The position numbers and the translations under genes were made by a program. Source: a virus (taxonomy: Duplodnaviria; Heunggongvirae; Uroviricota; Caudoviricetes). Taken from it: 64,000 bases of DNA. The notes beneath the pieces were generated by a model. The model was not told the origin of the DNA and did no database searches. It was given only the letters and a program-made list of their open reading frames with translations. The stretch lies in IMG/VR virus record IMGVR_UViG_3300033747_000014, one strand, 5' to 3'. Shown here piece by piece: positions 1 through 64,000 of this stretch. Numbering within the stretch: the stretch's first letter is position 1; the number at the start of each line of letters is the position of its first letter.

Positions 1-1
1 C

Positions 2-544
2 TGGTGTCAAAATGTTACAAATATAAATAGAATGTTTTATAATTGTTCATCATTAACAAATGTAGATATTAGTAATTGGAATATTTCTAATGTTTATACC
101 ACAAATTATATGTTTGGGTATTGTTCATCATTAACAAGCATAGATGTTACCAATTTAAATACATCTAATTTAATCGGTGTTGGTAGTATGTTTTCAAATT
201 GTACATCATTAATAAATGTAATAGGATTAAATACTTGGGATGTTTCTAATGTGAATATTATGAGTGGTATGTTTGCGAATTGCACATCGTTATCAAATGT
301 AGATGTTAGTAATTGGAATGTTTCTAATGTGACTGACATGGATGGTATGTTTTATAATGTACCATTAAATACCTCATCATACAATGATTTATTAATAGGT
401 TGGAGTTCATTAAGTCCAAATCTCCAAAACAATGTTAATTTTGATGCTAATTTAGCAATAGCGTCTAGTAGTGCTGCTTTATCTGGAAAAGATTTATTGG
501 TTAATAATTTTCAATGGATTATTTCTGATGCAACTCCAACTTAA
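2..544 (+). CDS. DUF285/BspA-like leucine-rich-repeat surface protein, C-terminal part (5' end lies outside window)
   Basis: Reading frame open to window edge. Tandem ~25-aa repeats FxxCxSLTxxDxSNWNxSNVTxMxxMF typical of PF03382-type lipoprotein LRR repeats. Confidence 0.6.
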   Translation, partial: WCQNVTNINRMFYNCSSLTNVDISNWNISNVYTTNYMFGYCSSLTSIDVTNLNTSNLIGVGSMFSNCTSLINVIGLNTWDVSNVNIMSGMFANCTSLSNVDVSNWNVSNVTDMDGMFYNVPLNTSSYNDLLIGWSSLSPNLQNNVNFDANLAIASSSAALSGKDLLVNNFQWIISDATPT

Positions 545-579
545 TTTTATTTTTAACTGTTTTTTCCATATAAAATTAT

Positions 580-587
580 TATATTTG
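580..587 (+). promoter_or_regulatory. TATATTTG -7 promoter box (Bacteroidota sigmaA-type TAnnTTTG) upstream of ORF 610
   Basis: Exact TATATTTG ~25 nt upstream of ATG. Same octamer recurs before many genes on both strands. Confidence 0.45.
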
Positions 588-609
588 TATCATTAAAAGA
601 ATTAATTAT

Positions 610-882
610 ATGGGAAATTTTATGTATTTTATTTATGAAGGATTGATGAATCTTTTAGGATTGGTTAGAATAATTGTATATTATTTAATTGAGTCGTTAG
701 TATTTGGACTTGTAATAAATATTATCTGGTTGTATTTATTACAAAAGTTTTTTGAGTTTAATATTGATTATTTAACTATCGTTGGTATTTTATTAATATA
801 TAGGTTAATATTCTTTGACGTAACAAAACAAAACACAAACAACATTGTGGAACATCAAGAAGAGGAAATCGAAGAAAAATGA
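610..882 (+). CDS. small hydrophobic membrane protein
   Basis: 90-aa ORF, mostly hydrophobic with acidic tail. Confidence 0.35.
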   Translation: MGNFMYFIYEGLMNLLGLVRIIVYYLIESLVFGLVINIIWLYLLQKFFEFNIDYLTIVGILLIYRLIFFDVTKQNTNNIVEHQEEEIEEK

Positions 883-904
883 ATAATAAAAAAAGAGAAG
901 TAAA

Positions 905-1114
905 TTACTTCTCTTTTTTTATTTCTTGTTTTTTACGTTCTTGATATTGTTTATTAGCGTATAAACCAACACTAAATCCGAATCCACTTGTAAAAATGGC
1001 ACTGGCAACACCTTCTAATTTATTATAAATAGCAAATGCAGTTAATAATGTGGTTATTATACCAATATACCAAGCGTATAATTTACTTCTGCTATAATTT
1101 TTAATAATACTCAT
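905..1114 (-). CDS. small membrane protein
   Basis: 69-aa ORF with two hydrophobic helices. Only minus-strand ORF in a plus-strand block. Confidence 0.3.
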   Translation of the reverse strand: MSIIKNYSRSKLYAWYIGIITTLLTAFAIYNKLEGVASAIFTSGFGFSVGLYANKQYQERKKQEIKKEK

Positions 1115-1167
1115 GTTTTTTTATATAAATAGTTTCAAATTAATTTGGTTGAAATAATTTTAAACAT

Positions 1168-1175
1168 TATATTTG
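1168..1175 (+). promoter_or_regulatory. TATATTTG promoter box upstream of dam-like gene
   Basis: TATATTTG 27 nt upstream of ATG 1202. Confidence 0.45.
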
Positions 1176-1201
1176 TAGTGTTAAAAATAAAAATATTTTA
1201 T

Positions 1202-2077
1202 ATGAAATATATTGAAACACCTTTTAATTATACTGGTTCAAAATATAAATTATTAAACCAATTGTTGAATGAATTTGATTATAAACAAAAAAACTTCATT
1301 GATTTATTTTCTGGTGGTGGTAGTGTTTGGACAAATATTTTAGATAAATATGAAAATGTTTATATTAATGATATTATTTATGAGTTGATATATATCCAAG
1401 AATTACTTCTATTAAACCCAAAAGATGTTATTGATAAGTTGAGAAGTGATTATTATTATATTGATAAATCTGATAAAGATAAATATTTAAGTTTGAGAGA
1501 TGAATTTAATAAAAATAGAGATCCATATATATTTTATTCATTGTTGTTATCTTGTACAAATAATATGATTAGATTTAATAAAAAAGGTGAATTTAATCAA
1601 ACATTTGGAAAAAGAAATTTCAATAAAAATACTGAATTTAAAATATATGAATGGTATAATCATGTAAATAAATGTAATTCAAAATATTTTTTTTATTCGG
1701 ATAAATTTCATAGATTTGTAATGAATTTATATAATAAAATTGAATTTGATGATTCTATATTTTATATTGATCCACCTTATGGGTATATTGATGATAATGG
1801 TGAAATTGGTAGAAAACAAATATCTGAAGCAGGATATAATGCATTTTGGAGTAGAGATGATGAAAGGTATTTATATGAAACCATTAAATTTATTAACATG
1901 AAACATGGTAAATTTGTCATATCTGGGTTATATGAACACAATGGTAATAAATCATGGTTGTTGGAGAAATTAATAGATGAAGGATATGTAAAAAAAGACT
2001 TTAATTTTAATTATGATAAAGTATCTAGAGTAAAAAACAATAAAAATTCAAAAGAAATAATAATCAAAAATTTTTAA
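1202..2077 (+). CDS. dam: DNA adenine methyltransferase, Dam family (alpha class)
   Basis: N-terminal YTGSKYKLL, motif I FSGGGSV, motif IV IDPPYGY. Start moved to internal Met (MKYIETPFNYTGSK), which matches Dam N-termini. Confidence 0.8.
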   Translation: MKYIETPFNYTGSKYKLLNQLLNEFDYKQKNFIDLFSGGGSVWTNILDKYENVYINDIIYELIYIQELLLLNPKDVIDKLRSDYYYIDKSDKDKYLSLRDEFNKNRDPYIFYSLLLSCTNNMIRFNKKGEFNQTFGKRNFNKNTEFKIYEWYNHVNKCNSKYFFYSDKFHRFVMNLYNKIEFDDSIFYIDPPYGYIDDNGEIGRKQISEAGYNAFWSRDDERYLYETIKFINMKHGKFVISGLYEHNGNKSWLLEKLIDEGYVKKDFNFNYDKVSRVKNNKNSKEIIIKNF

Positions 2078-2080
2078 ATT

Positions 2081-2302
2081 ATGGGTAAATTAGTTTATGC
2101 AAAAGAAACACCAAGATTAACGATTAAAGTTATTAATGGTGAAACAAACGAATTAATGTTTGAAGTTCCAAATAGAACTTGTTTAGATATTGGTGATTTT
2201 TTATCAGATAATTATATTAGTGAAATGATAAAAAATAAAAAATATGATGTTGATGTGAATTTAGTTAGAGTTTTAGTAATTGGTGATTTTTATAAACAAT
2301 AA
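2081..2302 (+). CDS. hypothetical protein
   Basis: 73-aa ORF tightly packed after dam. Confidence 0.3.
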   Translation: MGKLVYAKETPRLTIKVINGETNELMFEVPNRTCLDIGDFLSDNYISEMIKNKKYDVDVNLVRVLVIGDFYKQ

Positions 2303-2314
2303 AAAAATAAATTT

Positions 2315-2707
2315 ATGACTTACATAAAAAAAGGATCTCTCGTTCAAACAACAAAAGGTAAAATTGGTGAAGTTCTTGAATCTGAATCATGGGTAATTAA
2401 AGATAAAAATAATTTTACTGTTTCAGGGCCATTCATGGATAAAGAAACTTGTGAAGCTTACAAATATGAGATTAATCCAGAATATTCAGTAGACAACCTA
2501 CCATGTATTGTACAATTAGGTAAAAGTGCTCACCCTATTTTTTCTAAGAATCTAAAACATTTAAAAACGATTTATTTTAAATTCAAAGATTATAATAATA
2601 ATAATGTTGTATTAAAACAAACTCAAACAACAGGATTAATTTTAAAGAAATTTTTGGATAAATCAAACATTAAATATTTAATGTTTGAAAATGAAGACGA
2701 ATTGTAA
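2315..2707 (+). CDS. hypothetical protein
   Basis: 130-aa ORF in co-directional array. Confidence 0.35.
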   Translation: MTYIKKGSLVQTTKGKIGEVLESESWVIKDKNNFTVSGPFMDKETCEAYKYEINPEYSVDNLPCIVQLGKSAHPIFSKNLKHLKTIYFKFKDYNNNNVVLKQTQTTGLILKKFLDKSNIKYLMFENEDEL

Positions 2708-2716
2708 TAATTATTT

Positions 2717-3700
2717 ATGAGAGATTTAGGTAAAGAATTAAGTGAAAGTTTAAATATGAATAAAAATACTTATATAGAAGATGCTTCTTCTACTCCCCCG
2801 AATAAAGAATTAAATAATGTGGATGGGTATTGTCAATGGTTAAAAATAAAAGGTAATACTTATGTACCTAGTTTAAAAACTATTTTAAAAGATAAACTTG
2901 AAGCAGGTGTTTATAAATTAAAGTATGATCATCAAATGGATGAAGTTGTTTATCAGAAAAAAACAATATCGTTAGATGAGTTGTTATATTTACCAAATAA
3001 GATTTTTGACGAAATTATCGAAGATATTAATTATTTTTGGAATAATAAAGAAAAATTCGTAAAATATAAATTTACATATAAAAGAGGGATATTATTACAT
3101 GGTAGACCGGGTTGTGGTAAATCATCAATCTGTTTATTATTGTCAAATGAAATTATTAATCGTGGTGGTATTGTTATATATATTAATAATGCAGAAGATT
3201 TAACTAATTTTAATGAATCTATAAGTAAATTTAGAAGTATTCAACCAGATACACCAATTTTATGTATAATTGAAGATTTAGATGGTTTGAGCAAATTTCC
3301 AGAAATTGAAACAAGCTTATTGAATTTACTTGATGGTGTTAATCAATTGGATAATATTGTATATGTTGGAAATACAAACTATCCTGAACAACTTAAAGAA
3401 AGAATTACCAATAGACCATCTCGTTTTGATAGAAGATATAAAATTGATATTCCAAATGAAGAAGTCCGAAGATATTATTTCGATAAAAAAATAAAAGATT
3501 CAGATAAAAAGAATATTGATGTTGATTATTTAACTTCTAAAACAGAAGGATTAACTTTGGCACATTTAGGTGAAGTTGTTAAATCAATTTTTATTTTCAA
3601 TAAAAATATTGATGAATCGATAGAAGAAATAAAAAGTATGAGTGAATATATATCTTCAACACAATATTCAAATAATAAGAGTGCAGGTTTTAAAAGATGA
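2717..3700 (+). CDS. AAA-family ATPase
   Basis: Walker A LLHGRPGCGKSS, Walker B CIIEDLD, second region of homology with arginine finger NRPSRFDRR. Confidence 0.7.
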   Translation: MRDLGKELSESLNMNKNTYIEDASSTPPNKELNNVDGYCQWLKIKGNTYVPSLKTILKDKLEAGVYKLKYDHQMDEVVYQKKTISLDELLYLPNKIFDEIIEDINYFWNNKEKFVKYKFTYKRGILLHGRPGCGKSSICLLLSNEIINRGGIVIYINNAEDLTNFNESISKFRSIQPDTPILCIIEDLDGLSKFPEIETSLLNLLDGVNQLDNIVYVGNTNYPEQLKERITNRPSRFDRRYKIDIPNEEVRRYYFDKKIKDSDKKNIDVDYLTSKTEGLTLAHLGEVVKSIFIFNKNIDESIEEIKSMSEYISSTQYSNNKSAGFKR

Positions 3701-3704
3701 GTAT

Positions 3705-4016
3705 ATGAAGAGTAAAATTAAAACATTAACAGAAGAATATTTTGAAGGTACTAATAATTCAGTATCTGTGTTGGTTAATTATGTTGAAGATGGTAGAGTT
3801 GATGGTGATATCATATCAATTTATTTTCTTTATTATTATAATAATGTTTATATTGTCTTCGATACTATATTCGATTATATCAATTTTGTTTTTTATGGTA
3901 ATGAGAAAAATATGTCAAGAGGATATATTGATGAAGAAGACTTTGATGAATTGTATGATAAAGAATTTGAAGGTGTTTTTAAGGATAAAGTAGAGTGGGT
4001 TAATTGTAAAAAATAA
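3705..4016 (+). CDS. hypothetical protein
   Basis: ORF 3642..4016 trimmed to Met after upstream stop at 3698-3700. Acidic protein. Confidence 0.3.
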   Translation: MKSKIKTLTEEYFEGTNNSVSVLVNYVEDGRVDGDIISIYFLYYYNNVYIVFDTIFDYINFVFYGNEKNMSRGYIDEEDFDELYDKEFEGVFKDKVEWVNCKK

Positions 4017-4022
4017 TATATT

Positions 4023-4397
4023 ATGTATATAGAAGAAATTAGTGTGGATGTTCCAAATGATGAACAAGAAAGGAAAATTTTAGAGGAAGGTATTCAATCA
4101 TTGTATGCCGATATAAACTTTTATTATAATCGAAAAAGTATCACAAAAAAGAAATATGATGAATTGAGAGATAGAATTGAAGATTTAATATATGCTGTTG
4201 GTGATTTATCTATACCATATTTTAGAATTAGTGATAGATTGAGAGAGTTTTATATATTAAAACATAAAGGAAATCCTAATAAAGGTAGAGACGAATATTT
4301 GGAGAAATATCATAGTTTACATGAACCTTATGATTATTTGAAAAATAAGTGTTATGTTTTGTTTAGAAAAATTGATAAAATTAAAAAGAATGGGTGA
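4023..4397 (+). CDS. hypothetical protein
   Basis: 124-aa ORF. Confidence 0.35.
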   Translation: MYIEEISVDVPNDEQERKILEEGIQSLYADINFYYNRKSITKKKYDELRDRIEDLIYAVGDLSIPYFRISDRLREFYILKHKGNPNKGRDEYLEKYHSLHEPYDYLKNKCYVLFRKIDKIKKNG

Positions 4398-4499
4398 AAG
4401 AATATGTCCAAAGTGTAAGAAAGGTAAATTAAAATTGGTTAATGATTTTTATGATGATGTATATCTTTCTTGTTCGAATTGTGATTACATAAAAAAATA
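4390..4499 (+). CDS. small zinc-ribbon protein (36 aa)
   Basis: MGERICPKCKKGKLKLVNDFYDDVYLSCSNCDY has two CxxC pairs. Overlaps previous stop by 8 nt. Below the ORF-track size cut-off. Confidence 0.3.
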
Positions 4500-4508
4500 A
4501 AATTTAGT

Positions 4509-5081
4509 ATGGAGGATAATAATTTTGTTGATAATACAGGTCATTTAATGGTTGACATTGAAACAATGGGTATAGGTGCTAATACACCAATAACTAGCAT
4601 AGGTGCTGTTGAATTTAGTATGACTAGTGGTAAGACATTCAGAGAGTTTTACATGCCAGTATCATTAAAAAGTTCTATGAATTTAGGTACTAAACCAGAT
4701 CCAAATACCATTTTATGGTGGTTAAAACAATCTGATGAAGCACGAAAAACAATTACAGATGTAAAGGGTTATCATATTAAGTTGGTTCTTAAAGAGTTTA
4801 GAGAATTTATTCAAAAACTAAACCCAGAAAATTTACAAGTTTGGGGAAATTCAAATAGATTTGATTTGGGTATAATTGCTAATTCATATGAATTATTGGG
4901 GCAAGATTTACCTTGGAAACATACTCTTGAAAGAGATGTTAGAACATTAGTATCATTTAAACCACAAATAAAATCAAAAGTCTTGAATAATTTTGAAGGA
5001 ATTAAACATCATCCAATTTCTGATTGTAAAAATCAAATTAAATATTGTTCTGAGATATATAGAAAAATAATGTTAAAATAA
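4509..5081 (+). CDS. DEDDh-type 3'-5' exonuclease (DnaQ/RNase T-like)
   Basis: Exo I motif LMVDIETMG, C-terminal HHPISDCK (H-x4-D Exo III). Confidence 0.6.
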   Translation: MEDNNFVDNTGHLMVDIETMGIGANTPITSIGAVEFSMTSGKTFREFYMPVSLKSSMNLGTKPDPNTILWWLKQSDEARKTITDVKGYHIKLVLKEFREFIQKLNPENLQVWGNSNRFDLGIIANSYELLGQDLPWKHTLERDVRTLVSFKPQIKSKVLNNFEGIKHHPISDCKNQIKYCSEIYRKIMLK

Positions 5082-5309
5082 ATTAAATCCCTATGAAAGA
5101 CTTGCAAAATACAAATTAATATGGTATTTTTGTAATCAAAATAACATATATATGAAAAATAACATTTTAAAATGGTTGATTATTGCAATAGATGCAATAT
5201 TTTTATTTAATTTTCATTGGTTTTTTACAGTGGCCTCAACTGCAATGAATTATCTTGGGGTGTTATTAATAATTTTACTAATAGTATTAACAATTAAAAT
5301 TTTTAAAAA

Positions 5310-6170
5310 ATGAGAAAAAGTATTTTTGGATTGATTATGTTGGCAATGGTTGCCATGTTTACATTTAGTTCATGTGGTTATGAACGTATTGATGCTGGTC
5401 ATGTCGGCATAAAAGTTAACCTTTATGGTAATGATAAGGGTGTTGATGATGTTACTGAAGTAACTGGTGCTGTTTGGTATAATCCATTTAGAACCAAGAT
5501 TTTTGAAACACCTACATATGTTCAAAATGCTATTTGGACGGCAAATAAAACAGAAGGTAGTGAGAGTAATGAAGAATTTAGATTAACAACTAAAGACGGT
5601 ATGGAGATTGCCATTGATGTTAGTTTGAATTATTTGGTTCCTGCTGATAATGCAGTAACAATCTTTAAGAAATATCGTAAACCGTTGGATGTTGTAGCAA
5701 ATACTGTACTTCGTAATTATACTCGTGATGGATATAACAGTGCTGCTTCAGAATTTACGGCTGAAGAAGTATATTCTAATCGTAATGAGTTTAAAGCGGT
5801 TGCTGATAGTTTGGTAACTAATATTTTAGAAAGTGAGGGTTTTCAGGTTGAAAAATTGGTTTTAGTAAATTCAATTAGACTACCAAATTCAATTAAAGAA
5901 AGTATTGAAAGAAAAATTCAGGCTAGACAAATTGCATTGCAAAAACAAATGGAATTGGAACAAGCACAAGCTGATGCAGATAAAAAGATTGAAAAGGCAC
6001 GTGGAGAAGCTGAATCAATGCGTATTCAAGCAGATGCTGAAAGGTATGCATATGAGCAAAAGCAACGTGCTCTTACTAAATTGCTTGTTCAACAACAGTT
6101 TATTGAAAAATGGGATGGTGCATTACCCACATATGGTGCAGTGCCCGAACTATTTAAAGGTATTCAATAA
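5310..6170 (+). CDS. SPFH/band-7 (prohibitin-like) lipoprotein
   Basis: Signal peptide plus lipobox FSSC. Band-7 core followed by Ala/Glu/Gln-rich coiled coil. Confidence 0.65.
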   Translation: MRKSIFGLIMLAMVAMFTFSSCGYERIDAGHVGIKVNLYGNDKGVDDVTEVTGAVWYNPFRTKIFETPTYVQNAIWTANKTEGSESNEEFRLTTKDGMEIAIDVSLNYLVPADNAVTIFKKYRKPLDVVANTVLRNYTRDGYNSAASEFTAEEVYSNRNEFKAVADSLVTNILESEGFQVEKLVLVNSIRLPNSIKESIERKIQARQIALQKQMELEQAQADADKKIEKARGEAESMRIQADAERYAYEQKQRALTKLLVQQQFIEKWDGALPTYGAVPELFKGIQ

Positions 6171-6185
6171 AAAAATTAATAAAAA

Positions 6186-6214
6186 TAACACTGTAAATTA
6201 CAGTGTTATTTTTA
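6186..6214 (+). terminator. intrinsic terminator
   Basis: AACACTGT-AAATT-ACAGTGTT hairpin followed by a T-run, 16 nt after stop of SPFH gene. Confidence 0.6.
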
Positions 6215-6236
6215 TATTTTTAATTATATTTGTTTT

Positions 6237-6449
6237 ATGAATGAATTTGAAGAAATAATAAAAATACTCTCTTTATATAAAAAGAGTAATCCAGAATTGA
6301 GATTTGGTCAAATATTATTTAATTTAGGTGTTAATCAGTTCAATAATATTGAAAATCCAGAGAAAGATGATTTTTTATTAAAAGATATTCATTCTGATTC
6401 GGATGAAGAAATATTAAAAAGAATTTTAAAAAATATAAATAAAGTATAA
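6237..6449 (+). CDS. hypothetical protein
   Basis: 70-aa ORF preceded by TATATTTG at 6225-6232. Confidence 0.3.
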   Translation: MNEFEEIIKILSLYKKSNPELRFGQILFNLGVNQFNNIENPEKDDFLLKDIHSDSDEEILKRILKNINKV

Positions 6450-6674
6450 ATGGAAAATTTAATTGAAGCTTTAAATATTTTTAAGAAATATAGAAATATT
6501 GATAAACCGATCACCTGTGCATTAAAAACATTAATGATTAAAGAAATTACAAAGAAGATGGTTTCAAAAGAAGACCAAAAAAGATTAAATGAATTAGATT
6601 TTAAATGGGATGAAGAATATTCTTGTTGGATAATGGATATTATTGACGATGATGTTAAATCTTTAAATGCTTAG
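6450..6674 (+). CDS. hypothetical protein
   Basis: 74-aa ORF, start abuts previous stop. Confidence 0.3.
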   Translation: MENLIEALNIFKKYRNIDKPITCALKTLMIKEITKKMVSKEDQKRLNELDFKWDEEYSCWIMDIIDDDVKSLNA

Positions 6675-6677
6675 AAT

Positions 6678-7112
6678 ATGTTGAGTGATAAACAAGAAAA
6701 GGATTATTTAAATGGCTTTAAAAAAATATTAAATAATTATATTGGTGAAGAATATAATCATGGGATATTAATGCATTTATTAATAATGTTTAAAATTTTC
6801 TTGAAGAATTTTATACATGATTCTGATAAAATCATAATGTTTAATACTGATAGGAATATTGAATCTTTTGAAGATAGTATAAGTATAATTGAAAACGGTG
6901 GGTTTAAACCTATAGGTGTATCACAAATTTATCTTGAAGATGTATTTATCTTTGAAACAGAAGAAGAAGCGGAAAGGGCTTATAATACCTTAGATAAAGA
7001 AACCAATATGATTTCTGCTTTCTGGTATAGTAAATATAATTTTTTAGATGAAGTTATTAAATATGAGAAGGAATATGATAATAAATCAAAAGTAAAAATT
7101 ATATGGTTATGA
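6678..7112 (+). CDS. hypothetical protein
   Basis: 144-aa ORF. Confidence 0.35.
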   Translation: MLSDKQEKDYLNGFKKILNNYIGEEYNHGILMHLLIMFKIFLKNFIHDSDKIIMFNTDRNIESFEDSISIIENGGFKPIGVSQIYLEDVFIFETEEEAERAYNTLDKETNMISAFWYSKYNFLDEVIKYEKEYDNKSKVKIIWL

Positions 7113-7663
7113 GAATAGATAAGAAATATTCACATGTTCAAGATATTAGAAATATAGATTGGAAAAAAATAAACAATATAAAAATATATTCAATTCTAAA
7201 TCATAAACAAACAAATCATAAATATGATAAGGATAAACCATATTCACATCATCTAAAAATGGTTTATGGGTTTGGTTTGAAATATAATTATTTATTGGAT
7301 GATGATGAGTTATTTCTAGCATTGTCTGCTTGTTGGAGCCATGACTTGATCGAGGATTGTAGAGTTAATTATAATGATCTAAAATCCATGTTCGGTGAAG
7401 AAATCGCAGAAATTGTTTATTCTTTAACCAATGAGAAGGGTCGTAATAGGAAAGAAAGAGCAAATAGAAAATATTATCAAGGTATAATGGAAAATAATAT
7501 TTCAACATTTGTTAAAGTATGTGATAGATTAGCAAATATGACTTATTCTAAGGATAGTGGTTCTACAATGTATAATAAATATAAAAAAGAAAACAATGAA
7601 TTCATAGATTTATTATTTAAATATAGATTTTATGATATGTTTGTTGAATTAAAAAGATTGTAA
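7103..7663 (+). CDS. HD-domain (p)ppGpp hydrolase-like protein (SpoT/Mesh1-type small alarmone hydrolase)
   Basis: HHL...ALSACWSHDLIEDC...FGEEIAEIVYSLTNEK matches the RelA/SpoT HD hydrolase signature HDxxED...FG..VA.LV..LT. Confidence 0.5.
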   Translation: MVMRIDKKYSHVQDIRNIDWKKINNIKIYSILNHKQTNHKYDKDKPYSHHLKMVYGFGLKYNYLLDDDELFLALSACWSHDLIEDCRVNYNDLKSMFGEEIAEIVYSLTNEKGRNRKERANRKYYQGIMENNISTFVKVCDRLANMTYSKDSGSTMYNKYKKENNEFIDLLFKYRFYDMFVELKRL

Positions 7664-7668
7664 AGAAT

Positions 7669-7935
7669 ATGAAAAATAAATTAAAAGTACATTCAAAATA
7701 TGAGTTTTATGATAATGATAAAGTATTTGTAGAGAATAGTGATGGAACATTTTCTTTCTTTATTTTGTCTTATCAAGAATCTGTTGCTGCTTGGGTTTTA
7801 ATCCCATATAAAGACGAATATTTTAAAGAACCAATATCAGATAATAAAAATGTTGAATGTGAATTTTTATATGAATATGGTATTGATTGTATAAATCATA
7901 TAAATGAATTTAATTATGAGGAAGAAGAGAACTAA
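7669..7935 (+). CDS. hypothetical protein
   Basis: 88-aa ORF. Confidence 0.3.
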   Translation: MKNKLKVHSKYEFYDNDKVFVENSDGTFSFFILSYQESVAAWVLIPYKDEYFKEPISDNKNVECEFLYEYGIDCINHINEFNYEEEEN

Positions 7936-8503
7936 TATTGATTTTAGTAAACATAAACATAGTTTTGAGATTTTTAAAAATGATCTTGGGAGTGAAATAA
8001 GGGTTGATCATTTTAAAATTGATGGGAGTGTAATTGGTTATATTAAATTTATTAACACTGATGGTATTTTATCTATAACTGGAGATTATGGTAATTGGAT
8101 TTTTTGTAGACCTTTTATACCATCTGCTAATGGTTTTGTTTCTGATGGTTATTGGTTGGAAAAATTGAAAATTAATAGTGAACAACATTTTGTTGAATTA
8201 GATTTTGATAGTATTATTGAAGAGATTAATCATTTAATAGATCATGGTCTTGAAGATTATGGGTTTGATCATGATGAATTGAGAAAATCAATAGAATGGT
8301 TTCAAGATTTATTAGATGTTGCATTAATGGAAGATAAATATGATTATATATATAATGCATTTAGAAGTTATAGTATTCCTGATTGTTTATCTGATTTAGA
8401 ATTAATACCTTTGTATAAAAAAATACCTGAAAGATTAAATATTATATTCGATGCTTTTGATGAAATTTGTGAACGATTAAAAAACAATAAAAATGAAAAA
8501 TAA
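7916..8503 (+). CDS. hypothetical protein
   Basis: ORF 7904..8503. Start uncertain; it overlaps the previous ORF, so the internal Met at 7916 is used. Confidence 0.35.
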   Translation: MRKKRTNIDFSKHKHSFEIFKNDLGSEIRVDHFKIDGSVIGYIKFINTDGILSITGDYGNWIFCRPFIPSANGFVSDGYWLEKLKINSEQHFVELDFDSIIEEINHLIDHGLEDYGFDHDELRKSIEWFQDLLDVALMEDKYDYIYNAFRSYSIPDCLSDLELIPLYKKIPERLNIIFDAFDEICERLKNNKNEK

Positions 8504-8720
8504 TATTATCAAATATAAACATCACGGAACAGAAGTTTCTGTTCAAGAACATCTAAAAGGTAAACATAGAGAACATTGTTTGTGTTTTCAAAATTGTGTT
8601 CATTTTAAACCTGAAAATAGAGAAGAAAATTGTGAGATAGCAAATGCTAATTTTAAAACTTGTGTTGATTTTAATGTTGTTTTACCTGTTTGGGAATGTC
8701 CAAAATACAAACACGAATAG
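8493..8720 (+). CDS. Cys/His-rich small protein
   Basis: 75 aa with multiple Cys and His (HREHCLCFQNCVHF...CEIANANFKTC...WECPKYKHE). Confidence 0.3.
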   Translation: MKNNIIKYKHHGTEVSVQEHLKGKHREHCLCFQNCVHFKPENREENCEIANANFKTCVDFNVVLPVWECPKYKHE

Positions 8721-8888
8721 ATTTATTGTTAGGAAAGGAGTTTTGTAATGAAATTAAAAAATATAAAAAATAAAATAGATACATATTTTGAGAATAATAC
8801 ACCTCAAGAAATCATTGAGAATCTTAAAGCTTATGGGTGTGTGTTTGAAGATGTATTAGATGAATAAATATTAAACATTTTTTATAAT

Positions 8889-9098
8889 ATGAAAAAGGGT
8901 GTTATTGATAAGGCAGAAAGACTTGCTCTTAATGAATTTGATAAATGGAATGATATAACTGGTTTTGTCTCGGAATATACAAGCTATTATTATGAAATGC
9001 AAAGTCTAATTGAAGATGCAGTACATATTGGAATTCAAATGGCTTCAAACGGTAAAGTTCAATATGATGAATTTGGTAATGTAAAACGTGAAGATTAA
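8889..9098 (+). CDS. hypothetical protein
   Basis: 69-aa ORF. Several sub-60-aa ORFs fill 8730-9590. Confidence 0.25.
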   Translation: MKKGVIDKAERLALNEFDKWNDITGFVSEYTSYYYEMQSLIEDAVHIGIQMASNGKVQYDEFGNVKRED

Positions 9099-9589
9099 AA
9101 TTATGAATTATACTTTCGAAATAAATATAAATACTGATAAAGAATTAGATGTTGATGATTTATCAATCATTAAATATGATTTTTGGGCAAGATTGCAAGG
9201 TTATTATACTGAATGCCCAGAACAATTAAAAGGGGTTGATATTGAAATTAAATATAAAAAGTAAACATATGGTTAATGAAAGTGAAAAAATAATAATTAA
9301 AGAATTCATAGAATGGTATGAATGGAGTGGTCATGATGCTTTTGATTTGTTTGATAATACTGACGAAATCGTAAACGAATATATTAATTATAAAAATAAT
9401 ATATAATAATATGGTTGAAATTGATGAAAAAGAATTAAGTGTATTAAAAGCTAAGGCTAAAAAATGGGAAGAACTTGAAATTGAAATCTGTAAATGTTAC
9501 GAAAGTGATGATTCTGATGTTGATTTGATTACTATTGGTGAGATTGCAGCATCAGCTTGTGATATGCTTTAAATTTAAATAAAAATCAA

Positions 9590-9913
9590 ATGAAATTTAA
9601 TAATTTAGAAAGAGTACCAGACTATGAGGTTAATGATTGGTTATGTAAAAACATTCCAAATATTACCCCTGAACAAGAAGATGCATTAATGGAACTTATT
9701 GAAAGTAGAGGTGATTGTCCATATTATTTTTATAAAAAGAATAAATATAAGGCTACACCATTAATGAGACTAACCATATTCCTAATTATTCCTTTTACTA
9801 TAATTTTAGTGCTTGGAATGCCTTTTAATTATTTTTTGACTGGTCAGTTTAGATATGAAGAGGGAAAACTTATGGATTTTTATCAAAAATGGATGTATGC
9901 TGTATTTCAATAA
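9590..9913 (+). CDS. hypothetical membrane-anchored protein
   Basis: 107 aa with C-terminal hydrophobic helix. Confidence 0.3.
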   Translation: MKFNNLERVPDYEVNDWLCKNIPNITPEQEDALMELIESRGDCPYYFYKKNKYKATPLMRLTIFLIIPFTIILVLGMPFNYFLTGQFRYEEGKLMDFYQKWMYAVFQ

Positions 9914-10132
9914 TTTAAATTTAGAAATATGAAAGAATTAACTAAGTTTTGGGAAATTCAAGAACATATAGAAGAATTAGATAATCATAGAATAAATGAA
10001 CAAAAACAAAATAAAGACTATGATTATGATGAGAATGGTAATATTGAGTATTGTGAATGTGGAAGACCTCTAAATTCACATGGTTGGTGTTTTAGATGTG
10101 ATTGTTAATATAAACAAATAAAATAAATCAAT

Positions 10133-10321
10133 ATGGAAAATTTTGTAACAAAAAATCAAGAAGATTTGATTAAAGAATTGACAAGAATTAAATGGAAATA
10201 TAAACAAAAACATGAACAAAAAATAGGAGTTAGTCAACAATTTATTAGAGAGAATATTGAAGGTTTTGAAAAAGCTATTAGTATTGTAGACGAATCATTG
10301 AGAAAATTAAGAGAAATGTAA
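10133..10321 (+). CDS. hypothetical protein
   Basis: 62-aa ORF. Confidence 0.25.
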   Translation: MENFVTKNQEDLIKELTRIKWKYKQKHEQKIGVSQQFIRENIEGFEKAISIVDESLRKLREM

Positions 10322-10341
10322 AATATTATAAATTTAAATAT

Positions 10342-10875
10342 ATGAATGAATTAGAAACACGGATGTATTTTTTTGTACCGTACAACATATCTGAAATTCA
10401 GAAGGGTATACAAGCAGGACATGCCGCTTTAGAATATGCAAATAAATATCATAATACAGATATTTATAAAAGATTTATAGAATATGACAAAACTTGGATT
10501 GTTCTAAATGGTGGTACAACAAATAATAACTATGAACTTGGTAGTGGTGAATCTCTTCATAGTTTAAATAAAATTGCTGATGGTTTAGTTGTTAATAATA
10601 TTGAATTTGCATATTTTAAAGAACCAGATTTAAATGATGCATTAACAGCAGTTTGTTTTATCGTTGATGAAAGAGTTTATAATTATAAAAAATATCCAGA
10701 TTTTAAAGAATGGATTATTGATAATTCAAATTATAATTATAAACAAATAAATATTTTGGAAGTAGATATTTTAATTGATAAATATAAAGCACATTATTTA
10801 GAATGGGTTGAATTAATTGGTGGTGAAAAGAATGTATTTTTAAGAGATTTGATTAGAAATAAAAAATTGGCATAA
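10342..10875 (+). CDS. hypothetical protein, possible PTH2-like peptidyl-tRNA hydrolase fold
   Basis: N-terminal KGIQAGHAALEYA resembles the PTH2 GKxAAQxxHAAL motif. Weak, motif-level only. Confidence 0.25.
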   Translation: MNELETRMYFFVPYNISEIQKGIQAGHAALEYANKYHNTDIYKRFIEYDKTWIVLNGGTTNNNYELGSGESLHSLNKIADGLVVNNIEFAYFKEPDLNDALTAVCFIVDERVYNYKKYPDFKEWIIDNSNYNYKQINILEVDILIDKYKAHYLEWVELIGGEKNVFLRDLIRNKKLA

Positions 10876-10876
10876 T

Positions 10877-11086
10877 ATGGCATGTAGTAAAAAACTTAGA
10901 TATTTAGAAGATAATAGAATTGTTTTTATTGACGATAAAGATTCATTATTAAGTAGTATTGCTAAAGTATTAAAAGAAAATGCTTTTCAAGCAAGAGAGA
11001 ATGATTGGACTGAGGATAAAATGGATGAAAGATCAAGATATGATGCTTATAAAATAATGAAAACTGTTGAGGACTTTTTAAGATGA
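10877..11086 (+). CDS. hypothetical protein
   Basis: 69-aa ORF. Confidence 0.25.
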   Translation: MACSKKLRYLEDNRIVFIDDKDSLLSSIAKVLKENAFQARENDWTEDKMDERSRYDAYKIMKTVEDFLR

Positions 11087-11093
11087 ATAAGTT

Positions 11094-11393
11094 ATGGGTA
11101 AAAAAATTTTAAATAATATAACTGGAGATAAAAGGGAACATGTTATTATTTTGAATGATAAATTAATTAAATTTATCATGGAGTCTACCAAAAGATTTGA
11201 ATTTGTTGATTACTCAATGATGAATACTCTTATTTTTTGGGATAATATTGTTGAGAATGAATTTCATGTACATAGTAATGTTAGTATTGATGATTTAATG
11301 GATACATTGAAAAATCTATATGTTAATGAAGCTGAATATAAAGGTCGTTCAAAAATACAATTAGAAATGAAAAAACTTTTAAATATTTATTAA
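11094..11393 (+). CDS. hypothetical protein
   Basis: 99-aa ORF. Confidence 0.3.
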   Translation: MGKKILNNITGDKREHVIILNDKLIKFIMESTKRFEFVDYSMMNTLIFWDNIVENEFHVHSNVSIDDLMDTLKNLYVNEAEYKGRSKIQLEMKKLLNIY

Positions 11394-11395
11394 TT

Positions 11396-11776
11396 ATGAC
11401 TGAATTTAATAAGATTAGAGAAAATTTACAAGAAATAATAAATGAGAATGATGATTATGTTTTAAAAACAAATGAAGAGTTGATTGATATTATTTCAGAA
11501 TATGGTATGGGTGAAACTGAGTTTCATACTACGGATATTGAAAGATTGATAGAAGAAAATAATTATTTTAAAAGAAATTTTAAAAATAAGGAAGATATAT
11601 TATCAATGATTAATGTTTTTGAAAAATTATTGTTAGAGACAAAAAAATCAATGGTAATAATTGGAAAAGATAGTGATAAAGAAGTAGCTAAAAATTTTCT
11701 TGATAGTAATACATTACTTTGTGAATCATATAAATCCTTTATTGAAGGTATGAAATATTGTATTAATGAAAAATAA
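11396..11776 (+). CDS. hypothetical protein
   Basis: 126-aa acidic ORF. Confidence 0.3.
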   Translation: MTEFNKIRENLQEIINENDDYVLKTNEELIDIISEYGMGETEFHTTDIERLIEENNYFKRNFKNKEDILSMINVFEKLLLETKKSMVIIGKDSDKEVAKNFLDSNTLLCESYKSFIEGMKYCINEK

Positions 11777-11847
11777 TAAAAAAAACTTGCATAATTTATA
11801 ACTTTTTTGTAAGTTTGTACTATTTATTAGTAATTAATAAAAATTTT

Positions 11848-12024
11848 ATGAGTAAAGAAAAAACAAATATTATTTCAGATATATTATGTAGAGGTGGTTT
11901 CATTACTTCAACTGAGGATAATTATAAATATATTGATGAAAATTTTGATTTATTATGTAATTTTTTTAAAAAAAATAATTTTATACTTAAACATAGTAAA
12001 AATTTCTTTTATTTATCAAATTAA
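11848..12024 (+). CDS. hypothetical small protein
   Basis: ORF 11815..12024 trimmed to MSKEKTNII because a TAAGTTTG promoter-like box at 11809-11816 would lie inside the longer ORF. Confidence 0.25.
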   Translation: MSKEKTNIISDILCRGGFITSTEDNYKYIDENFDLLCNFFKKNNFILKHSKNFFYLSN

Positions 12025-12153
12025 AAAATTAGATTATATTATGACATATAAAGTAAACACATATAACCCACAGCAACAACCACAACATCCACAAATGTTG
12101 AATGGGTATGCTATGTTTACTTGAACTATATATAATTACAAGAATAAACAAAA

Positions 12154-12188
12154 ACCCATTCAATATAATAATTGAGTGGGTTTTTTTA
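12154..12188 (+). terminator. intrinsic terminator
   Basis: ACCCATTCAAT...ATTGAGTGGGT hairpin plus T7 run. Confidence 0.6.
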
Positions 12189-12189
12189 T

Positions 12190-12261
12190 ATGGTAGTAGT
12201 TCAGTGATAGAACACCATGTTTGGGACATGGGGGTCGTAGGTTTGATCCCTACCTACCATA
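12190..12261 (+). tRNA. tRNA-Pro (anticodon TGG)
   Basis: Manual cloverleaf: acceptor ATGGTAG/CTACCAT, D-stem GTTC/GAAC, anticodon stem CCATG/CATGG with loop TTTGGGA, T-arm GTAGG-TTTGATC-CCTAC. Confidence 0.7.
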
Positions 12262-12293
12262 CTAATAATCAAATAATTAGATTATTTGAGATG

Positions 12294-12364
12294 GTGATTT
12301 TGTTGTAGTGGTAGCATGACACACTGTGAATGTGTTGGGGAGGGTTCGAATCCCTCATTTCACC
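12294..12364 (+). tRNA. tRNA-His (anticodon GTG) with G-1:C73
   Basis: Anticodon arm ACACA-CTGTGAA-TGTGT. T-arm GAGGG-TTCGAAT-CCCTC. Extra 5' G pairs with discriminator C. D-arm and two acceptor pairs are imperfect. Confidence 0.5.
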
Positions 12365-12374
12365 CTTATTCTAT

Positions 12375-12448
12375 TACCCTATGGTGTAATTGGTTTAGCA
12401 CTTCAGATTTTGATTCTGAAAATGTAGGTTCAAGTCCTACTAGGGTAA
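12375..12448 (+). tRNA. tRNA-Gln (anticodon TTG)
   Basis: Acceptor TACCCTA/TAGGGTA, D-stem GTGT/GCAC, anticodon arm TCAGA-TTTTGAT-TCTGA, T-arm GTAGG-TTCAAGT-CCTAC. Confidence 0.7.
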
Positions 12449-12497
12449 CAATTTATTTTTTTATAATTTAATACTATTTATATAAAAATAAATTAAT

Positions 12498-13025
12498 ATG
12501 AAACATGATAAAGAAACATTAATGAAATTAATGGAAAGTGTGAATCCTGATTTTAGATTTAAGATAAATGAAGAAGGAATGGCACAAGTACCAACAGAAT
12601 TAGACAATGTTGATAATGATATATTAAGAGCAGGTATCATGTCTGAAATGGATGCTATCAATTTATATGAACAACTTGCAGCAAAAACAGAGAATGAAAA
12701 TATAAAAAAGGTTCTATTGGATATTGCAAAAGAAGAAAAAACACATATTGGTGAGTTCCAAAGTTTATTGACAAAAATAGATCCTGAATATTCGGAAGAA
12801 TTAATTAATGGTAATGAAGAAGTTGGTGAAATTATTGAATCTTTAAATTCAGAAGAGAGTTGTGGTGTTGATTTTGAGAGATTCTTCAGAGAATTACTTA
12901 ATTCTTATGGATATGAACCAAGTCAGATAGATGAAATGCCGGAAGAAGAAAGAAGACAATTCTTTGATGATTTAGATAAAAAATGGACTTCAAATAAAGA
13001 AGAAAAATACTTGGACGAAGAATAA
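12498..13025 (+). CDS. ferritin-like domain protein (putative) with acidic C-terminus
   Basis: EMDAINLYEQLA...EEKTHIGEF resembles a diiron E..(n)..ExxH half-site. Motif-level only. Confidence 0.3.
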   Translation: MKHDKETLMKLMESVNPDFRFKINEEGMAQVPTELDNVDNDILRAGIMSEMDAINLYEQLAAKTENENIKKVLLDIAKEEKTHIGEFQSLLTKIDPEYSEELINGNEEVGEIIESLNSEESCGVDFERFFRELLNSYGYEPSQIDEMPEEERRQFFDDLDKKWTSNKEEKYLDEE

Positions 13026-13059
13026 TTTTATATTATATTTGTTATTTAAAATATAATAT

Positions 13060-13464
13060 ATGAATAAATATTTGAAAGTACAAAAAGACCAACTTGAATC
13101 TTTATCTGTTTTAGAAGTATTATTTAAAAATAATAAAGATGTTTTAAATAAAAATCTAACTAATATAGAATTAAAACATATATTCATAAAAAAAATGATA
13201 TATTGGTTTGATTTTAATGGTGAATATGAAAATGGTGAAAAAATAGTGAATCTGGATGATGTTTTTCTTGTTTGTAATAAAGAAATAATATATGAAGATC
13301 GAGAAAAAGACTTTAAAAAGTTTAATTTGGAGTTTATATTGGTAAAATCAAGTGATTTAGAAAATAAACACTATATTATTGTAGATGAGTTTCATCCATC
13401 AGCTTTGGATGATTTTTTTGTACCATATGTAAGAAAAAATATAAAAAAAATAAAACTTTTTTGA
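13060..13464 (+). CDS. hypothetical protein
   Basis: 134-aa ORF. Confidence 0.35.
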   Translation: MNKYLKVQKDQLESLSVLEVLFKNNKDVLNKNLTNIELKHIFIKKMIYWFDFNGEYENGEKIVNLDDVFLVCNKEIIYEDREKDFKKFNLEFILVKSSDLENKHYIIVDEFHPSALDDFFVPYVRKNIKKIKLF

Positions 13465-13499
13465 AATTTTTTTATAAAAAGACTATTTATTTAAAAATA

Positions 13500-13530
13500 A
13501 ATGCTTATATTTGCATTATTATATTTGGTA
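13500..13530 (+). promoter_or_regulatory. tandem TATATTTG promoter boxes
   Basis: TATATTTG at 13506-13513 and 13520-13527, upstream of a 37-aa ORF (13589..13702) and the tRNA pair. Confidence 0.4.
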
Positions 13531-13721
13531 AAGCCTCTTTCTAATAAGATTAGAAACGTAACCAAACTTTAAAATTAATAAAAAAGATATGATTAAACTT
13601 AATAAAAATATTAATCTCATAAATACAGAAGCGAAAGCTTTTGATTCGTCATTTTATTATGATGAAGAGGAAAAGTTATATCATGTCGGGAAATATTAAA
13701 TAAATTATAATGTGTATTATA

Positions 13722-13758
13722 AAACCCGACAATCAGAATACGATAGTCGGGTTTTTTT
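13722..13758 (+). terminator. intrinsic terminator
   Basis: ACCCGACAATC-AGAATAC-GATAGTCGGGT hairpin plus T7 run. Confidence 0.65.
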
Positions 13759-13785
13759 GTTCTTTGAAATTGTTGGAAAATATAT

Positions 13786-13871
13786 GCTGCGTTATACAAG
13801 TGGACAAAGTACTCAGACCTTCACTCTGATGTCTATTATGACTTCGAGGGGTTCGAATCCCCCACGCAGTA
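13786..13871 (+). tRNA. type-II (long variable arm) tRNA-like gene, anticodon loop CCTTCAC (nominal TTC), identity unresolved
   Basis: Acceptor GCTGCGT/ACGCAGT, anticodon stem TCAGA/TCTGA, variable arm GTC-TATTAT-GAC, T-arm GGGG-TTCGAAT-CCCC. C at position 33 and a poorly formed D-arm are non-canonical. Confidence 0.4.
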
Positions 13872-13881
13872 CAATATAAAT

Positions 13882-13959
13882 GGTTATGTGTGCTCGACTG
13901 GCGTGCGGGATATGGACTGTCACTCCATAAAAACGAGGGTTCGAATCCCTCCATAACCG
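13882..13959 (+). tRNA. tRNA-Asp (anticodon GTC)
   Basis: Acceptor GGTTATG/CATAACC, anticodon arm ATGGA-CTGTCAC-TCCAT, T-arm GAGGG-TTCGAAT-CCCTC. D region is 4 nt longer than canonical. Confidence 0.5.
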
Positions 13960-13977
13960 CTTAAAAAAATATTAATC

Positions 13978-14247
13978 ATGGAACAAAACGTTAATAGAAT
14001 TACTGAATTGGTTAGAGAAAATGATTCATTAAAATTAAAAATTTTTAATTTAAAAAATGAAAAGAAATATTCTAAGGAAAATGAATTAAAAGAATTTATT
14101 GGAGAATTATATAATAGTGTTATTGAAGAATTAAATAAAAAAGATTCCAGATATGATGCAGATGAATACAATAAATTAACTAAAGAAGATATATTGGGTA
14201 ATCTAAAACAATATATCGAAGAATTTAAAAGAGAATATCGACTTTAA
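13978..14247 (+). CDS. hypothetical coiled-coil protein
   Basis: 89-aa Lys/Glu-rich ORF. Confidence 0.3.
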   Translation: MEQNVNRITELVRENDSLKLKIFNLKNEKKYSKENELKEFIGELYNSVIEELNKKDSRYDADEYNKLTKEDILGNLKQYIEEFKREYRL

Positions 14248-14288
14248 AGACAATAATTCAAAATATCGGTTTATTGGTCGATAAAAAA

Positions 14289-14369
14289 TGCCTAAGTGGT
14301 TGAATGCAGACACAATGCTCTTAGAAAGCATGGCTGAAAGGCGTACAGGTTCGAGTCCTGTCTTTAAAA
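14289..14369 (+). tRNA. tRNA-Leu (anticodon TAG)-like gene with unpaired 5' acceptor strand (possible pseudogene or split gene)
   Basis: D-stem GTG/CAC, perfect anticodon arm ATGCT-CTTAGAA-AGCAT, variable arm GCT-GAAA-GGC, T-arm ACAGG-TTCGAGT-CCTGT, 3' acceptor CTTTAAA. Adjacent 5' strand is TGCCTAA, not TTTAAAG. Confidence 0.45.
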
Positions 14370-14460
14370 AGTTTTCAATAAAAGATAGAAAAAAATATAT
14401 TTTTATTTATTCTTTTTATTTATTTCACTATTTATATTTAAAGTCTTAAATAGACATTTT

Positions 14461-15675
14461 ATGTTGAAAGCTATTAAAATAAGATTATACCCTAATAATG
14501 GTCAAGAGATTTATATGAATAAACTTCTTGGTTCTTATAGATTTGTATATAATCAATCTCTTAATTTTGCAATTCAACAATATAAAGAAGATAAAAAATC
14601 TGTAAATATTAAGATATTAGGTAATTTTTTATTTCAAAATCTTTTAAAAAATGAAGAACTTCACTTTCTTAATGAACACAATACTAAAGTATTAAATCAA
14701 ACACTAATAAATCTATTAGATTCATATAAAAGATTTTTTATTAATGGAAATGGATTTCCTAAATTTAAATCGAAAAATAATAATCAACAATCTTGCAGGT
14801 TCCCTGCACAAGCAATTAGTAAAAATAATGATTATGAATCAGGAAGATTAACATTAACTAAACAATTAAAGAATCTAAAATTTAGATGTTCAAAACAATA
14901 TAAAAAACAATTAAATGAATCAATAGTTAAATCAGCAACGTTAACTAAAACTAAATCTAATAAATATTATCTATCTATATTAGTAGAAACTGAATTAAAT
15001 AAACAATTACCAGAATCTAATAATATTATTGGTATTGATTTAGGAATTAAAGATTTTATTATCACTTCCGAAGGTGAAACCTTCGACAATATTAAAATCA
15101 AACGAAACAATCAAAAGAAGATTGCTAAATTACATAGAAAATTAAGTAGAAAGAAAAAAGGAAGTAATAATAGAAACAAGGCAAAAATTAAATTAGCAAA
15201 ATATTATGAAAAACTAAACAATAAGAAAGAATATTATTTACATAAAATTAGCAATAAATTACTAAACGAAAACCAAGTTATAGTAATGGAGTCTTTAAGT
15301 GTAAGTAATATGGTTAAGAATCATAAATTAGCTAAATCTTTACAAGAACTTAGTTTATATAGATTTAAGGAAATCTTAAGATATAAATCTAGTTGGTATG
15401 GAAGAGATTTAGTAGAAATAGATAGATGGTTTCCTTCAAGTAAATTATGTAATAACTGTGGATATAAGAATAATGGTTTGACTTTAAAGGATAGGACATG
15501 GATATGTCCAGAATGTAGTAAAAGTCATGATCGAGATATTAATGCAGCAATAAACATAAAGAAAGAGGGAATAAAGATATTAACAAATAAAGTACCTGAT
15601 AGTATCGGGGAATTAACGCTTCAGGAGAGTAGTCTGTTAGGATCTCGAAGAATGAAGAAGAATAATTTTCTATAA
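14461..15675 (+). mobile_element. tnpB: IS200/IS605-family TnpB (OrfB) RNA-guided nuclease gene, copy 1
   Basis: 404 aa. RuvC-I IGIDLGIKDF, RuvC-II VIVMESLSV, zinc ribbon CNNCGYKN...CPECSKSHDRDINAAINI with RuvC-III Asp. No adjacent tnpA. Confidence 0.8.
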
Positions 15676-15705
15676 TTATTCATACTCTTAGGTACAAAAA
15701 TATAT

Positions 15706-15780
15706 GGGGGCGCATGTACCAAGGCTGGCGAGAAATCCTTGCAAGATTTCTGTGGATCGATTCGATTTCGACCGTCTCCA
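15706..15780 (+). tRNA. tRNA-Ala (TGC)-like element immediately 3' of tnpB (tRNA or IS right-end RNA)
   Basis: Acceptor GGGGGCG/CGTCTCC with a G3:T70 wobble as in tRNA-Ala, anticodon arm AAATC-CTTGCAA-GATTT, T-loop TTCGATT. No D-stem can be formed. Confidence 0.3.
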
Positions 15781-15835
15781 CTATAAACATCTATAATTCA
15801 AATAGTCATCAAATATTAAATTATTTTTTTTATTA

Positions 15836-15918
15836 GGGAGTGTTGAGCAACAGATTGGCTCACCTGACTGTAAATCAGGCTTCTACGGAACATGTAGGTT
15901 TGAATCCTACCACTCCCA
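15836..15918 (+). tRNA. tRNA-Tyr (anticodon GTA), bacterial type with long variable arm
   Basis: Acceptor GGGAGTG/CACTCCC, D-stem GAGC/GCTC, anticodon arm CCTGA-CTGTAAA-TCAGG, 14-nt variable arm, T-arm GTAGG-TTTGAAT-CCTAC. Confidence 0.7.
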
Positions 15919-15925
15919 CATTTTT

Positions 15926-15999
15926 GTGCTTGTAGTTTAATTGGTAAAACCCCATACTTTTAATATGTGAGAGTACAGGTTCGAATCCTGTCGGGCACA
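15926..15999 (+). tRNA. tRNA-Lys (anticodon TTT)
   Basis: Acceptor GTGCTTG/CGGGCAC (two G:T wobbles), D-stem GTTT/AAAC, anticodon loop CTTTTAA, T-arm ACAGG-TTCGAAT-CCTGT. Confidence 0.65.
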
Positions 16000-16006
16000 C
16001 TTTTTT

Positions 16007-16079
16007 GAAACAGTAACTCAGTTGGTAGAGTGTTAGATTGAAGATCTGATTGTCGTAGGTTCGATCCCTACCTGTTTCA
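16007..16079 (+). tRNA. tRNA-Phe (anticodon GAA)
   Basis: Acceptor GAAACAG/CTGTTTC, D-arm ACTC-AGTTGGTA-GAGT, anticodon loop TTGAAGA, T-arm GTAGG-TTCGATC-CCTAC. Confidence 0.7.
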
Positions 16080-16124
16080 CTTTTTAACAATAATTAACAT
16101 TATAAAATTTGTGTATTATAAAAT

Positions 16125-16145
16125 ATTTATTTATATTTGCATTAT
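16125..16145 (+). promoter_or_regulatory. TATATTTG promoter box upstream of ORF 16213
   Basis: TATATTTG at 16132-16139. Confidence 0.45.
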
Positions 16146-16212
16146 ATCTAAAAGGGTATAATATTAGAAATAAACAACAAAATATACCCAATAACATATA
16201 AAATTATGAATC

Positions 16213-16926
16213 ATGTTAATATTGAGTAAATTTAAAGATTATTATGATGGTGTTGTGGGAAGTATGGGTGTTGATAAGACTATTGTATATGATCGACAAC
16301 AAAAAATAATTGAGAGAAGAGATAAGGATTTTCCTGAGAGGTTAAAATACAAACCATTTAAAGAAAGGATGAAATCAAATAATGTTTTTCAACATATATC
16401 AGATTTCTCACATAATATGTATTATGGCTTTAGAAGGAATGATGATTATGTTGAGGTAAATCCTTTTTTAATTGGTTTTTGTGGAAAATATTATTTGGGT
16501 TGGAAAAAAACAACACCCTCAGATATAAATATCACATATAATTTTGATGATGTTAAGGAATATGTTAATGATAAATATAATACAGTTTTTAATTCTGTAA
16601 ATATTCATGACCTCATTAGAGATATTGAAAACATGGATGATATGAGTTTTTTTAGAGATTATAACACACCAACATTTGTTGTTGACTATAGTCTTGGTAG
16701 AAAAAAAGACGATGAGTTTATAATCAATCCAATTTTAAAAAAATATGATTTTTATAAAATATTTGATGCTTTTACAGCATTTCAAGAAATTCAAATGTTT
16801 ATTAGTGGTGTGTTAGGATCAAATGAGAACAATATTATTGAAATAGATGATAAACATAAAATTCAACAACATGGATTTGATTATAAATGGAGTTTTAGAA
16901 AAAAATCTAATAAAAAGAAAAAATAG
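16213..16926 (+). CDS. hypothetical protein
   Basis: 237-aa ORF with Lys-rich C-terminus. Confidence 0.4.
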   Translation: MLILSKFKDYYDGVVGSMGVDKTIVYDRQQKIIERRDKDFPERLKYKPFKERMKSNNVFQHISDFSHNMYYGFRRNDDYVEVNPFLIGFCGKYYLGWKKTTPSDINITYNFDDVKEYVNDKYNTVFNSVNIHDLIRDIENMDDMSFFRDYNTPTFVVDYSLGRKKDDEFIINPILKKYDFYKIFDAFTAFQEIQMFISGVLGSNENNIIEIDDKHKIQQHGFDYKWSFRKKSNKKKK

Positions 16927-16935
16927 TTATTGACT

Positions 16936-17018
16936 GGAGAGTAGCAGACAATGGTGTCTAAGCGGACTTGAAATCCGTGCCATCTTTCGGGATGAGGGTT
17001 CGATTCCTTTACTCTCCG
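16936..17018 (+). tRNA. tRNA-Ser (anticodon TGA)
   Basis: Acceptor GGAGAGT/ACTCTCC, anticodon arm GCGGA-CTTGAAA-TCCGT, long variable arm, T-loop TTCGATT. Confidence 0.7.
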
Positions 17019-17032
17019 CAAAATACAAAATA

Positions 17033-17365
17033 ATGAGAAAATACGAAGCAATAAATTTAGCTAGATATCATAAATTCACAAAGAAAGAACTTTATAATAT
17101 TTTAAAGGATGCTTTAGAAAATGAACCGGATGAATATTGGGATAAACCAAATAGAATAAATAAATTGTTTAATAATGGTTATTATTTCAACCAATGTAGA
17201 AAATGGTTACAATATGAAAAGGGTGTTAATGATAATGATATCCCTGCTGAGATAGTAGTTGTTAGAATATTGGAAATTTTCGGTAAATACAGTAAAGTTC
17301 AATTACCAAAAAAAGAAAAACCTGAAATAAAAACAACTGTATTTGAAAAACCAAAATTAGATTAG
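17033..17365 (+). CDS. hypothetical protein
   Basis: 110-aa ORF. Confidence 0.35.
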   Translation: MRKYEAINLARYHKFTKKELYNILKDALENEPDEYWDKPNRINKLFNNGYYFNQCRKWLQYEKGVNDNDIPAEIVVVRILEIFGKYSKVQLPKKEKPEIKTTVFEKPKLD

Positions 17366-17367
17366 AT

Positions 17368-17616
17368 ATGATTTATATTTTAAAATGGGTTATATATATC
17401 CCAAGATTCGTGTTTGTATTATTTTTTCATTTATTGTTTTATATTATAAATGTTGTTTTATTTTTTGAGATTCCTTCTTGGAATGAATACAAAAGAGAAT
17501 CTTATGAAGCTAATAACTTTATACCTGAATATTTACCTAATTATGATTATGAGGTAATTAAAGAAGAAAAATTTTTAGAAACAATAAAAAGGTGGTTAAA
17601 AAACAAATATTATTAA
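17368..17616 (+). CDS. small membrane protein
   Basis: 82 aa with hydrophobic N-terminal half. Confidence 0.3.
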   Translation: MIYILKWVIYIPRFVFVLFFHLLFYIINVVLFFEIPSWNEYKRESYEANNFIPEYLPNYDYEVIKEEKFLETIKRWLKNKYY

Positions 17617-17632
17617 TTTTAAATTTTAAAAT

Positions 17633-18025
17633 ATGACAATTCAAGAACAAGTAAAAAAAGACATGATTAATGCAATGAAAAATAAAGAGACTGACAAGGT
17701 TTCTTTACTTAAAGTCCTTATGGGTGAGTTTAGTCGTGTCGGTAAAGAGTTAACAGATGAGCAAGCGATCAAACAAATTAGATCTATGTTTGAAAATGCT
17801 AAACAAATGAATAATCAATTTGAAGTTGATATTTTAAATAAATATTTACCTCAAATGTTGGATGAAGAAGAAACAAGAAAGATTGTTCTTGGTATCATAG
17901 AAACTCAAAATTGCTCTTCTATGAAAGATATGGGTAAAGTGATGGGTGGACTAAAAAAACACTCTAAATCGACTCAAATTGATAATAAATTGGCTAGCAA
18001 TATTGTTAAAGATATATTGAAATAA
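17633..18025 (+). CDS. GatB/YqeY-domain protein
   Basis: 130 aa. N-terminal MTIQEQVKKDMINAMKNKETDKVSLLKVLMGEF matches the YqeY pattern (E-x-L-K-x-AMK..D......LR....). Confidence 0.55.
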   Translation: MTIQEQVKKDMINAMKNKETDKVSLLKVLMGEFSRVGKELTDEQAIKQIRSMFENAKQMNNQFEVDILNKYLPQMLDEEETRKIVLGIIETQNCSSMKDMGKVMGGLKKHSKSTQIDNKLASNIVKDILK

Positions 18026-18032
18026 AATACTA

Positions 18033-18080
18033 TTTATGCTTGCAGGATTAAAATATTTGTTTTATATTTGCAAGCATAAA
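18033..18080 (+). promoter_or_regulatory. TATATTTG promoter box bracketed by a perfect 12-bp inverted repeat (candidate operator) ahead of the tRNA cluster
   Basis: TTTATGCTTGCA (18033-18044) and TGCAAGCATAAA (18069-18080) flank TATATTTG at 18063-18070. Confidence 0.45.
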
Positions 18081-18084
18081 TAAC

Positions 18085-18158
18085 GCAGAATGTAGCTTAA
18101 TTGGTTTAAAGCATCTGATTTCCAATCAGAGGAAGCGGTTCAAGTCCGACATTCTGCT
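18085..18158 (+). tRNA. tRNA-Gly (anticodon TCC)
   Basis: Acceptor GCAGAAT/ATTCTGC, anticodon arm TCTGA-TTTCCAA-TCAGA, T-loop TTCAAGT with a weak T-stem. Confidence 0.6.
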
Positions 18159-18169
18159 CAAAAATATTT

Positions 18170-18241
18170 GCTTCGATGGCTCAACGATAGAGCAACTGGC
18201 TGTTAACCAGTAGGTTATAGGTTTGAATCCTATTCGAAGCG
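18170..18241 (+). tRNA. tRNA-Asn (anticodon GTT)
   Basis: Acceptor GCTTCGA/TCGAAGC, D-stem GCTC/GAGC, anticodon arm ACTGG-CTGTTAA-CCAGT, T-arm ATAGG-TTTGAAT-CCTAT. Confidence 0.7.
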
Positions 18242-18243
18242 CA

Positions 18244-18437
18244 AAATTGATTGGGTGTGCAGTGAAAGCAAATAATAGCGCAATTGTATGTGAGGTGGGT
18301 TCAACTCCTGTTTTAATAAAATCCGTTTGGTGGATGCCAAGTATCTGATAACACATCATAACCCTCTGCCGATGCATCGTAAAAGTTTAATAAAGCAGTA
18401 CATAGTTGGATGTAACGGGTTTCCAACCAATCAATTT
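18244..18437 (+). ncRNA. structured ~194-nt RNA with 11-bp terminal helix and an internal T-arm-like element (candidate Y-RNA/YrlA-like or highly unusual tRNA)
   Basis: AAATTGATTGG (18244-18254) is the exact reverse complement of CCAATCAATTT (18427-18437). The element fills the gap between tRNA-Asn and tRNA-Thr. Internal GGTGGGTTCAACTCC T-loop-like motif and GATGCATC palindrome. No cloverleaf can be drawn. Confidence 0.4.
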
Positions 18438-18440
18438 AAT

Positions 18441-18514
18441 GCCGACATAGCTTTAATTGGTAGAGCATCTGATTTGTAATCAGAGGGTTGGGGGTTCGAC
18501 TCCCTCTGTCGGCT
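18441..18514 (+). tRNA. tRNA-Thr (anticodon TGT)
   Basis: Acceptor GCCGACA/TGTCGGC, anticodon arm TCTGA-TTTGTAA-TCAGA, T-arm GGGGG-TTCGACT-CCCTC. Confidence 0.7.
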
Positions 18515-18521
18515 CAAATAT

Positions 18522-18597
18522 TGCGGAGTAGCTGGAGGGGTTCCAGTCCAGTCTCATAAGCTGGGGTACGTGGGTTCAAATCCCACCTCCGCTACCA
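18522..18597 (+). tRNA. tRNA-Met (anticodon CAT; 1:72 mismatch, possibly initiator-like) with encoded CCA
   Basis: D-arm CTGG-AGGGGTT-CCAG, anticodon arm CCAGT-CTCATAA-GCTGG, T-arm GTGGG-TTCAAAT-CCCAC. Acceptor pairs 2-7 with a T:T at 1:72. Followed by ACCA. Confidence 0.55.
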
Positions 18598-18600
18598 TAA

Positions 18601-18672
18601 GTCCCTGTAGTTTAACGAATAGAATCAGAGGTTTCTACCCTCTAGGTATAGGTTTGATTCCTATCGGGGACA
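18601..18672 (+). tRNA. tRNA-Arg (anticodon TCT)
   Basis: Acceptor GTCCCTG/CGGGGAC, anticodon arm AGAGG-TTTCTAC-CCTCT, T-arm ATAGG-TTTGATT-CCTAT. Confidence 0.65.
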
Positions 18673-18749
18673 CTAATTAAAAATCTAACAATTATGAAAA
18701 GGATAAAAGAAAGGGCATGTGTTTTTTAGGTAATTAAAACTTAAAAAAC

Positions 18750-19061
18750 ATGGTAAAAAAAAGTAAAAAGATTGTAGAAACAACCACTAATCGTAAAGTA
18801 TTTAATCGTGCTTATAAAGAATATGTTAGTGGTAAGAATGGTGATTGTCCACGTTGTAGATATCATAAATGTGAAAATTATGAGGGTAAGTATTATGGTG
18901 GGTATTCTGATTATAACAGAATTACATATCCAAGTTGGAAATTAGTTTCCAAAAATCGTAAACAATGGATGAAAAAACCTATGAATATTGAAGCAGATTA
19001 TAATAATTATAGAAATGAAAAATATGTCCGATTTAAATTCAAAAGGGGTAAAAATTTCTAA
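18750..19061 (+). CDS. hypothetical Cys-rich protein
   Basis: 103 aa with CPRCRYHKC motif. Overlapping ORF 18988..19197 probably starts internally (~19024). Confidence 0.3.
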   Translation: MVKKSKKIVETTTNRKVFNRAYKEYVSGKNGDCPRCRYHKCENYEGKYYGGYSDYNRITYPSWKLVSKNRKQWMKKPMNIEADYNNYRNEKYVRFKFKRGKNF

Positions 19062-19197
19062 TCAAGTAAGATTTTGTATTGATAATGATATTTATATTGG
19101 TGAAGTTGTACAAATCAATGATGATAATGTAGATATTATAACTTATATGGGTATGATTAAAGGTATTCCAATTAATATTCTAAATGAAGTGAATTAA

Positions 19198-19677
19198 ATG
19201 GGATATAGGAAATTCAACAAGGATGCATATGATGCATTTGATATGAGTAGTAAATTACAACTGGTCAAGATTATTGAAAAGAATAGTCCTTATAAATTAA
19301 ATGATGATTTAGATATAGAACGATATAAGGATGGGGATGTTGAATTCATATTTAATAATAAGAAAGTTCTTTTTGAAAATGAAGTAAGAAGGAATTTTGA
19401 TGATATTGTCAGTATTTACAAAACAATCCATATCCCAATTAGGAAAAAAGATACTCCTGCTAATTTTTATATTGTTTGGAAAGAAGATTTATGTCAATTT
19501 ATTTTGATAGACCGGAAGACAATTCAAAAGTATAAAAATAAACCAATAAGGGTAAAATGTAATAATGAAATGAATTATGATGAAGAGTATGTTGAGGAAT
19601 TTGTTGATATACCTAAATCAGAAACCCAATGGTATTTAGTTGGTAAAGAATTTAAATTAAAAAAGTTAGAATATTAA
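19198..19677 (+). CDS. hypothetical protein
   Basis: 159-aa ORF. Confidence 0.35.
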   Translation: MGYRKFNKDAYDAFDMSSKLQLVKIIEKNSPYKLNDDLDIERYKDGDVEFIFNNKKVLFENEVRRNFDDIVSIYKTIHIPIRKKDTPANFYIVWKEDLCQFILIDRKTIQKYKNKPIRVKCNNEMNYDEEYVEEFVDIPKSETQWYLVGKEFKLKKLEY

Positions 19678-19714
19678 CAAAATTTAACATTAAATTACTT
19701 GGTTATTAAAAATA

Positions 19715-19735
19715 ATACCTTTATATTTGCAGTAT
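19715..19735 (+). promoter_or_regulatory. TATATTTG promoter box upstream of vWA gene
   Basis: TATATTTG at 19722-19729, ~50 nt upstream of ATG 19781. Confidence 0.45.
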
Positions 19736-19780
19736 TGAAATTATAAATATATTAATTGTTTAATCTTAAAAATTAGAAAG

Positions 19781-21502
19781 ATGTTCGACAGCAAAAGAGA
19801 AACTTTGTTTACAAAAGACGATGTTAAAAACAACAAAACATCTGTGAAAAATGGATTCCTTAATCAAGGAATGAAAGAATCGTCTATGACGACTGAATTT
19901 GGTAATGGTGCAGTAAAATACACTACCACCAATGATGATTTTGTAGATCAATTTGGTTTGATTTCAAATTATCGTAATCCAAGGGAATTTTCAGAAATTT
20001 CTAAAGATATGAGTATTCTTTGGGGTGTAAATCCTAAAGATGCTATTAAATTGGCTTTTTATATTCGTATGATTAGTCGAAAAACTCAAATTTTTGATGG
20101 TACTACAACTGAAAAGGTTCAAATCGGTCAAGGTTTGAAGCATGAAGGTATTATGAGAATGATTTGGCTTGCTGTTAATCATCCTGACGAATTTTGGAAT
20201 AATGCATATTTATATGTTGCCATTTCAAGTTGGAAAGATATTATTCAAATGTTGTCATACGACTTGCAATATAATGGTTGGGATGAAAGGAAATTGGATT
20301 GGAACAAAATGGGTAAATTAATCCTTAGTGGATTGGAAAACCCTAATACAACCAATCTTGTTAGAAAATATCTTCCAACTATTAAATCAAATAGTAAATG
20401 TAAGACTTTGGAAGCACAAGCTGATAATATTATTGGTAAATGGTTTGCAAACATTCTATTTAAAGGTGAAAATGATTCATATGCAAAATATAGGAAAGTT
20501 AAATCATCTGGTACTGCACACGAATGGCAAAAATTGATTAGTCAGGGTAAAATGCTTGATATTAATTTTGATACTGTTCATGGTCGTGCATTATCACTAA
20601 TGGTTAGTAGTAAATTCATTAATAATAATGGTCTGGGTGCTAAGTTTGATGAATGGCTTGATAAACAACCAATAATGAAATTTACTGGATATGTTTATGA
20701 ATTGTTTAAACCATTGATGAATAATTTCAATGTTGATCTTAGGAATAAGAAAGTAATCAATAAGCAATTCAAAATGCTTGTTGATCAAGTCAAGGAACAA
20801 ACAGATGTAAACAGTTCATTTATTGCTGTTCTTGATACTAGTGCTAGTATGGGTGGTTCTGTTAGCGGTTTAAACATATCTGCTATGCATGTAGCTAAAT
20901 CAATTGGTATTTATTTTAGTGAACTGTTGGAAGGAACATTCAAAAATCATTGGATTGAATTTCATAGTGAAGCTAAAATGAGACAATGGAAAGGTGAAAC
21001 ACCAGTAGATAAATATATTAATGATAATAGTAGTTATGTCGGTAGTACTAACTTCTTAGATGTTGCCAGAGTATTTATAGATATTAAAAATAAAGGTGTT
21101 TCAGAAGATGAATTTCCTACTGGTATTGTTTGTATTAGTGATGGGAATTTTAATCAAGCGAATGATTATGGATACATGAGTCGTAAGAATGGTAGTCATG
21201 AAACAAATACTAAGCATTTTAAAGAAATGTTGTTGAGTGCTGGATTTACGCAAGAATTTGTGGATAATTTTAAAATTGTTCTGTGGGATATTCCAAATAA
21301 TTTCTATGGTGGTGAAATTGAATCAAAATTTGAAGACTTTGCTGATGCGCCAAATCTTTATTATATGAGTGGTTTTGACCCAAGTGCTTTGAGTTTCCTG
21401 CTTGGTTCTGTCGACCAAAAAGACAAACCAACACCTAAGAATGCAAGAGAGTTGTTTGAAGCAGCAATGGATCAAGAGATTTTGAATTTTATTAATATTT
21501 AA
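19781..21502 (+). CDS. vWA-domain protein with helical N-terminal region (Ro60/Rsr TROVE-like architecture, putative)
   Basis: 573 aa. MIDAS motif VLDTSASMGG near residue 345 then a vWA-like region. N-terminal ~340 aa alpha-helical. Size and domain order match Ro60-type proteins. Sequence match to TROVE not verifiable by eye. Confidence 0.4.
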   Translation: MFDSKRETLFTKDDVKNNKTSVKNGFLNQGMKESSMTTEFGNGAVKYTTTNDDFVDQFGLISNYRNPREFSEISKDMSILWGVNPKDAIKLAFYIRMISRKTQIFDGTTTEKVQIGQGLKHEGIMRMIWLAVNHPDEFWNNAYLYVAISSWKDIIQMLSYDLQYNGWDERKLDWNKMGKLILSGLENPNTTNLVRKYLPTIKSNSKCKTLEAQADNIIGKWFANILFKGENDSYAKYRKVKSSGTAHEWQKLISQGKMLDINFDTVHGRALSLMVSSKFINNNGLGAKFDEWLDKQPIMKFTGYVYELFKPLMNNFNVDLRNKKVINKQFKMLVDQVKEQTDVNSSFIAVLDTSASMGGSVSGLNISAMHVAKSIGIYFSELLEGTFKNHWIEFHSEAKMRQWKGETPVDKYINDNSSYVGSTNFLDVARVFIDIKNKGVSEDEFPTGIVCISDGNFNQANDYGYMSRKNGSHETNTKHFKEMLLSAGFTQEFVDNFKIVLWDIPNNFYGGEIESKFEDFADAPNLYYMSGFDPSALSFLLGSVDQKDKPTPKNARELFEAAMDQEILNFINI

Positions 21503-21712
21503 AAAATAAAAATATGAAAAAAGAAGTTTTAATTGAAAAATTGAATGAATTGCCGGATAATTGTGATGTCTATTTGTTCGATTATCAGAAAAAGGAAAAT
21601 AATGCTGGATTAATTAATGCTTATAGTGTTGAAGAAATTGATTCAGACGAAGGGAATTTTGGTATTATTTCTTTTGAATAAATTTGAAGAATAAAATAAT
21701 ATATTTATCTTT

Positions 21713-21748
21713 AACCACCTATTTATATGAATAGGTGGTTTTTTTTAC
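21713..21748 (+). terminator. intrinsic terminator
   Basis: AACCACCTATT-TATATGA-AATAGGTGGTT hairpin plus T8 run. Confidence 0.65.
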
Positions 21749-21763
21749 ATTAAATTTATTGTT

Positions 21764-22369
21764 ATGAAAAATATATTAAAAATAATTAAAGAAGAGGTTG
21801 CTACATATTTCAACGAAGATGTGGGTGATGAATATTTAAAAAGGAAATATCATATGAAAGGTGAATTTGATGATTTTGAGAATAAATATATTAGTCATCA
21901 ACAAAATGATGATAAAGTTATATATCGAGAAGGTGATTGGAAGTTAATAAAAAATCCAGAATCATTGAAAGATATGGGTCGTAGTGCTAGAGGAATAATT
22001 ATGAGTAATGGTGATCTATATTTAGAATCTTTTAGCGGTAAAAAAATTCATAATGACTTGTTGAAAATATTATATAATAAGGGTATATTATCTTATTTAC
22101 CAAAGAAAAATTGGGGTAGGAAATCACCAAATGAAACAGGATTTTTAACTGTTCAAAGATATAAAACTTCACCATACATTGCTATTGGAGAAAGTAATAG
22201 ACGTATATATGATGAGGAAGAATATCAAGAACATATTGATGAGTATGAATCTTTTTTAAATAAAGCAAAGCAAAAGAATCCAAATATTAGATTTGAAAAT
22301 AAATTAGTTGGTACTAAATCACCTTTAAAAACAAAGGGTGGTAATATGATGAATGAATCTTATTTATAA
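21764..22369 (+). CDS. hypothetical protein, paralog family member
   Basis: 201 aa. N-terminus MKNILKIIKEEVATYF resembles N-termini of the next three genes. Confidence 0.35.
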   Translation: MKNILKIIKEEVATYFNEDVGDEYLKRKYHMKGEFDDFENKYISHQQNDDKVIYREGDWKLIKNPESLKDMGRSARGIIMSNGDLYLESFSGKKIHNDLLKILYNKGILSYLPKKNWGRKSPNETGFLTVQRYKTSPYIAIGESNRRIYDEEEYQEHIDEYESFLNKAKQKNPNIRFENKLVGTKSPLKTKGGNMMNESYL

Positions 22370-22401
22370 AATTAAACTATTTATTTTAAATACCATGACT
22401 A

Positions 22402-23043
22402 ATGAAAATATTTAATTTAATTGTGGAAGAGTTTGATAATTATATTGAAGAAGATTATCCTGCATCTTTTGATATGGAAGAATTTAAATCTTTAAAATCT
22501 TTTAATAAACGAATAAAATACTGTGAAGAACATTTATCAAGAATCAGTTCTGGTAGTGGTCGAATAGTATATAAAATCGATGATGAAAAAGCCTTAAAAT
22601 TAGCAAAAAATAAAAAAGGTGTAGCACAAAATGATGTCGAAGTTGATTATAGTCAAGATAATTATATAAATCATTTATTTGCTGAGACATATGAATTTCA
22701 TCCAGATTTTTTATGGTTAGAAATGGAATATTGTAAAAAATTGAATTTTAGAAGATTTAAAGAATTAACAGGGGTTGATTTTAGAGCATATTCTAATATG
22801 ATTTTATATGAAAAAGAACGTATTACCAGTAGAAGTAGTAGATTAAAAATTCCTCAACCTGAAAATTATGATGAATTGATTGAGAATGAATTTATATTCG
22901 ATGTTGTGGATTATATGGCTAGTTATGATATTCCTGCAGGTGATTTGACAAGAATGTCAACTTATGGTGAAAATTCAGATAGTGAAGTTGTTATAATTGA
23001 TTATGGATTAACACAAGAAGTTTATGATGATTATTATTCTTAA
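22402..23043 (+). CDS. hypothetical protein, paralog family member
   Basis: 213 aa. N-terminus MKIFNLIVEEFDNYIEEDY. Confidence 0.35.
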   Translation: MKIFNLIVEEFDNYIEEDYPASFDMEEFKSLKSFNKRIKYCEEHLSRISSGSGRIVYKIDDEKALKLAKNKKGVAQNDVEVDYSQDNYINHLFAETYEFHPDFLWLEMEYCKKLNFRRFKELTGVDFRAYSNMILYEKERITSRSSRLKIPQPENYDELIENEFIFDVVDYMASYDIPAGDLTRMSTYGENSDSEVVIIDYGLTQEVYDDYYS

Positions 23044-23054
23044 TTTTGATATAT

Positions 23055-23783
23055 ATGAAAAAAATAAAAAATATTATTCTTGAAGAATATAATAAAATTA
23101 TTAACGAGACATTATCACCTAAACAGTTTGCATTGAAGTTATCTGATAAAGTTGGTGTATTGGATGCTGGTTTTGGTGAAAAAGCTTATAACTATAAAAA
23201 TAAAAATGGTGTTGAGGTTACCATTACAGATGATTATGGTGATTTTGAAATTCGTGGAAATCAAGTTCAAGCAGATATTCATATAGATTATATTGGTGTT
23301 GATAAAAATAGAGGTGAGGGTTTTGCTTCACAAGAATTGAATAAAATTATTAATCTTGCTGATTCTTTAAATTTATCATTATCTGTTGTAGTCGATCCAG
23401 AAAAAGCAACAACAAATATAACAGGAGAAAAATCAAACACCATCGGTTTAGATGGTAGTAAAATACAGTCATGGCTATCAAAAAGAGGTTTTATATTTGA
23501 TGGTAAATTTGGTTATAGACCAAGTAATGAGGAAGATAAATCGAAATATATATTAAAGACTATAAGAGTTAATCCTAAAGATGTTGATCCAAATAAAATA
23601 GATGAATATTCTTGTCCAGAAGATTTCTTTGATTCAGTTAAATATAATAATTTGGGAGATGGATATTATTCTGATGGTGATGAAAATATTTATTTAATAA
23701 AGAATAGTGATTTATATTTTGTAGAAAATCTAAAATTGTATTATGATTATAAGAATTTTAAATATGAACTTGTGAAAAGATGA
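23055..23783 (+). CDS. hypothetical protein, paralog family member
   Basis: Starts MKKIKNIILEEYNK. First 42 nt are identical to the start of the next gene. Confidence 0.35.
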   Translation: MKKIKNIILEEYNKIINETLSPKQFALKLSDKVGVLDAGFGEKAYNYKNKNGVEVTITDDYGDFEIRGNQVQADIHIDYIGVDKNRGEGFASQELNKIINLADSLNLSLSVVVDPEKATTNITGEKSNTIGLDGSKIQSWLSKRGFIFDGKFGYRPSNEEDKSKYILKTIRVNPKDVDPNKIDEYSCPEDFFDSVKYNNLGDGYYSDGDENIYLIKNSDLYFVENLKLYYDYKNFKYELVKR

Positions 23784-24304
23784 AAAAAATAAAAAATATT
23801 ATTCTTGAAGAATATAATAAATGCATTTTAACTAATGAAGAACAGAATATTATTGATGATATTCTATCAATAAATGAAAATTATGGAACTATATTAGATA
23901 AAATAAAAAAGTATGGTAAAAGAGGTTTGTTAACGTTGGGAATTTTATTAACTGTTGCAGGATCAGTAGAAGCTAAAGGTGGGGAAGGAATAGATGTCCT
24001 TAAAACTGGAGTTGAATATGTTGATGATGATGAGAAGACTAAATTTTATTCATTTTTAGTTGGTGTTATTACTGACCAAGTTAAAGATGCAATGAAAAGT
24101 GGTAATATTGAAGATGCTGCAGCATTAAAAGAACTCAGAGATTATTATGTTAAATTAAGAGATAAGCAACAACCAAATGAACTTAGTGATTCAGGTAAAG
24201 TTGCAGAAAAAGTAATAAAAAAACAGTTAGACTCTAAAACCTTTTCAAGAAGTATTTTTGATTATTATATAAAAAAAGGTAGAAATCTTAAACCTCTACC
24301 TTAA
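23780..24304 (+). CDS. hypothetical membrane-anchored protein, paralog family member
   Basis: Starts MKKIKNIILEEYNK. One hydrophobic helix. Confidence 0.35.
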   Translation: MKKIKNIILEEYNKCILTNEEQNIIDDILSINENYGTILDKIKKYGKRGLLTLGILLTVAGSVEAKGGEGIDVLKTGVEYVDDDEKTKFYSFLVGVITDQVKDAMKSGNIEDAAALKELRDYYVKLRDKQQPNELSDSGKVAEKVIKKQLDSKTFSRSIFDYYIKKGRNLKPLP

Positions 24305-24611
24305 CTTTACCAATTATTTTCATATTTTTAGCTAAAAACCATTTCCCTCCCTGATTCTTAGGTCTATCAAATTCCTCATAATCCTTTATTTTAACCATAT
24401 ACCATTCTCTATCCTTCATTGATAAATGTGGTGCTTCTGGCTTAGAAGTACAATGCCAATATGGTCTGTGTGCATAACCTTTTGTTGGGTGGTCTTCGCA
24501 TTTCATCCATTCATTTAATGGTAACCTTTTTCTCCTATTAATAAATAGAGAACCTAAACTACCATCTTTTCTTATCTTAAATAATTTATAAACAATAATA
24601 CTATTCTTCAT
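24288..24611 (-). CDS. hypothetical protein
   Basis: 107-aa ORF, first gene of a minus-strand block converging on the plus block. Confidence 0.3.
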   Translation of the reverse strand: MKNSIIVYKLFKIRKDGSLGSLFINRRKRLPLNEWMKCEDHPTKGYAHRPYWHCTSKPEAPHLSMKDREWYMVKIKDYEEFDRPKNQGGKWFLAKNMKIIGKVKVEV

Positions 24612-24666
24612 TTTTTTTTAATTTAAATATTAATAGATGTGTTTCTTCTTTTATTAAAACAAATAC

Positions 24667-25134
24667 TTAAACAAATATTTTTTCTAAGAAACCTTCTGGT
24701 AACATGGAAAGTATTTCATTTAATTTATCATCATCTGAATTTTGTGTCACCCAATAATAAATAAGACCTTTAACGGTAACATTAAAATCATCACAAATTA
24801 ATTTCAATAAACCAAATAAATCTTCATGAGTAAATTTATCGAGAGATAATGGTTTGTTTTTCCTTGTATAATCATAAAAATAATCTTCAAAAGTATATTT
24901 TTTCTTTTTTAAATAAAAGGTTAATAAACCAGAATCATCTATATCAATATCAACATATGGTTCTTTGGATAAATTTAATTCATAATTCTCTGGAATGTAT
25001 TTTTTTATTGATGTATCATTAATATCTTTAATGGTTTCACCTGTTGCTTCAGGGTATTTTTCCCAAAGCATACCATCTACTATTAATTTAATATATTCAT
25101 CGAATGTTAAATCTTTTAATTTCTTCATAATCAA
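24667..25134 (-). CDS. hypothetical protein
   Basis: 155-aa ORF. Confidence 0.35.
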   Translation of the reverse strand: MIMKKLKDLTFDEYIKLIVDGMLWEKYPEATGETIKDINDTSIKKYIPENYELNLSKEPYVDIDIDDSGLLTFYLKKKKYTFEDYFYDYTRKNKPLSLDKFTHEDLFGLLKLICDDFNVTVKGLIYYWVTQNSDDDKLNEILSMLPEGFLEKIFV

Positions 25135-25349
25135 ATATTTTTTAAAAAATTATTTGATTTTTTTATTGCCACACCTAAATCTATTAAAGATTCATAAGGT
25201 TTATCATCGTACATGAACCCCCAATACTTATCAAAAAGATTAAACATTGTTGTTCTTGCTTCATTACTATTTTTTGCAAAGATTTCCACGCAATAGTTTT
25301 TTAATTCGGGTGCATTAAACCCTCCAAATGTGAAATAATATTTGTTCAT
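25131..25349 (-). CDS. hypothetical protein
   Basis: 72-aa ORF, 4-nt overlap with downstream gene. Confidence 0.3.
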   Translation of the reverse strand: MNKYYFTFGGFNAPELKNYCVEIFAKNSNEARTTMFNLFDKYWGFMYDDKPYESLIDLGVAIKKSNNFLKNI

Positions 25350-25367
25350 AGTTTAAATTTAAAATTA

Positions 25368-26018
25368 TTAATCAATACCAATAAAAAGATCAAATAAATC
25401 ACCAGATGAAATTGTATCATCATCTTTTACTTCATCATTATTATTAGGTTCAAAATCATTATCAATATCGTCTTCAATATTATTTATCTTGGCTCTTTCC
25501 TCTTCTTGAATAGAAGCAATAATTTTATATAGTTCACCATTACAAATATTAAAACCTTTCTTTAAGTATCTAACCATTCTACTAGTAGTAGATAAAGGGT
25601 ATGTTATCTTATTAATCATTAATTGTCTCTTTGCAAGATCAATAAATGATGTATCTCCAAAATACACATCATCCTTATCAACAGCAAACATTGAAACAGT
25701 GAAATCAAAATTATTAATGGTTTCTTTTGGATCTTTAAAATATTTTTTAACCAAATCAAAAGTTTTCTTTTTATAAAGAACTTTCATACCATTATCAGAC
25801 TCCCATTTAATCTCAGCATCTTTACCTCTAAAAAACTTTTCAGCTTTTTTATATTCATCTTCATTGGGGAAGAATATATCAATATCTGTTTTTACAGGAA
25901 CACCCATAAAATAATCTCTTACAGAACCACCAGCGATCCAACAATTAATTTCTTCATTTATTAATTCTGTTAGGATCACTTCTTTAAATTTCTTTATACA
26001 ATTATCTATTTGTATCAT
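25368..26018 (-). CDS. pol-beta superfamily nucleotidyltransferase, CCA-adding-enzyme head-like
   Basis: IAGGSVRDYFMGVPVKTDIDIFF carries the GGxVRD...DxD signature of tRNA nucleotidyltransferase/poly(A) polymerase heads. At 216 aa it is only a head domain. Confidence 0.5.
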   Translation of the reverse strand: MIQIDNCIKKFKEVILTELINEEINCWIAGGSVRDYFMGVPVKTDIDIFFPNEDEYKKAEKFFRGKDAEIKWESDNGMKVLYKKKTFDLVKKYFKDPKETINNFDFTVSMFAVDKDDVYFGDTSFIDLAKRQLMINKITYPLSTTSRMVRYLKKGFNICNGELYKIIASIQEEERAKINNIEDDIDNDFEPNNNDEVKDDDTISSGDLFDLFIGID

Positions 26019-26023
26019 ATTAT

Positions 26024-26212
26024 TTATTGATTTTTTAGTTTTAAATCGTATTCTTTAGGAAGTCGAATTAATGGTTTATCACTTAAAACCTTTACAAGTT
26101 CTTGGAGAAGATCGCTTTGGTGTTGTGTTAAACCAATTTGAGTAATTCTTCCATCGGCAGTTTCTTGTATTAAACCGATTTTACCTATTTCTAAATTTTG
26201 AAAGTTTTCCAT
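26024..26212 (-). CDS. hypothetical protein
   Basis: 62-aa ORF. Confidence 0.25.
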   Translation of the reverse strand: MENFQNLEIGKIGLIQETADGRITQIGLTQHQSDLLQELVKVLSDKPLIRLPKEYDLKLKNQ

Positions 26213-26215
26213 AAA

Positions 26216-27088
26216 TTATAAATGTTCTATATTTAAACGATTTTCAATTATTTCAATATTTTTATAATCATTGTCCATAAGAATGTATTGTCTGTTAGTG
26301 TTTTCACAAGCAACACCAGTAGTTCCTGATCCTGCAACATTATCCAATACTATTTCACCTTCATTTGTGTAAGTTTTAATTAACCATTCAATACATTGTA
26401 CAGACTTTTCAGTTCTATGTAACGCTTTGCTTGGATGAGGTTTCTGATAACTAATAATAGTTTTAGGATACTTTAATGTTTCTCCAGCTCTACTATCATC
26501 GCCCTTTCCATACTTACCATAGTTGTTATTTATTTCATCTTTATCTATATATGATTTACCTTTAGAATGTAATGGTTTACCTTTAACCATTTGAGGGTTA
26601 TATGTTGGTTGTTTCTTATAAAAAATGCCAATTTGTTCATGAACCCTTAATGGTTTTCTTTTAGCATTTAAGAAATCGGAAACCAAGTGTTTATCCCAAA
26701 CAATATCATATCTAAAATTAGATAAATTAGAATTAACCATTTCAGTGTAAAATTTACCTTGACCAAATAAAGCAATTACACCATTATCCTTTATAATTCT
26801 GTTATAATGAGTCCAAAGACCATCTTTTTTATGATAATTAAAAAATTTTAGAACAATATCACGAGGGTTACCCATTTTATATTGATATAATAAATATTCA
26901 TCTAAAGTTACATTCTTAAATTTACCCGGACGATATTCAAATTCAAGATAATCCTCAAAAGGTATTTTCACATCTAATTTGTTTTGTGTTACAGCATAGG
27001 GTAAATCTGCACAAACCATATCAATAGATTTATCTGGTATATTATACATTAATTTAGTACAATCTCCATAATACAATTCTTTTCTCAT
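26216..27088 (-). CDS. DNA methyltransferase, beta-class (N6A or N4C)
   Basis: Motif IV VCADLPYAV near N-terminus, motif I VLDNVAGSGTTGVACE near C-terminus. Confidence 0.6.
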   Translation of the reverse strand: MRKELYYGDCTKLMYNIPDKSIDMVCADLPYAVTQNKLDVKIPFEDYLEFEYRPGKFKNVTLDEYLLYQYKMGNPRDIVLKFFNYHKKDGLWTHYNRIIKDNGVIALFGQGKFYTEMVNSNLSNFRYDIVWDKHLVSDFLNAKRKPLRVHEQIGIFYKKQPTYNPQMVKGKPLHSKGKSYIDKDEINNNYGKYGKGDDSRAGETLKYPKTIISYQKPHPSKALHRTEKSVQCIEWLIKTYTNEGEIVLDNVAGSGTTGVACENTNRQYILMDNDYKNIEIIENRLNIEHL

Positions 27089-27130
27089 ATAAAGATATAT
27101 TTTTTATTAGAGTACAAATATATAAATTTT

Positions 27131-27571
27131 TTAATATTCCAACAAATTAATTGCTTTTTTTTTATCTATTTTTTCACTATAATATCTTGGAATTTGTTTA
27201 CTTTCACTAATTCTTATGGATATTCTTTCTATTAATAAATTTTGATCTTCCTTTGATGGAATGTAATTATTCATATATTTATTTGGAATAATTTTTAATC
27301 TATCCTCATCAAATTCGTAAAATTTATTGTATCTATTATAATATTCTTCTCGTAATAGTTGATGCCTATCTTTCAAATAATCACATTTATTATAAAAGAA
27401 AGTTACATGTCCACTACCCAATTTAAATTTGGGTGGGATATTTATTATTAATTTATTTTCCTTAATTTTTTTTATTACCGCAGTAAATATTCTGGGTAAC
27501 TCTCTTAGTTCAGCAATTAAATGTTGATCTGTTAATTTGATTGGTTCAATCCCACAATTAATTCTTGTCAT
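27131..27571 (-). CDS. denV: pyrimidine-dimer DNA glycosylase (T4 endonuclease V / DenV homolog)
   Basis: MTRINCGI...LTDQHLIAELRELPRIF...LGSGHVTFFYNKCDYL closely parallels T4 EndoV ([28 protein letters not shown]...GAGHVTFFYDK). Confidence 0.8.
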   Translation of the reverse strand: MTRINCGIEPIKLTDQHLIAELRELPRIFTAVIKKIKENKLIINIPPKFKLGSGHVTFFYNKCDYLKDRHQLLREEYYNRYNKFYEFDEDRLKIIPNKYMNNYIPSKEDQNLLIERISIRISESKQIPRYYSEKIDKKKAINLLEY

Positions 27572-27600
27572 GTATTTTTATATGTTTTGTAATTAATAAT

Positions 27601-27615
27601 AGTGCAAATATATCT
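27601..27615 (-). promoter_or_regulatory. TATATTTG promoter box (minus strand) for denV block
   Basis: CAAATATA on plus strand at 27605-27612, ~35 nt upstream of the denV start. Confidence 0.45.
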
Positions 27616-27649
27616 TATTTTTTAGAAAAAACAAAAAAAGTTTGGTGTT

Positions 27650-27958
27650 TTGAATTATTTATTTTACATTTGTACTGTTATTAATAAACCAATTATAGAT
27701 ATGATAAATAAATGGAATAAACTTAGAATATTAATTCAATGGTTAGAGCAAGGTAGAGAACTGGAGATAGAAGACGTAAAATATGGAATATCTGAAGATG
27801 GAAATATACTTAGAATGTATTGTGAAGATATGGGTGTGGAATTACCAACACTTTCTCATATTTGGGCTTTGATAGAAAAAATACCAGATGATCAATTATT
27901 TGTGATGGGTGGTGAGAATGCTTTAACAAAAATAAATTTTGAATTAAATAATCATTAA
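27650..27958 (+). CDS. hypothetical protein
   Basis: 102-aa ORF. Confidence 0.3.
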   Translation: MNYLFYICTVINKPIIDMINKWNKLRILIQWLEQGRELEIEDVKYGISEDGNILRMYCEDMGVELPTLSHIWALIEKIPDDQLFVMGGENALTKINFELNNH

Positions 27959-28044
27959 ATAAAACAATAAATTTATTAGTATATGAAACCAATTGAAAAA
28001 CTTTTTATTGCTCCAATGTTTTAAAATATTTACCGAAAATAATT

Positions 28045-28311
28045 ATGAAAAAAGAAGGAAAATTACAAACAGCAAAACAACAGGCATTAAATATTCCTAT
28101 TGTTAGTAATCATAAATCTTTTTATGATAAAGATGGTTATGTTTTAAATGAAGATGGATTGGTAGCATCTAAGCAAATGAAAGAAGCTATTTCAAGAATA
28201 TATTGTGAATGGATGGATAAGGGATTTAGTCCATATGAATGCAGGGAGATGTTATTGACACAAGTTTGGACAATAAGTACTTTTGAAAATGCAATACGTA
28301 GCTGTGAGTAA
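28045..28311 (+). CDS. hypothetical protein
   Basis: 88-aa ORF. Confidence 0.3.
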   Translation: MKKEGKLQTAKQQALNIPIVSNHKSFYDKDGYVLNEDGLVASKQMKEAISRIYCEWMDKGFSPYECREMLLTQVWTISTFENAIRSCE

Positions 28312-28342
28312 GAATGTAATTTGAAACACTAAACTTAACAAT

Positions 28343-28549
28343 ATGAAAAAGAATAATTTGAAGAACGAACAGCAATGTACTATACATGATGTCAGTATTA
28401 GTTCATTGGTTGAAAAATCTAGAATTGAAAATGCTGAAAATGGACGTAAAATGTATAGTAATATAAATAAAGCAACAAAGGACATTGAACCTTTTGAAAA
28501 TAAAGCATTTTTAGAAATGGTTGGTGCTGTTATGTATGCTTTGAATTAA
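28343..28549 (+). CDS. hypothetical protein
   Basis: 68-aa ORF. Confidence 0.25.
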   Translation: MKKNNLKNEQQCTIHDVSISSLVEKSRIENAENGRKMYSNINKATKDIEPFENKAFLEMVGAVMYALN

Positions 28550-28582
28550 TACTAACGTTTACAAATAAAAACAGTAACGGAT

Positions 28583-28780
28583 ATGAAAAACGAAATAATA
28601 TTTATAGCAGAACAGCTTAATTGTGGAGATATAAGTGAAAAAGAAGCAATAAGAGAGTTATTGGTTTTATTTGGTGTTAGCAATATCTTACGTAGATTAA
28701 AAAATCATGCAGAAATATATAGCTATCCAAGTAAAAGTTTTAAACTAAAGCTGAAAAAATTCATAAGCGATTATTGCTAA
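28583..28780 (+). CDS. hypothetical protein
   Basis: 65-aa ORF, last gene before the GC-richer island. Confidence 0.25.
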   Translation: MKNEIIFIAEQLNCGDISEKEAIRELLVLFGVSNILRRLKNHAEIYSYPSKSFKLKLKKFISDYC

Positions 28781-29232
28781 CGCTTTGTGTAAGATTTGAA
28801 GCGTAAACCACTACACTTGATTAAATGCGTAAAACGCCATATTGCGCTTTTAATCTTACAGTTTGTTATGGCGAATTAATTTAAAGACATGATAGATATT
28901 GAAAAATCAACAAAAGAAGAACTAATTAAGGAGTATGAATTAGTGACTGTTGATACTTGGAGTAAGTATAGTTGCGATTGTTTGGGGTTTTATATATCAG
29001 CCCTTCATCGCAAAATAGTAGAACTTGGTGGATGGCTTTAATTCACTATAACGAATGGTTGTATGTGTTCGGTTTTGCCACACACATACTCCGATTCAAA
29101 GCGATAAAGCCAATTAGCAAAACTGACATATACAACGTGTTAGCAGTAGTACAGATTTAAACCACAAATTGTTCAATCGAAGAACTGAACCTTTTTCTTT
29201 TTTTGTGTGGAGGGAAAAATAAAAATTGAATA

Positions 29233-30030
29233 ATGAAACGAAATATAATTTATAACGAAGATTGTAAGATTACCTTGAAAAGACTTCAAGATAAATCTAT
29301 TGATGGTATAATCACATCACCACCATATAACATCAATACAGAAAGAAGTGATTGCTATTACAACAATGGTTATTCTGAATTGGATGGTTTGAGTGAGAAT
29401 GATTACCTTGAAGTTAGAACAAATGAATTTAAAGAATTTTCAAGAGTGATAAATGATACTGGCGTAATTTGCTACAACATATCTTATGCAAAAGAAAATC
29501 CAATTTTACCAACATTATTAGTTGCGAAAATTCATAATGAAACTGATTTAACTATTGCAGATATTATTTGTTGGAAGAAACCAAATGCAATACCTTTTCA
29601 GACTTCACCGACCAAATTAAGTAGAATAACTGAATTGATTTATGTTTTTGTAAAAAAAGAGCATTTACACACATTCAAAACCAACAAGGAAGTAAGTAAG
29701 GTAAATGAAAAAACAGGGCAGAAGTTTTACAAAAACTATGTGAATTACATTGAAGCACGAAATAATGATGGATACAAATCTCAATTAAAAGCATCATTTT
29801 CACAAGATTTGGTAAACCAACTTATAAACATTTACTTTCCAAAAGGTAGTTTGATTTATGAACCTTTTACTGGAATAGGAACTACGCAACTAAGTTGTAT
29901 TGAAAATGATTGTGATTATATTGGTAGCGAATTAGTAAAAGACCACTATGAAATTGCTTTAAAAAGGGTGGAAGAAAAAAGAAAAGAAAAAGAGAACACG
30001 CCACAAACTTTATTCGATGAACCGAACTAA
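29233..30030 (+). CDS. DNA methyltransferase, beta-class (SPPY motif; N4C or N6A)
   Basis: Motif IV IITSPPYNI then C-terminal motif I EPFTGIGTTQLSC. Preceded by AAAATTGA 3 nt before ATG. Confidence 0.7.
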   Translation: MKRNIIYNEDCKITLKRLQDKSIDGIITSPPYNINTERSDCYYNNGYSELDGLSENDYLEVRTNEFKEFSRVINDTGVICYNISYAKENPILPTLLVAKIHNETDLTIADIICWKKPNAIPFQTSPTKLSRITELIYVFVKKEHLHTFKTNKEVSKVNEKTGQKFYKNYVNYIEARNNDGYKSQLKASFSQDLVNQLINIYFPKGSLIYEPFTGIGTTQLSCIENDCDYIGSELVKDHYEIALKRVEEKRKEKENTPQTLFDEPN

Positions 30031-30107
30031 GCACTTGTGGCTAACGAAAATAATATGGGGTGATTGCCCTTAAAAATTAGTAGGAACTTAATAAAATATA
30101 ATGACTT

Positions 30108-30320
30108 ATGAATACAGATAAATCAACAACAGAGAACGGCAATTTGCCTATATTTAGTGTTAGGCAACGTTTATTGAATAGAATGAATGAGTTTATAAAA
30201 CAATATGAAATAATGGGACTATACCCCAATGAATTATATACATTAATGAGTAGTTATGCACACATAAACAAATTAGAATATGATATGGAAACACATACTG
30301 ATTTGTTAAATGTTGCTTAA
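30108..30320 (+). CDS. hypothetical protein
   Basis: 70-aa ORF in GC-richer island. Confidence 0.25.
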   Translation: MNTDKSTTENGNLPIFSVRQRLLNRMNEFIKQYEIMGLYPNELYTLMSSYAHINKLEYDMETHTDLLNVA

Positions 30321-30377
30321 CGTGCTATTGTAAGAATAGTAGCCGATTTTGAGACACGAATTTTGAAATAATTACAA

Positions 30378-30662
30378 ATGTTAAACAAAGTAAATAGCCC
30401 TAATAAACGCACTACAACGGCTATTACTTATATAAATTGTTGTAGTGCGTTTTTAGCGATGGCAAAATATAGAATAAAAGAGTATGATTACGGAACTCGT
30501 AAAAATTATGTAGTACAGCGAAGGTCAATTTTTGGTTTTTGGTACAATCCTGATAATATAGATGGATGCACAACAGGATGGTATGATAGTATGGAAGAAG
30601 CAAAAGAAGTTATAAACCAAAAATTGACACCAACTAAAACGAAGGTTGTGTGGGGTGGATAA
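30378..30662 (+). CDS. hypothetical protein
   Basis: 94-aa ORF. Its 5' end contains a 14-bp-stem hairpin (30404-30452). Confidence 0.3.
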   Translation: MLNKVNSPNKRTTTAITYINCCSAFLAMAKYRIKEYDYGTRKNYVVQRRSIFGFWYNPDNIDGCTTGWYDSMEEAKEVINQKLTPTKTKVVWGG

Positions 30663-30726
30663 CGGTTTGGCTATGTGTAGTGCCGACCTTCAATAAATTA
30701 CTACACTAATTTAAAAGACTAAAACA

Positions 30727-30945
30727 ATGAGTGAAGAACAAAACTTAGAAAACAAAGACAAGGCATTACATATAGGTGGTGTTGTGCGTAGTATTTCGGT
30801 TTACTCTAATTGTGAAGATGAGCGATTAGATTATCGTAAAGATTATGTATTTCACCATTTTATATCTAAACGAAAAGCCTTGATTGAAGATGAAGAAAGC
30901 GGAAAGTTAATGGAAGTGCATTATGCTAACTTTAAATTCTCCTAA
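30727..30945 (+). CDS. hypothetical protein
   Basis: 72-aa ORF. Confidence 0.25.
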   Translation: MSEEQNLENKDKALHIGGVVRSISVYSNCEDERLDYRKDYVFHHFISKRKALIEDEESGKLMEVHYANFKFS

Positions 30946-30976
30946 TATTACGCACAACGGCTAAGTATATGAAGCG

Positions 30977-31297
30977 GTGGCGATTAATAGCTGTAAGATT
31001 GCCAACACGCTTAAACTAATTAAACAGCTAAAAGTGGTTAAAAAGACGTACAACGCCACTGATTTATATACAATGTTGTGCGCAGTACGGATTATGGAAA
31101 TTAAATTTGAAACAGTACAAGAGTTTGTTAGTTGGTTGATTGAAAACCCCACAAAAGAAATTGCAGACGGTTACGGCAGAAAATGGAAATACAGAAACTT
31201 TAAATTCTACTTTAAGGATATTGGAACTAAAGATGAATACCAAGAGGGAATAAAGTGCCTTCACTTATACCAAACTCCTTTGTATGCGCTTTCGTAG
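30977..31297 (+). CDS. hypothetical protein
   Basis: 106-aa ORF. Confidence 0.3.
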   Translation: MAINSCKIANTLKLIKQLKVVKKTYNATDLYTMLCAVRIMEIKFETVQEFVSWLIENPTKEIADGYGRKWKYRNFKFYFKDIGTKDEYQEGIKCLHLYQTPLYALS

Positions 31298-31376
31298 TAT
31301 TGCGCACAACGTGCTGGCGGTATGCACCTGTGCCGCATACAAAGAATGAATTTATCAATTTAAAAATAATTTAGAT

Positions 31377-31619
31377 ATGAAAACCGAACAGACAAATGCA
31401 AAAGACAAAAGGCATGGTGTATTACCGCATGTTAACGGTAGTATTCCGAAGCGGCATAATCATGACCATTTTTGGGTTGAAGATGGTGTTTTATTTGAAA
31501 GCTATAATACCATAAGAGGAATGAGGTATGATGCAATTAAAAATGTTCCGGGAATGCCTGACTTGGATATATGCGGGTGTGCTGCTATAAGCTACATAGC
31601 GAAGGAATATTACCGTTAA
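31377..31619 (+). CDS. hypothetical protein
   Basis: 80-aa ORF. Confidence 0.25.
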   Translation: MKTEQTNAKDKRHGVLPHVNGSIPKRHNHDHFWVEDGVLFESYNTIRGMRYDAIKNVPGMPDLDICGCAAISYIAKEYYR

Positions 31620-31776
31620 CGGTGAGTATATGCGAAGTGCTGACGATAGGAAGCATTGCGTATATACATTGTTGTACACTGTATGGCGACTTAACAGAAC
31701 GAAACTTATACCGAAGCACAGAACTTAGTATTTATTTTTTGTGCGGTGGCAAATATTAATTTGAAAAATTAAAACA

Positions 31777-32487
31777 ATGAAATACTTAGGAAGCAAGAAT
31801 AGAATTGCAAAACATATACTACCAATAATGCTTGAACATAAAACACCTGAAATGATTTGGGTAGAGCCTTTTGTTGGTGGTGCAAATATGATTGATAAAG
31901 TAGAAGGTAAGCGAATAGGTGCAGACTTGAATGAATACTTGATTGAAGCATTGATATTGATTAGGGATAACCCCGAAAAAATACCTGACTTAATAACAGA
32001 GGAAGATTACCAAAAACTAAAACAAGAAATGAGAGTTGATGGACTAACTGGATTTACTGGATTTGCAATGAGTTTTGGTGGTAAATTTTTTGGAGGATAC
32101 AGAAGAGATGTAGCTGGAACAAAAGGGTGTATTGAAAATATGAAAACACAAACCCGAAGAAGTAAGCAAAACGCAATAAAGCAAAGTAAGAATTTAAAAG
32201 GCGTGAAGCTGATTAATTGTAGCTATGATGAATTACCTTTGAATAGTGATAATTGCTTGATTTATTGCGACCCACCATATGAAGGAACGACAAGCTACCG
32301 TGATGGATTTGACCACATTAAGTTTTGGAACTGGTGTAGGGAAATGAGCGACAGAGGACACGTTGTTTTTATTAGTGAATACAATGCTCCTACCGACTTT
32401 AAATGTGTATGGCAAAAAGAAGTAGCCACCACAATAAGCAAGCAACAAGGCAAGAAGGATATTGAAAAACTTTTTATTGCCCCATAA
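31777..32487 (+). CDS. dam: DNA adenine methyltransferase, Dam family (second copy)
   Basis: MKYLGSKNRIAKHILPIM (YxGSK), motif I FVGGANM, motif IV IYCDPPYEGT. Confidence 0.8.
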   Translation: MKYLGSKNRIAKHILPIMLEHKTPEMIWVEPFVGGANMIDKVEGKRIGADLNEYLIEALILIRDNPEKIPDLITEEDYQKLKQEMRVDGLTGFTGFAMSFGGKFFGGYRRDVAGTKGCIENMKTQTRRSKQNAIKQSKNLKGVKLINCSYDELPLNSDNCLIYCDPPYEGTTSYRDGFDHIKFWNWCREMSDRGHVVFISEYNAPTDFKCVWQKEVATTISKQQGKKDIEKLFIAP

Positions 32488-32654
32488 GGGCAAAAGAGGG
32501 AAGGAAAAATAAATACGGTATGATTAGCACTAACCTTGATACGAGAACGGAACTAAGCCATATTGTGTACAACGTTGATGCTGTATGAGGCGTTTTGCCC
32601 TACAAACAGCACTGCACTTGATTAGAATTATAAACTTACAAAACAGTAGAAACG

Positions 32655-33023
32655 ATGAAAAAAGATAGCAAAATGACTTATGACAGCTTGTTAGCATTTC
32701 GTTGCGGTTATAGTCGCAGAGTGATTCTTTTTAGCAGATACGCTTTTAAAATAGCCCGTGATAAAAACGGTAGACGTTGCAATATAGGAGAATTGCATTG
32801 CTCAACAAGCTATACAGATGCACCAATAGCAAAAGTGATACTTAGCTTGTTTAATGGATGGTTGATTGTTATGAATAGGTGCAATGAGATTGATAAGGAT
32901 GATTACGAAAGTGCTTTTAAAATCGATAATGCAATTCGTGATTATAACCTAAATGCAGAGGCTTTACCGCAGAATGTAGGGCTATTTTATGATAGATTAG
33001 TACTTGTTGACTACTGGCAGTAG
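32655..33023 (+). CDS. hypothetical protein
   Basis: 122-aa ORF. Confidence 0.3.
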   Translation: MKKDSKMTYDSLLAFRCGYSRRVILFSRYAFKIARDKNGRRCNIGELHCSTSYTDAPIAKVILSLFNGWLIVMNRCNEIDKDDYESAFKIDNAIRDYNLNAEALPQNVGLFYDRLVLVDYWQ

Positions 33024-33162
33024 CAATGAATGCTAACGGTTAGTATATGAGGCGTTGCCCTCACAAACTTTGATAAAATGAATAAAATTAATTATTTAGT
33101 ATAAACTTAAAAAAGACCACAGAGGCAATGCCTTATATACATTGTTATGTGGCGTTATTTAT

Positions 33163-33417
33163 ATGAAAAATAAAGAGAAGTTAGTATTTACTGATGATTA
33201 TAAAAAAGCGGACAAACTCGGATTGACTGAATTGAATAGATGGGAAGATGGAATCGACCACCATCCGATGAGTGAAAGATTAGTTAGGTTTATGGCAGAC
33301 CATGACTTTAATGACTACAACGATAGTATGTGTATAAAGGTGGGGGGTGATGGTGATAATGGAGAGCAATTAATGTATTTAATGGATGCTTTTTTTGAAA
33401 TGTTGGATAATACTTAA
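33163..33417 (+). CDS. hypothetical protein
   Basis: ORF 33142..33417 trimmed to MKNKEKLVF. Confidence 0.3.
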   Translation: MKNKEKLVFTDDYKKADKLGLTELNRWEDGIDHHPMSERLVRFMADHDFNDYNDSMCIKVGGDGDNGEQLMYLMDAFFEMLDNT

Positions 33418-33482
33418 TGCCACATAACGGATTATAAATGCACTATACATTTGTACATCCACATTAATCATCTATTAGTCAA

Positions 33483-33716
33483 ATGATAACACAAAAACAA
33501 ATATCTAATTTACACAAACTACCACTATCTGACATTAGTCTGATATTAGACGAATGTATAGAAGCTTTAGGGTTATGTGATATTAAAACATCTTGTGAAG
33601 CTTTAGGAGTACAAAGATCTAGAATTTATCAATTAATGGATGAGAACAATGTGAAAAATATTGGTATACATAAATTTTTAATGATTAATATTTTAAACGA
33701 TGAAAAGAAAAATTAA
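33483..33716 (+). CDS. helix-turn-helix DNA-binding protein (putative)
   Basis: CEALGVQRSRIYQLMDENNV is HTH-like. Confidence 0.35.
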   Translation: MITQKQISNLHKLPLSDISLILDECIEALGLCDIKTSCEALGVQRSRIYQLMDENNVKNIGIHKFLMINILNDEKKN

Positions 33717-34029
33717 AGAAATAATTCATAAAATAAATTTTGATGGTGAATATGCTGAAATAAGATTTTCTGATTTTCCTAAAGATATTAAAGAAGATGA
33801 TATTATTAATATCGTTAGAGAAGAATCTTATAGTAGTGAAAATGATTCGTATGATGGTTATAGTGAATTATGGATTATTCGTGAAAGAGATGAAACTGAT
33901 GAGGAATATCAAAAAAGACAGTTGGAAAGAGAAAATTATTTTAAAGAACGTAAGAAGAATAGATATGAAACATATTTAAAATTGAAGTCTGAATTTGAAG
34001 ATAATCATAATTTGTTTGAAAAGAAATGA
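33700..34029 (+). CDS. hypothetical acidic protein
   Basis: 109-aa ORF. Confidence 0.3.
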   Translation: MKRKIKEIIHKINFDGEYAEIRFSDFPKDIKEDDIINIVREESYSSENDSYDGYSELWIIRERDETDEEYQKRQLERENYFKERKKNRYETYLKLKSEFEDNHNLFEKK

Positions 34030-34064
34030 TTTTAATTTGTATATTGTTTGTTAATTATGAAAAT

Positions 34065-34085
34065 TAATCATATATTTGTATTATA
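34065..34085 (+). promoter_or_regulatory. TATATTTG promoter box upstream of RNA ligase gene
   Basis: TATATTTG at 34071-34078. Confidence 0.45.
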
Positions 34086-34155
34086 AATATTTTTATTTAA
34101 ATAAAAGAGAATTTAATACAAGAGAACATATTTCTTAAATTAAAAAATATAAATC

Positions 34156-35463
34156 ATGAAATTAAAAAAACCAGAAAATCAAAATTATTCAGCAATAGTT
34201 GTTGAATTGAATCGTTTTGTAGATTTAGAAAACTGTGATAATGTGAAAGCTGCCATTATCATGGGTAATCAAGTGATAGTATCAAAAGATACACAAGAGG
34301 GTGAAATAGGTGTTTATTTTCCTGTTGAATCACAATTATCACATGAATTTGTATCAAATAACAATCTTTATAGACATTCAGATAATAATGTAGATATAAA
34401 TAAAAGAGGTTATTTTGAAGATAATAGACGTGTTCGATGTGTAAAATTTAGAGGTAATAAATCTGAGGGTATGTATATTCCTTTAGAGTCTCTTAAATTT
34501 GTTTTGGGTGATAAAATAAAAGAACTCAAAGTTGGTGATGAGTTTGATGAGTTAGAGGGTGTAAATATTTGTAAAAAATATGTTATTAAAAAGAAAGAAT
34601 CAAATCCAACATCAAAAAAGAATAAAGGTAAGAAAGCAAAAGAAAGTAAAATTATTGAAAATCAGTTTAGATTTCATGATGATACTGTTCAATTGTACAG
34701 GAATTTACACAAAGTAAATTTGGATGATTATATCTCTATATCTTATAAGATCCACGGAACATCCAGCATTAGTAGTAAAGTGTTATGCAAGAAGAAATTA
34801 AATATTGTTGAGAAAGCATTGAAAACTTTAGGAGTAAATATTGTTGATAAACAGTATGATAATCTTTATGCTTCAAGAAGAGTTATTAAAAATGAGGATT
34901 TAAACCCTCAAGCTGAACATTATTATGGTGAAGATATTTGGGGTCTTGCAAATGAAAGATTGAAAGATGTTCTTTTAGATGGAATGACTATCTATTATGA
35001 AATTGTTGGTTTTACACCAACAGGTACACCAATTCAAAAAGGATTTGATTATGGGTGTAGGGATGGTCATTTTGAAATTTATGTTTATAGAATCACTTTT
35101 ACAAATCCATCTGGAAATGTTTTTGAGTTCTCTTTTAAACAAATGGAAGAATGGTGTAAATCCAGAGATATAAAAACTGTACCATTGTTGTTTTATGGAA
35201 CAGTTAAAGATCTCTTCATAAAAAATCATAAAGAAATTCCAGAAGATGATCGTGATTGGAGAGATACATTCTTACAAATATTGAAAGACAATTATAATGA
35301 AAAGAATTGTTATATGTGTTTAAATCCTGTTCCAGAAGAAGGTTGTGTTGTTAGGATTGAAAAATTGGATTTTGAAGGATATAAATGCAAATCTGAAAGA
35401 TTTTATAATTGGGAAACAAAGATGTTAGATAAAGGTGAATCTGATATTGAAAGTGAAAATTAA
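34156..35463 (+). CDS. ATP-dependent RNA ligase (Rnl2/Rnl5-like nucleotidyltransferase domain with N-terminal extension)
   Basis: Motif I SYKIHGTSS (KxHGT), motif IV EGCVVRIEKL, motif V EGYKCKSERF. Confidence 0.5.
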   Translation: MKLKKPENQNYSAIVVELNRFVDLENCDNVKAAIIMGNQVIVSKDTQEGEIGVYFPVESQLSHEFVSNNNLYRHSDNNVDINKRGYFEDNRRVRCVKFRGNKSEGMYIPLESLKFVLGDKIKELKVGDEFDELEGVNICKKYVIKKKESNPTSKKNKGKKAKESKIIENQFRFHDDTVQLYRNLHKVNLDDYISISYKIHGTSSISSKVLCKKKLNIVEKALKTLGVNIVDKQYDNLYASRRVIKNEDLNPQAEHYYGEDIWGLANERLKDVLLDGMTIYYEIVGFTPTGTPIQKGFDYGCRDGHFEIYVYRITFTNPSGNVFEFSFKQMEEWCKSRDIKTVPLLFYGTVKDLFIKNHKEIPEDDRDWRDTFLQILKDNYNEKNCYMCLNPVPEEGCVVRIEKLDFEGYKCKSERFYNWETKMLDKGESDIESEN

Positions 35464-35468
35464 AAAAT

Positions 35469-35510
35469 AAAGAAGAATTATTGTTTTTACGATAATTCTT
35501 CTTTATTTTT
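35469..35510 (+). terminator. intrinsic terminator
   Basis: AAGAAGAATTAT...ATAATTCTTCTTT hairpin plus T-run. Confidence 0.6.
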
Positions 35511-35536
35511 GTATAATAATAAATTAACTAAAATAC

Positions 35537-36571
35537 ATGGATGATATTTTTGAGAATATGTTTATGACTTCTGATAAGATTGTTGACTTATTAAGTAATA
35601 AGTTGATATCTCAATTAGAGGTCATAAACAATGTTAAATTTGAAGAATCAGAAATTAATAATGGTGTTGCATCCAGAATTAAACATACAAATGTTAAAGG
35701 TTTTGACATATATTATGAAGACGATGCACACGTTTATTATATTATTAAAGATGGTGTTCGATTACCATTAATCTCAGTAACAACATTAATTGGGTTATTC
35801 AATATACCATTTGATACATATAATCAAGCAATACGATGTGCAAACAAAACAGAATATGATTGTAATTGTTTAGATATTACCAATTGGGATTATATTACAA
35901 TAGATGAAAGAACAAAGAGAATTTTAAAAGCATGGGATGAAAATAATCGTATAGCAACAGAATATGGTACTGCAGTTCACATGGCTTGCGAATATTTAGC
36001 GAACAATATAAACATGGATTTTGACGAAATACTTGATATTGTTGTTAGTAGATGTGGAGATGTTTTAAAAGATAGAAAATTAGTTTACAAATATCTTGTT
36101 AAATTTAAAAAATTTTTACAATATTATTTAGATCAAGGATTTGAAATTATTACAGAACCAGTTGTAGTTGATTTAATTTTAGGTTCAGCAGGGCAATCAG
36201 ATTTAATTTTAATTCATCATGAAAAAAAAATAATTAAAACTTTAGATCATAAAACCAATGCTGAAAATCCTGTTGAAGAAAAAGCATATAATAAAATGAG
36301 AGGAATCTTTTCACATTTAGATTCTTATGCGTATACTCATTATTGTATTCAAATTCCATATTATTCTTTTATGCTTAAACAAATATATAAAGATTATACT
36401 GTTGATGAGATGACTCTACTGTGGTTTAACGAGGAAGATGAGGGTTATAAATTAATACCGATTGATATGGATTATTGGAATAAACAAATTCAAAACATGA
36501 GAGAATATTTTATTAAACATAATATTTCTAAACGAGTTTATGATAAAATAAAGGAGTATAATGAAAACTAA
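35537..36571 (+). CDS. hypothetical protein
   Basis: 344-aa ORF. Confidence 0.4.
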   Translation: MDDIFENMFMTSDKIVDLLSNKLISQLEVINNVKFEESEINNGVASRIKHTNVKGFDIYYEDDAHVYYIIKDGVRLPLISVTTLIGLFNIPFDTYNQAIRCANKTEYDCNCLDITNWDYITIDERTKRILKAWDENNRIATEYGTAVHMACEYLANNINMDFDEILDIVVSRCGDVLKDRKLVYKYLVKFKKFLQYYLDQGFEIITEPVVVDLILGSAGQSDLILIHHEKKIIKTLDHKTNAENPVEEKAYNKMRGIFSHLDSYAYTHYCIQIPYYSFMLKQIYKDYTVDEMTLLWFNEEDEGYKLIPIDMDYWNKQIQNMREYFIKHNISKRVYDKIKEYNEN

Positions 36572-36770
36572 ATTATTAAGAAAATTGAGAAAATTAAATT
36601 GGATTATTTATGTTCCATCTGAAACAGAATATAGAATAAAAGATAATCTAAGAGGTCGTGTTGTTTATATAAAAAATTACGATATGGCTATAAAAAATAG
36701 AAGAGAATTCATATTGGAAAATGCACACGCTAAATATGAAAAATATATGAAAATAAAAATAATTGAATAA
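36561..36770 (+). CDS. hypothetical protein
   Basis: 69-aa ORF. Confidence 0.25.
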   Translation: MKTKLLRKLRKLNWIIYVPSETEYRIKDNLRGRVVYIKNYDMAIKNRREFILENAHAKYEKYMKIKIIE

Positions 36771-36776
36771 TTTATT

Positions 36777-37196
36777 ATGGAAGAACAATTAATAACATTA
36801 GAGACAGCTAAAATAGCTAAAGAAAAAGGTTTTAAACTTAATCATGGATGTGATAGTTATTATGTAGTTTTAGAAGATAGTTATTTAGAAGACCACTATA
36901 AACATGAAGATGTCCTATTGTATTCTAAAGGTCAAATAAAACTTTCAAGTAAATCTTTATATAATACTATGTGTGAGAATGTAGGTGATGCACCAAGCCA
37001 ATCAATACTTCAGAAATGGTTAAGAGATGAACATAATATTGATATAGAAATAAGTGTACATCTAAGAAATGGTGGTAGACGGTATAGATCAGATATCTTT
37101 ATATATGGTTTTCACGATAAAGAGATGGAAGAACAAGAAACTTATGAAGATGCATTAGAAGAAGGTTTACAAGAAGCATTAAAACTTATAAAATAA
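36777..37196 (+). CDS. hypothetical protein (paralog of 54025..54426)
   Basis: N-terminus LETAKIAKEKGF and C-terminus YEDALEEGLQEALKLIK parallel the minus-strand gene at 54 kb. Confidence 0.35.
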   Translation: MEEQLITLETAKIAKEKGFKLNHGCDSYYVVLEDSYLEDHYKHEDVLLYSKGQIKLSSKSLYNTMCENVGDAPSQSILQKWLRDEHNIDIEISVHLRNGGRRYRSDIFIYGFHDKEMEEQETYEDALEEGLQEALKLIK

Positions 37197-37201
37197 AGAA
37201 T

Positions 37202-37612
37202 ATGAAAAGAATAACTCCAGATAATATACAAGAATTAAAAGAAAATGAAATATTTGTTTTCGGGTCAAATCTAAGTGGTATTCATGGTAAAGGTGCTGCA
37301 AGGTTAGCATGTGATAAATTTGGTGCTATTTGGGGTAAATCAGAGGGTTTACAGGGAGAATCATATGCTATTCCCACGAAAGATAAAACAGTCTTAAACA
37401 CCCTTAAAATTGAATATATTATTGAGTATGTAGATAAATTTATTAACTTTGCAAAAGAAAACACAAATTTAATATTTTTAGTTACTGAAATTGGTTGTGG
37501 ATATGCAGGATATAACCCTAAAGATATTGCACCGTTGTTTAAAGAGTGTGAGAATCTTGAAAATGTTTATTTACCTGAGAGTTTTTGGGAAATAATAAAA
37601 GAGAAGATTTAA
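37202..37612 (+). CDS. hypothetical protein with FGSNxxGxHGxGAA motif
   Basis: 136-aa ORF. Conserved-looking glycine-rich motif of unknown family. Confidence 0.3.
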   Translation: MKRITPDNIQELKENEIFVFGSNLSGIHGKGAARLACDKFGAIWGKSEGLQGESYAIPTKDKTVLNTLKIEYIIEYVDKFINFAKENTNLIFLVTEIGCGYAGYNPKDIAPLFKECENLENVYLPESFWEIIKEKI

Positions 37613-37622
37613 TTTAAAAATA

Positions 37623-37889
37623 ATGGGAAAAGAATGTTTTACATGTGCAAATAAAATTTGTACAGAACTTTCACAAGATGAAAGAAAAGAATTAAAAGAA
37701 CAATATAAAAAGGAAGGTAAAAGTGTTTTACGTGTTCCAGAAATGTTGTTTCATTGTGATATAACAAAAGAACAAATAAATCAAACAGATCCAGCTTGTG
37801 AACATTATCAATCAAATAAAGATATGGTTGATATTAGAAAAATGTTGAGCGATAAAGCAAAAGAATTACGTAAAGAATTAAATAAATAA
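37623..37889 (+). CDS. hypothetical protein
   Basis: 88-aa ORF. Confidence 0.3.
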   Translation: MGKECFTCANKICTELSQDERKELKEQYKKEGKSVLRVPEMLFHCDITKEQINQTDPACEHYQSNKDMVDIRKMLSDKAKELRKELNK

Positions 37890-37891
37890 GT

Positions 37892-38164
37892 ATGAGAATT
37901 GAACATTGGAAACATGAAGATATTATGCCTGATGGTAAATGTTTATCTGGTGGTGCAGTAGAAGTAAAAGAAAATATTAAATTGTCAAAATCAATAAATG
38001 GTGGGTGTAGTATTGAAAATTGTAAATGTAGTGATGGTCATTGGATGTGCATTAATTATGGATATAATAAAGATAATATGAGTGTTTCTGGAATAACTAT
38101 TTATTTTGATAACTATAAAGAAATGTGTAAACTTTTAAATTATAATTTCAACATATTAAATTAA
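37892..38164 (+). CDS. hypothetical Cys-rich protein
   Basis: 90-aa ORF. Confidence 0.3.
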   Translation: MRIEHWKHEDIMPDGKCLSGGAVEVKENIKLSKSINGGCSIENCKCSDGHWMCINYGYNKDNMSVSGITIYFDNYKEMCKLLNYNFNILN

Positions 38165-38172
38165 TTAGTGTA

Positions 38173-38433
38173 ATGAGTAAAACATATACAAAAGGAAATA
38201 TTATTGTTGAAGAAATCCAAATTGGTGATATTCATTATGAATTTTCATATGGACTTCATACTAAAGCCAAAGTATTAACTAAACCAGTTAGAGATGATAA
38301 TGGTTTTTGGACTTGGAAGAGTGAGAATATTTTAACAAATGAGATTATTAAATATGGTGTAAATGAAAAATATTCTCATTACGGGCCAAATTTATATAAT
38401 TACGAAGCTTATATAGGAACAAAACAGATATGA
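38173..38433 (+). CDS. hypothetical protein
   Basis: 86-aa ORF. Confidence 0.3.
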   Translation: MSKTYTKGNIIVEEIQIGDIHYEFSYGLHTKAKVLTKPVRDDNGFWTWKSENILTNEIIKYGVNEKYSHYGPNLYNYEAYIGTKQI

Positions 38434-38666
38434 AAAATATTAGATTAGCACTAGAAAAATCCAAAGAATTGTTGGAATTTTACATTGATAATGATGATTA
38501 TATAGATTACGATGATGATGATATGAATACAATCAAACATTATATTGATGCTTTGGATTGTGGATGTCAATGTGATTCATATAATGGTTTTGATTGTGGA
38601 TGCGGTGAACGACTTTTTAATATGAAAGAAGCTTATAAAGATATTGATAAAATAAAGAAAGAATAA
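38430..38666 (+). CDS. hypothetical Cys-rich protein
   Basis: 78-aa ORF with CGCQCD...CGCG. Confidence 0.3.
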   Translation: MKNIRLALEKSKELLEFYIDNDDYIDYDDDDMNTIKHYIDALDCGCQCDSYNGFDCGCGERLFNMKEAYKDIDKIKKE

Positions 38667-38671
38667 ACAAG

Positions 38672-39175
38672 ATGGGGGTAATTGGTAAAAGAAACAAAGA
38701 TAAAAAACCGATAAAGAAAAAAAGAGAATATAACAATGATTCACACAAAGAATTGATTGAAATAGTAGCTAAATGGTTAAAGAAACACACCAACAATGCT
38801 CAAATACCAAATTGTCCGTATATTGCTAAGGATTTAATGACAAATACTGATAATGGTGAGATACCTGATGTTATTGGTTGGAATTACTGGACTAGTGTTT
38901 TAATTGAAGTTAAAGTTAGTAGACAAGATTTTCTTAAAGACCAGAATAAGAAATTTAGATATATGCCTGAATTAGGAATGGGTGAATTTAGATATTATTG
39001 TTGTCCAGAAGGATTAATCAAAGAAGAAGAACTACCGGAAGGATGGGGTTTATTATATTTAAATGATAAAAATAAAATAGATACCATTAAAATTGCAGAT
39101 AGAAAAGAATCGAATTTAATGTGTGAAAGAACAATGCTATTGAGTTTAATTAGGAGAAATAAAATTGCTTTATGA
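38672..39175 (+). CDS. PD-(D/E)xK nuclease-fold protein (putative)
   Basis: IPDVIGW...LIEVKVS matches a D...(E/D)xK core. Confidence 0.35.
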   Translation: MGVIGKRNKDKKPIKKKREYNNDSHKELIEIVAKWLKKHTNNAQIPNCPYIAKDLMTNTDNGEIPDVIGWNYWTSVLIEVKVSRQDFLKDQNKKFRYMPELGMGEFRYYCCPEGLIKEEELPEGWGLLYLNDKNKIDTIKIADRKESNLMCERTMLLSLIRRNKIAL

Positions 39176-39331
39176 ATATGAAAGTAAAAGTATATTATGA
39201 AGATATGGGATCAACAATGGGTGGATGGGAAATTGTTAATATTTTTAAGTTGATGTGGTGGATATTTATTGGTAGCATAAGACCGAAGGACAAATCTGCA
39301 AGATATTACATAAGAAAAATTGAAACAATAG

Positions 39332-39643
39332 ATGGTTTTAGAATTTAAAACGAACACTATGAAAATAAAAAATATTGAAGTAAATTTGGATGCTAATGGA
39401 ATGGAAGTTTCTAATCATTACTATGTAATGAATTATTATCCTTTCATTGTTACATATAAATCTTGGTTTAAAACAAAAACAATGAATGTTTATCCAACAC
39501 AGGTTTATGGATATCCTGTAGATTATGTTGCTTATTGTAATGAACTTGGCAAAGAATTACCTATAAGCATTTGTAAGCAATTAAATAATTATTCGGAAAT
39601 GTTATATAATAATAAAGAATATAAAGTTAAAGAAAAAAAATAA
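39332..39643 (+). CDS. hypothetical protein
   Basis: 103-aa ORF. Confidence 0.3.
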   Translation: MVLEFKTNTMKIKNIEVNLDANGMEVSNHYYVMNYYPFIVTYKSWFKTKTMNVYPTQVYGYPVDYVAYCNELGKELPISICKQLNNYSEMLYNNKEYKVKEKK

Positions 39644-39647
39644 AATT

Positions 39648-40034
39648 ATGGATATTAGTAAAAATACAGTAATATTAGATCTCAATCGTTATAATGAATT
39701 AATGACATATGAGAAATTTGCATTAGAAGATATTGAAGAAAATGCTATCTATATTAATAGAGATTATGGTGGGATTACTAAATATAATATTTTAACCACT
39801 GATGAATGTTTAAAAGAAATCGGTGAGAAATATAATTTTGTTCTTGAAAATACAGTTTCGTTAACACTCTATAATGATTTAAGAGATAAGAATAAAATAT
39901 TAGATGAAAGAAATGATGAATTATTACGTGAAGTTAATAAAATGGCTGAAGATTTTGAAATAATTGCAAAAGAATTAAGAACATTTAAAGCCATGTCAGT
40001 TAAAGAGTTTAAAGAGTATAAAAAAAACAAATAA
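39648..40034 (+). CDS. hypothetical protein
   Basis: 128-aa ORF. Confidence 0.3.
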   Translation: MDISKNTVILDLNRYNELMTYEKFALEDIEENAIYINRDYGGITKYNILTTDECLKEIGEKYNFVLENTVSLTLYNDLRDKNKILDERNDELLREVNKMAEDFEIIAKELRTFKAMSVKEFKEYKKNK

Positions 40035-40190
40035 TATGCGAGTAGAATTTAATGTTTTAGAATTAGATGAATTAGCTTTAGGAATATTCATGGGTTATGG
40101 TAATGATAATTTCGGTGATTTTCATATTACAACAATAGGATTATTATTATTTGAAATAAATTTAGTTTTATATGTTAAAGGTTAAATGTT

Positions 40191-40889
40191 ATGAATTTTT
40201 TAATACAAACAATAAATGGTGAAGTTAAATATGATTTTTCTTTCACATTATTACAATCGATTGAATATCAAAATTGGTTAACTCCTGATTCAATTTCTTA
40301 TAAATTATCTGATGATTTCAATGAACCTAATTATATCCCTATTGGTAGTGTGGAATTTGTTTCATCTTATTTAGAAACTTTTTATGGTCGAAAACCAAAA
40401 CCTAAAAACATACCATATGATTTGATGGACGAATATTTCACCGGAAGAAAAGTTTTAAACGGTACAAATATTAATTTAAGTAAAGGAAATAGAAAATTTG
40501 TTAAATCAAATGATACTATCAAATCGTTTACTGAATTAACAGATGAAGCCCCTGTTGGTAATTATCAAATATCAGATATTGTTAATTTTGAATCTGAATA
40601 TCGATGTTTTGTATATAAAAATGAATTAGTGGGATTACAACATTATTTGGGTGATTTTACAATATTTCCAAACATATCTAAAATAAAGGATATGATATAC
40701 CATTATAAAACTAATGCTCCAGTAGCATACACATTAGATGTTGGTATTTTATCTAATTCGGAAGATACTGTGGTAGTTGAAGTTCACGATTTTTTTAGTT
40801 GTGGATTATATGGGTTTTCAAATTACAAAATATTACCATTTATGTTTTCAAGATGGTTTAATGAGTTCATAAACAAAAAAAACACTTAG
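40191..40889 (+). CDS. hypothetical protein
   Basis: 232-aa ORF, last plus-strand gene before the strand switch. Confidence 0.4.
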   Translation: MNFLIQTINGEVKYDFSFTLLQSIEYQNWLTPDSISYKLSDDFNEPNYIPIGSVEFVSSYLETFYGRKPKPKNIPYDLMDEYFTGRKVLNGTNINLSKGNRKFVKSNDTIKSFTELTDEAPVGNYQISDIVNFESEYRCFVYKNELVGLQHYLGDFTIFPNISKIKDMIYHYKTNAPVAYTLDVGILSNSEDTVVVEVHDFFSCGLYGFSNYKILPFMFSRWFNEFINKKNT

Positions 40890-40912
40890 AAATATTTCTA
40901 AGTGTTTTTTTT
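40873..40912. terminator. bidirectional intrinsic terminator between convergent genes
   Basis: Perfect palindrome AAAAAAAACACTTAGAAATATTTCTAAGTGTTTTTTTT. Confidence 0.7.
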
Positions 40913-40913
40913 G

Positions 40914-41588
40914 TTATTTACTAGATTTAGAAAAACCCACTATTTTTTTACCATTCCAATGATAAGTTTTAATTCCGAATAACCAAGCGAAATCTAAATA
41001 TTTTTTTTCGTTGTCAATATAAAACATGTAATCATATTTTTTATTGATTTCAAGCAATCTTTTAAATTTCTTCTTCTTACCTTTCATTGAATGAATTTTA
41101 TCTGGTAGAGGTAATTCTCTTTTAATAAACCATTCTTCTGTGATTGTTGGATTAGCAGAACAAATATGAACTTTCGATCTTTCAATACATAGATTGTACA
41201 GTCTTTCAAACTTTCTGTCAGTAACCACACCATCAAAATCTAAGACAATAATATTGTTTAAACCCTTAAATAGTTCCAATGATGGAAAAAATCTATCAAA
41301 TCTATGCTTTACAACTCTTTCTGGTTTCTCTAATGAAAATTCTCTTGTAAAATTATGTATTTTTCTAATTCTATTTGTCATATATTCCATATAATAGAAT
41401 AAATCCATATCAACATCCTTTAAGTGTTTTGAAATATTAATTGTTTTTCTAACAAATATTTCTGTTAAAATATGTTTAATGTGAATAACTTCACTTCGAA
41501 CACTTAAAACTTTACTAATCCCATAATCATTTGCAGAGGAAGGGATATTTGTTAAATAATTCATAATATTTGGTTTTATTATATACAA
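40914..41588 (-). CDS. HAD-superfamily phosphatase-like protein
   Basis: Motif I VLDFDGVVTD, later ICSANP and YIDNE. Confidence 0.45.
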   Translation of the reverse strand: MYIIKPNIMNYLTNIPSSANDYGISKVLSVRSEVIHIKHILTEIFVRKTINISKHLKDVDMDLFYYMEYMTNRIRKIHNFTREFSLEKPERVVKHRFDRFFPSLELFKGLNNIIVLDFDGVVTDRKFERLYNLCIERSKVHICSANPTITEEWFIKRELPLPDKIHSMKGKKKKFKRLLEINKKYDYMFYIDNEKKYLDFAWLFGIKTYHWNGKKIVGFSKSSK

Positions 41589-41682
41589 TGTCCAGTTTTT
41601 TATTTAATAAACTGGACAAATAATTCAACAATGTACAATTATATCAATATATTGAACAAATTAACCTACAATGTACAATATA

Positions 41683-42000
41683 TTAAGGTGCAATTCCAAA
41701 TTCATAACTATATGTTTCTGGCCCATCTTCACCATTTTTCATCTCTTCAACCCAATCCCAATATTTTTGAGGTGGTTTATCTAAATCAAATATATATTCT
41801 TCATGTTTATCATCATATACCCTTCTTTTAATAATAACATTTGTATCATTTAATATTCTTGCTATTTGATCGATTAACCAATCTTTATGATGGGAACCAT
41901 CAATTCCAGAATACATTTCAATCCAATACATTGCCCAATCATGTTTGTTATATAAAGCATAAGGGGTGTTTTTTACATTTATTGTTTCTTCTTTCAACAT
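41683..42000 (-). CDS. hypothetical protein
   Basis: 105-aa ORF. Confidence 0.3.
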   Translation of the reverse strand: MLKEETINVKNTPYALYNKHDWAMYWIEMYSGIDGSHHKDWLIDQIARILNDTNVIIKRRVYDDKHEEYIFDLDKPPQKYWDWVEEMKNGEDGPETYSYEFGIAP

Positions 42001-42006
42001 AGTAAT

Positions 42007-42222
42007 TTATTTTGAATTATCATCAACAAGAATTCTATATTCTTCTTTTTTACCTCTTAGATCCAATGAACCATCTTTATAACATTTAACGTTAACGATT
42101 GTATCATCAGGTAAATTGAGTTGTAAGAACTTATGAGAGCATTTAGATTTATCTAAATCAGAAACTTTCATTTCTCTAACAAATGTAATCCAATCTTTCC
42201 TTGTTATTGTTTTTATTTTCAT
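42007..42222 (-). CDS. hypothetical protein
   Basis: 71-aa ORF. Confidence 0.25.
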   Translation of the reverse strand: MKIKTITRKDWITFVREMKVSDLDKSKCSHKFLQLNLPDDTIVNVKCYKDGSLDLRGKKEEYRILVDDNSK

Positions 42223-42224
42223 AA

Positions 42225-42494
42225 TTATCTTTCTATTATTTGATCAACATAATTTAAAGCTTGTTCCCAACAAGAACGTCTACCAAATCTACCCCAACCC
42301 ATAGTGTTTTTAGGATTAGTTTCAAAAACAGTAGGATCATCATCTCTTGATATAACTAAATAACAATTGGAAAACCCATCATTATATATTTGCTCTCTCC
42401 ATTGAAAACCACATTGAATAAAATAGTTCTGAGTTTTCATAATGAATATGTCATCATGAGACAAATGATTATTATAATTTATTTTTTCTTTCAT
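42225..42494 (-). CDS. hypothetical protein
   Basis: 89-aa ORF immediately downstream (minus sense) of CRISPR array 1. Confidence 0.3.
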   Translation of the reverse strand: MKEKINYNNHLSHDDIFIMKTQNYFIQCGFQWREQIYNDGFSNCYLVISRDDDPTVFETNPKNTMGWGRFGRRSCWEQALNYVDQIIER

Positions 42495-42540
42495 AATCGT
42501 TTTATTTTTGTTTAAATTTTGGTAGTCTCACTACTCTTAT

Positions 42541-42555
42541 GGTTACAAATATAAG
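42541..42555 (-). promoter_or_regulatory. TATATTTG promoter box (minus strand)
   Basis: CAAATATA at 42546-42553 upstream of the 42494 start. Confidence 0.45.
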
Positions 42556-42704
42556 AAAATTGTTTAAATATTAAAGTTAAACGATGTTAAAAATAACAAA
42601 AAACTGCACAATAACATTGTGTTGGTTATTGTGCAGAAAATAAATGTGTTAATTTTTTATTCCTAATTGGCTTAGATTATTAATTTAAATTGAATACACA
42701 TATA

Positions 42705-43466
42705 TTTGTGATTCTCTTTCAGAATAAGTTTATTACTACTTTTGGAATGCTTGTCAATAACTATGAATGTGTTGTGATTCCCCTTTGGAATGAGGTTATT
42801 ACTACTATCCAGATAACAACGGTTTACCAAGTCTTTGTTGTGATTCCCTTTCGGAATGAGGTTATTACTATTATTTGTGCTTCTCTGTTGTGTTCCCTGT
42901 TCGTTGTGATTCCCTTTCAGAATAAGTCTATTACTATTATATTCATTCTGGAGGTGCTTATAAGCATCGTTGTGATTCCCTTTCAGAATAAGTCTATTAC
43001 CATTTTTTTAGCCAAAACGGCCTTAGAATCGTCTGTTGTGATTCCCTTTCAGAATAAGTCTATTACCATTCGCAATTCCAGCACCTGCAAGGATTCCACC
43101 GTTGTGATTCCCTTTCAGAATAAGTCTATTACCATTTTCTGTAAATGCACCACCTAAAGAATTTGTGTTGTGATTCCCTTTCAGAATAAGTCTATTACCA
43201 TTATTAGAATTATTAGAAATGTGGGATGAATAGTTGTGATTCCCTTTCAGAATAAGTCTATTACCATTTCCACCATACAGTTTAAAGAATGAAGTATTGT
43301 TGTGATTCCCTTTCAGAATAAGTCTATTACCATTTTTTGATTTACTATATTTTTTAAATAGTCTGTTGTGATTCCCTTTCAGAATAAGTCTATTACCATT
43401 TAGAGGGTGTTATGTCCGAGCCGGATGATGGTTGTGATTCCCTTTCAGAATAAGTCTATTACCATT
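42705..43466 (-). CRISPR. CRISPR array 1: 12 repeats of 36 nt, 11 spacers of 30 nt; leader at high-coordinate end
   Basis: Plus-strand repeat GTTGTGATTCCCTTTCAGAATAAGTCTATTACCATT at 42903, 42969, 43035, 43101, 43167, 43233, 43299, 43365, 43431. Three progressively degenerate copies at 42705, 42771, 42837. Repeats abut conserved ATACCCACATATAAAT. Confidence 0.95.
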
Positions 43467-43573
43467 ATACCCACATATAAATCATTGTTAATGAATAACA
43501 TATTATAAAATTTTGATGAAAAAAATGATTAAATATATGTGATTGGTATGTTATCATGATGAAAATTTTAATT

Positions 43574-44278
43574 CTACTTATATAAATGATTAAATTGTGT
43601 TGTATGTATCACACCAAAACCAGAACCTGTTGATTGTCCAATACCATAATTATATATAGCTTCGGCAACCTTTCTATTTGTTTTAATTCTGATTTGACAA
43701 ATATTTGCACGATTTAAAACATTTTTACTATAAATATTTCTAACCTTATGGCTATTATGATTATCAATAACCAATTCAAAATCATTAAAGTTTAATTTAG
43801 AATCAATTTTTTTGAATTTATTAATAATTTGATTTTTCAAAGCATTAACAAGGTTAGAATCATTAAGAGTATAAAAATTTTCATTTGATTTCCCTTCATC
43901 ATGTTTTTTTAGAATAAACCCAGATGTTAAGGTTTTAAAATAGTTCCATCCATTATAGAATTGCTCTTGAATATAATCAACAGATTTAAAATCCATCCCA
44001 TATCCAATTGTTTTTGCTTCCATTGCTCCAATAAGAATTTTATTTAAAATCTCTTGGTCTGGTGATGTTACAATTAAATACCCACCATTTGGATAGTTAA
44101 TGTGTTTACCATTATCAACGATAACACCACCCTCTAATCTACTAATATTGTAGTTTGATACACCGTTATGATATTCATTATTATCACCAAAACATTTGGT
44201 GTGTATGAATGAATTAACAACGCTAAGGTTATTTGGTACTTTATCAGTATTTGGTGTAAAGTTTATTTTTAATCTCAT
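43574..44278 (-). CDS. cas6: Cas6-like RAMP protein (putative crRNA endoribonuclease)
   Basis: 234 aa. C-terminal glycine-rich loop GIGQSTGSGFGVI typical of Cas6/Cas5 RAMPs. Last gene of cas operon, adjacent to array leader. Confidence 0.5.
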   Translation of the reverse strand: MRLKINFTPNTDKVPNNLSVVNSFIHTKCFGDNNEYHNGVSNYNISRLEGGVIVDNGKHINYPNGGYLIVTSPDQEILNKILIGAMEAKTIGYGMDFKSVDYIQEQFYNGWNYFKTLTSGFILKKHDEGKSNENFYTLNDSNLVNALKNQIINKFKKIDSKLNFNDFELVIDNHNSHKVRNIYSKNVLNRANICQIRIKTNRKVAEAIYNYGIGQSTGSGFGVIHTTQFNHLYK

Positions 44279-44292
44279 AACAAATAAGTTTA

Positions 44293-45189
44293 TTAAAATT
44301 TCATTCTTTCATCTGAAATATCAGATACTTTAGTAAATTCATCAATAGACACAGCAGTATCATTTTTTATTGTATCAATCCAAACCAAACCATTATCAAG
44401 TAATGTGGCACTACCTTTGGAATTAGTGTTAAGCACATCAATCATTTCATCAGTAACAGGGACTAATATTTGTCCATGTAAAGATGCAAAATTATCAACA
44501 CCATTTACAGTTGTTCTCGCCAACCTATTTCGTGTACTAGTCATTTTTGATGGATCAGGTTGTTCAAAACTACCGTTTTTATATCGACCAAAAGCATATA
44601 TCAATGCACCACAACCACCTAAATTAGTAATTTTATTATAAAACTCTAATCTACGATTGGTTTCAACATTTTGAACATCATCAACAATTTTCATAAATGG
44701 TTTGGTTTTTGCATCAAAACCAAGACAATAATTTAAATCAGTTACAAATGTATTAAATTTTTCTGAATTATCAATATAATCCTGAACCATTCTCCAATTT
44801 AATGTTATCATCATTGACCAAGCATTATCAAGTGCTTTGTTTGTTTGAATAAATTCCATATGGTAAACATCTTTCTCCAAGAGTTTATTATGAAATTTAG
44901 GTGTATCAATTCTTATGTATGAATTTTGTGCTGCATTAAAATAAACCTCATTACGTTCATAAAATACTTTTCTATTACTAGGTACAGGACGTTCGTTGAA
45001 CAAAACATGTAACATGTTTGATATTTGATGTACTGTTATCGGTTCAACAAAGGGTTCAATATCTTTCCTTTTCTTTATAGTTGAGTTATAAGAGGTGAAG
45101 GAAATATCCTTACACCTCTTGTTATCTGAAACTCTATCTTTTCTGAAAAGTTTTGCATCTTTAAAATTAAGAATCAAATACTTACTCAT
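44293..45189 (-). CDS. Cascade subunit candidate (Cas7- or Cas5-like), unclassified
   Basis: Start trimmed to MSKYLILNF to avoid a 65-nt overlap. Contains GGCGALIYAFGRYKNG. Position matches a backbone or Cas5 subunit. Confidence 0.4.
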   Translation of the reverse strand: MSKYLILNFKDAKLFRKDRVSDNKRCKDISFTSYNSTIKKRKDIEPFVEPITVHQISNMLHVLFNERPVPSNRKVFYERNEVYFNAAQNSYIRIDTPKFHNKLLEKDVYHMEFIQTNKALDNAWSMMITLNWRMVQDYIDNSEKFNTFVTDLNYCLGFDAKTKPFMKIVDDVQNVETNRRLEFYNKITNLGGCGALIYAFGRYKNGSFEQPDPSKMTSTRNRLARTTVNGVDNFASLHGQILVPVTDEMIDVLNTNSKGSATLLDNGLVWIDTIKNDTAVSIDEFTKVSDISDERMKF

Positions 45190-46237
45190 CTTTTTTCTTT
45201 TTTGATGTTTTCGATTTCTTTTGTTTTTTCTCTTCATCAAGGACACGTTTCATTTCATCCTTAATTTCTTGCCTTTTGATTTTGGCTACTTCAATGTCAA
45301 TTAACTCATAAAACATATATGGATCAAAATCAAGGTTATCAATGTCTTCTTCAGATTTTATTTCAATCCAACCATCTTCATTGTTGAAAGTATCTTCTGC
45401 AGGTTTCTCAACCAGTTTAACTTTCAATGTTTCAACTGTTGCAAAAGCATCTTTCTTTTTAATGTTAATATTAAACACTTTTTTCAATGAGTCTTTAACA
45501 AGTTGAACAACATTTTCCTCACTCAACAACACACCATATTCAGGAATTTCGATTGATGTGTTTTTCATTTGATGATAACCCAATTCTGAATTAAACCCTG
45601 ATAGTTTTTGTGCAAGGAATTGTTTATATAGATGATATTTGTCGGGATTAAATGAATATCTATCAAATACAGAATCACAACTAATAAATTGAAGAGTCAT
45701 TAAATCGATATTACCCATTGCTTCATATTTAATATTACCAATGGTTTCTTTTTGATAATAAGTAGTATCATTCTTATCCGAATCCTCATTTTGAACAACC
45801 TTTTCACCACTACGTGAAAATACTTCAATTTTTGACATTGCATTACAAGTTTGTTCTGCACTACTTAAAGTAATTGCACCTTTTCGTTTAACTGTTTCAG
45901 GTTTATTTGCAAACAAATAACCTCTAACAAGCGAAAGGGGCGATGCAATATAAGAATACAATAATGCATCGTGATGTGCAATGTTTGGGGTTTGAGCGAT
46001 AACATCATGCCTAAACATATTGTTTTTCAATGCATCACTACTGATTTTGAGTTTGTAGGTAATTTTTCCTTCATCATCTTTATACAAATTTTTCTTTGCA
46101 TAAGATACATTTGAATGCCCACCTACGTTTCTTAAATGTGTATCTTTCAACACATATTTTTGATCATTTGAATCATAGTTTACAACACCATGACCATTCA
46201 TTTCCATTTTAAACAAAATGTTCTTTACATTTTTCAT
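45182..46237 (-). CDS. Cascade subunit candidate (Cas7/Cas5/Cas8-like), unclassified, Lys/Glu-rich C-terminal tail
   Basis: 351-aa ORF, first gene after the tandem promoters. Co-operonic with cas6-like and cas3. Confidence 0.4.
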   Translation of the reverse strand: MKNVKNILFKMEMNGHGVVNYDSNDQKYVLKDTHLRNVGGHSNVSYAKKNLYKDDEGKITYKLKISSDALKNNMFRHDVIAQTPNIAHHDALLYSYIASPLSLVRGYLFANKPETVKRKGAITLSSAEQTCNAMSKIEVFSRSGEKVVQNEDSDKNDTTYYQKETIGNIKYEAMGNIDLMTLQFISCDSVFDRYSFNPDKYHLYKQFLAQKLSGFNSELGYHQMKNTSIEIPEYGVLLSEENVVQLVKDSLKKVFNINIKKKDAFATVETLKVKLVEKPAEDTFNNEDGWIEIKSEEDIDNLDFDPYMFYELIDIEVAKIKRQEIKDEMKRVLDEEKKQKKSKTSKKKKDE

Positions 46238-46282
46238 TTTTAAAAAATTTAAGTTAATAAAATATTAATTGTTTTTGATTAC

Positions 46283-46349
46283 GATACAAATATATAAAAC
46301 TTTTTTGAAACAACAAAAAAAATTATACAAATATATAAAACTTTTTTGT
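46283..46349 (-). promoter_or_regulatory. tandemly duplicated TATATTTG promoters (minus strand) driving the cas operon
   Basis: Two copies of ATACAAATATATAAAACTTTTTTG, with CAAATATA at 46287-46294 and 46328-46335. Confidence 0.5.
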
Positions 46350-46435
46350 ATTGTTTTAAAAATCAATTTAATACAATTCCCATATGGTATAAGATTATTA
46401 ATACTATGTTCAAAATAATTGATATACCCAACATC

Positions 46436-46801
46436 GTTGTGATTCCCTTTCAGAATAAGTCTATTACCATTAAAGTTAAGTTTGCATATTAAAAACCTCT
46501 GGTTGTGATTCTCTTTCAGAATAAGTCTATTACCATTAGAAACAGCTTTATTTTGTCCGATCCAACTGTTGTGATTCCCTTTCAGAATAAGTCTATTACC
46601 ATTATATAACTTTTTATCTTTTCCCTCAATGGTGTTGTGATTCCCTTTCAGAATAAGTCTATTACCATTTCTGCCTGTGGTTACTAAACTAACATCAATG
46701 TTGTGATTCCCTTTCAGAATAAGTCTATTACCATTTATCAGGGAAAAAAGAACCACTTTGAGTTGGTTGTGATTCCCTTTCAGAATAAGTCTATTACCAT
46801 T
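46436..46801 (-). CRISPR. CRISPR array 2: 6 repeats of 36 nt, 5 spacers of 30 nt
   Basis: Same repeat at 46436, 46502 (one mismatch), 46568, 46634, 46700, 46766. Followed by the same ATACCCACATATAAAT junction as array 1. Confidence 0.95.
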
Positions 46802-46903
46802 ATACCCACATATAAATATGTGATAAACAGTTATTTAAAGATAAATAATTAAATAAAATTACTTTATTTGTTTGATTAAACGATGGTTTATTTTTCATTT
46901 TTT

Positions 46904-49207
46904 TTATCCTATGTTTAAATCTTCTATATTAATTAAACCAAATTCTGGATGATAAACTTTATCGAATCGAATATATGGTGTGTTTGATTTTTTTCCATAT
47001 ATTCTTAAATGATCTATTGTTAAATTTTTAAATTTATATTTGTTCTTTGTAAGTTCAGAGTAATCAAAGTTTTTATTTGTTGATAAAAACTCAATTGTTT
47101 TTTTCATCTTTTTTAATGTGTTTGAATCCTCATTAAAATCTTTTACAAATGAATTATATATTGTTGTATTAAAAGGCCCAACAAATTCATTTTTATTATA
47201 ATGTTTAACAATACAAAAAATTTCATTACCGTTACATCTTAGTTTATTACTTCCAGCACTAATAATATTATTGTCTTCATTTTTACTTTTAAACTTAAAA
47301 GGATATATATTTTTCAATCGATCTGAACTTTCAATAAACATTTGATTAAAAAGTATTTTCCTTTTATTTTTATATTTTGTTGTGTGTGAGTTATATATAT
47401 CATATAATTCATTTAAGGTTAATTCTCTGTTATTATATTGCTTCATTTCATCATACCATAAATCTCGTAAATATTCTTTATAAAAAATCCCAACAACAAA
47501 ATCATTGGATTTATTATTTTCTTTAAAGATAGTATAAATACTCTGTTCAGAAAAATTACCAAATCTGTTACATCTTCCAAGTCTTTGCATAGATGCTTCT
47601 GGTGATAATACTGATTCATATAATTTGTTGAATGATACGTCTAAACTAGCTTGCATAATTAAAGAACTAGTAACTGAAACTTTATTTGTATTATTACCAC
47701 TGTATTTGTTAAATTTTGAAAAAATTTCATTATAAATATCATTCTTTCGTTCATCAACAAAACCACTATGATATAAAATTTGTGAGTTTGTATTAGCTTT
47801 GATCCTTTGTGAATTTGAGATAGTATTTGAAATAACAAGGTCTGAACCTTTTAAATCATAATTAAATTCTTTTTGTACCCTAATTAAATATTTATCGTTG
47901 TGTTTTGCTTCATAATGTTCATGTTTATTTGGTAAAATAGATGTTTGATTATTAATTGTGTCCCAAAAATATTCAATATTTATTGGTGTTGCTGATAACA
48001 ATAAGTTATTACTATTAGTGTATCTATGTCTCATTCTCATAATATTAATAAAATTTGAGAATATTGGTAGTGTAGATATAAATTCATGATATTCATCGAA
48101 AACAACATTAGCTGATAATATTGTAAACAATCTTTTACTAATATTATCTTTAAAAGTTGGAGATTCAAAATTATCAATATTTGTAATTATTATATCACTA
48201 TTAAAAACATCATCATTATCATGATTCTTTTCTAAAACAGTATTATTTAAAAACAATTCAATTTTAACATTAGTTTCTTTAAATTCTTTTAATTCGTTTA
48301 GAATTGAATCGTATACACTTTTAGCTACGACATTTCTAGGACAAACCCATATAGTTTTTTTATTTGATTTTGAAGCCCAAAGCATACCCAGCAATGTTTT
48401 ACCGAAACCTGCAGGTGCTTTAATTATTGTCGTTTTTTTACATTGTTTAACTATTTCTTTTTGTTTATTAAATCTATTTATATTTGAGTCACCATATGGA
48501 AAATTATTTAAATTTAAATTTTCCTTCTTATACAATTCTATTTTTACATATTTGATATATAAATTTAAATATTCTTCTTTAGATAGATCCAATTCTAAAT
48601 ATGTTTCTTCTAATTCAGAAATTATTTTATCAGCATTAACAATACAAGTGTGAGTAATTCCAAATATTTCATTATAATCATCGTTAATTATATTCTCATC
48701 ATCATAAATGTAATACGATGGTGATTTTTTCGGATTAAATTCAGGATTTTTTAAATAGGTTTCATCTAATAATTCAGATACAATCTGTCTCATTAAATCA
48801 ATAGAATCTTCTGAAACAAATTCAGATTCTAAAATATCATTTGATGTATATTTTGACATTTTTTTTGAAATCCCATGATGCCAATAAATATTATTAATTA
48901 TATATTTTTTTAAATTTGAATTAATTTTTAAATGTTCATGTAAAAAAGCCCAAGCAATTTCATTATGTGCGAATTTATTATCTTTATATTTCTTGTCTTT
49001 TTTATTTGTTGATAAAATTTCTTGAAACATCTCAGTCATTTTACCAATATCATGTAACAATGAGGATATTTCGATAATTTTTAAAATATTATTATCAATA
49101 TTATTAGTAATATATTTGTAAAGATATCTACTTGCAATAGAAACATTTTTATTATGTTTTAACAATTTAATACCGTTACTTTTTGCCAATGCATCATGAA
49201 TATTCAT
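46904..49207 (-). CDS. cas3: Cas3 HD nuclease / SF2 helicase
   Basis: N-terminal HD motifs LLHDIGK, FAHNEIAW, WHHG. Helicase Walker A APAGFGKT, DExH FDEYHEF, motif III SAT, motif VI QRLGRCNR. Confidence 0.85.
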   Translation of the reverse strand: MNIHDALAKSNGIKLLKHNKNVSIASRYLYKYITNNIDNNILKIIEISSLLHDIGKMTEMFQEILSTNKKDKKYKDNKFAHNEIAWAFLHEHLKINSNLKKYIINNIYWHHGISKKMSKYTSNDILESEFVSEDSIDLMRQIVSELLDETYLKNPEFNPKKSPSYYIYDDENIINDDYNEIFGITHTCIVNADKIISELEETYLELDLSKEEYLNLYIKYVKIELYKKENLNLNNFPYGDSNINRFNKQKEIVKQCKKTTIIKAPAGFGKTLLGMLWASKSNKKTIWVCPRNVVAKSVYDSILNELKEFKETNVKIELFLNNTVLEKNHDNDDVFNSDIIITNIDNFESPTFKDNISKRLFTILSANVVFDEYHEFISTLPIFSNFINIMRMRHRYTNSNNLLLSATPINIEYFWDTINNQTSILPNKHEHYEAKHNDKYLIRVQKEFNYDLKGSDLVISNTISNSQRIKANTNSQILYHSGFVDERKNDIYNEIFSKFNKYSGNNTNKVSVTSSLIMQASLDVSFNKLYESVLSPEASMQRLGRCNRFGNFSEQSIYTIFKENNKSNDFVVGIFYKEYLRDLWYDEMKQYNNRELTLNELYDIYNSHTTKYKNKRKILFNQMFIESSDRLKNIYPFKFKSKNEDNNIISAGSNKLRCNGNEIFCIVKHYNKNEFVGPFNTTIYNSFVKDFNEDSNTLKKMKKTIEFLSTNKNFDYSELTKNKYKFKNLTIDHLRIYGKKSNTPYIRFDKVYHPEFGLINIEDLNIG

Positions 49208-49246
49208 ATATAATAAATTATGCGGTGAATAATGGTTCTAATCTCC

Positions 49247-49933
49247 TTAATAAATGCAACGAATAATAAAATTAAAGATTTTCATAAAAAATAATTTAAA
49301 TCTACTTAGTTTTTCACACTCCAGTTCTAGATTATTAAAATAAACATTTTTAATTGAACCAGTTGTACAACCATATCTTGTTTTGGGAACACTAATTTTT
49401 AAGAGACTATTTTTTTTATCTTGATGTTCTAAGATTAGAATATTATTGGCTGAATATTTTAATTTATCATTTCTAATAGAAGTTAGATCAAGTTTACTAT
49501 CTCTAATTAACTGAGTTGTTAGAATAATTGGTTTGTTTAATAAAGACAATATACCGATTAATTTATCAAATTTATTTTTCTCTAACATAACCGCATCTAG
49601 CAAAATGATATCATATGTAATCTCATTTACCACATCAACAATTTCTTTAACTGTTGGTTCTGGATTGGTAATTTGTTGAACATATAAAGTATTGTTCAAA
49701 TTATATATTAATTTACTTCTATAATATTTATCCACAATAAGATTTGCAGAATCTTCAAAAGCTAAATGAAGAACGTTGTAATTGTTTTCATGTAGCTTTT
49801 TACACAACATCATAGAAAAAGATGTTTTTCCTACTCCAGATTGTGAACCAATAACATTAATACCATTAGATAGACCACCACCTAATTGTTTATCTAAGAA
49901 TTTAAGACCTGTGGGAGTAATTTGATTTTTCAT
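49247..49933 (-). CDS. RecA-superfamily ATPase resembling DnaB helicase C-terminal domain
   Basis: TGLKFLDKQLGGGLSNGINVIGSQSGVGKTSFSMML parallels the DnaB-C Walker A neighbourhood. 228 aa, no N-terminal helicase domain. Confidence 0.45.
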   Translation of the reverse strand: MKNQITPTGLKFLDKQLGGGLSNGINVIGSQSGVGKTSFSMMLCKKLHENNYNVLHLAFEDSANLIVDKYYRSKLIYNLNNTLYVQQITNPEPTVKEIVDVVNEITYDIILLDAVMLEKNKFDKLIGILSLLNKPIILTTQLIRDSKLDLTSIRNDKLKYSANNILILEHQDKKNSLLKISVPKTRYGCTTGSIKNVYFNNLELECEKLSRFKLFFMKIFNFIIRCIY

Positions 49934-49937
49934 AAAT

Positions 49938-50186
49938 TTAAATTATTTTGTTTACATTGTACAGTTTATATGCTCTTTCTATAATATTACTCGCTTTATA
50001 TGGTTCTATTTCTTTGTTAAACAACTTAAACAACCATTTATTTTCCAATTCTGAGTTTTCGAATTTATTACTATTTTCATAAACATTAAAATAAAACTTA
50101 TTCGAAAAGGACTCATAAACTTCTTCATAATATGGAGTGAAGTCGTCAATAGGTATATTAGTTATATATTCATCTAAGTTTTTCAT
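49938..50186 (-). CDS. hypothetical protein
   Basis: 82-aa ORF between the DUF262 and ATPase genes. Confidence 0.3.
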   Translation of the reverse strand: MKNLDEYITNIPIDDFTPYYEEVYESFSNKFYFNVYENSNKFENSELENKWLFKLFNKEIEPYKASNIIERAYKLYNVNKII

Positions 50187-50745
50187 TGTTTAAGTATGTT
50201 TTATATGAGTTTTTTAATGTATTTAAATGATTAATATCTTGTGGTGTATCAAAGAAATTAATTCGTTCAAACCAATCTATTTTTTCTTTATCAGTAAATG
50301 GAGTATTATAATCTTCATATGCTATTTGTGCTTTTATGTGATAATGGTTGAAATATATTTGATATTCTTTTGGTAAATCTTTCAAATAATACAATTCATC
50401 ATCGATGATAATTTCAAATTGGTTATCAAGAAAACCCATCATTGCCGACAATCTTTGTTTACCATCAATAACTTGCAATATATCATCTTTAGTTGATTCA
50501 TCAGTTCTATCAACTAAAGACATAATATGAAGATGTGGAATATACCTATCCATAAAAATAGACATAATCAATTGTCTTTTTTGATGTAAAGACCAAACAT
50601 CACCTCTTTGTAGATTAGCTTCAATAGAAGGTAACCATACATTTAAATCGATTTTCCTATTGGGAAGATCTTTAATTCTTGAAAAGGCTAATTCTGTTGA
50701 TGAAACCTTTAAAGGATTATCTCTTAATTCTTTTAATGTTTTCAT
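50170..50745 (-). CDS. DUF262 / ParB-like nuclease-domain protein (standalone GmrSD N-domain)
   Basis: QRGDVWSLHQKRQLIMSIFMDRYIPHL...VIDGKQRLSAMMGF matches the DUF262 DGQQR core. No DUF1524/HNH half. Confidence 0.6.
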   Translation of the reverse strand: MKTLKELRDNPLKVSSTELAFSRIKDLPNRKIDLNVWLPSIEANLQRGDVWSLHQKRQLIMSIFMDRYIPHLHIMSLVDRTDESTKDDILQVIDGKQRLSAMMGFLDNQFEIIIDDELYYLKDLPKEYQIYFNHYHIKAQIAYEDYNTPFTDKEKIDWFERINFFDTPQDINHLNTLKNSYKTYLNNEKLR

Positions 50746-50770
50746 GTTTTATTTGATTATTAATTTAATA

Positions 50771-50785
50771 TTACAAATATAGGTA
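50771..50785 (-). promoter_or_regulatory. TATATTTG promoter box (minus strand) for the DUF262 gene
   Basis: CAAATATA at 50774-50781, ~30 nt upstream of the start at 50745. Confidence 0.45.
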
Positions 50786-50793
50786 TAAAAAAA

Positions 50794-50846
50794 ACACAAA
50801 CAAAAAAATATCTGTTAAAAGATGTTAACTTGTTTGTGTTTTTTTA
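50794..50846. terminator. long-loop hairpin terminator
   Basis: ACACAAACAA...TTGTTTGTGT with flanking A-run and T-run, so it reads as a terminator on both strands. Confidence 0.45.
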
Positions 50847-50861
50847 TGTATAAAAAAAATA

Positions 50862-51077
50862 TTAATTCACATATTCCAATTCATAATATGTTGCACCACC
50901 AATATCACTTCCTAAATCATTATGATTAAACGTTGCAATATCATCATCAAATTCTAAATTTTGAACACCATTATTAGTTAAATAATTTTGAATAGAATTT
51001 AAATCATCTCCAATAAATGATTGTGGAATATTATCTAATGTTGAATCATTATTAAAAATAAATACGATTTTTTTCAT
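50862..51077 (-). CDS. hypothetical protein
   Basis: 71-aa ORF. Confidence 0.25.
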   Translation of the reverse strand: MKKIVFIFNNDSTLDNIPQSFIGDDLNSIQNYLTNNGVQNLEFDDDIATFNHNDLGSDIGGATYYELEYVN

Positions 51078-51110
51078 AATATGTTTTGATTATAAATAGT
51101 CTTTATCTTA

Positions 51111-51371
51111 TTATTTGTTAAACTTATAATAATTAGTCAGGACTTTTTTTGCAGCTTTTTGAACACCCTCAAATGTCTTGTATTTGTTTTTGGAGAGTTT
51201 TTCAATAAACTCATATGGTTTAATGAGTTTATCTTCAACATTATTTGTTTCTTTAATAATAATATTTCCTTCTTTAACCATCTCATTGAGATCAGCATAC
51301 AATCCATCTCTAAGAGCCTTGATTGTTTCAATAAATACATATTCTTGTGTCATATCTATATTATTTATCAT
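51111..51371 (-). CDS. hypothetical protein
   Basis: 86-aa ORF. Overlapping alternative-frame ORFs judged spurious. Confidence 0.3.
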   Translation of the reverse strand: MINNIDMTQEYVFIETIKALRDGLYADLNEMVKEGNIIIKETNNVEDKLIKPYEFIEKLSKNKYKTFEGVQKAAKKVLTNYYKFNK

Positions 51372-51660
51372 TTATAAATGTTTTTACGTCTTCTATTGGT
51401 ACAATATCCAATTGTTTTACTAATTCATAACCCTCATCGGTGAAATCATACCAATTTTCTTTTTTATTTCTTTCAAGTTCATTAATTTTCATCAAACCTC
51501 TTTCTTTCAAAGGTCTTACATTTGAAGAATATGTTAAAATTACTTTATTAATACTTAACATATTGTTACTTCTAAAATTAATATAACTCTTCAATAAGAA
51601 TAAATATTCTTTTTTTCGAAGTTTGTTCTGTTTGATCCAATTTAATATTTTATCTCTCAT
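51361..51660 (-). CDS. hypothetical protein
   Basis: 99-aa ORF. Confidence 0.3.
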   Translation of the reverse strand: MRDKILNWIKQNKLRKKEYLFLLKSYINFRSNNMLSINKVILTYSSNVRPLKERGLMKINELERNKKENWYDFTDEGYELVKQLDIVPIEDVKTFINDK

Positions 51661-51666
51661 AGTTTA

Positions 51667-52065
51667 TTATTTTTGAAAAGGGTTTTTATCATAATTCCAA
51701 TTAATATCTTCAGAAATATTATCAGTTATTTCTGATATGTTGTTTAGTTTATATATAAGTTCATCTATTTTATTAGATGTTTGTTCCTTAACCATTTTAG
51801 TGGCTTCTTTTTTTACAATTGATGTAAATTGATGCGCTAGTTCATTAAAGAAATTTCTAAGATCAGCCTCTTCACCTTCAATGAAAAGTTTCATATCAAC
51901 AACTCTTTGTTCTTGAATTTCACTATTACTCAATTTGTCCACATCATACATTTTTTTTGTTCCCTCAGCGATTTTTTCACTTATATGCATCGGACAAGAA
52001 TTTAGAAATACATGTGAAAGCATTTCATTCTCTGACAGAAGTTCTTTATATAGTTTAAATTTCAT
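51667..52065 (-). CDS. hypothetical protein
   Basis: 132-aa ORF. Confidence 0.3.
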   Translation of the reverse strand: MKFKLYKELLSENEMLSHVFLNSCPMHISEKIAEGTKKMYDVDKLSNSEIQEQRVVDMKLFIEGEEADLRNFFNELAHQFTSIVKKEATKMVKEQTSNKIDELIYKLNNISEITDNISEDINWNYDKNPFQK

Positions 52066-52082
52066 AATATTAGTTTTTAAGA

Positions 52083-52307
52083 TTATTTAATTTTAAAATT
52101 AACTTTGTATGGTTTCTCAAAATTAGATGGTATCGGATCATTATCTTCTTTCATCCCATCAAGATGAAATTCAATACCTTTAAGTACTTCCATCTTGATG
52201 TTTGCTAAACTATCAGAAGTACAAACAAAACCATCTAAACCTTCAACACCTGCACAATAATTATTTGGTGTTTGTTCTATAATAACATTAACTGTATTTT
52301 CTTTCAT
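52083..52307 (-). CDS. hypothetical protein
   Basis: 74-aa ORF. Confidence 0.25.
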   Translation of the reverse strand: MKENTVNVIIEQTPNNYCAGVEGLDGFVCTSDSLANIKMEVLKGIEFHLDGMKEDNDPIPSNFEKPYKVNFKIK

Positions 52308-52402
52308 AACTAATCGTTTTAATATTACAATACAAAAATAAGAGAAATAACTGGATCAACCAAATTATTTCTCTTAAAAAATGTTAAAAGTTATAAATGA
52401 TT

Positions 52403-52627
52403 CTACAAATTACTTTTTAATTCATTTATTTTTCCTTTTGAATACCAATTAACTATAAATACTTCAACATCAAGATTAATTTCTCCTAATTTTGAATACA
52501 AAGTTTTATGTTTATTTATTGAATCTTTTACTTCTTTAAAAATTATTAATAATTCGTTTCTATCAAAACTAACTTCTCTTCCAATTTTATATATAATTGG
52601 AAATATTATAGTATTTATTTTTTTCAT
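52403..52627 (-). CDS. hypothetical protein
   Basis: 74-aa ORF. Confidence 0.25.
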   Translation of the reverse strand: MKKINTIIFPIIYKIGREVSFDRNELLIIFKEVKDSINKHKTLYSKLGEINLDVEVFIVNWYSKGKINELKSNL

Positions 52628-52874
52628 TAGTATGGATTTCAGAACCCATCATAATATCTTTTGCTTCTTCAAACATGTATGCAATGAATGGTTTTTTATC
52701 ATCAGGTAAATTATCTAATAATCCATAATCTTCCCATAATGTGACAACATTATTAAGATCTTTATTACAATTTTTACATGTACAATTATTAATATCAACA
52801 ACAATATTATCATTTTTTACGTTAACACCACATAACGTTTTATTGAATGTTTTTTGTAAATGGTATTTTCTCAT
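52587..52874 (-). CDS. hypothetical Cys-containing protein
   Basis: 95-aa ORF with CTCKNCNK. Confidence 0.3.
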   Translation of the reverse strand: MRKYHLQKTFNKTLCGVNVKNDNIVVDINNCTCKNCNKDLNNVVTLWEDYGLLDNLPDDKKPFIAYMFEEAKDIMMGSEIHTNEKNKYYNISNYI

Positions 52875-52889
52875 GATTTATTTTTAAAT

Positions 52890-53075
52890 TTAAAAAAGAT
52901 CGATTTGATTGCCACTTCTAGGTTGCACATTGATAATATCTGAATCACCATCAGATATTTTTGTTATTTCTAATCTACCAAAACTTTCTTTACAAGTATA
53001 TCGATCTTCACCAATATAGATAATTACTTGTTTAACTTCTTGAGGTGTTTCATCTCTTTCTACTCTGATTTTCAT
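52890..53075 (-). CDS. hypothetical protein
   Basis: 61-aa ORF. Confidence 0.25.
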   Translation of the reverse strand: MKIRVERDETPQEVKQVIIYIGEDRYTCKESFGRLEITKISDGDSDIINVQPRSGNQIDLF

Positions 53076-53087
53076 AGTTTTTTAAAT

Positions 53088-53339
53088 TTATTTATTAAAC
53101 ATATTGAAATATTTATTATCCTTGGAGTCAACTTCTTTTGATTTGATTAGTTCTGGATACAATTCATCCACAACTTTAATAGAGGGGTCTATTGATGTTT
53201 CAACAAACACATCATGATTTTTAACTGTAATATATCGATCCATCTTATTAAAAAATCTAATAGCATTAGCTTTTCTATAAGATTTTACATATAGTTTCTC
53301 GTTATTGATTATTGTTGAGTATATTCTTTGTCTTGCCAT
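53088..53339 (-). CDS. hypothetical protein
   Basis: 83-aa ORF. Confidence 0.3.
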   Translation of the reverse strand: MARQRIYSTIINNEKLYVKSYRKANAIRFFNKMDRYITVKNHDVFVETSIDPSIKVVDELYPELIKSKEVDSKDNKYFNMFNK

Positions 53340-53345
53340 AATGAT

Positions 53346-53549
53346 TTAATTTTCTTGAATAATTCTTTTCATATATAATTTATATTCGACTCTATTATGG
53401 GGTTCACCATAAGTGTTCCATTGTTCAACAATTCGTTCATTAACTGAAAAGATTTCCCATCTTTCAGCACCAAATTTATCCATTTCCATAGCGATTTCAT
53501 AATCATTTGGATCTTCAAGATATATTATTCTTATTTCATATTCCCACAT
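53346..53549 (-). CDS. hypothetical protein
   Basis: 67-aa ORF. TATGTTTG-type box on minus strand at ~53575-53590. Confidence 0.25.
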   Translation of the reverse strand: MWEYEIRIIYLEDPNDYEIAMEMDKFGAERWEIFSVNERIVEQWNTYGEPHNRVEYKLYMKRIIQEN

Positions 53550-53628
53550 AACTAATTTGTTTTATGATTAATAAGTACAAACATATAATATAAAATTTAC
53601 AACACCAAATAATAATAGTTAAAAGATG

Positions 53629-53669
53629 TAAAAAAAACACCTCATAAAATATAAATTCTATGAGGTGTT
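53629..53669 (-). terminator. intrinsic terminator (minus strand) downstream of the interrupted tRNA
   Basis: AACACCTCATA...TATGAGGTGTT hairpin followed on the minus strand by a T7 run. Confidence 0.6.
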
Positions 53670-53692
53670 TTAAAAAGGAAAAAAACAAGTTG

Positions 53693-53814
53693 TGGAGATG
53701 GTAGGATTCGAACCCACGACCACGTGCTCCCAATGCAAGTTTTTGATATGCTGTTAATAATCTTAAAAACAGATTATATTAAAATACGTGCTCTACCACT
53801 GAGCTACATCTCCA
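53693..53814 (-). tRNA. tRNA gene with ~49-nt internal insertion (putative intron); anticodon unresolved (TAA/TTA/TTT candidates)
   Basis: Minus strand: acceptor GGAGATG ... CATCTCC-A, D-arm GCTC-AGTGGTA-GAGC, T-arm GTGGG-TTCGAAT-CCTAC. A 49-nt AT-rich insert between D-arm and T-arm contains a 7-bp hairpin ATAATCT-GTTTTTA-AGATTAT and is bounded by GAGCACGT direct repeats. Confidence 0.55.
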
Positions 53815-54024
53815 ATTTTAATAAAACAAATATAAGGTATTTTATTTTCTTATGCAAGGAATTTTAAATAAAAAGCATAAGAAAATATAAAAATACAGAT
53901 ATAAATAGTAATACTCATAATAATTTCAGTTTTTTTTAAACACTCATTATTTGAGGATGTTCTAAATAATAATAACTCTTTTAAATATCTCAAGAATAAT
54001 TTAATAATTATCATAACTTTAAAT

Positions 54025-54426
54025 TTAAATTAATTTTTTAATTGCTTTACGTAAACCTTTGTCTAATGCTTCTTCGTAAGTTTTAAATTCTTTAGCACTA
54101 GAATTATCATTAAAATAATCACATCTCGGTGGATTATAAAAAAAATCATAATAATATTTACCACGATCAGTAACACATACTTCAACAATAATATTATATT
54201 TTTCTCTTAATTCTTTTTGAAGTTCATATAAAGTAAATGCATGAATATCATCTTCATAACCATCACCACCATATTGTATTTTCCTCGGTTTGGTTTTATA
54301 ATGAGTTTTGTTATATTTATATTGATTCAATTGATAATATTTATAATCATCAATATCAGTATAATTACCATTAATCCCATGTTCTTTTGCTACTTTAGCA
54401 GTTTTAAAACTTACAAATTCAAACAT
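54025..54426 (-). CDS. hypothetical protein (paralog of 36777..37196)
   Basis: Shared N- and C-terminal motifs with the 36.8-kb gene. Confidence 0.35.
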   Translation of the reverse strand: MFEFVSFKTAKVAKEHGINGNYTDIDDYKYYQLNQYKYNKTHYKTKPRKIQYGGDGYEDDIHAFTLYELQKELREKYNIIVEVCVTDRGKYYYDFFYNPPRCDYFNDNSSAKEFKTYEEALDKGLRKAIKKLI

Positions 54427-54430
54427 AATT

Positions 54431-54787
54431 TTAAATTTTTTCTGTTGTTATATATTTATCGAATTCTAAATAATTTTCATTAAATTCAAATCCATCTAAT
54501 TCTATTAATTTAACTCCAGATGTACCATCCAAAGCAATAAACCCTTCAATTTTTTCAAACTCTTTAATTATACCGTTTATATTTAAATAGTTGTAATAAG
54601 AAGTTAATTTTATAATTTCCAAACTATATTTGATCAATAGTTCATCAATAGGGTTTTCATAATAATCATAATCCCATGAATAAAAATCTAAAAGTGTTTT
54701 TGCTGATTCTTCAGTAAATAGTTTTTCATCTACTAAAAAAACAATCTTAGCTTCATCTGATCCATACTTAAAAACATATTTTTTCAT
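54431..54787 (-). CDS. hypothetical protein
   Basis: 118-aa ORF. Confidence 0.3.
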   Translation of the reverse strand: MKKYVFKYGSDEAKIVFLVDEKLFTEESAKTLLDFYSWDYDYYENPIDELLIKYSLEIIKLTSYYNYLNINGIIKEFEKIEGFIALDGTSGVKLIELDGFEFNENYLEFDKYITTEKI

Positions 54788-54977
54788 CCTATATCAGCTT
54801 CAATAATAATATTATTAATAATTGTTAAATTAACTCTGTTAAAGTTAAAATCGCATGTTATCATATAATCTTTCCCATCTTCATGAACAATTCTATATTC
54901 ATAATCATAGTTTTTACATATTTTAATTGCATCATCTTTTGTTATACCAATCAAATTCATTATATGTTTTCATAATA

Positions 54978-55394
54978 TTAAATATTAATTAAATTTTCTT
55001 TTACTTTTTTGATTGCTTCATTTAAATTTTTAGGGTTGTCGTATACACCAACAAAATTCTTTAAAGCATTTTCTTTTGTAACAGAGATAATAGATTTTGA
55101 GAAATAATTTTCAGTTAGAAATCTACTATTGGCTTCACAAAGATTAATACCGTCTTCTGTTGTTGATAAGGGAATTGCATAAACAATATCTTTATCAACT
55201 TTAATTACAACACATGGCCTGACTTTCCACCCACCCATTGCTTTAATAATATCACCTTTTTTTAAGTATTTAGGTTTTTTTGTTTCAGTTGTTACAGATG
55301 TAACTGAATTAAGATGGTGTAAAACTTGATTTTTAGTGCATTTAGCACTATCTGGTAAACCATTAATGTGTTCTTTAACTTTGTCTAATTCCAT
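54978..55394 (-). CDS. hypothetical protein
   Basis: 138-aa ORF. Confidence 0.3.
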   Translation of the reverse strand: MELDKVKEHINGLPDSAKCTKNQVLHHLNSVTSVTTETKKPKYLKKGDIIKAMGGWKVRPCVVIKVDKDIVYAIPLSTTEDGINLCEANSRFLTENYFSKSIISVTKENALKNFVGVYDNPKNLNEAIKKVKENLINI

Positions 55395-55462
55395 TGTATA
55401 TATGTTTTGATTATTACACTACAAATGTATGAATTTTATTCATTATTACAAAATTAAAAATG

Positions 55463-55858
55463 TTAAATATTATTATATTGAAATAATACACCTTCTATGG
55501 GTAACCAATCTCTTTGAATTACATTATGAGTACCACCAGAATAATCACCTTCAAGTTCAACCTCATTTTTTCGAATACCAACTATTTCCATTAGTTCACG
55601 ACCAGAATAAATTTCTTTATGATAAACTTTCTGTCCTAATGCTAATATTTTTATATTTGGTTTTTGAGTGAGTTGTTCTGAAAATTTTTGATTTAATTCA
55701 AAAATCATTTCACACAAATCTTCTATTATTTTATATAATGAATTACCTTGTAATATTGTGTTAATAATACTATTAAAAAGTGGTGAAGTATTATATAATT
55801 CTTTCCCATTTTTAAATTTATTAATCACGTCCACCAATGATTGACTATTTTGACTCAT
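55463..55858 (-). CDS. hypothetical protein
   Basis: 131-aa ORF. Confidence 0.3.
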   Translation of the reverse strand: MSQNSQSLVDVINKFKNGKELYNTSPLFNSIINTILQGNSLYKIIEDLCEMIFELNQKFSEQLTQKPNIKILALGQKVYHKEIYSGRELMEIVGIRKNEVELEGDYSGGTHNVIQRDWLPIEGVLFQYNNI

Positions 55859-55863
55859 AACAA

Positions 55864-56160
55864 TTATTTTAAGGTTTCTTTAACTAATCTAAAGTTCTTT
55901 TTTTCTTTTCTATACCTTGTTTTTAATGATTTTTTATGAATTTTAGAAATCTCTTCCATACTAAATTTAGCATTAACAGTTCCCTCACATAAATCATTAA
56001 ATTCATCGGTTTCGAAATCATTAATTAATACATTAGGTGTATAAACAGCTTTAAAACCATTTAACATACCCTTGATGGGTTTTAATATTAGTTTTATCTT
56101 CGTTTCTTCTGGATCACCATCAACAGTGAATTTTATAGTATAAGTGCTTTTTAATATCAT
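55864..56160 (-). CDS. hypothetical protein
   Basis: ORF 55864..56295 trimmed to an internal Met so it does not overlap the zinc-ribbon ORF. Confidence 0.3.
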   Translation of the reverse strand: MILKSTYTIKFTVDGDPEETKIKLILKPIKGMLNGFKAVYTPNVLINDFETDEFNDLCEGTVNAKFSMEEISKIHKKSLKTRYRKEKKNFRLVKETLK

Positions 56161-56167
56161 AATATAT

Positions 56168-56398
56168 TTAATACGTGGGATTACATTTTGGACAAGGACA
56201 ACTAATAAAATGAATACATTTTTCACCATTTGCTTTATTTCCGGTACCATTACATTCGGGGCATTGCTCATGTAAACAAGGTACGTTAGATTCATTGTTA
56301 TTATTAAAGTTAAGTATATCTTTAAGCTTATTTATACTTTCTATTTCAGTAGCAGAGTCAATGTATAACTCTTTTAATTTATTGTTAAAATAATTCAT
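56168..56398 (-). CDS. zinc-ribbon protein
   Basis: CPECNGTGN...CPCPKCN. Confidence 0.3.
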   Translation of the reverse strand: MNYFNNKLKELYIDSATEIESINKLKDILNFNNNNESNVPCLHEQCPECNGTGNKANGEKCIHFISCPCPKCNPTY

Positions 56399-56409
56399 AA
56401 TATAATAAA

Positions 56410-56874
56410 TTAATAATTACCAGTTGCACCTTCAACTATCTCCAATATATTGTCATCAGGGATTGTGTTTCTATCCAATTTCTTAATTTCTCGAACAATA
56501 TAACCATGTTCATTCATAAGTTCTTTGAAAGTTTCAAAACTAGTGCTATGTCTTCCTGCTCCTGCAGGTTCATAACTAATTTCTTTCATAGTCTCTACAG
56601 ATATATCAGCATTAGTTTCGAAAACAACTGGAGTAAAATAATACATTTGTGCATCTTCTTTATAAATTAAAGTTCGATTAATACTATTTTCTTTATGTTT
56701 TTCACTTATTTCTGTAAATTCTTTAAACTCTTGATAAATTCTATTTAAATCTGTAAAATGATGTCCGGTTATTCTCCAGTGTTTTGAATCAACACTTTTA
56801 CTAAAATCATCATATTGATTAATCAAGTTTTCAAGATTAGTAAGAATATTTTGTTTTTTATCTGTAAAACTCAT
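56410..56874 (-). CDS. hypothetical protein
   Basis: 154-aa ORF. Confidence 0.35.
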   Translation of the reverse strand: MSFTDKKQNILTNLENLINQYDDFSKSVDSKHWRITGHHFTDLNRIYQEFKEFTEISEKHKENSINRTLIYKEDAQMYYFTPVVFETNADISVETMKEISYEPAGAGRHSTSFETFKELMNEHGYIVREIKKLDRNTIPDDNILEIVEGATGNY

Positions 56875-56876
56875 AA

Positions 56877-57086
56877 TTATATTTTTTTAAGAAATGATTT
56901 AGGAATATTAAAAGAATTTGTAAATTTAAAACCATCTACTTCATGTTCCACTTCTAAACAATACCAACCAGTAGGGTATTTTGATTTTAGAACACCAATT
57001 AGACCAGTTATATCATATGATATTCCCAACCTCTCTAATTGGTCTTTATTTGCTTTAATTTTATATTTGGGTGTGTCTTTATTCAT
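56877..57086 (-). CDS. hypothetical protein
   Basis: 69-aa ORF, first gene after the promoter at 57187. Confidence 0.25.
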   Translation of the reverse strand: MNKDTPKYKIKANKDQLERLGISYDITGLIGVLKSKYPTGWYCLEVEHEVDGFKFTNSFNIPKSFLKKI

Positions 57087-57184
57087 GTCTAGATTCTAAT
57101 TTTCTTATTAATTGGAATATTTGGTTATCAATTTCATAAATCAGATCTTTGTTTGTGTTAAAAGGTACAGTATTTTAAAAACAT

Positions 57185-57197
57185 CACAAATATAGAG
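57185..57197 (-). promoter_or_regulatory. TATATTTG promoter box (minus strand)
   Basis: CAAATATA at 57187-57194. Confidence 0.45.
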
Positions 57198-57471
57198 AAA
57201 TATTTTGAAAAAAATATGTTTTTTTTACTATTTATAATAAAGTTCTTTGATATTGTTGGTTGTTAAGAAAATACACCCTCTTAACGTAAAATCAAAAAAG
57301 GTTTAAATAAAAAGTATTCTTAAAAGCATTTTGCTAATAAGATATAGGGTGGAGTAGTTCATCCTTTGATGTTAAATATTTAACTCATAAAATTAATTTC
57401 ATTAATTTTAATATAAATTAATAACTATAACTATATGATTTAGTTAAAACTCTTCCAGTACCATTATAATT

Positions 57472-57684
57472 TTATTTTTTTATTTCTAATCCACAGTTAA
57501 AACACTCACAATTACCATCTTCATCAATTGGTTTTTCATATTGACGAAACAAACAAGTACAATATTTAATATTAGTTGATTGTTGCTCTTGTTTACCATC
57601 AAAAAATCTTTTCGGAATACCTAAACTACTATTTATTATCTTTTCTTGAAACTTTAATATTTCATTGTAATTATTCATACTCAT
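57472..57684 (-). CDS. hypothetical Cys-rich protein
   Basis: 70 aa with CTCLF...CECFNCG. Confidence 0.25.
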   Translation of the reverse strand: MSMNNYNEILKFQEKIINSSLGIPKRFFDGKQEQQSTNIKYCTCLFRQYEKPIDEDGNCECFNCGLEIKK

Positions 57685-57694
57685 TATTAAAAGT

Positions 57695-58081
57695 TTATTT
57701 ATTTTGCAATCTGACCCAATTATTTAGTTTTTTAAATTCATCTGAATCAAAATAAAAATCTTGATAACAACCATCATTTGGGGAATACATTATAATATAT
57801 TTTTTACCAAATTTATAAATATCAATGTTACCCATTCCATCAGTATAATATAATATATCTTTTTCACCGTTATTAAACCATTCATTAATTTCTTTTATAA
57901 ATTTAGATTGGTCTATTGTAATATATTTTGTTTCATGTAAAAAATCCTCATCATTATATTTATATAATATTTCAATCATATAACTATTATGTATACTGTC
58001 AGGTAATTTTTTATATAAACCTTTTATTTTACAATTTGTTATTTTAGTGAATCTATCATCACTTTTATTTCTTTCAACCAT
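57695..58081 (-). CDS. hypothetical protein
   Basis: 128-aa ORF. Confidence 0.3.
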   Translation of the reverse strand: MVERNKSDDRFTKITNCKIKGLYKKLPDSIHNSYMIEILYKYNDEDFLHETKYITIDQSKFIKEINEWFNNGEKDILYYTDGMGNIDIYKFGKKYIIMYSPNDGCYQDFYFDSDEFKKLNNWVRLQNK

Positions 58082-58083
58082 AA

Positions 58084-59070
58084 TTAATTAGTTTTAATGA
58101 AATATTCTTCTAATTCTCTATTCCAAGACAAAGATAATTCATTATTTGGTAATAATTTAATATTATTGATTTTATTTTCTTCTTTTACTTTTTTCATCAT
58201 ACCTGTAAAATCTCCAAAATTCCAATTTAAAATAATTGGTGTTTTTAATGGTATCAAACTATTTTTTACAAACCCAAATTGTAAATCATTTTCAATAATA
58301 GATATATTATGAGCGTTGGAAAAATATTCGTGAATAGAATTAAATAAATTCAGTATATGCTCATCATCCAATCTATTTTCTTTAGCCCATTTAATTTTTT
58401 TATTAACAACTGAAAAATCATCAACTTCTAAGATAGGACTAAATTTGATTGAATCACATGAATCTTTAATATTATTGTAAAAAGTAAGAAGATCTTTTAG
58501 ATTATCATTATTGCTTTTAAAAATATTATTATTAATTCTTAAATTAACATTATATTTTTTTGCATCAAGATATATTCTTCTAATATCACCTAATGATATA
58601 TAATGATTTGTATTGTTTATTTTTTGTTGTTGGTCTTTAAATTGACTCATATAAGAGATATTAATATGAGTCAAACCGCTTTCAAATAATTCTTTTCTAT
58701 ATTTTTCATCATTAGCCAATCTAATACCATTAGTTGTCATGACAATCTTATCTAAGAGATTAATATCACTTAACCACTTGATTAGTGGTATTAAATGTTT
58801 ACTAACAGTTGGTTCACCACCTAACAACAATACTTCATTTACATTCATTTTTTCAATTGCATATAATATTTTTTCTTTAAAAATATTAATATCACAATTC
58901 AACTTATTATGAATTAAATCTGCAATACAAAAATTACAATTTGAATTGCAATGATCAGTTAGAACAATGTCCAAATAAGGGTGTTTATTTAACAAATATG
59001 TTTTATTATTATTAAATGTTGAATATTCGTTTTCACCAAATTTAAATATTTCAAAATCTTCAATTTTCAT
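58084..59070 (-). CDS. radical SAM domain protein
   Basis: CxxxCxxC cluster HCNSNCNFC near N-terminus and VLLLGGEPT glycine-rich SAM-binding motif. Confidence 0.6.
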   Translation of the reverse strand: MKIEDFEIFKFGENEYSTFNNNKTYLLNKHPYLDIVLTDHCNSNCNFCIADLIHNKLNCDINIFKEKILYAIEKMNVNEVLLLGGEPTVSKHLIPLIKWLSDINLLDKIVMTTNGIRLANDEKYRKELFESGLTHINISYMSQFKDQQQKINNTNHYISLGDIRRIYLDAKKYNVNLRINNNIFKSNNDNLKDLLTFYNNIKDSCDSIKFSPILEVDDFSVVNKKIKWAKENRLDDEHILNLFNSIHEYFSNAHNISIIENDLQFGFVKNSLIPLKTPIILNWNFGDFTGMMKKVKEENKINNIKLLPNNELSLSWNRELEEYFIKTN

Positions 59071-59071
59071 A

Positions 59072-59362
59072 TTATTTTAATTTAAATCCGTTGAATTGAA
59101 ATTTAACACTACTAAACCCAGAGAACCCATTTAAATCTCTAAAAACGAACTTTGTCCACCAAAGCATAAATGATGATAAATCTTGACTATATTTTTCATA
59201 GTCCATAAATCCATTTGAACAATAGTATGGTGTCACTATTACTGGTTCACTCAAATCTAAACAAGATTTAAATGTAAAATATTGACAACCATGCTCCAGT
59301 GATTCTTTTCTATCTTCTTGGGTCAACATCCCTCGTTTATTTAAAATGTTTATTCTATCCAA
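59072..59362 (-). CDS. hypothetical protein
   Basis: 96-aa ORF, abuts radical SAM gene. Confidence 0.3.
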   Translation of the reverse strand: MDRINILNKRGMLTQEDRKESLEHGCQYFTFKSCLDLSEPVIVTPYYCSNGFMDYEKYSQDLSSFMLWWTKFVFRDLNGFSGFSSVKFQFNGFKLK

Positions 59363-59366
59363 ATTT

Positions 59367-59699
59367 CTATTTATTTAAATTAAAAAAATCATAAATCTCA
59401 CCAATTGAATTTTTATATGCAAATTTATATTTCTTGGCAATGGAATGTGTCATAAATGGGTTTGTAAAAACCTTATCATTCTTTATACAATTAGCTATAT
59501 CAACAAAATTAGCTTCTCCAAATTGATCAGATTTACCATAAAGAATAAATTCATCATTTTTAAAATCAAAAAGACCACCACCTTTAACCATATCATAATT
59601 CACAGCTAAATCTCTATGATATGTACATTTGGAAATGATTAGGCAGTCACCTAATTCTTCATCAGTTTCAATTATAAATTTAGGAAATAAATCTACCAT
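59367..59699 (-). CDS. hypothetical protein
   Basis: 110-aa ORF. Confidence 0.3.
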   Translation of the reverse strand: MVDLFPKFIIETDEELGDCLIISKCTYHRDLAVNYDMVKGGGLFDFKNDEFILYGKSDQFGEANFVDIANCIKNDKVFTNPFMTHSIAKKYKFAYKNSIGEIYDFFNLNK

Positions 59700-59704
59700 A
59701 ATAT

Positions 59705-60049
59705 CTAGTTGAAATAATACACACCATTATAAATAAAAACTAAGCAAGAAAACAATATAATAATAAAGAAACCCCTGATTGGTATTTCTATATGAGGTTT
59801 TTTGTACTGATCTTTTATGGGCATAAATAATCCCAATAAATATATAAATGTTATAAATATAACACTACCTTTAAATAAAAGTAAATCAAACATTGATAAA
59901 AAAAGCAATAATATTAATGCTCGATTGTAATATTTAAAATAGAAATGTTTTAGTTTGTTCATAATTTTATTTTTAATGTTTAAATAAAAAGAAGATTGAT
60001 TAAGAGAATTATTTTGGCGGTTGATTAAGCTTTCATATGAACAACACAA
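59705..60049 (-). CDS. membrane protein
   Basis: 114 aa, three hydrophobic helices. Confidence 0.35.
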   Translation of the reverse strand: MCCSYESLINRQNNSLNQSSFYLNIKNKIMNKLKHFYFKYYNRALILLLFLSMFDLLLFKGSVIFITFIYLLGLFMPIKDQYKKPHIEIPIRGFFIIILFSCLVFIYNGVYYFN

Positions 60050-60110
60050 ATAATTCTCTCAGGTGGATTAAGCATTTATTATTTACCACACAATCAATCT
60101 TCTTATTTTG

Positions 60111-60127
60111 TTAATACAAATATAGAT
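60111..60127 (-). promoter_or_regulatory. TATATTTG promoter box (minus strand)
   Basis: CAAATATA at 60117-60124. Confidence 0.45.
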
Positions 60128-60194
60128 GTTTTATTTTTAATAACCAAATTTTATTTATTAAAAAATGTTAAGTTTTCATTCACAATCATAGGAT

Positions 60195-60410
60195 TTAATA
60201 CTCAAGATATTCCTCATAATTATCATCTTCGAGAGGTTCTACACTCAGGGTATATATAGCATGTGTTGTTATTTCCATTGGAAAATCACAATGTAAACAT
60301 TCAATCGTAGTTGTATCTGAATCATCAACTAATTCATCATGCCAATTATCATCACTAAAATCATTCACCCTTTTACAAAATGGACATTTTACTTTAAAAT
60401 TACTTCTCAT
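60195..60410 (-). CDS. zinc-ribbon protein
   Basis: CPFCKRV...CLHCDF. Confidence 0.3.
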   Translation of the reverse strand: MRSNFKVKCPFCKRVNDFSDDNWHDELVDDSDTTTIECLHCDFPMEITTHAIYTLSVEPLEDDNYEEYLEY

Positions 60411-60520
60411 TTATTTTTAATTTCAATTAAATAATCAATAACCTCATTAATCTCTTCTTTAGTTAATCTCATAGTTCCGTAATAACATGAAAATCCATGA
60501 AATTACATTTTTTTCTTCAT

Positions 60521-61702
60521 TCATTGAGATCCTAACGGACTACTCTCCTGAAGCGTTAATTCGGGTGAACTAAACCCTATTTGTTTTATATTTAATATCC
60601 TTATTCCCTCTTTCTTTATATTAATCGCTGCGTTGATATCCCTATCATGACTTTTACTACATTCTGGACATATCCATGTCCTGTCTTTTAAAGTCAAACC
60701 ATTATTCTTATATCCACAGTTATTACATAATTTACTTGATGGGAACCATTTATCTATCTCCACTAAGTCTCTTCCGTACCATTTAGATTTATATTTTAAC
60801 ATTTCCTTAAATCTATATAAACTAAGTTCCTGAAGAGATATAGCTAATTTATGATTCTTAATCATATTACTTACACTTAAAGATTCCATTACTATAACTT
60901 GGTTTTCGTTTAGTAATTTATTACTTATTTCATGTAAATAATGTTCTTTCTTATTGTTTAGTTTTTCATAATATTTTGCTAATTTAAATTTACATTTATT
61001 TCTATTATTACTTCCCTTCTTTTTTCTTGATAATTCTCTATGTAATTTAGCTATTTTCTTTTTATTATTTCTTTTAATTTTAATATTATCGAAGGTTTCA
61101 CCTTCGGAAGTAATAACAAAATCTTTAATCCCTAAATCAATACCTATAGAATTATTAGATTCTGGTAATTGTTTATCTAAAGGTAAATCCACTAAAATAG
61201 ATAAGAAATATTTACCAGATTTATTTTTGGATAACGTTGCTGATTTAATTATTTTCTGATATTTATTTAATAATATTTCATCTCTTCTTGATGATTTAAA
61301 ATGAATATTTGATAATTTTCTAATTATAGTAATTCTATTACCAATAATTTTACCAATAGCATCAGATGGAAATCTACAAGATTGTTTATTATTATTTTTT
61401 GATTTAAATTTAGGAAATCCACTTCCATTCTTAAAGAAAGAATTATAAGCTTTATTAAGATCGATTAATGATTGTTGTAAGACTTTAGAATGAACATTTC
61501 TAAGCCATTCATATTCAGATTTAAGTTCAACTAATTTTTTACCTTGTTCTCCGAAGGAGACTGATTTATTATTAGAATTATATTCTTCTATACGATAAGC
61601 TAAGATATTATTATAAACAAATCTGGAACAACCTAAAAGATTACTAACGTAATCAGATTGTTCAGGATTTAGATATAATCTTATTTTAATAGCTTTAAGC
61701 AT
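60521..61702 (-). mobile_element. tnpB: IS200/IS605-family TnpB (OrfB) gene, copy 2 (inverted relative to copy 1)
   Basis: Start placed at MLKAIKIRLY as in copy 1. C-terminal ~270 aa are ~90% nt-identical to copy 1. RuvC and zinc-ribbon residues conserved. N-terminal third is divergent. Confidence 0.8.
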
Positions 61703-61919
61703 ATAGTATATTATTTTTATACTTATAAATAGTATTGAATTCAAAAAAAATATAAGATATTCATTATATTTTCAAAATATTTCTTTATTTATGTGATGTT
61801 TAAATAATACTTGTATAATTCATACAATCCTCAGTCATCATATCAATACTTAACAATTTACCATGTTCTTTAATAAATTCGATTGTGGTTTCTTCTTTAC
61901 AAATAATAAGTTCCATAAT

Positions 61920-62150
61920 TTAATCTTTATAAGGTTCAACATAAAAAAAGTGGCATAATTCAGTATGACAATATAAATAGGGTTTAGCCATATAATGAAT
62001 TACCCCTTTTTGTTTATACATATTTAAACCTATGAATATATGTATTACTGCAGATGGGATTGAAAATGGGATAGTAATTATTAAGCCTATTATAATTAAA
62101 AAGAATTTAAGTAATTTTATCATATTATCACCGTTTAAAATACATTTCAA
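61920..62150 (-). CDS. small membrane protein
   Basis: 76-aa hydrophobic ORF. Confidence 0.25.
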   Translation of the reverse strand: MKCILNGDNMIKLLKFFLIIIGLIITIPFSIPSAVIHIFIGLNMYKQKGVIHYMAKPYLYCHTELCHFFYVEPYKD

Positions 62151-62346
62151 ATAAATTTATTAAAATATTTCCATCACAATTGTAAAATTCAGATAATGTT
62201 GAATTATTTTCTTTACAAATAACCGCCAAATATTCATCATAAATTACTTCTTTATGACCAGATTCATAATTTTGAAAATTTTTATATTTGTCTTTAATTC
62301 TAACCTCAGCATCTTGAATTATTTTTATTCTAGTAAACATATCCAT
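62128..62346 (-). CDS. hypothetical protein
   Basis: 72-aa ORF. Confidence 0.25.
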   Translation of the reverse strand: MDMFTRIKIIQDAEVRIKDKYKNFQNYESGHKEVIYDEYLAVICKENNSTLSEFYNCDGNILINLFEMYFKR

Positions 62347-62349
62347 ATT

Positions 62350-62411
62350 ATATAATTTTAAAGTTGATCAAATTCAGGAATCCATTTATTTGGTAATCTT
62401 TTAAATTTAGT
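62350..62411. repeat. ~62-nt direct repeat copy A (duplicate of 62776-62837)
   Basis: TATAATTTTARAGTTGATCAAATTCAGGAATCCATTTATTKGGTAATCTTTTAAATTTA present twice, 3 mismatches. Copy A would encode the same C-terminal peptide KFKRLPNKWIPEFDQL-stop as gene 62784..63383. Confidence 0.7.
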
Positions 62412-62797
62412 TATTTATCTCTATAAAATTCATGATTTTCTAATGAATATTTTCCATTCATAGCTTTAAATTTACTTGCTGGGTCATAAAAATGGTAAAC
62501 TTGACCATTTGATCCATACATCATAAAATATGCAGTCCCACTACCAGTATCCCAAGCTTTAGTAGCAACAGTAAATATAGAGGGAAACAAATCAAGATTA
62601 AAATGTTTTTTTATTACCTTAGAAATTTTTATTGCTGAGGCTGTTATTTTTTGAGTTTCACTTAGAAACAACCTAACATACCCATATTCACTTTCTGGAT
62701 ATTTAGAAGGTATTTTCCATTTCTCTTCGAAAGGAATTGAATGTGAAAAATATCTGGATGGTATATGTTCCATTATTATAATTTTAGAGTTGATCAA
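62411..62797 (-). CDS. hypothetical protein bracketed by direct repeats
   Basis: 128-aa ORF lying exactly between the two repeat copies. Confidence 0.35.
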   Translation of the reverse strand: MINSKIIIMEHIPSRYFSHSIPFEEKWKIPSKYPESEYGYVRLFLSETQKITASAIKISKVIKKHFNLDLFPSIFTVATKAWDTGSGTAYFMMYGSNGQVYHFYDPASKFKAMNGKYSLENHEFYRDK

Positions 62798-62837
62798 ATT
62801 CAGGAATCCATTTATTGGGTAATCTTTTAAATTTAAA
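62776..62837. repeat. ~62-nt direct repeat copy B (3' end of gene 62784..63383)
   Basis: See copy A. Confidence 0.7.
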
Positions 62838-63383
62838 TTTCTTCTTTGTTAATGAATTTTTAACAACGAAATGATATTTTTCAAAAGTTTTACTATTTTT
62901 TAAAGTTGGTTCATGAATATACACATCATCATTATGGAAACTCCAATACCCACGTTCAATTCCGTAATGATACATTGATTTATAATAAAAGAATTTATAT
63001 CCTTTATTTTTTAAATATTTAAAATATTTATCAATATCTCCGATCCAACCTTTTAAAACAAAATTACCTTTATTAGAATAAACAAAACATAGTGTATATG
63101 CACCTAAACTCCAACATTTCTCTGTTACATTTGGCACATAGATCTCAGGCCAATGCTTCTTATTTGAAATTCTTTCTTGTTTCTTTTTTTCAATATCTTC
63201 ATATAAAGCAACAACATCATCAAGTGTAACCCCATCACTCTTTTTATCCATAAACTTATATCCATGAAGATAATACCAATTGGCTATTTTCTTAGTTATT
63301 TTTTTACTCATAGTTTTTTTATATATAAAAATTGAAAAATTTAAAATGTCTTCATTATAATAGAATGAATTTCTGTAAAGCAC
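62784..63383 (-). CDS. hypothetical protein
   Basis: 199-aa ORF. Confidence 0.35.
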   Translation of the reverse strand: MLYRNSFYYNEDILNFSIFIYKKTMSKKITKKIANWYYLHGYKFMDKKSDGVTLDDVVALYEDIEKKKQERISNKKHWPEIYVPNVTEKCWSLGAYTLCFVYSNKGNFVLKGWIGDIDKYFKYLKNKGYKFFYYKSMYHYGIERGYWSFHNDDVYIHEPTLKNSKTFEKYHFVVKNSLTKKKFKFKRLPNKWIPEFDQL

Positions 63384-63940
63384 TACCCACTATATTTCGC
63401 TTGTAGTTTTGCTAATTTAGCTTTTTCTTGTTTTTCTTTTCGTTTATTTTCAGAAGCTTTTCTAAGTTTTGGTAATGTTCGTTTCATCCTATCACAAAAG
63501 GTTTCATAAAGTTTTTTTGCATCATTAAAGTATTCAGGTGCTTCAACTTTTACCCTTTGTTCACAAATGTATTTTTCGCCTTTTACTTCTACCCATTTTT
63601 CGATTGAAAAAGAAAAACAATTCATTCCGCACGAACCATTGAAAGGGAAATCAATAAATGAATGAGCATCACGTCTATGTAGATCTTTCATATATTGAAA
63701 TAAATCTTCTACGTTTTCAATGGTTCTTTCATCACTCCACGTATCTTCTGGATATTCTGGGTGTCCAGTTTGCGAATATTCTGCTATTAATTTCTGATTA
63801 ATTTCCATCTTTTTTATAGCCCATAGTGCTCCTGCTGCAAAATCATCTCTAGCGTTGTCATGCTCGTTTGGTTTATCAATAACACTCCAGTTTGCATTTG
63901 CGTATTCATCAGCCTGATTAAATATCTCTTCTTTATCCAT
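63383..63940 (-). CDS. hypothetical protein
   Basis: 185-aa ORF with Lys-rich C-terminus. Confidence 0.35.
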   Translation of the reverse strand: MDKEEIFNQADEYANANWSVIDKPNEHDNARDDFAAGALWAIKKMEINQKLIAEYSQTGHPEYPEDTWSDERTIENVEDLFQYMKDLHRRDAHSFIDFPFNGSCGMNCFSFSIEKWVEVKGEKYICEQRVKVEAPEYFNDAKKLYETFCDRMKRTLPKLRKASENKRKEKQEKAKLAKLQAKYSG

Positions 63941-64000
63941 TTTCTGTGTTTTTATTAATATGTAAAAATAACAACCATTTAAATTTTTTCCATAATCAAT

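What the first reader, a model, noticed from the sequence alone, without database searches (positions are those of the whole stretch)
18244..21502. Candidate Y-RNA-like structured RNA inside a tRNA cluster plus a Ro60/Rsr-like vWA protein 1.3 kb downstream
The 194 nt between tRNA-Asn and tRNA-Thr are closed by a perfect 11-bp helix formed by their extreme ends, AAATTGATTGG and CCAATCAATTT. They also contain a T-arm-like GGTGGGTTCAACTCC and a GATGCATC palindrome. Bacterial and phage Y RNAs (YrlA) have exactly this terminal helix plus tRNA-like domain layout and are encoded near rsr. The 573-aa gene at 19781 has a C-terminal MIDAS (DTSASM) vWA domain after a ~340-aa helical region, the Ro60 layout. 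Together with the RNA ligase and nucleotidyltransferase this would make an RNA quality-control or repair module.
Basis: partly seen in the sequence, partly recalled or inferred. Interest (0 to 1): 0.65.

Follow-up and report, generated by a model that had tools for sequence, protein, structure and literature searches.

The report
Ro-like phage protein, orphan tRNA-operon RNA
A large phage carries a ring-shaped Ro60-like RNA-binding protein next to its tRNA genes, plus a strongly conserved 198-base non-coding RNA wedged between two tRNAs; the protein call holds up, but the RNA is not a recognisable Y RNA, and better partner candidates for the protein lie elsewhere.

Summary
An 11-bp helix closes the 198-nt tRNA-Asn/tRNA-Thr spacer (2 of 200,000 shuffles do as well). 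The 573-aa ORF has an intact MIDAS vWA domain.

**RNA:** a real conserved element, but not a demonstrable Y RNA.
- It recurs between the same tRNAs in two related phages.
- It is better conserved than its flanks (97.5% vs ~89%; core 90-94% vs ~78%).
- The T-arm and palindrome lie in a 114-nt block that one relative lacks.
- It has no Rfam YrlA or Y_RNA match and no GNCGAA motif. The positive controls worked.

**New:** in more distant relatives, DUF2828 genes are accompanied by arrays of YrlA-like RNAs with strong covariation. Models built from them miss the spacer. They do hit the gene's own start (19773-19846, weak but codon-supported) and, weakly, the region of a 121-nt tRNA-shaped RNA (53693-53813, minus strand).

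**Verdict:** partly supported. A Ro-like RNP module is likely; the spacer's role in it is open.

The parts
18063..18070 (+). TATATTTG, a Bacteroidota-type -7 promoter motif (TAnnTTTG) ahead of tRNA-Gly. It is the likely start of the Gly-Asn-spacer-Thr-Met-Arg transcript.
   Evidence: Read from the sequence. The same motif lies ahead of the 573-aa gene and ahead of the 121-nt RNA. Its promoter function is inferred from general knowledge of Bacteroidota promoters and was not tested.
18170..18242 (+). tRNA-Asn(GUU), the 5' neighbour of the spacer.
   Evidence: ARAGORN; Rfam tRNA 70.9 bits.
18243..18440 (+).
   Evidence: It has no tRNA or other Rfam match. Homologs lie between the same tRNAs in L240 729-932 and L235 4758-4846. 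It differs from L240 at only 5 of 198 positions, while the flanking tRNAs and genes are ~88-89% identical (binomial P 8e-6).
18244..18254 (+). 5' arm of the terminal helix (AAATTGATTGG).
   Evidence: It forms a perfect 11-bp helix with 18427-18437. The helix is kept in L235, with a U-A to U-G change plus a bulged C and one added A-U pair. It is kept in L240 with one U-U mismatch.
18243..18277 (+). 5' part of the conserved core.
   Evidence: 90% identical to L235, where coding DNA is 63-83% and intergenic DNA 78% identical.
18278..18391 (+). A 114-nt block present in the window and L240 and absent in L235, bounded by a TAATA direct repeat. It contains the T-arm-like sequence and the palindrome.
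   Evidence: Alignments. It is 113/114 identical to L240. On its own it folds worse than shuffles (z +1.66). No other copy exists in the window or in the loci.
18295..18311 (+). T-arm-like GUGGG-UUCAACU-CCUGU.
   Evidence: Read from the sequence. Rfam matches only the T-loop of tmRNA here, at 6.3 bits. In L240, U>C turns one G-U pair into G-C.
18370..18379 (+). CGATGCATCG palindrome.
   Evidence: Read from the sequence. It lies inside the 114-nt block. No function could be tested.
18392..18440 (+). 3' part of the conserved core, including a possible hairpin UACAU-AGUUGG-AUGUA and the 3' helix arm 18427-18437.
   Evidence: 94% identical to L235. With the 114-nt block removed, the core folds better than shuffles (z -2.82, 1 of 200 shuffles as good). 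The small hairpins are each broken by one substitution in L240, so the internal structure is unresolved.
18441..18515 (+). tRNA-Thr(UGU), the 3' neighbour. Its RNase P site would create the spacer RNA's 3' end.
   Evidence: ARAGORN and Rfam. The processing step is inferred.
19722..19729 (+). TATATTTG promoter-like motif ahead of the 573-aa gene.
   Evidence: Read from the sequence. Promoter function is inferred.
19773..19846 (+). An RNA element overlapping the gene's start codon: AAAG-AUGUUC-G-ACAGCAA ... AAACAU-CUG. It mimics the Y-like RNA unit found next to homologous genes.
   Evidence: Model R2 scores it 18.4 bits, E 0.029 on 14 kb, and E 0.14 on the whole window. The same layout occurs in L004, L005, L087-L089, L240 and many distant loci. 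Codon 4, when Ser, is AGC in 18 of 19 cases against 4.9% AGC elsewhere in these genes. The downstream in-frame ACA-UCU occurs 18 times. The closing stem is in both the MFE and centroid folds.
19781..21502 (+). The 573-aa Ro60-fold protein: an alpha-helical repeat domain of DUF2828 type (about residues 50-340) plus a vWA/MIDAS domain of DUF7788 type (about 345-560).
53693..53813 (-). A 121-nt tRNA-shaped RNA whose anticodon-loop region carries about 53 extra nt: a hairpin AUAAUCU/AGAUUAU followed by UAACAGCAUAU. This is the signature of the Y-like units in circularly permuted order. It is a better candidate partner for the Ro-like protein than the spacer.
   Evidence: Rfam tRNA 53.7 bits, not called by ARAGORN. 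Sequence. R2 gives a weak overlapping hit at 53644-53769, 23.4 bits, E 0.014. A similar RNA by eye, not formally aligned, lies at L089 3197-3305, 1.3 kb downstream of that phage's homologous gene. The permuted-unit reading is my own parse and has not been tested by covariation.

Best explanation
The locus holds two real things. Their link to each other is plausible but unproven.

1. The gene at 19781-21502 encodes a Ro60-like ring protein: a helical repeat toroid plus a MIDAS vWA domain. It belongs to the DUF2828/DUF7788 family, which large phages place beside their tRNA arrays. In other members of the family the gene is accompanied by tandem YrlA-like RNAs. These have a covarying closing stem, a conserved ACAGCAA loop motif and often a permuted tRNA-like domain. 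The gene's own start codon sits inside a copy of that RNA module. The most likely mechanism (inferred) is that the protein binds such modules on free RNAs, forming a Ro/Y-RNA-type particle that acts on tRNAs or tRNA fragments during infection. It would bind the same module on its own mRNA to limit its translation.

2. The 198-nt spacer is a conserved plus-strand non-coding RNA gene specific to this small phage clade. It is probably transcribed with the five tRNAs from the promoter-like motif at 18063. RNase P cutting at tRNA-Thr, and 3' processing of tRNA-Asn, would release it. Its 11-bp terminal helix would protect it. These steps are inferred.

The spacer occupies the same kind of slot that YrlA-like RNAs occupy in Bacillus phage Tsamsa and Shigella phage Sf17: inside the tRNA operon, flush against or close to the flanking tRNAs, on the gene's strand. 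It exists in a short and a long, T-arm-bearing form, as those RNAs do. It carries none of their sequence signatures. I therefore treat it as an orphan structured RNA that may be a functional analogue. I put the chance that it binds the Ro-like protein at about one in three.
For: **Protein**
- Fold.
- Family.
- tRNAs lie within 5 kb in 60 of 87 homolog loci.
- The gene is directly adjacent to tRNA arrays in Sf17, P100, Tsamsa and KP2025. P100 also has RtcB and an RNA ligase nearby.

**Y-like RNAs next to homologs**
- The motif CTGATAAG-N8-ACAGCAA occurs 33 times on the gene strand and 0 times on the other strand in 1.02 Mb.
- There are 50 distinct units.
- The closing stem pairs in 100% of cells, with compensatory changes at 7 of 8 pairs. 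Long units have 18 of 22 pairs with compensatory changes.
- Model R1 gives 107 hits, all on the plus strand.
- Rfam YrlA scores 40.1 and 34.3 bits in KP2025 and 37.2 bits in L014.
- R2 scores 54-64 bits in KP2025, Tsamsa and Sf17.

**Mimic at the gene start:**

**Spacer**
- Helix statistics.
- Elevated G+C.
- Homologs and conservation above the flanks.
- Two substitutions keep pairing only through G-U on the plus strand.
- The core folds better than shuffles.
Against: **Spacer**
- It has no significant match to YrlA, Y_RNA, R1 or R2 and no match to the motif pattern within 3 mismatches.
- Only three sequences exist, so no structure can be proven.
- Two substitutions in L240 break the two small predicted hairpins.
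- The 114-nt block folds worse than random.
- Phages with the protein but without the spacer exist (L236, L088, L089), so the two are not obligately coupled.
- Conservation higher than that of the adjacent tRNAs could also reflect recent lateral transfer.

**Protein and its RNA partners**
- There is no sequence-level link between its N-terminal domain and TROVE.
- RNA binding, processing and autoregulation are all inferred.
- The stem at the gene start cannot covary, because it is fixed by the Met-Phe codons.
Confidence: 0.55

Rival explanations
1. The spacer is the Y RNA of this phage's Ro-like protein. It would be a divergent YrlA-type RNA whose terminal helix and T-arm module bind the ring and tether it to a nuclease or to tRNA-handling enzymes.
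For: - It is on the same strand, 1.34 kb upstream of the gene, inside the 4-kb criterion of PMC4201824.
- It has a terminal helix and a T-arm-like hairpin.
- YrlA-like RNAs occupy equivalent inter-tRNA slots in Tsamsa (L094 3197-3328, starting 1 nt after tRNA-Glu) and Sf17 (L092 7076-7202).
- It has short and long forms, as the Y-like family does.
- It bears a faint resemblance to that family (UUGAUUGG ... AAAGCAAAU against YUGAYAAR ... ACAGCAAAU).
Against: - There is no covariance-model hit at any permissive threshold, while the positive controls work.
- There is no GNCGAA or ACAGCAA motif. The AAAGCAAAU stretch itself changes in L240, to AAAACAUAU.
- No closed acceptor-like hairpin follows the T-arm.
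- The T-arm is dispensable in L235.
- The protein occurs without this RNA in relatives.
Confidence: 0.3
2. The spacer, or at least its 114-nt block, is selfish or recently transferred DNA. It would be a miniature inverted-repeat or homing-type insertion in the tRNA operon with no RNA function. Its high identity between phages would reflect recent spread rather than selection.
For: - It has 11-bp terminal inverted repeats.
- It is present or absent among close relatives.
- The 114-nt block is bounded by a TAATA direct repeat and is 99% identical between phages that are about 11% diverged.
- It is more conserved than the flanking tRNAs.
- IS605/TnpB elements are active in this region.
- The block has poor predicted structure.
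Against: - There is a single copy in 64 kb, and no other copy in any locus or collection searched.
- It has no similarity to the IS ends.
- The deleted form in L235 is still conserved far above neutral (P 6e-4).
- The helix is maintained through a G-U change and a register shift.
- It is always found at the same site between the same two tRNAs.
Confidence: 0.2
3. The spacer is a stable by-product RNA of tRNA-operon processing with a function unrelated to the Ro-like protein. Possible roles are those of the two stable non-tRNA RNAs in the phage T4 tRNA cluster (recalled from my own knowledge), a decoy for a host tRNA-targeting nuclease, or a processing or spacing element.
For: - It lies flush against tRNAs on both sides, and its ends are closed by a helix.
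- It is strongly conserved.
- It is not obligately coupled to the protein gene.
Against: Nothing specific argues against it. It simply leaves the function unnamed. A pure processing spacer would not need 97.5% sequence conservation over 198 nt.
Confidence: 0.3
4. The spacer is decayed tRNA gene material or encodes a small protein.
For: - The T-arm-like sequence shares GTGGGTTCAA with the T-arm of the nearby tRNA-Met.
- In L236 a degenerate tRNA-Met copy sits between Asn and Thr.
- A 50-codon TTG ORF (18327-18479) and an 83-codon antisense ORF exist.
Against: - Conservation is well above neutral.
- There is no tRNA model hit even at E <= 10.
- Both ORFs run through tRNA genes and are not preserved in L235.
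Confidence: 0.07

Closest known systems
Ro60/Rsr (TROVE + vWA) proteins, including Thermus phage phiLo Ro60 (PDB 9L5Y/9KOP; PMC12135203)
   Same: - Phage-encoded.
- Relatives have YrlA-like RNAs encoded alongside on the same strand.
   Different: - There is no detectable sequence homology of the N-terminal domain to Pfam TROVE. Identity is about 10-12%.
- It belongs to the separate Pfam families DUF2828/DUF7788.
- It is consistently embedded in tRNA arrays.
- Its associated RNAs carry ACAGCAA rather than the (GN)CGAA motif.
- The gene's own 5' end mimics the RNA module.
YrlA (Rfam RF02553; Chen et al. 2014, PMC4201824), the tRNA-mimicking bacterial and phage Y RNAs
   Same: - For the spacer: a terminal helix made by the two ends, a T-arm-like hairpin in the 5' half, and a position within 4 kb and on the same strand as the Ro-like gene.
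- For the RNAs next to homologous genes in other phages: a real, sub-threshold YrlA match and the order T-arm, closed acceptor-like hairpin, D-arm.
   Different: The spacer gets no YrlA score at all. It lacks the GNCGAAN0-1G motif, has no acceptor-like hairpin stacked on the T-arm, and is 198 nt long with a dispensable 114-nt middle.
DUF2828/DUF7788 family (PHROG 850 'RNA-binding protein'; 'Ro-like RNA binding protein' in Mycobacterium phage annotations)
   Same: - The window protein is a member: DUF7788 at 41.8 bits (cutoff 27.1) and PHROG 850 at 5.9e-31.
- There are 2303 homologs at E <= 0.001 among the candidates found in the word-indexed protein search and 442 cultured-phage records.
   Different: The N-terminal DUF2828 match is below the Pfam cutoff in this protein (16.9 against 29 bits). 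This subclade (65% identity or more) mostly lacks free-standing canonical ACAGCAA units nearby; only L089 has them.
The two stable non-tRNA RNAs in the phage T4 tRNA gene cluster (recalled from my own knowledge, not checked here)
   Same: These are non-tRNA RNAs encoded inside a phage tRNA operon, presumably released by the tRNA-processing machinery. Their function is unknown.
   Different: No sequence relationship was tested. T4 has no DUF2828 gene that I know of.

Membership tests
YrlA / Y_RNA (Rfam RF02553, RF00019), applied to the 198-nt spacer | A match to the family covariance model | tested here: not met
   There is no YrlA or Y_RNA match at E <= 10 on 651 nt or on the 198 nt alone. Positive controls: YrlA scores 40.1 and 34.3 bits in Klebsiella phage KP2025 and 37.2 bits in L014, next to homologous genes.
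YrlA / Y_RNA, applied to the 198-nt spacer | GNCGAAN0-1G (CGAA) motif near the 5' end, in or beside the terminal stem (PMC4201824, PMC12135203) | tested here: not met
   There is no CGAA anywhere in 18243-18440 (sequence).
YrlA / Y_RNA, applied to the 198-nt spacer | A stem formed by the 5' and 3' ends | tested here: met
   An 11-bp perfect helix, 18244-18254 with 18427-18437. It is retained in L235 and L240.
YrlA / Y_RNA, applied to the 198-nt spacer | A tRNA-like domain in the order T-arm, closed acceptor-like hairpin, D-arm | tested here: inconclusive
   A T-arm-like hairpin is present (18295-18311; one G-U to G-C change in L240). No hairpin abuts it. The candidate D-like hairpins are weak, and one is broken in L240. 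The whole T-arm block is absent in L235.
YrlA / Y_RNA, applied to the 198-nt spacer | Encoded within 4 kb of the Ro gene on the same strand | tested here: met
   It ends 1.34 kb upstream of the gene start at 19781, on the same strand. In L240 the distance is 3.2 kb.
YrlA / Y_RNA, applied to the 198-nt spacer | Bound by the Ro protein | not testable with these tools
   This needs RIP, CLIP or EMSA.
DUF2828-associated Y-like RNA units (defined here; models R1 and R2), applied to the spacer | YUGAYAAR - covarying closing stem - ACAGCAA signature, and a model match | tested here: not met
   The pattern has 0 matches in the window with up to 3 mismatches. R1 with filters off does not hit the spacer. 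R2 with filters off hits only through the tRNA-Asn T-arm, at E 0.14. Neither model hits L235 or L240 inside the spacer.
DUF2828-associated Y-like RNA units, applied to the gene's own 5' end (19773-19846) | AAG - stem - ACAGCAA ... stem - CUG, with evidence of selection at the RNA level | tested here: met
   R2 scores 18.4 bits, E 0.029. The layout is conserved in 15 of 39 distinct gene starts. Codon 4 is AGC in 18 of 19 cases against a 4.9% background. Covariation cannot be tested because the stem is fixed by the Met-Phe codons.
Ro60 / TROVE proteins, applied to the 573-aa ORF | Sequence match to Pfam TROVE (PF05731) | tested here: not met
   No TROVE hit at E <= 0.01. Searches of PDB sequences with the protein and with a profile find nothing. 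A profile comparison against the TROVE protein of L237 aligns only the vWA part, at 74% probability.
Ro60 / TROVE proteins, applied to the 573-aa ORF | Fold: helical-repeat ring plus C-terminal vWA domain | tested here: met
   [not shown]
Ro60 / TROVE proteins, applied to the 573-aa ORF | MIDAS motif (DxSxS ... T ... D) in the vWA domain | tested here: met
   D352, S354, S356, T423 and D454 are invariant in 46 sequences.
DUF2828/DUF7788 (PHROG 850), applied to the 573-aa ORF | Profile matches above the thresholds | tested here: met
   DUF7788 scores 41.8 bits against a cutoff of 27.1. DUF2828 scores 16.9 bits, below its cutoff, but close homologs carry it. PHROG 850 scores 5.9e-31.
tRNA, or an intron of a neighbouring tRNA, applied to the spacer | A cloverleaf or model match, or neighbouring tRNAs left incomplete without it | tested here: not met
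   Both neighbours are complete, high-scoring tRNAs. There is no tRNA hit in the spacer at E <= 10.
Miniature inverted-repeat or IS-derived element, applied to the spacer | Multiple copies, target-site duplication, and similarity to an autonomous element | tested here: inconclusive
   There is a single copy in the window and in all loci, and no similarity to the TnpB element ends. A TAATA repeat flanks only the inner 114-nt block. The rest of the ~299-kb genome was not available.

The most novel reading that the evidence does not exclude
Phage DUF2828/DUF7788 proteins are a second, sequence-unrecognisable branch of Ro60. They build Ro/Y-RNA-type particles from RNAs encoded inside phage tRNA operons, and they throttle their own translation through a copy of the Y-RNA module wrapped around their start codon. 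In this phage the 198-nt Asn/Thr spacer RNA would be a new, non-YrlA class of partner RNA for that ring, alongside the 121-nt tRNA-shaped RNA at 53.7 kb.
Probability: 0.25. Interest if true: 0.78.

Novelty: new variant of a known kind. Interest (0 to 1): 0.6.

Why it matters
Ro60 and its Y RNAs are a conserved but still poorly understood RNA quality-control system.

**Scale of the phage branch.** Annotation pipelines file this family as DUF2828. It has 2303 homologs at E <= 0.001 among the candidates found in the word-indexed protein search and 442 cultured-phage records. It is tied physically to tRNA arrays and, in P100, to RtcB and an RNA ligase.

**What this work adds to the family.**
- It carries YrlA-like RNAs with abundant covariation.
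- Its own mRNA start mimics those RNAs, which gives a directly testable model: the protein binds ACAGCAA stem modules and regulates itself through one.
- Several cultured phages (Klebsiella KP2025, Shigella Sf17, Bacillus Tsamsa, Leptolyngbya Lbo-JY46) are available to test the model.

**The spacer itself.** It shows that phage tRNA operons hide further conserved non-tRNA RNAs that no current model recognises.

I found no paper linking DUF2828 to Y RNAs. That is an absence in the searchable library, not proof of novelty.

Tried and rejected
**Searches for more copies of the spacer**
- IMG/VR exact and terminal-repeat-anchored patterns found nothing.
- Cultured phages by blastn gave only tRNA hits.
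- One terminal-repeat-anchored scan each of JGI metagenomes and GTDB genomes gave 86 and 54 stretches. None has interior similarity to the spacer, so all are chance matches. These two capped scans would have been better spent on the conserved core, which I only identified later.
- nhmmer and blastn against all fetched loci found only the identical contigs L001 and L002, then L235 and L240.

**Readings of the spacer that were rejected**
- A tRNA, a pseudo-tRNA pair, or an intron of a neighbour.
- A small ORF. Both candidate ORFs run through tRNA genes.
- A derivative of the nearby TnpB element.
- A promoter inside the spacer. I saw no TAnnTTTG motif when reading the sequence by eye.

**Structure of the spacer**
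- Two alternative internal structures were tried (hairpin UACAU/AUGUA against pairing GUGUGC/GUACAU plus UUGGA/UCCAA). Each is contradicted by one of the few substitutions.

**Controls and artefacts**
- The Rfam control on Mycobacterium phage Aegeus was uninformative, with no hits. Later controls on L014 and KP2025 worked.
- Model R2 also scores the junction of two ordinary adjacent tRNAs (15941-16050). R2 hits that lack closing-stem and acceptor-hairpin pairing should be ignored.

**Protein sequence link**
- A profile comparison of the family against one TROVE protein aligned only the vWA domain.

Full report
**What is at the coordinates**

The window is an AT-rich (26% G+C) piece of a large phage. 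The exact 573-aa protein occurs on contigs of up to 299 kb. ARAGORN and Rfam find a plus-strand run of tRNA-Gly, tRNA-Asn, a 198-nt gap, then tRNA-Thr, tRNA-Met and tRNA-Arg at 18085-18673.

- The gap (18243-18440) is closed by a perfect 11-bp helix, 18244-18254 with 18427-18437. The helix starts about 2 nt after tRNA-Asn and ends 3 nt before tRNA-Thr.
- Such a helix appears in 2 of 200,000 shuffles. It is unmatched in 269 inter-tRNA gaps of related loci, where the next best is 8 bp.
- The T-arm-like GUGGG-UUCAACU-CCUGU (18295-18311) and the palindrome CGATGCATCG (18370-18379) are there.
- The spacer is 37% G+C, in the top 3% of windows.

The full 198 nt does not fold better than shuffles (z -0.37).

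**The protein**

- Pfam gives DUF7788 over residues 348-548 and a weak DUF2828 match, with no TROVE hit. PHROGs gives family 850, 'RNA-binding protein', at 5.9e-31.
- An AlphaFold model built from 46 homologs is confident (pLDDT 80, pTM 0.82).
- The eight best Foldseek PDB hits are all Ro60 or Rsr over the full length.
- The MIDAS residues are invariant.
- Sequence methods do not connect the N-terminal domain to TROVE.

The family is large. It has 2303 homologs at E <= 0.001 among the candidates found in the word-indexed protein search and 442 cultured-phage records, including Felix O1-like, P100-like, Campylobacter, Bacillus and Klebsiella phages. The Mycobacterium phage gene annotated 'Ro-like RNA binding protein' is itself DUF2828 plus DUF7788.

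**Genomic context of the family**

- tRNAs lie within 5 kb of the gene in 60 of 87 homolog loci.
- In Shigella phage Sf17, Listeria phage P100, Bacillus phage Tsamsa and Klebsiella phage KP2025 the gene directly abuts or sits inside the tRNA array. In P100, RtcB, an RNA ligase and a phosphohydrolase follow it.
- A related phage (L237, L238) carries a canonical Pfam-TROVE gene in the equivalent tRNA region.

**The spacer RNA: homologs**

Nothing similar turned up in IMG/VR, cultured phages, or terminal-repeat-anchored scans of JGI metagenomes and GTDB genomes. Walking out from the flanking genes found two relatives.

- *L240* (neighbouring ORF 84% identical) has tRNA-Asn, a 204-nt homolog, then tRNA-Thr.
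- *L235* (neighbouring YqeY gene 75% identical) has the same Gly-Asn-x-Thr-Met-Arg order, but x is only 89 nt. It keeps the 5' 35 nt and the 3' ~50 nt and lacks the middle 114 nt. In the window that middle block is bounded by a TAATA direct repeat and contains both the T-arm-like sequence and the palindrome.
- *More distant relatives* (L236, L237-L239) lack the element altogether. L236 still has the protein gene.

**The spacer RNA: conservation**

- Against L240, only 5 of 198 positions differ. The two flanking tRNAs (~89%), the protein gene (89.2%) and the next ORF (88%) are all less similar (P 8e-6).
- Against L235, the core is 90-94% identical, compared with 63-83% for coding DNA and 78% for intergenic DNA (P 6e-4).
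- The terminal helix survives in all three sequences. L235 has a U-A to U-G change, which is valid only for plus-strand RNA, plus a bulged C offset by an added A-U pair. L240 has one U-U mismatch.
- One T-stem G-U becomes G-C in L240.
- Each of the two small hairpins I could draw in the core is broken by one L240 substitution.
- The core alone folds well (z -2.8). The 114-nt block folds worse than random (z +1.7).

Three sequences cannot settle a structure.

**The spacer RNA: family tests**

Rfam at E <= 10 finds no YrlA or Y_RNA in the spacer. The CGAA motif that defines bacterial and phage Y RNAs (PMC4201824, PMC12135203) is absent. This negative is meaningful, because the same library scores YrlA next to homologous genes elsewhere, as described next.

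**An RNA family that does accompany these genes**

A scan for T-arms outside called tRNAs gave 250 on the gene strand. There were no T-arm motifs at all on the other strand. Inspecting them revealed a repeated unit:

YUGAYAAR - 6-7 nt - (W)A-CAGCAA - variable part - complement of the 6-7 nt - YUG

- The strict motif occurs 33 times on the gene strand and never on the other strand in 1.02 Mb.
- Fifty distinct units fall into three classes: short (62-77 nt), medium (with a T-arm) and long (130-156 nt). Long units run T-arm, closed acceptor-like hairpin, D-arm, which is the YrlA order.
- In 25 short units the closing stem pairs in 100% of cells, with compensatory changes at 7 of 8 pairs. Six of those pairs were imposed by my selection. 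The G-C/A-U alternation at the seventh (15 against 10, no mismatches) was not imposed.
- In 11 long units RNAalifold recovers the closing stem, T-arm, acceptor-like hairpin and D-arm, with compensatory changes at 18 of 22 pairs.
- A model of the short units (R1) finds 107 matches in 98 loci, all on the gene strand. Many end 3-5 nt before a tRNA.
- Rfam's YrlA model matches these RNAs below its gathering score but significantly: 40.1 and 34.3 bits over the full model in KP2025, 284-536 nt after the gene's stop, and 37.2 bits in L014.
- The long-unit model (R2) scores 54-64 bits in KP2025, Tsamsa (L094 3197-3328, starting 1 nt after tRNA-Glu and ending 23 nt before tRNA-Ile) and Sf17.

So the DUF2828 branch of Ro-like proteins has YrlA-like partner RNAs embedded in tRNA operons.

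**Applying this to the window**

Neither R1 (filters off, whole window) nor R2 (filters off, 10-24 kb; default filters, whole window) hits the spacer. The motif pattern has no match within 3 mismatches. R2's top hit, 15941-16050, is an artefact of two adjacent tRNAs. The other two hits are informative.

*The gene's own start, 19773-19846.*
- The sequence reads AAAG-AUGUUC-G-ACAGCAA ... AAACAU-CUG. The start codon is part of the closing stem.
- The same layout is present in the close relatives and in many distant ones.
- It is selected at the RNA level. Codon 4, when Ser, is AGC in 18 of 19 distinct genes, although AGC makes up 4.9% of Ser codons elsewhere in them. The 3' strand is almost always ACA-UCU in frame, at a variable distance from the start.
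- I read this as autoregulation by mimicry. That reading is inferred.

*The region of the 121-nt tRNA-shaped RNA at 53693-53813, minus strand.*
- Rfam calls it a tRNA at 53.7 bits, and ARAGORN does not call it.
- R2 gives a weak overlapping hit at 53644-53769 (E 0.014).
- Its anticodon-loop region carries a hairpin followed by UAACAGCAUAU. This is the unit's signature in circularly permuted order.
- A similar RNA by eye, not formally aligned, lies 1.3 kb downstream of the homologous gene in L089, next to canonical units.
- This parse is mine and rests on two sequences.

**Conclusion**

- The protein is a Ro60-fold RNA-binding protein of a known, widespread phage family.
- The idea that it works with structured, tRNA-like RNAs encoded in the tRNA operon is now supported for the family.
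It is not a member of YrlA, Y_RNA or the newly defined unit family, and its most tRNA-like part is dispensable in a relative.
- It may be a functional analogue, given its slot, strand, closing helix, and short and long forms. It may be an unrelated stable RNA. It may be a recently transferred insertion.

The RNA ligase (34156-35463) and the nucleotidyltransferase (25368-26018, minus strand) exist. They are distant and not co-oriented with the gene.

Noticed in passing
window 42901-43468 and 46432-46801 (arrays); 43574-44278 (-), 44293-46756 (-), 46904-49207 (-): This is a phage-encoded CRISPR-Cas locus. Two arrays have a ~36-nt repeat (GTTGTGATTCCCTTTCAGAATAAGTCTATTACCAT, period 66). They flank Cas6, three unassigned ORFs and a Cas3 HD-helicase.
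   Followed up: partly
window 53693-53813 (-); L089 3197-3305: A 121-nt tRNA-shaped RNA has its own TATATTTG promoter motif and about 53 extra nt in the anticodon-loop region, carrying a hairpin plus UAACAGCAUAU. It could be an intron-bearing tRNA (a possible UUU anticodon) or a non-permuted Y-like RNA. The L089 counterpart, similar by eye and not formally aligned, has a different 'anticodon'.
   Followed up: partly
L014 6824-7225; L090 6655-7015; L091 5580-5919; L092 7076-7202; L094 3197-3328 and about 60 other loci: Tandem YrlA-like RNA units (YUGAYAAR - stem - ACAGCAA ... stem - YUG) lie next to DUF2828 genes and inside phage tRNA arrays. They score below Rfam's YrlA gathering score, so annotation misses them.
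   Followed up: yes
window 14461-15675 (+) and 60521-61744 (-); L240 2369-4117: There are two IS605-type TnpB genes in the window, one of them between tRNA sub-clusters. In L240 a complete TnpA plus TnpB element sits between the tRNA cluster and the Ro-like gene.
   Followed up: no
L235 4669-4757; L237 3309-3397; L238 3304-3392; L239 544-632: An 89-nt tRNA-Asn(GUU) has a long, stem-forming variable arm, which is unusual for Asn. In L235 it replaces the ordinary 73-nt tRNA-Asn. In L237 it lies directly after a canonical TROVE gene.
   Followed up: no
L028 8179-8272, L032 8159-8251, L034 8109-8203 and 12 similar loci: A conserved 92-95-nt tRNA-like RNA occurs in ~175-kb phages. It has a UUCUAGG loop (a CUA amber-suppressor anticodon) in what ARAGORN takes for the variable arm, plus an extra covarying hairpin between the D-arm and that arm.
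   Followed up: partly
L240 405-654; L237 3618-3863 (also L238, L239): A ~245-nt conserved non-coding element starts at a TAATATTTG promoter-like motif, lies immediately upstream of tRNAs, and has no Rfam match. It is absent from the window.
   Followed up: no
L237 1675-3243: A related phage (YqeY gene 64% identical) encodes a canonical Pfam-TROVE Ro60 homolog inside its tRNA region. Both Ro branches therefore occur in this phage group.
   Followed up: partly
L237 1283-1414 (also L238): This is another tRNA-shaped RNA (acceptor GGGGAGA/UCUCCCC, good T-arm) with a ~55-nt internal insertion. The insertion contains GUAAAGCAAUAAUCG, which resembles the spacer's GAAAGCAAAUAAUAGCG.
   Followed up: no
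window 4509-5081, 5310-6170, 7103-7663, 17633-18025, 25368-26018 (-), 34156-35463: Several RNA-related genes are scattered around the tRNA region: an Rv2179c-like 3'-5' exoribonuclease, a Band-7/SPFH protein, an HD-domain protein, a YqeY-like protein just before tRNA-Gly, a poly(A)-polymerase-head nucleotidyltransferase and an RNA ligase. A Band-7 gene also lies 0.5 kb upstream of the Ro-like gene in Mycobacterium phage Aegeus.
   Followed up: partly
window 18031-18079: An inverted repeat TTTATGCTTGCA ... TGCAAGCATAAA spans the promoter-like motif ahead of tRNA-Gly. It may be an operator or an upstream terminator.
   Followed up: no

What the first reader, a model, noticed from the sequence alone, without database searches (positions are those of the whole stretch)
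28781..33482. Compositionally distinct island carrying DNA methyltransferases and small ORFs, punctuated by a repeated GCACAACG-type motif and hairpins
From ~28.8 to 33.5 kb GC content rises, intergenic spacers lengthen and the TATATTTG promoters disappear.
- Gene 3' flanks repeatedly carry TATTRCGCACAACG / ATTGTGTACAACG / ATATACAACGTG and inverted versions (CATTGTTGTACAC, CATTGTTATGTGG). Examples are 30946-30960, 31298-31312, 32560-32574, 29133-29146, 31666-31680 and 33116-33130.
- There is a 14-bp-stem hairpin at 30404-30452 and a 9-bp inverted repeat at 28791/28852.
- The island holds a beta-class MTase (29233) and a Dam MTase (31777).
The gene-motif-gene pattern resembles a cassette array (integron-like or other site-specific system), or a horizontally acquired anti-restriction island with its own transcription or termination signals.
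Basis: seen in the sequence. Interest (0 to 1): 0.6.

Follow-up and report, generated by a model that had tools for sequence, protein, structure and literature searches.

The report
Integron-like gene-cassette array in a jumbo phage
The island is a row of about a dozen small mobile gene cassettes, each bounded by a folded hairpin recombination site like those of bacterial integrons, sitting in a 299-kb phage; it belongs to a widespread, apparently little-described integron-like lineage of Bacteroidota and their phages.

Summary

**What the island is**
- Window 28312-33428 (+ strand, GC 0.33 against 0.255 elsewhere) is a head-to-tail array of about 12 cassettes separated by 11 structured elements of 50-120 nt.
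- Each element reads xxxxYTAAC|G, a 4-5 nt spacer, a long imperfect stem, a loop, the return stem, 1-2 nt, then TGTTRxxxx.

**Evidence**
- Covariance models built only from unrelated contigs find 11 full-length hits in the 64-kb window. All are on the + strand and inside the island (E 2e-11 to 2e-4).
- The GTTR arm of element n is complementary over 9-17 nt to the YAAC arm that follows the next gene, not to its own arm. This is the footprint of circular cassettes.
- One cassette (32574-33037) recurs at 99.6% identity in an unrelated contig. Homology breaks exactly at the two AAC motifs, and the cassette lies next to a 275-aa Xer-like tyrosine recombinase.
- Homologues of that recombinase carry chains of 3-13 such cassettes in phage-like contigs and in Bacteroidota chromosomes.
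- The recombinases lack the IntI-specific insertion.
- In phage arrays the hairpin lies upstream of its ORF, the reverse of classical cassettes.

**Limits**
- No recombinase is seen in the window.
- One site of this family was already called attC in Polaribacter phage P12002L.

The parts
28312..28390 (+). 5'-truncated first element: loop, 3' stem arm and a degenerate R' box (TGTC AGTATTAGTTCA at 28390). It lacks the 5' arm and marks the left edge of the array.
   Evidence: Partial R2 hit at 28319-28388, 17.5 bits, E 0.29. 28391 GTCAGTATTAGTTCA is complementary in 13/15 positions to the R'' at 28540-28556. Sequence read. Low confidence.
28343..28549 (+). Cassette ORF, 68 aa, unknown function.
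   Evidence: ORF lists. No Pfam or PHROG match.
28547..28685 (+). attC-like element B0 (R'' ..ATACTAAC|G; R' TGTTAGCAATA).
   Evidence: R2 48.0 bits, E 3.7e-7, full length. Its R' is complementary 10/10 to the next R'' at 28772-28781.
28772..28874 (+). attC-like element B1, short class.
   Evidence: R1 43.5 bits, E 2.8e-6; R2 35.2 bits. Fold -27 kcal/mol, z -2.5.
28889..29041 (+). Cassette ORF, 50 aa, bracketed by GTTATGGCGAATTAA and TTAATTCACTATAAC.
29043..29148 (+). attC-like element B2, short class.
   Evidence: R1 41.9 bits, E 5.9e-6; R2 39.5 bits. Fold z -3.0.
29233..30030 (+). Cassette ORF: N6/N4 DNA methyltransferase, 265 aa.
   Evidence: PF01555, E 2.5e-27.
30036..30168 (+). attC-like element B3, long class. 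Its loop holds the ATG (30108) of the next ORF.
   Evidence: R2 40.8 bits, E 9e-6. R' 30159 is complementary 13/15 to R'' 30307-30321.
30108..30320 (+). Cassette ORF, 70 aa, unknown. Its TAA stop lies inside the R'' box.
30312..30448 (+). attC-like element B4. It contains a nested perfect 14-bp hairpin at 30405-30452.
   Evidence: R2 70.0 bits, E 2e-11. Hairpin I12. The chain is broken here: its R' does not match the next R''.
30459..30662 (+). Cassette ORF, 67 aa (94 aa if it starts at 30378), unknown.
   Evidence: Weak match to phrog_24605.
30654..30790 (+). attC-like element B5, long class. Its loop holds the ATG at 30727.
   Evidence: R2 58.7 bits, E 3e-9. R' 30781 is complementary 14/15 to R'' 30944-30958 (I13, 27).
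30727..30945 (+). Cassette ORF, 72 aa, unknown.
30949..31084 (+). attC-like element B6.
   Evidence: R2 65.1 bits, E 2e-10. Fold -45.7 kcal/mol, z -4.5.
31073..31297 (+). Cassette ORF, 74 aa. Its ATG lies in the ATGTT of the R' box. Bracketed by GTTGTGCGCAGTAC and GTATTGCGCACAAC.
   Evidence: (1/300 shuffles reach the score).
31301..31440 (+). attC-like element B7, long class. Its loop holds the ATG at 31377.
   Evidence: R2 54.3 bits, E 2e-8. R' 31431 is complementary 16/17 to R'' 31604-31620 (I2, 27).
31377..31619 (+). Cassette ORF, 80 aa, unknown. Its TAA stop lies inside the R'' box GTTAAC.
31611..31680 (+). attC-like element B8, short (50-nt body).
   Evidence: R1 35.7 bits, E 1e-4; R2 33.5 bits.
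31777..32487 (+). Cassette ORF: D12-class (Dam-like) adenine methyltransferase, 236 aa. Bracketed by GTTGTACACTGTATGG and CCATATTGTGTACAAC.
   Evidence: PF02086, E 5.7e-18. Complementarity 15/17.
32564..32699 (+). attC-like element B9, long class. Its loop holds the ATG at 32655. This is the first part of the cassette shared with L264.
   Evidence: R2 40.6 bits, E 1e-5. The 99.6% match to L264 starts at 32571.
32655..33023 (+). Cassette ORF, 122 aa (phrog_4301, unknown function).
   Evidence: Homologues in 4 other contexts keep the R'/R'' pairing through compensatory changes.
33028..33153 (+). attC-like element B10.
   Evidence: R2 59.3 bits, E 2.5e-9; R1 42.2 bits. The L264 match ends at 33037, the AAC of its R''.
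33142..33417 (+). Cassette ORF, 84-91 aa, in frame with the TTG of the R' box.
33415..33482 (+). Terminal R'' box (TAATGCCACATAAC|G) followed by AAC|GGATTATAAATG, a possible remnant of the attI-like motif. This is the right edge of the array; no hairpin element follows.
   Evidence: Complementary 13/14 to R' 33144. No CM hit after 33153. attI-like consensus YTAAC|TAnTATATATA in relatives. The remnant reading is inference.

Best explanation
Window 28312-33428 is an array of about 12 integron-type gene cassettes, with no recombinase gene in sight (a 'CALIN').

**Cassette structure.** Written on the gene-sense strand, each cassette is G, a spacer, a 5' stem arm, a loop, a 3' stem arm, TGTTRxxxx (R'), the ORF, then x'x'x'x'YAAC (R'').

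**Circular form.** In a free circular cassette, R'' and R' pair and close the hairpin into a complete attC-like site.

**Inferred mechanism.**
- A small Xer-like tyrosine recombinase, supplied in cis in related elements, recombines the folded single strand at or inside AAC.
- In this phage the recombinase would come from elsewhere in the 299-kb genome, from a co-infecting phage or from the host.
- The partner is another such site or a recombinase-proximal attI-like site (YTAAC|TAnTATATATA), so cassettes are inserted, excised and exchanged.
- The reactive, best-folding strand is the + strand of the window.

**Phage versus bacterial arrays.**
- In bacterial chromosomal arrays of the same family, that strand is antisense to the ORFs, which is the classical integron geometry.
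- In phage arrays the ORFs are inverted. The hairpin precedes its gene, and in the long (~120 nt) class it carries the gene's start codon and first ~20 codons in its loop and 3' arm.

**Cargo.** Two orphan DNA methyltransferases plus small unknown proteins, plausibly counter-defence or host-takeover accessories.

**Shown:** site family and structure, array organisation, cassette footprint, one cassette moved between contexts, and linkage of the site family to the recombinase family.

**Inferred:** the single-stranded DNA mechanism, the exact cleavage position, which enzyme acts in this phage, and the cargo function.
For: 1. **Independent detection.** Models R1 and R2 were built only from elements beside recombinase homologues in unrelated viral contigs. 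They give 11 full-length hits in the window, all on the + strand within 28547-33153, at 33-70 bits and E 2e-11 to 2e-4. The best hit elsewhere scores 22 bits and is partial.

2. **Structure.** 25 pairs, 18 of them with compensatory changes. TAACG...TGTTA is invariant. The G.T wobble at AACG/TGTT is present in 37/37 sequences.

3. **Cassette footprint.**
- In the window, R'n pairs with R''n+1 over 9-17 nt in 9-10 of 11 junctions, but with its own R''n over only 3-5 nt.
- In relatives the median perfect run is 10 against 4 (n=144).
- Reconstituted circle junctions fold with 9-16 closing pairs, summing to -456.6 against -339.2 kcal/mol in situ.

4. **Mobility.**
- Window 32571-33037 matches L264 1649-2115 at 99.6%, with unrelated flanks and breakpoints at the two AACs.
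- Other whole-cassette matches between arrays also start and end at TAAC(G).
- Five homologues of the 122-aa protein keep R'/R'' complementarity through compensatory changes: GTTAGCATT/AATGCTAAC, GTTATCAT/ATGATAAC, GTTAGCGGT/ACCGCTAAC. Two distant homologues lack both boxes.

5. **Recombinase linkage.**
- L264 carries a 275-aa Phage_integrase/SAM_4 protein directly after its last cassette.
- In 46 viral loci with both flanks, there are 188 footprint hits upstream on the same strand, against 10, 6 and 13 in the other three compartments. 28 loci have at least 3 hits.
- In 25 bacterial loci there are 66 hits downstream on the opposite strand, against 0, 4 and 2.
- R1 finds 31/31 hits on that strand in 16 Bacteroidota loci.
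- A conserved YTAAC|TAnTATATATA lies just upstream of the viral recombinase genes.

6. **DNA rather than mRNA.** The wobble-favoured strand is sense to the ORFs in phage arrays (199/231) but antisense in bacterial arrays (93/103). Its polarity therefore follows the array and recombinase, not transcription.

7. **Precedent.** One element of this family in Polaribacter phage P12002L (30062-30010, minus strand) was published as P12002L_attC1 in a phage CALIN carrying MTase cassettes (PMC9892861).
Against: - No recombinase is present in the 64-kb window (tblastn; Pfam context) or in 10 kb further upstream. The other ~225 kb of the genome could not be read.
- The island is 100% identical in 8 contigs from other samples, so there is no sign of ongoing turnover in this phage.
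- Only one cassette of the window was found elsewhere.
- The associated recombinases lack the IntI-specific domain.
- P12002L_attC1 was the one phage site that IntI1 failed to recombine (PMC9892861). Recombination of this site family has therefore never been demonstrated.
- Two junctions break the footprint (30439/30663; weak at 29139/30045).
- Many 'viral' comparison contigs are IMG/VR predictions, not isolates.
- Elements share sequence, so part of the exchange could be homologous rather than site-specific.
Confidence: 0.8

Rival explanations
1. The hairpins act in RNA, as transcription terminators, RNase III-type processing sites or mRNA stabilisers and translational regulators that separate the cistrons of an acquired gene block. 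On this view they are not recombination sites.
For: - The stems fold well as RNA (z -2.5 to -4.5).
- G-U pairs are conserved on the gene-sense strand in phages.
- Long-class loops hold start codons, so folding would occlude translation starts.
- attC sites are themselves reported to be weak terminators (PMC9892861).
Against: - No terminator-like site (stem plus T run) coincides with any element.
- In bacterial arrays the same elements fold best on the strand antisense to the ORFs.
- Complementarity between boxes 100-900 nt apart across translated ORFs, kept by compensatory change, is hard to explain in RNA terms.
- Homology breakpoints fall at AAC, and the elements are tightly linked to a tyrosine recombinase.
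- An RNA role could still exist as a secondary function.
Confidence: 0.07
2. A PeSL-like hyperplastic region. The repeated promoter/stem-loop modules are only patches of homology, and ordinary homologous or illegitimate recombination shuffles small genes through them with no dedicated site-specific enzyme.
For: - Elements of different cassettes share 88-100% identical stretches from AAC to TGTTA.
- No recombinase lies near the window's array.
- T4-type phages shuffle ORFs in this way (my own knowledge of Arbiol et al. 2010, not checked here).
Against: - Homologous exchange does not predict that R'n is complementary to R''n+1 but not to R''n.
- It does not predict an invariant TAACG/TGTTA with a conserved wobble.
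- It does not predict the fixed position and strand of arrays relative to a recombinase gene and an attI-like motif.
Confidence: 0.1
3. Inert or selfish repeats: MITE-like hairpin elements, or IS200/IS605-type palindrome-associated elements linked to the two TnpB genes of this phage, which happened to accumulate in one region.
For: - Two TnpB genes are in the window.
- IS200/IS605 elements insert 3' of a short target and use subterminal hairpins (my own knowledge).
Against: - There are no CM hits near either TnpB gene or anywhere outside the island.
- Units have one hairpin, not two.
- The elements are tied to a tyrosine recombinase, not to an HUH transposase.
- All elements share one orientation and there is one per gene.
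Confidence: 0.03

Closest known systems
Clusters of attC sites lacking an integrase (CALINs) in phage genomes (Qi et al. 2023, PMC9892861), especially Polaribacter phage P12002L
   Same: - An array of small co-oriented ORFs separated by attC-type hairpins in a virulent-type phage, with no integrase nearby.
- DNA methyltransferase cassettes are present.
- The published P12002L_attC1 is a member of the same element family (R2 hit, identical sequence).
   Different: - Here there are 11-12 sites rather than 2.
- The family is defined by its own consensus.
- The hairpin belongs to the downstream gene.
- The family is linked to an insertion-less Xer-like recombinase.
- P12002L_attC1 did not recombine with IntI1.
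Sedentary chromosomal integrons, particularly the 'inverted integrase' group (intI co-oriented with cassettes)
   Same: - R''/L''/L'/R' hairpin sites with YAAC/GTTR cores and 50-140 nt length.
- The cassette footprint is present.
- One strand folds preferentially.
- The recombinase sits at the attI end of the array.
- Bacteroidota chromosomal members have the ORF-then-site order and a co-oriented recombinase.
   Different: - The recombinase lacks the about 33-aa IntI-specific domain that contacts extrahelical bases.
- The sites have an asymmetric internal loop (4-5 nt against 1-2 nt) and fixed G.T wobbles instead of recognisable extrahelical bases.
- Phage arrays carry inverted ORFs with their starts inside the site.
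PeSL (promoter-early stem-loop) modules of T4-type phage hyperplastic regions
   Same: Small accessory ORFs in a phage early-type region, each associated with a repeated stem-loop-containing intergenic module. Modular shuffling is proposed.
   Different: - PeSLs are thought to act through homology.
- They have no AAC/GTT core, no cassette footprint and no recombinase linkage.
- This comparison rests on my own knowledge and was not tested here.
Xer-dependent pdif modules of Acinetobacter plasmids
   Same: Discrete gene modules bounded by sites for Xer-type tyrosine recombinases.
   Different: - pdif sites are 28-bp double-stranded dif-like sites in alternating orientation.
- Here the sites are 60-140-nt hairpins, all in one orientation.
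- This comparison rests on my own knowledge and was not tested here.

Membership tests
Integron cassette array (attC sites / CALIN) | Imperfect inverted repeats R''-L''...L'-R' with conserved AAC (R'') and GTT (R') cores, able to fold as a hairpin, 57-141 nt long. | tested here: met
   TAAC...GTTA is invariant. 25-pair consensus hairpin, 18 pairs covarying. Window bodies are 50-120 nt. 11 CM hits. The full RYYYAAC/GTTRRRY consensus is only partly matched (YAAC/GTTR).
Integron cassette array (attC sites / CALIN) | Cassette footprint: the box at one end of a cassette is complementary to the box at its other end rather than to the partner box of the same site in the array. | tested here: met
   Window: 9-10 of 11 junctions. 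Relatives: median run 10 against 4. Reconstituted junctions fold better.
Integron cassette array (attC sites / CALIN) | At least two sites in the same orientation, less than about 4 kb apart, separating mostly single ORFs. | tested here: met
   11 sites on the + strand within 4.6 kb, with one ORF between successive sites.
Integron cassette array (attC sites / CALIN) | The ORF precedes its attC; the crossover is at G|TT of R', at the 3' end of the cassette in the ORF-sense orientation. | tested here: not met
   - In the window and in phage-type arrays, homology breaks at AAC|G on the ORF-sense strand, so the hairpin goes with the downstream ORF.
- This is equivalent to the classical crossover only if the ORFs are regarded as inverted.
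- Bacterial members do meet the feature.
Integron cassette array (attC sites / CALIN) | Extrahelical bases and an unpaired central spacer that give strand selectivity. | tested here: inconclusive
   An asymmetric internal loop and fixed G.T wobbles favour one strand. No clear extrahelical bases are seen. IntegronFinder and HattCI are not available here.
Integron cassette array (attC sites / CALIN) | Sites are recombined by an integron integrase. | not testable with these tools
   The only experimental datum concerns P12002L_attC1, a family member, which was not recombined by IntI1 (PMC9892861).
Complete integron | An adjacent intI: a tyrosine recombinase with the IntI-specific additional domain around patch III. 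| tested here: not met
   - No tyrosine recombinase is in the window.
- Recombinases next to related arrays lack VchIntIA residues ~211-243.
- They score 136-243 bits against the 265-bit TIGR02249 cut-off; their best family is NF040815, XerA-type.
Complete integron | An attI site next to the integrase where cassettes enter. | tested here: inconclusive
   A conserved YTAAC|TAnTATATATA lies between the last cassette and the recombinase ATG in viral relatives. The window has only a possible remnant at 33426-33440.
Intrinsic terminators / RNA processing hairpins | A G+C-rich stem followed by a T run at gene 3' ends, on the transcribed strand. | tested here: not met
   None of the 5 terminator-like sites coincides with an element. 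The folding strand is antisense to the ORFs in bacterial arrays.
IS200/IS605-type palindrome-associated elements | Subterminal hairpins at both ends, with a TnpA (HUH) or TnpB association. | tested here: not met
   There is one hairpin per unit. No CM hits lie near the TnpB genes at 14461-15675 or 60521-61702.

The most novel reading that the evidence does not exclude
The window exposes a distinct and so far essentially undescribed integron-like system of Bacteroidota and their phages.

- Its recombinase is a roughly 270-aa Xer/XerA-like tyrosine recombinase that never acquired the IntI extra domain.
- It works on attC-like hairpins marked by TAACG/TGTTA, fixed G.T wobbles and an asymmetric internal loop.
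- Bacteria use the system in the classical cassette orientation.
- Phages have turned the cassettes around, so each hairpin carries the start of its own gene. They use the arrays as exchangeable stores of very small accessory genes (methyltransferases and unknowns, probably counter-defence).
- This would be a second, independent or ancestral, solution to integron-type single-strand recombination, and a phage counterpart of the bacterial 'biobank of defence cassettes'.
Probability: 0.45. Interest if true: 0.85.

Novelty: new variant of a known kind. Interest (0 to 1): 0.72.

Why it matters
**The kind is known.** Integron cassette arrays are established, and a few attC clusters in phages have been published.

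**What may be new.**
- Integrons are reported as almost absent from Bacteroidetes (PMC9024848), and IntI is defined by its extra domain.
- Here, one site family links a jumbo phage, an isolated Polaribacter phage, dozens of viral contigs and at least 13 Bacteroidota chromosomal loci to recombinases without that domain. The recombinase family itself has more than 550 hits in Bacteroidota genomes.
- If these enzymes do recombine the hairpins, several things become testable:
  - how integron-type single-strand recombination can work without the IntI domain, which bears on how integrases evolved from Xer proteins;
  - a large cassette metagenome that attC/IntI-based tools miss;
  - whether phages keep and trade counter-defence genes as cassettes.

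**Practical use.** The TAACG...TGTTA models give a way to delimit hundreds of tiny phage genes as discrete mobile units.

Tried and rejected
- **Rfam.** No family matches the elements, at gathering or at E<=10 thresholds. Only spurious miRNA/CRISPR-DR hits below threshold appeared.
- **Near and distant DNA search of isolated phages.** Only the MTase genes match, and there is no syntenic relative.
- **Relatives found through the flanking RNA-ligase-like gene** (7 viral loci, 43-57% identity). There is no synteny with the island, so this was uninformative.
- **Two short DNA-pattern scans of viral contigs**. These gave mostly chance single hits, although a few (L181, L117, L055, L046) later proved to be real arrays.
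- **My first manual model of alternating 'full' and 'half' sites.** It was wrong: the 3' arms of the 'half' sites lie inside the next ORF.
- **Simple gene-flanking inverted repeats or target-site duplication.** Rejected because only AAC is shared between successive left boundaries.
- **Terminator reading.** Rejected.
- **Looking for the recombinase in this phage.**
  - Nothing in the window or 10 kb upstream.
  - The look-up for the right edge failed.
  - None of the top 120 homologue clusters has this phage's 299,394-bp contig as its longest contig.
- **Systematic breakpoint statistics on HSPs of 200 nt or more.** Only 13 distinct HSPs were available, which is too few. 5 ends and 2 starts fell at AAC and none at TGTT.
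- **Literature.** Searches found no description of this lineage. The library is not exhaustive.

Full report
**Context**

The window is part of a low-GC (25.5%) jumbo phage. It carries 14 tRNA genes, two CRISPR arrays with a type I-F-variant cas set, two TnpB genes, several orphan methyltransferases and lysis-type genes. It is identical to NCBI assembly GCA_902731355.1, contig CACVIQ010000001.1 (299,394 bp), at about 163-227 kb. No isolated phage in the reference collection is close to it.

**Checking the observation**

- GC rises to 0.33 in 28312-33428, against about 0.257 in both flanks.
- Intergenic gaps are 57-167 nt in the island and mostly under 30 nt elsewhere.
- TATATTTG is absent from the island.
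- The quoted motif coordinates are right, with one small offset.
- AACGG is seven-fold enriched, and AACG is strand-specific, 30 copies against 10 for CGTT.
- Both methyltransferases are confirmed.

**Anatomy of the elements**

- Every gene in the island is followed, within 0-75 nt and often overlapping its TAA stop, by xxxxYAAC|G.
- Downstream of each such box lies a stem-loop, then TGTTRxxxx.
- In half of the cases the 3' stem arm and the TGTT box lie inside the 5' part of the next predicted ORF. This is why a naked-eye reading sees only 'half' sites.
- The decisive regularity is that the GTTR box of element n is complementary over 9-17 nt to the YAAC box that follows the next gene, 100-900 nt away. 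Pairing with the YAAC box of its own element is limited to AACG/TGTT.
- That is the signature expected if each unit was once a circle whose two ends closed one hairpin, and was linearised by a crossover at AAC.
- Joining each R''n+1 to element n in silico raises the closing stem from 0-12 to 9-16 pairs. Summed folding energy goes from -339 to -457 kcal/mol.
- Two junctions are exceptions. Element B4 (30312-30448) contains a nested perfect hairpin, and the following R'' (30654-30663) has no partner.

**Evidence from elsewhere: homologues of the 122-aa cassette protein**

- Homologues of the 122-aa protein (32655-33023) occur in four other contexts.
- All four keep a GTT box in the codons for the conserved L-L-A/S-F motif and a complementary AAC box after the stop.
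- The pairing is maintained by compensatory changes: GTTAGCATT/AATGCTAAC, GTTATCAT/ATGATAAC, GTTAGCGGT/ACCGCTAAC.
- Two more distant homologues lack both boxes.
- One of the four contexts, the 10-kb contig L261 (38% GC), has the whole architecture.

**Evidence from elsewhere: a shared cassette**

- A metagenome contig, L264, matches the window at 99.6% over 467 nt only, window 32571-33037. That span runs from the AAC before element B9 to the AAC after the ORF. The flanks are unrelated.
- In L264 this unit is the last of four units bounded by AAC|G. Two of the others are copies of a gene-less 120-nt element.
- The unit is followed after 52 nt by a 275-aa tyrosine recombinase on the same strand.

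**Linkage to a recombinase family**

- I wrote a simple detector: an AACG site whose 5' flank is complementary to a TGTT site 40-1600 nt upstream. It finds 8 hits in the island, 1 elsewhere on the + strand and none on the - strand.
- Viral contigs carrying homologues of the L264 recombinase (38-92% identity):
  - Hits form uninterrupted chains of 3-13 units on the recombinase strand, ending just before its start codon.
  - Counts are 188 hits there, against 10, 6 and 13 in the three equal-sized control compartments.
  - 28 of 46 loci have at least 3 hits.
  - A conserved YTAAC|TAnTATATATA lies between the last unit and the recombinase gene.
- Bacterial genomes:
  - The recombinase family has more than 550 hits in genome contigs, almost all in Bacteroidota such as Flavobacteriaceae, Cytophagales and Bacteroidales, with a few in other phyla such as Chlorobiota.
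  - There the chains lie downstream of the gene on the opposite strand: 66 hits against 0, 4 and 2. 13 of 25 loci have at least 3 hits.

**Independent models**

- From 147 non-identical elements taken only from those viral contigs, I aligned the ~80-nt and ~120-nt classes.
- The consensus hairpin has 25 pairs, 18 with compensatory substitutions. TAACG and TGTTA are invariant. G.T wobbles sit at fixed positions.
- The two covariance models, searched without filters over both strands of the window, return 11 full-length hits. All are on the + strand within 28547-33153, at 33-70 bits.
- The same models hit several other sources:
  - L261 and L264;
  - other recombinase-less viral arrays;
  - 16 Bacteroidota loci, with 31/31 hits on one strand;
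  - the isolated Polaribacter phage P12002L.
- One P12002L hit is, base for base, the site published as P12002L_attC1 in a phage CALIN with two MTase cassettes (PMC9892861).

**Which strand, and DNA or RNA**

- The wobble pattern makes one strand the better folder.
- In phage-type arrays that strand is sense to the ORFs (199 of 231 cassettes). In bacterial arrays it is antisense (93 of 103).
- The polarity is therefore tied to the array and its recombinase, not to transcription. This argues for a single-stranded DNA substrate, as in integrons, where the strand antisense to the ORFs recombines.
- None of the terminator-like sites found in the island coincides with an element.
- Seen from the classical attC orientation:
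  - The bacterial members look like ordinary chromosomal integrons with a co-oriented integrase.
  - The phage members, this window included, have every ORF inverted, so the site precedes its gene.
  - In the ~120-nt class, 62 of 86 elements hold an ATG about 60 nt before the GTT box, from which the cassette ORF reads through the 3' arm. In the ~80-nt class the ORF starts after the box.
  - The window shows both classes.

**The recombinase**

- It has the Phage_integrase and SAM_4 domains.
- Its best solved relative is archaeal XerA, followed by VchIntIA. The VchIntIA alignment skips residues ~211-243, which is the IntI-specific domain.
- Nine array-linked homologues score 136-243 bits on the integron-integrase model (cut-off 265). 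Their best match is NF040815, whose NCBI name is 'site-specific tyrosine recombinase/integron integrase'.
- The family therefore fails the defining test for IntI, although its genomic behaviour is integron-like.
- It may be relevant that IntI1 did not recombine P12002L_attC1.

**Cargo**

- In the window: two DNA methyltransferases and nine or ten proteins of 50-122 aa without informative matches.
- Among 150 cassette ORFs from the viral arrays (median 85 aa), only eight Pfam families are hit, four of them DNA methyltransferases.
- A counter-defence or host-takeover role is plausible but is inference.

**What remains open**

- No recombinase is visible in the window or 10 kb upstream.
- The island is invariant in eight contigs from other samples.
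- In this phage the array may therefore be served in trans, or be a quiescent record of past captures.
- The cleavage position within AAC, the single-strand mechanism and the activity of the insertion-less recombinase are all inferred.
- I found no paper describing this lineage in six searches. IntegronFinder 2.0 reports integrons as nearly absent from Bacteroidetes. The library is incomplete, so the novelty is stated with caution.

**Verdict**

- The feature is real.
- I file it as a new variant of a known kind: a phage CALIN of a Bacteroidota-type, IntI-domain-less, integron-like family with inverted, self-starting cassettes.

Noticed in passing
window 42704-43487 and 46369-46822; cas genes 43574-49207 (- strand): The phage carries its own CRISPR-Cas. 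Two arrays (12-13 and 7 repeats of the 36-nt GTTGTGATTCCCTTTCAGAATAAGTCTATTACCATT, period 66) flank Cas6, a 314-aa gene, a Cas7fv-like gene and Cas3 (type I-F variant).
   Followed up: partly
window 14461-15675 (+) and 60521-61702 (-): Two TnpB (OrfB_IS605 / Cas12f-like) genes. The first sits inside the tRNA gene cluster. No hairpin elements of the island family lie near them.
   Followed up: partly
window 53693-53813 (-): Rfam calls a tRNA spanning 121 nt (53.7 bits) that ARAGORN does not report. It may be a tRNA gene with a long insertion or intron.
   Followed up: no
window 1202-2077, 25368-26018, 26216-27088, 27131-27571, 50170-50745: Further defence or counter-defence-type genes lie outside the island: a second D12 MTase, a Gad2-like protein, a third N6_N4 MTase, a DenV (Pyr_excise) endonuclease and a GmrSD_N-domain protein.
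   Followed up: no
window 30405-30452 and 30654-30663: A perfect 14-bp hairpin (AAACGCACTACAAC / GTTGTAGTGCGTTT) is nested in element B4, and the next R'' box has no complementary partner. This is the one place where the cassette footprint is broken. It may be a scar of an excision or of an internal rearrangement.
   Followed up: partly
L264 936-1058 and 1531-1650: Two copies of a 120-nt GC-rich, gene-less unit, bounded by AAC|G like a cassette, sit in the array next to the recombinase. There is no Rfam match and the function is unknown.
   Followed up: partly
L267-L346, 10-60 nt upstream of the recombinase start codon: A conserved motif YTAAC|TAnTATATATA lies directly after the last cassette. 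It is a candidate attI-like primary site. The window has AAC|GGATTATAAATG at 33426-33440, possibly a remnant.
   Followed up: partly
Loops of the elements (alignments A2, A3; window 28808, 30698, 32610): The loops share an A/T-rich box (ACTTTAAATTTAG / CACTACACTTGATTAAAT-like) in both phage and bacterial members. It could be a promoter or a protein-binding site.
   Followed up: no
L428 (Polaribacter phage P12002L) 30002-30062, 32217-32287, 32791-32931, 38029-38096, 38873-38942, 39116-39251 (-) and 14496-14631 (+): This isolated phage has at least seven sites of the same family, mostly beside its methyltransferase genes. That is more than the two attC sites published for it.
   Followed up: partly
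L260 2694-3075: A 33-kb phage with compact intergenic regions and no hairpin elements still keeps the complementary GTTATCAT / ATGATAAC boxes around its copy of the 122-aa gene, as if a cassette had been fixed and its hairpin lost.
   Followed up: partly
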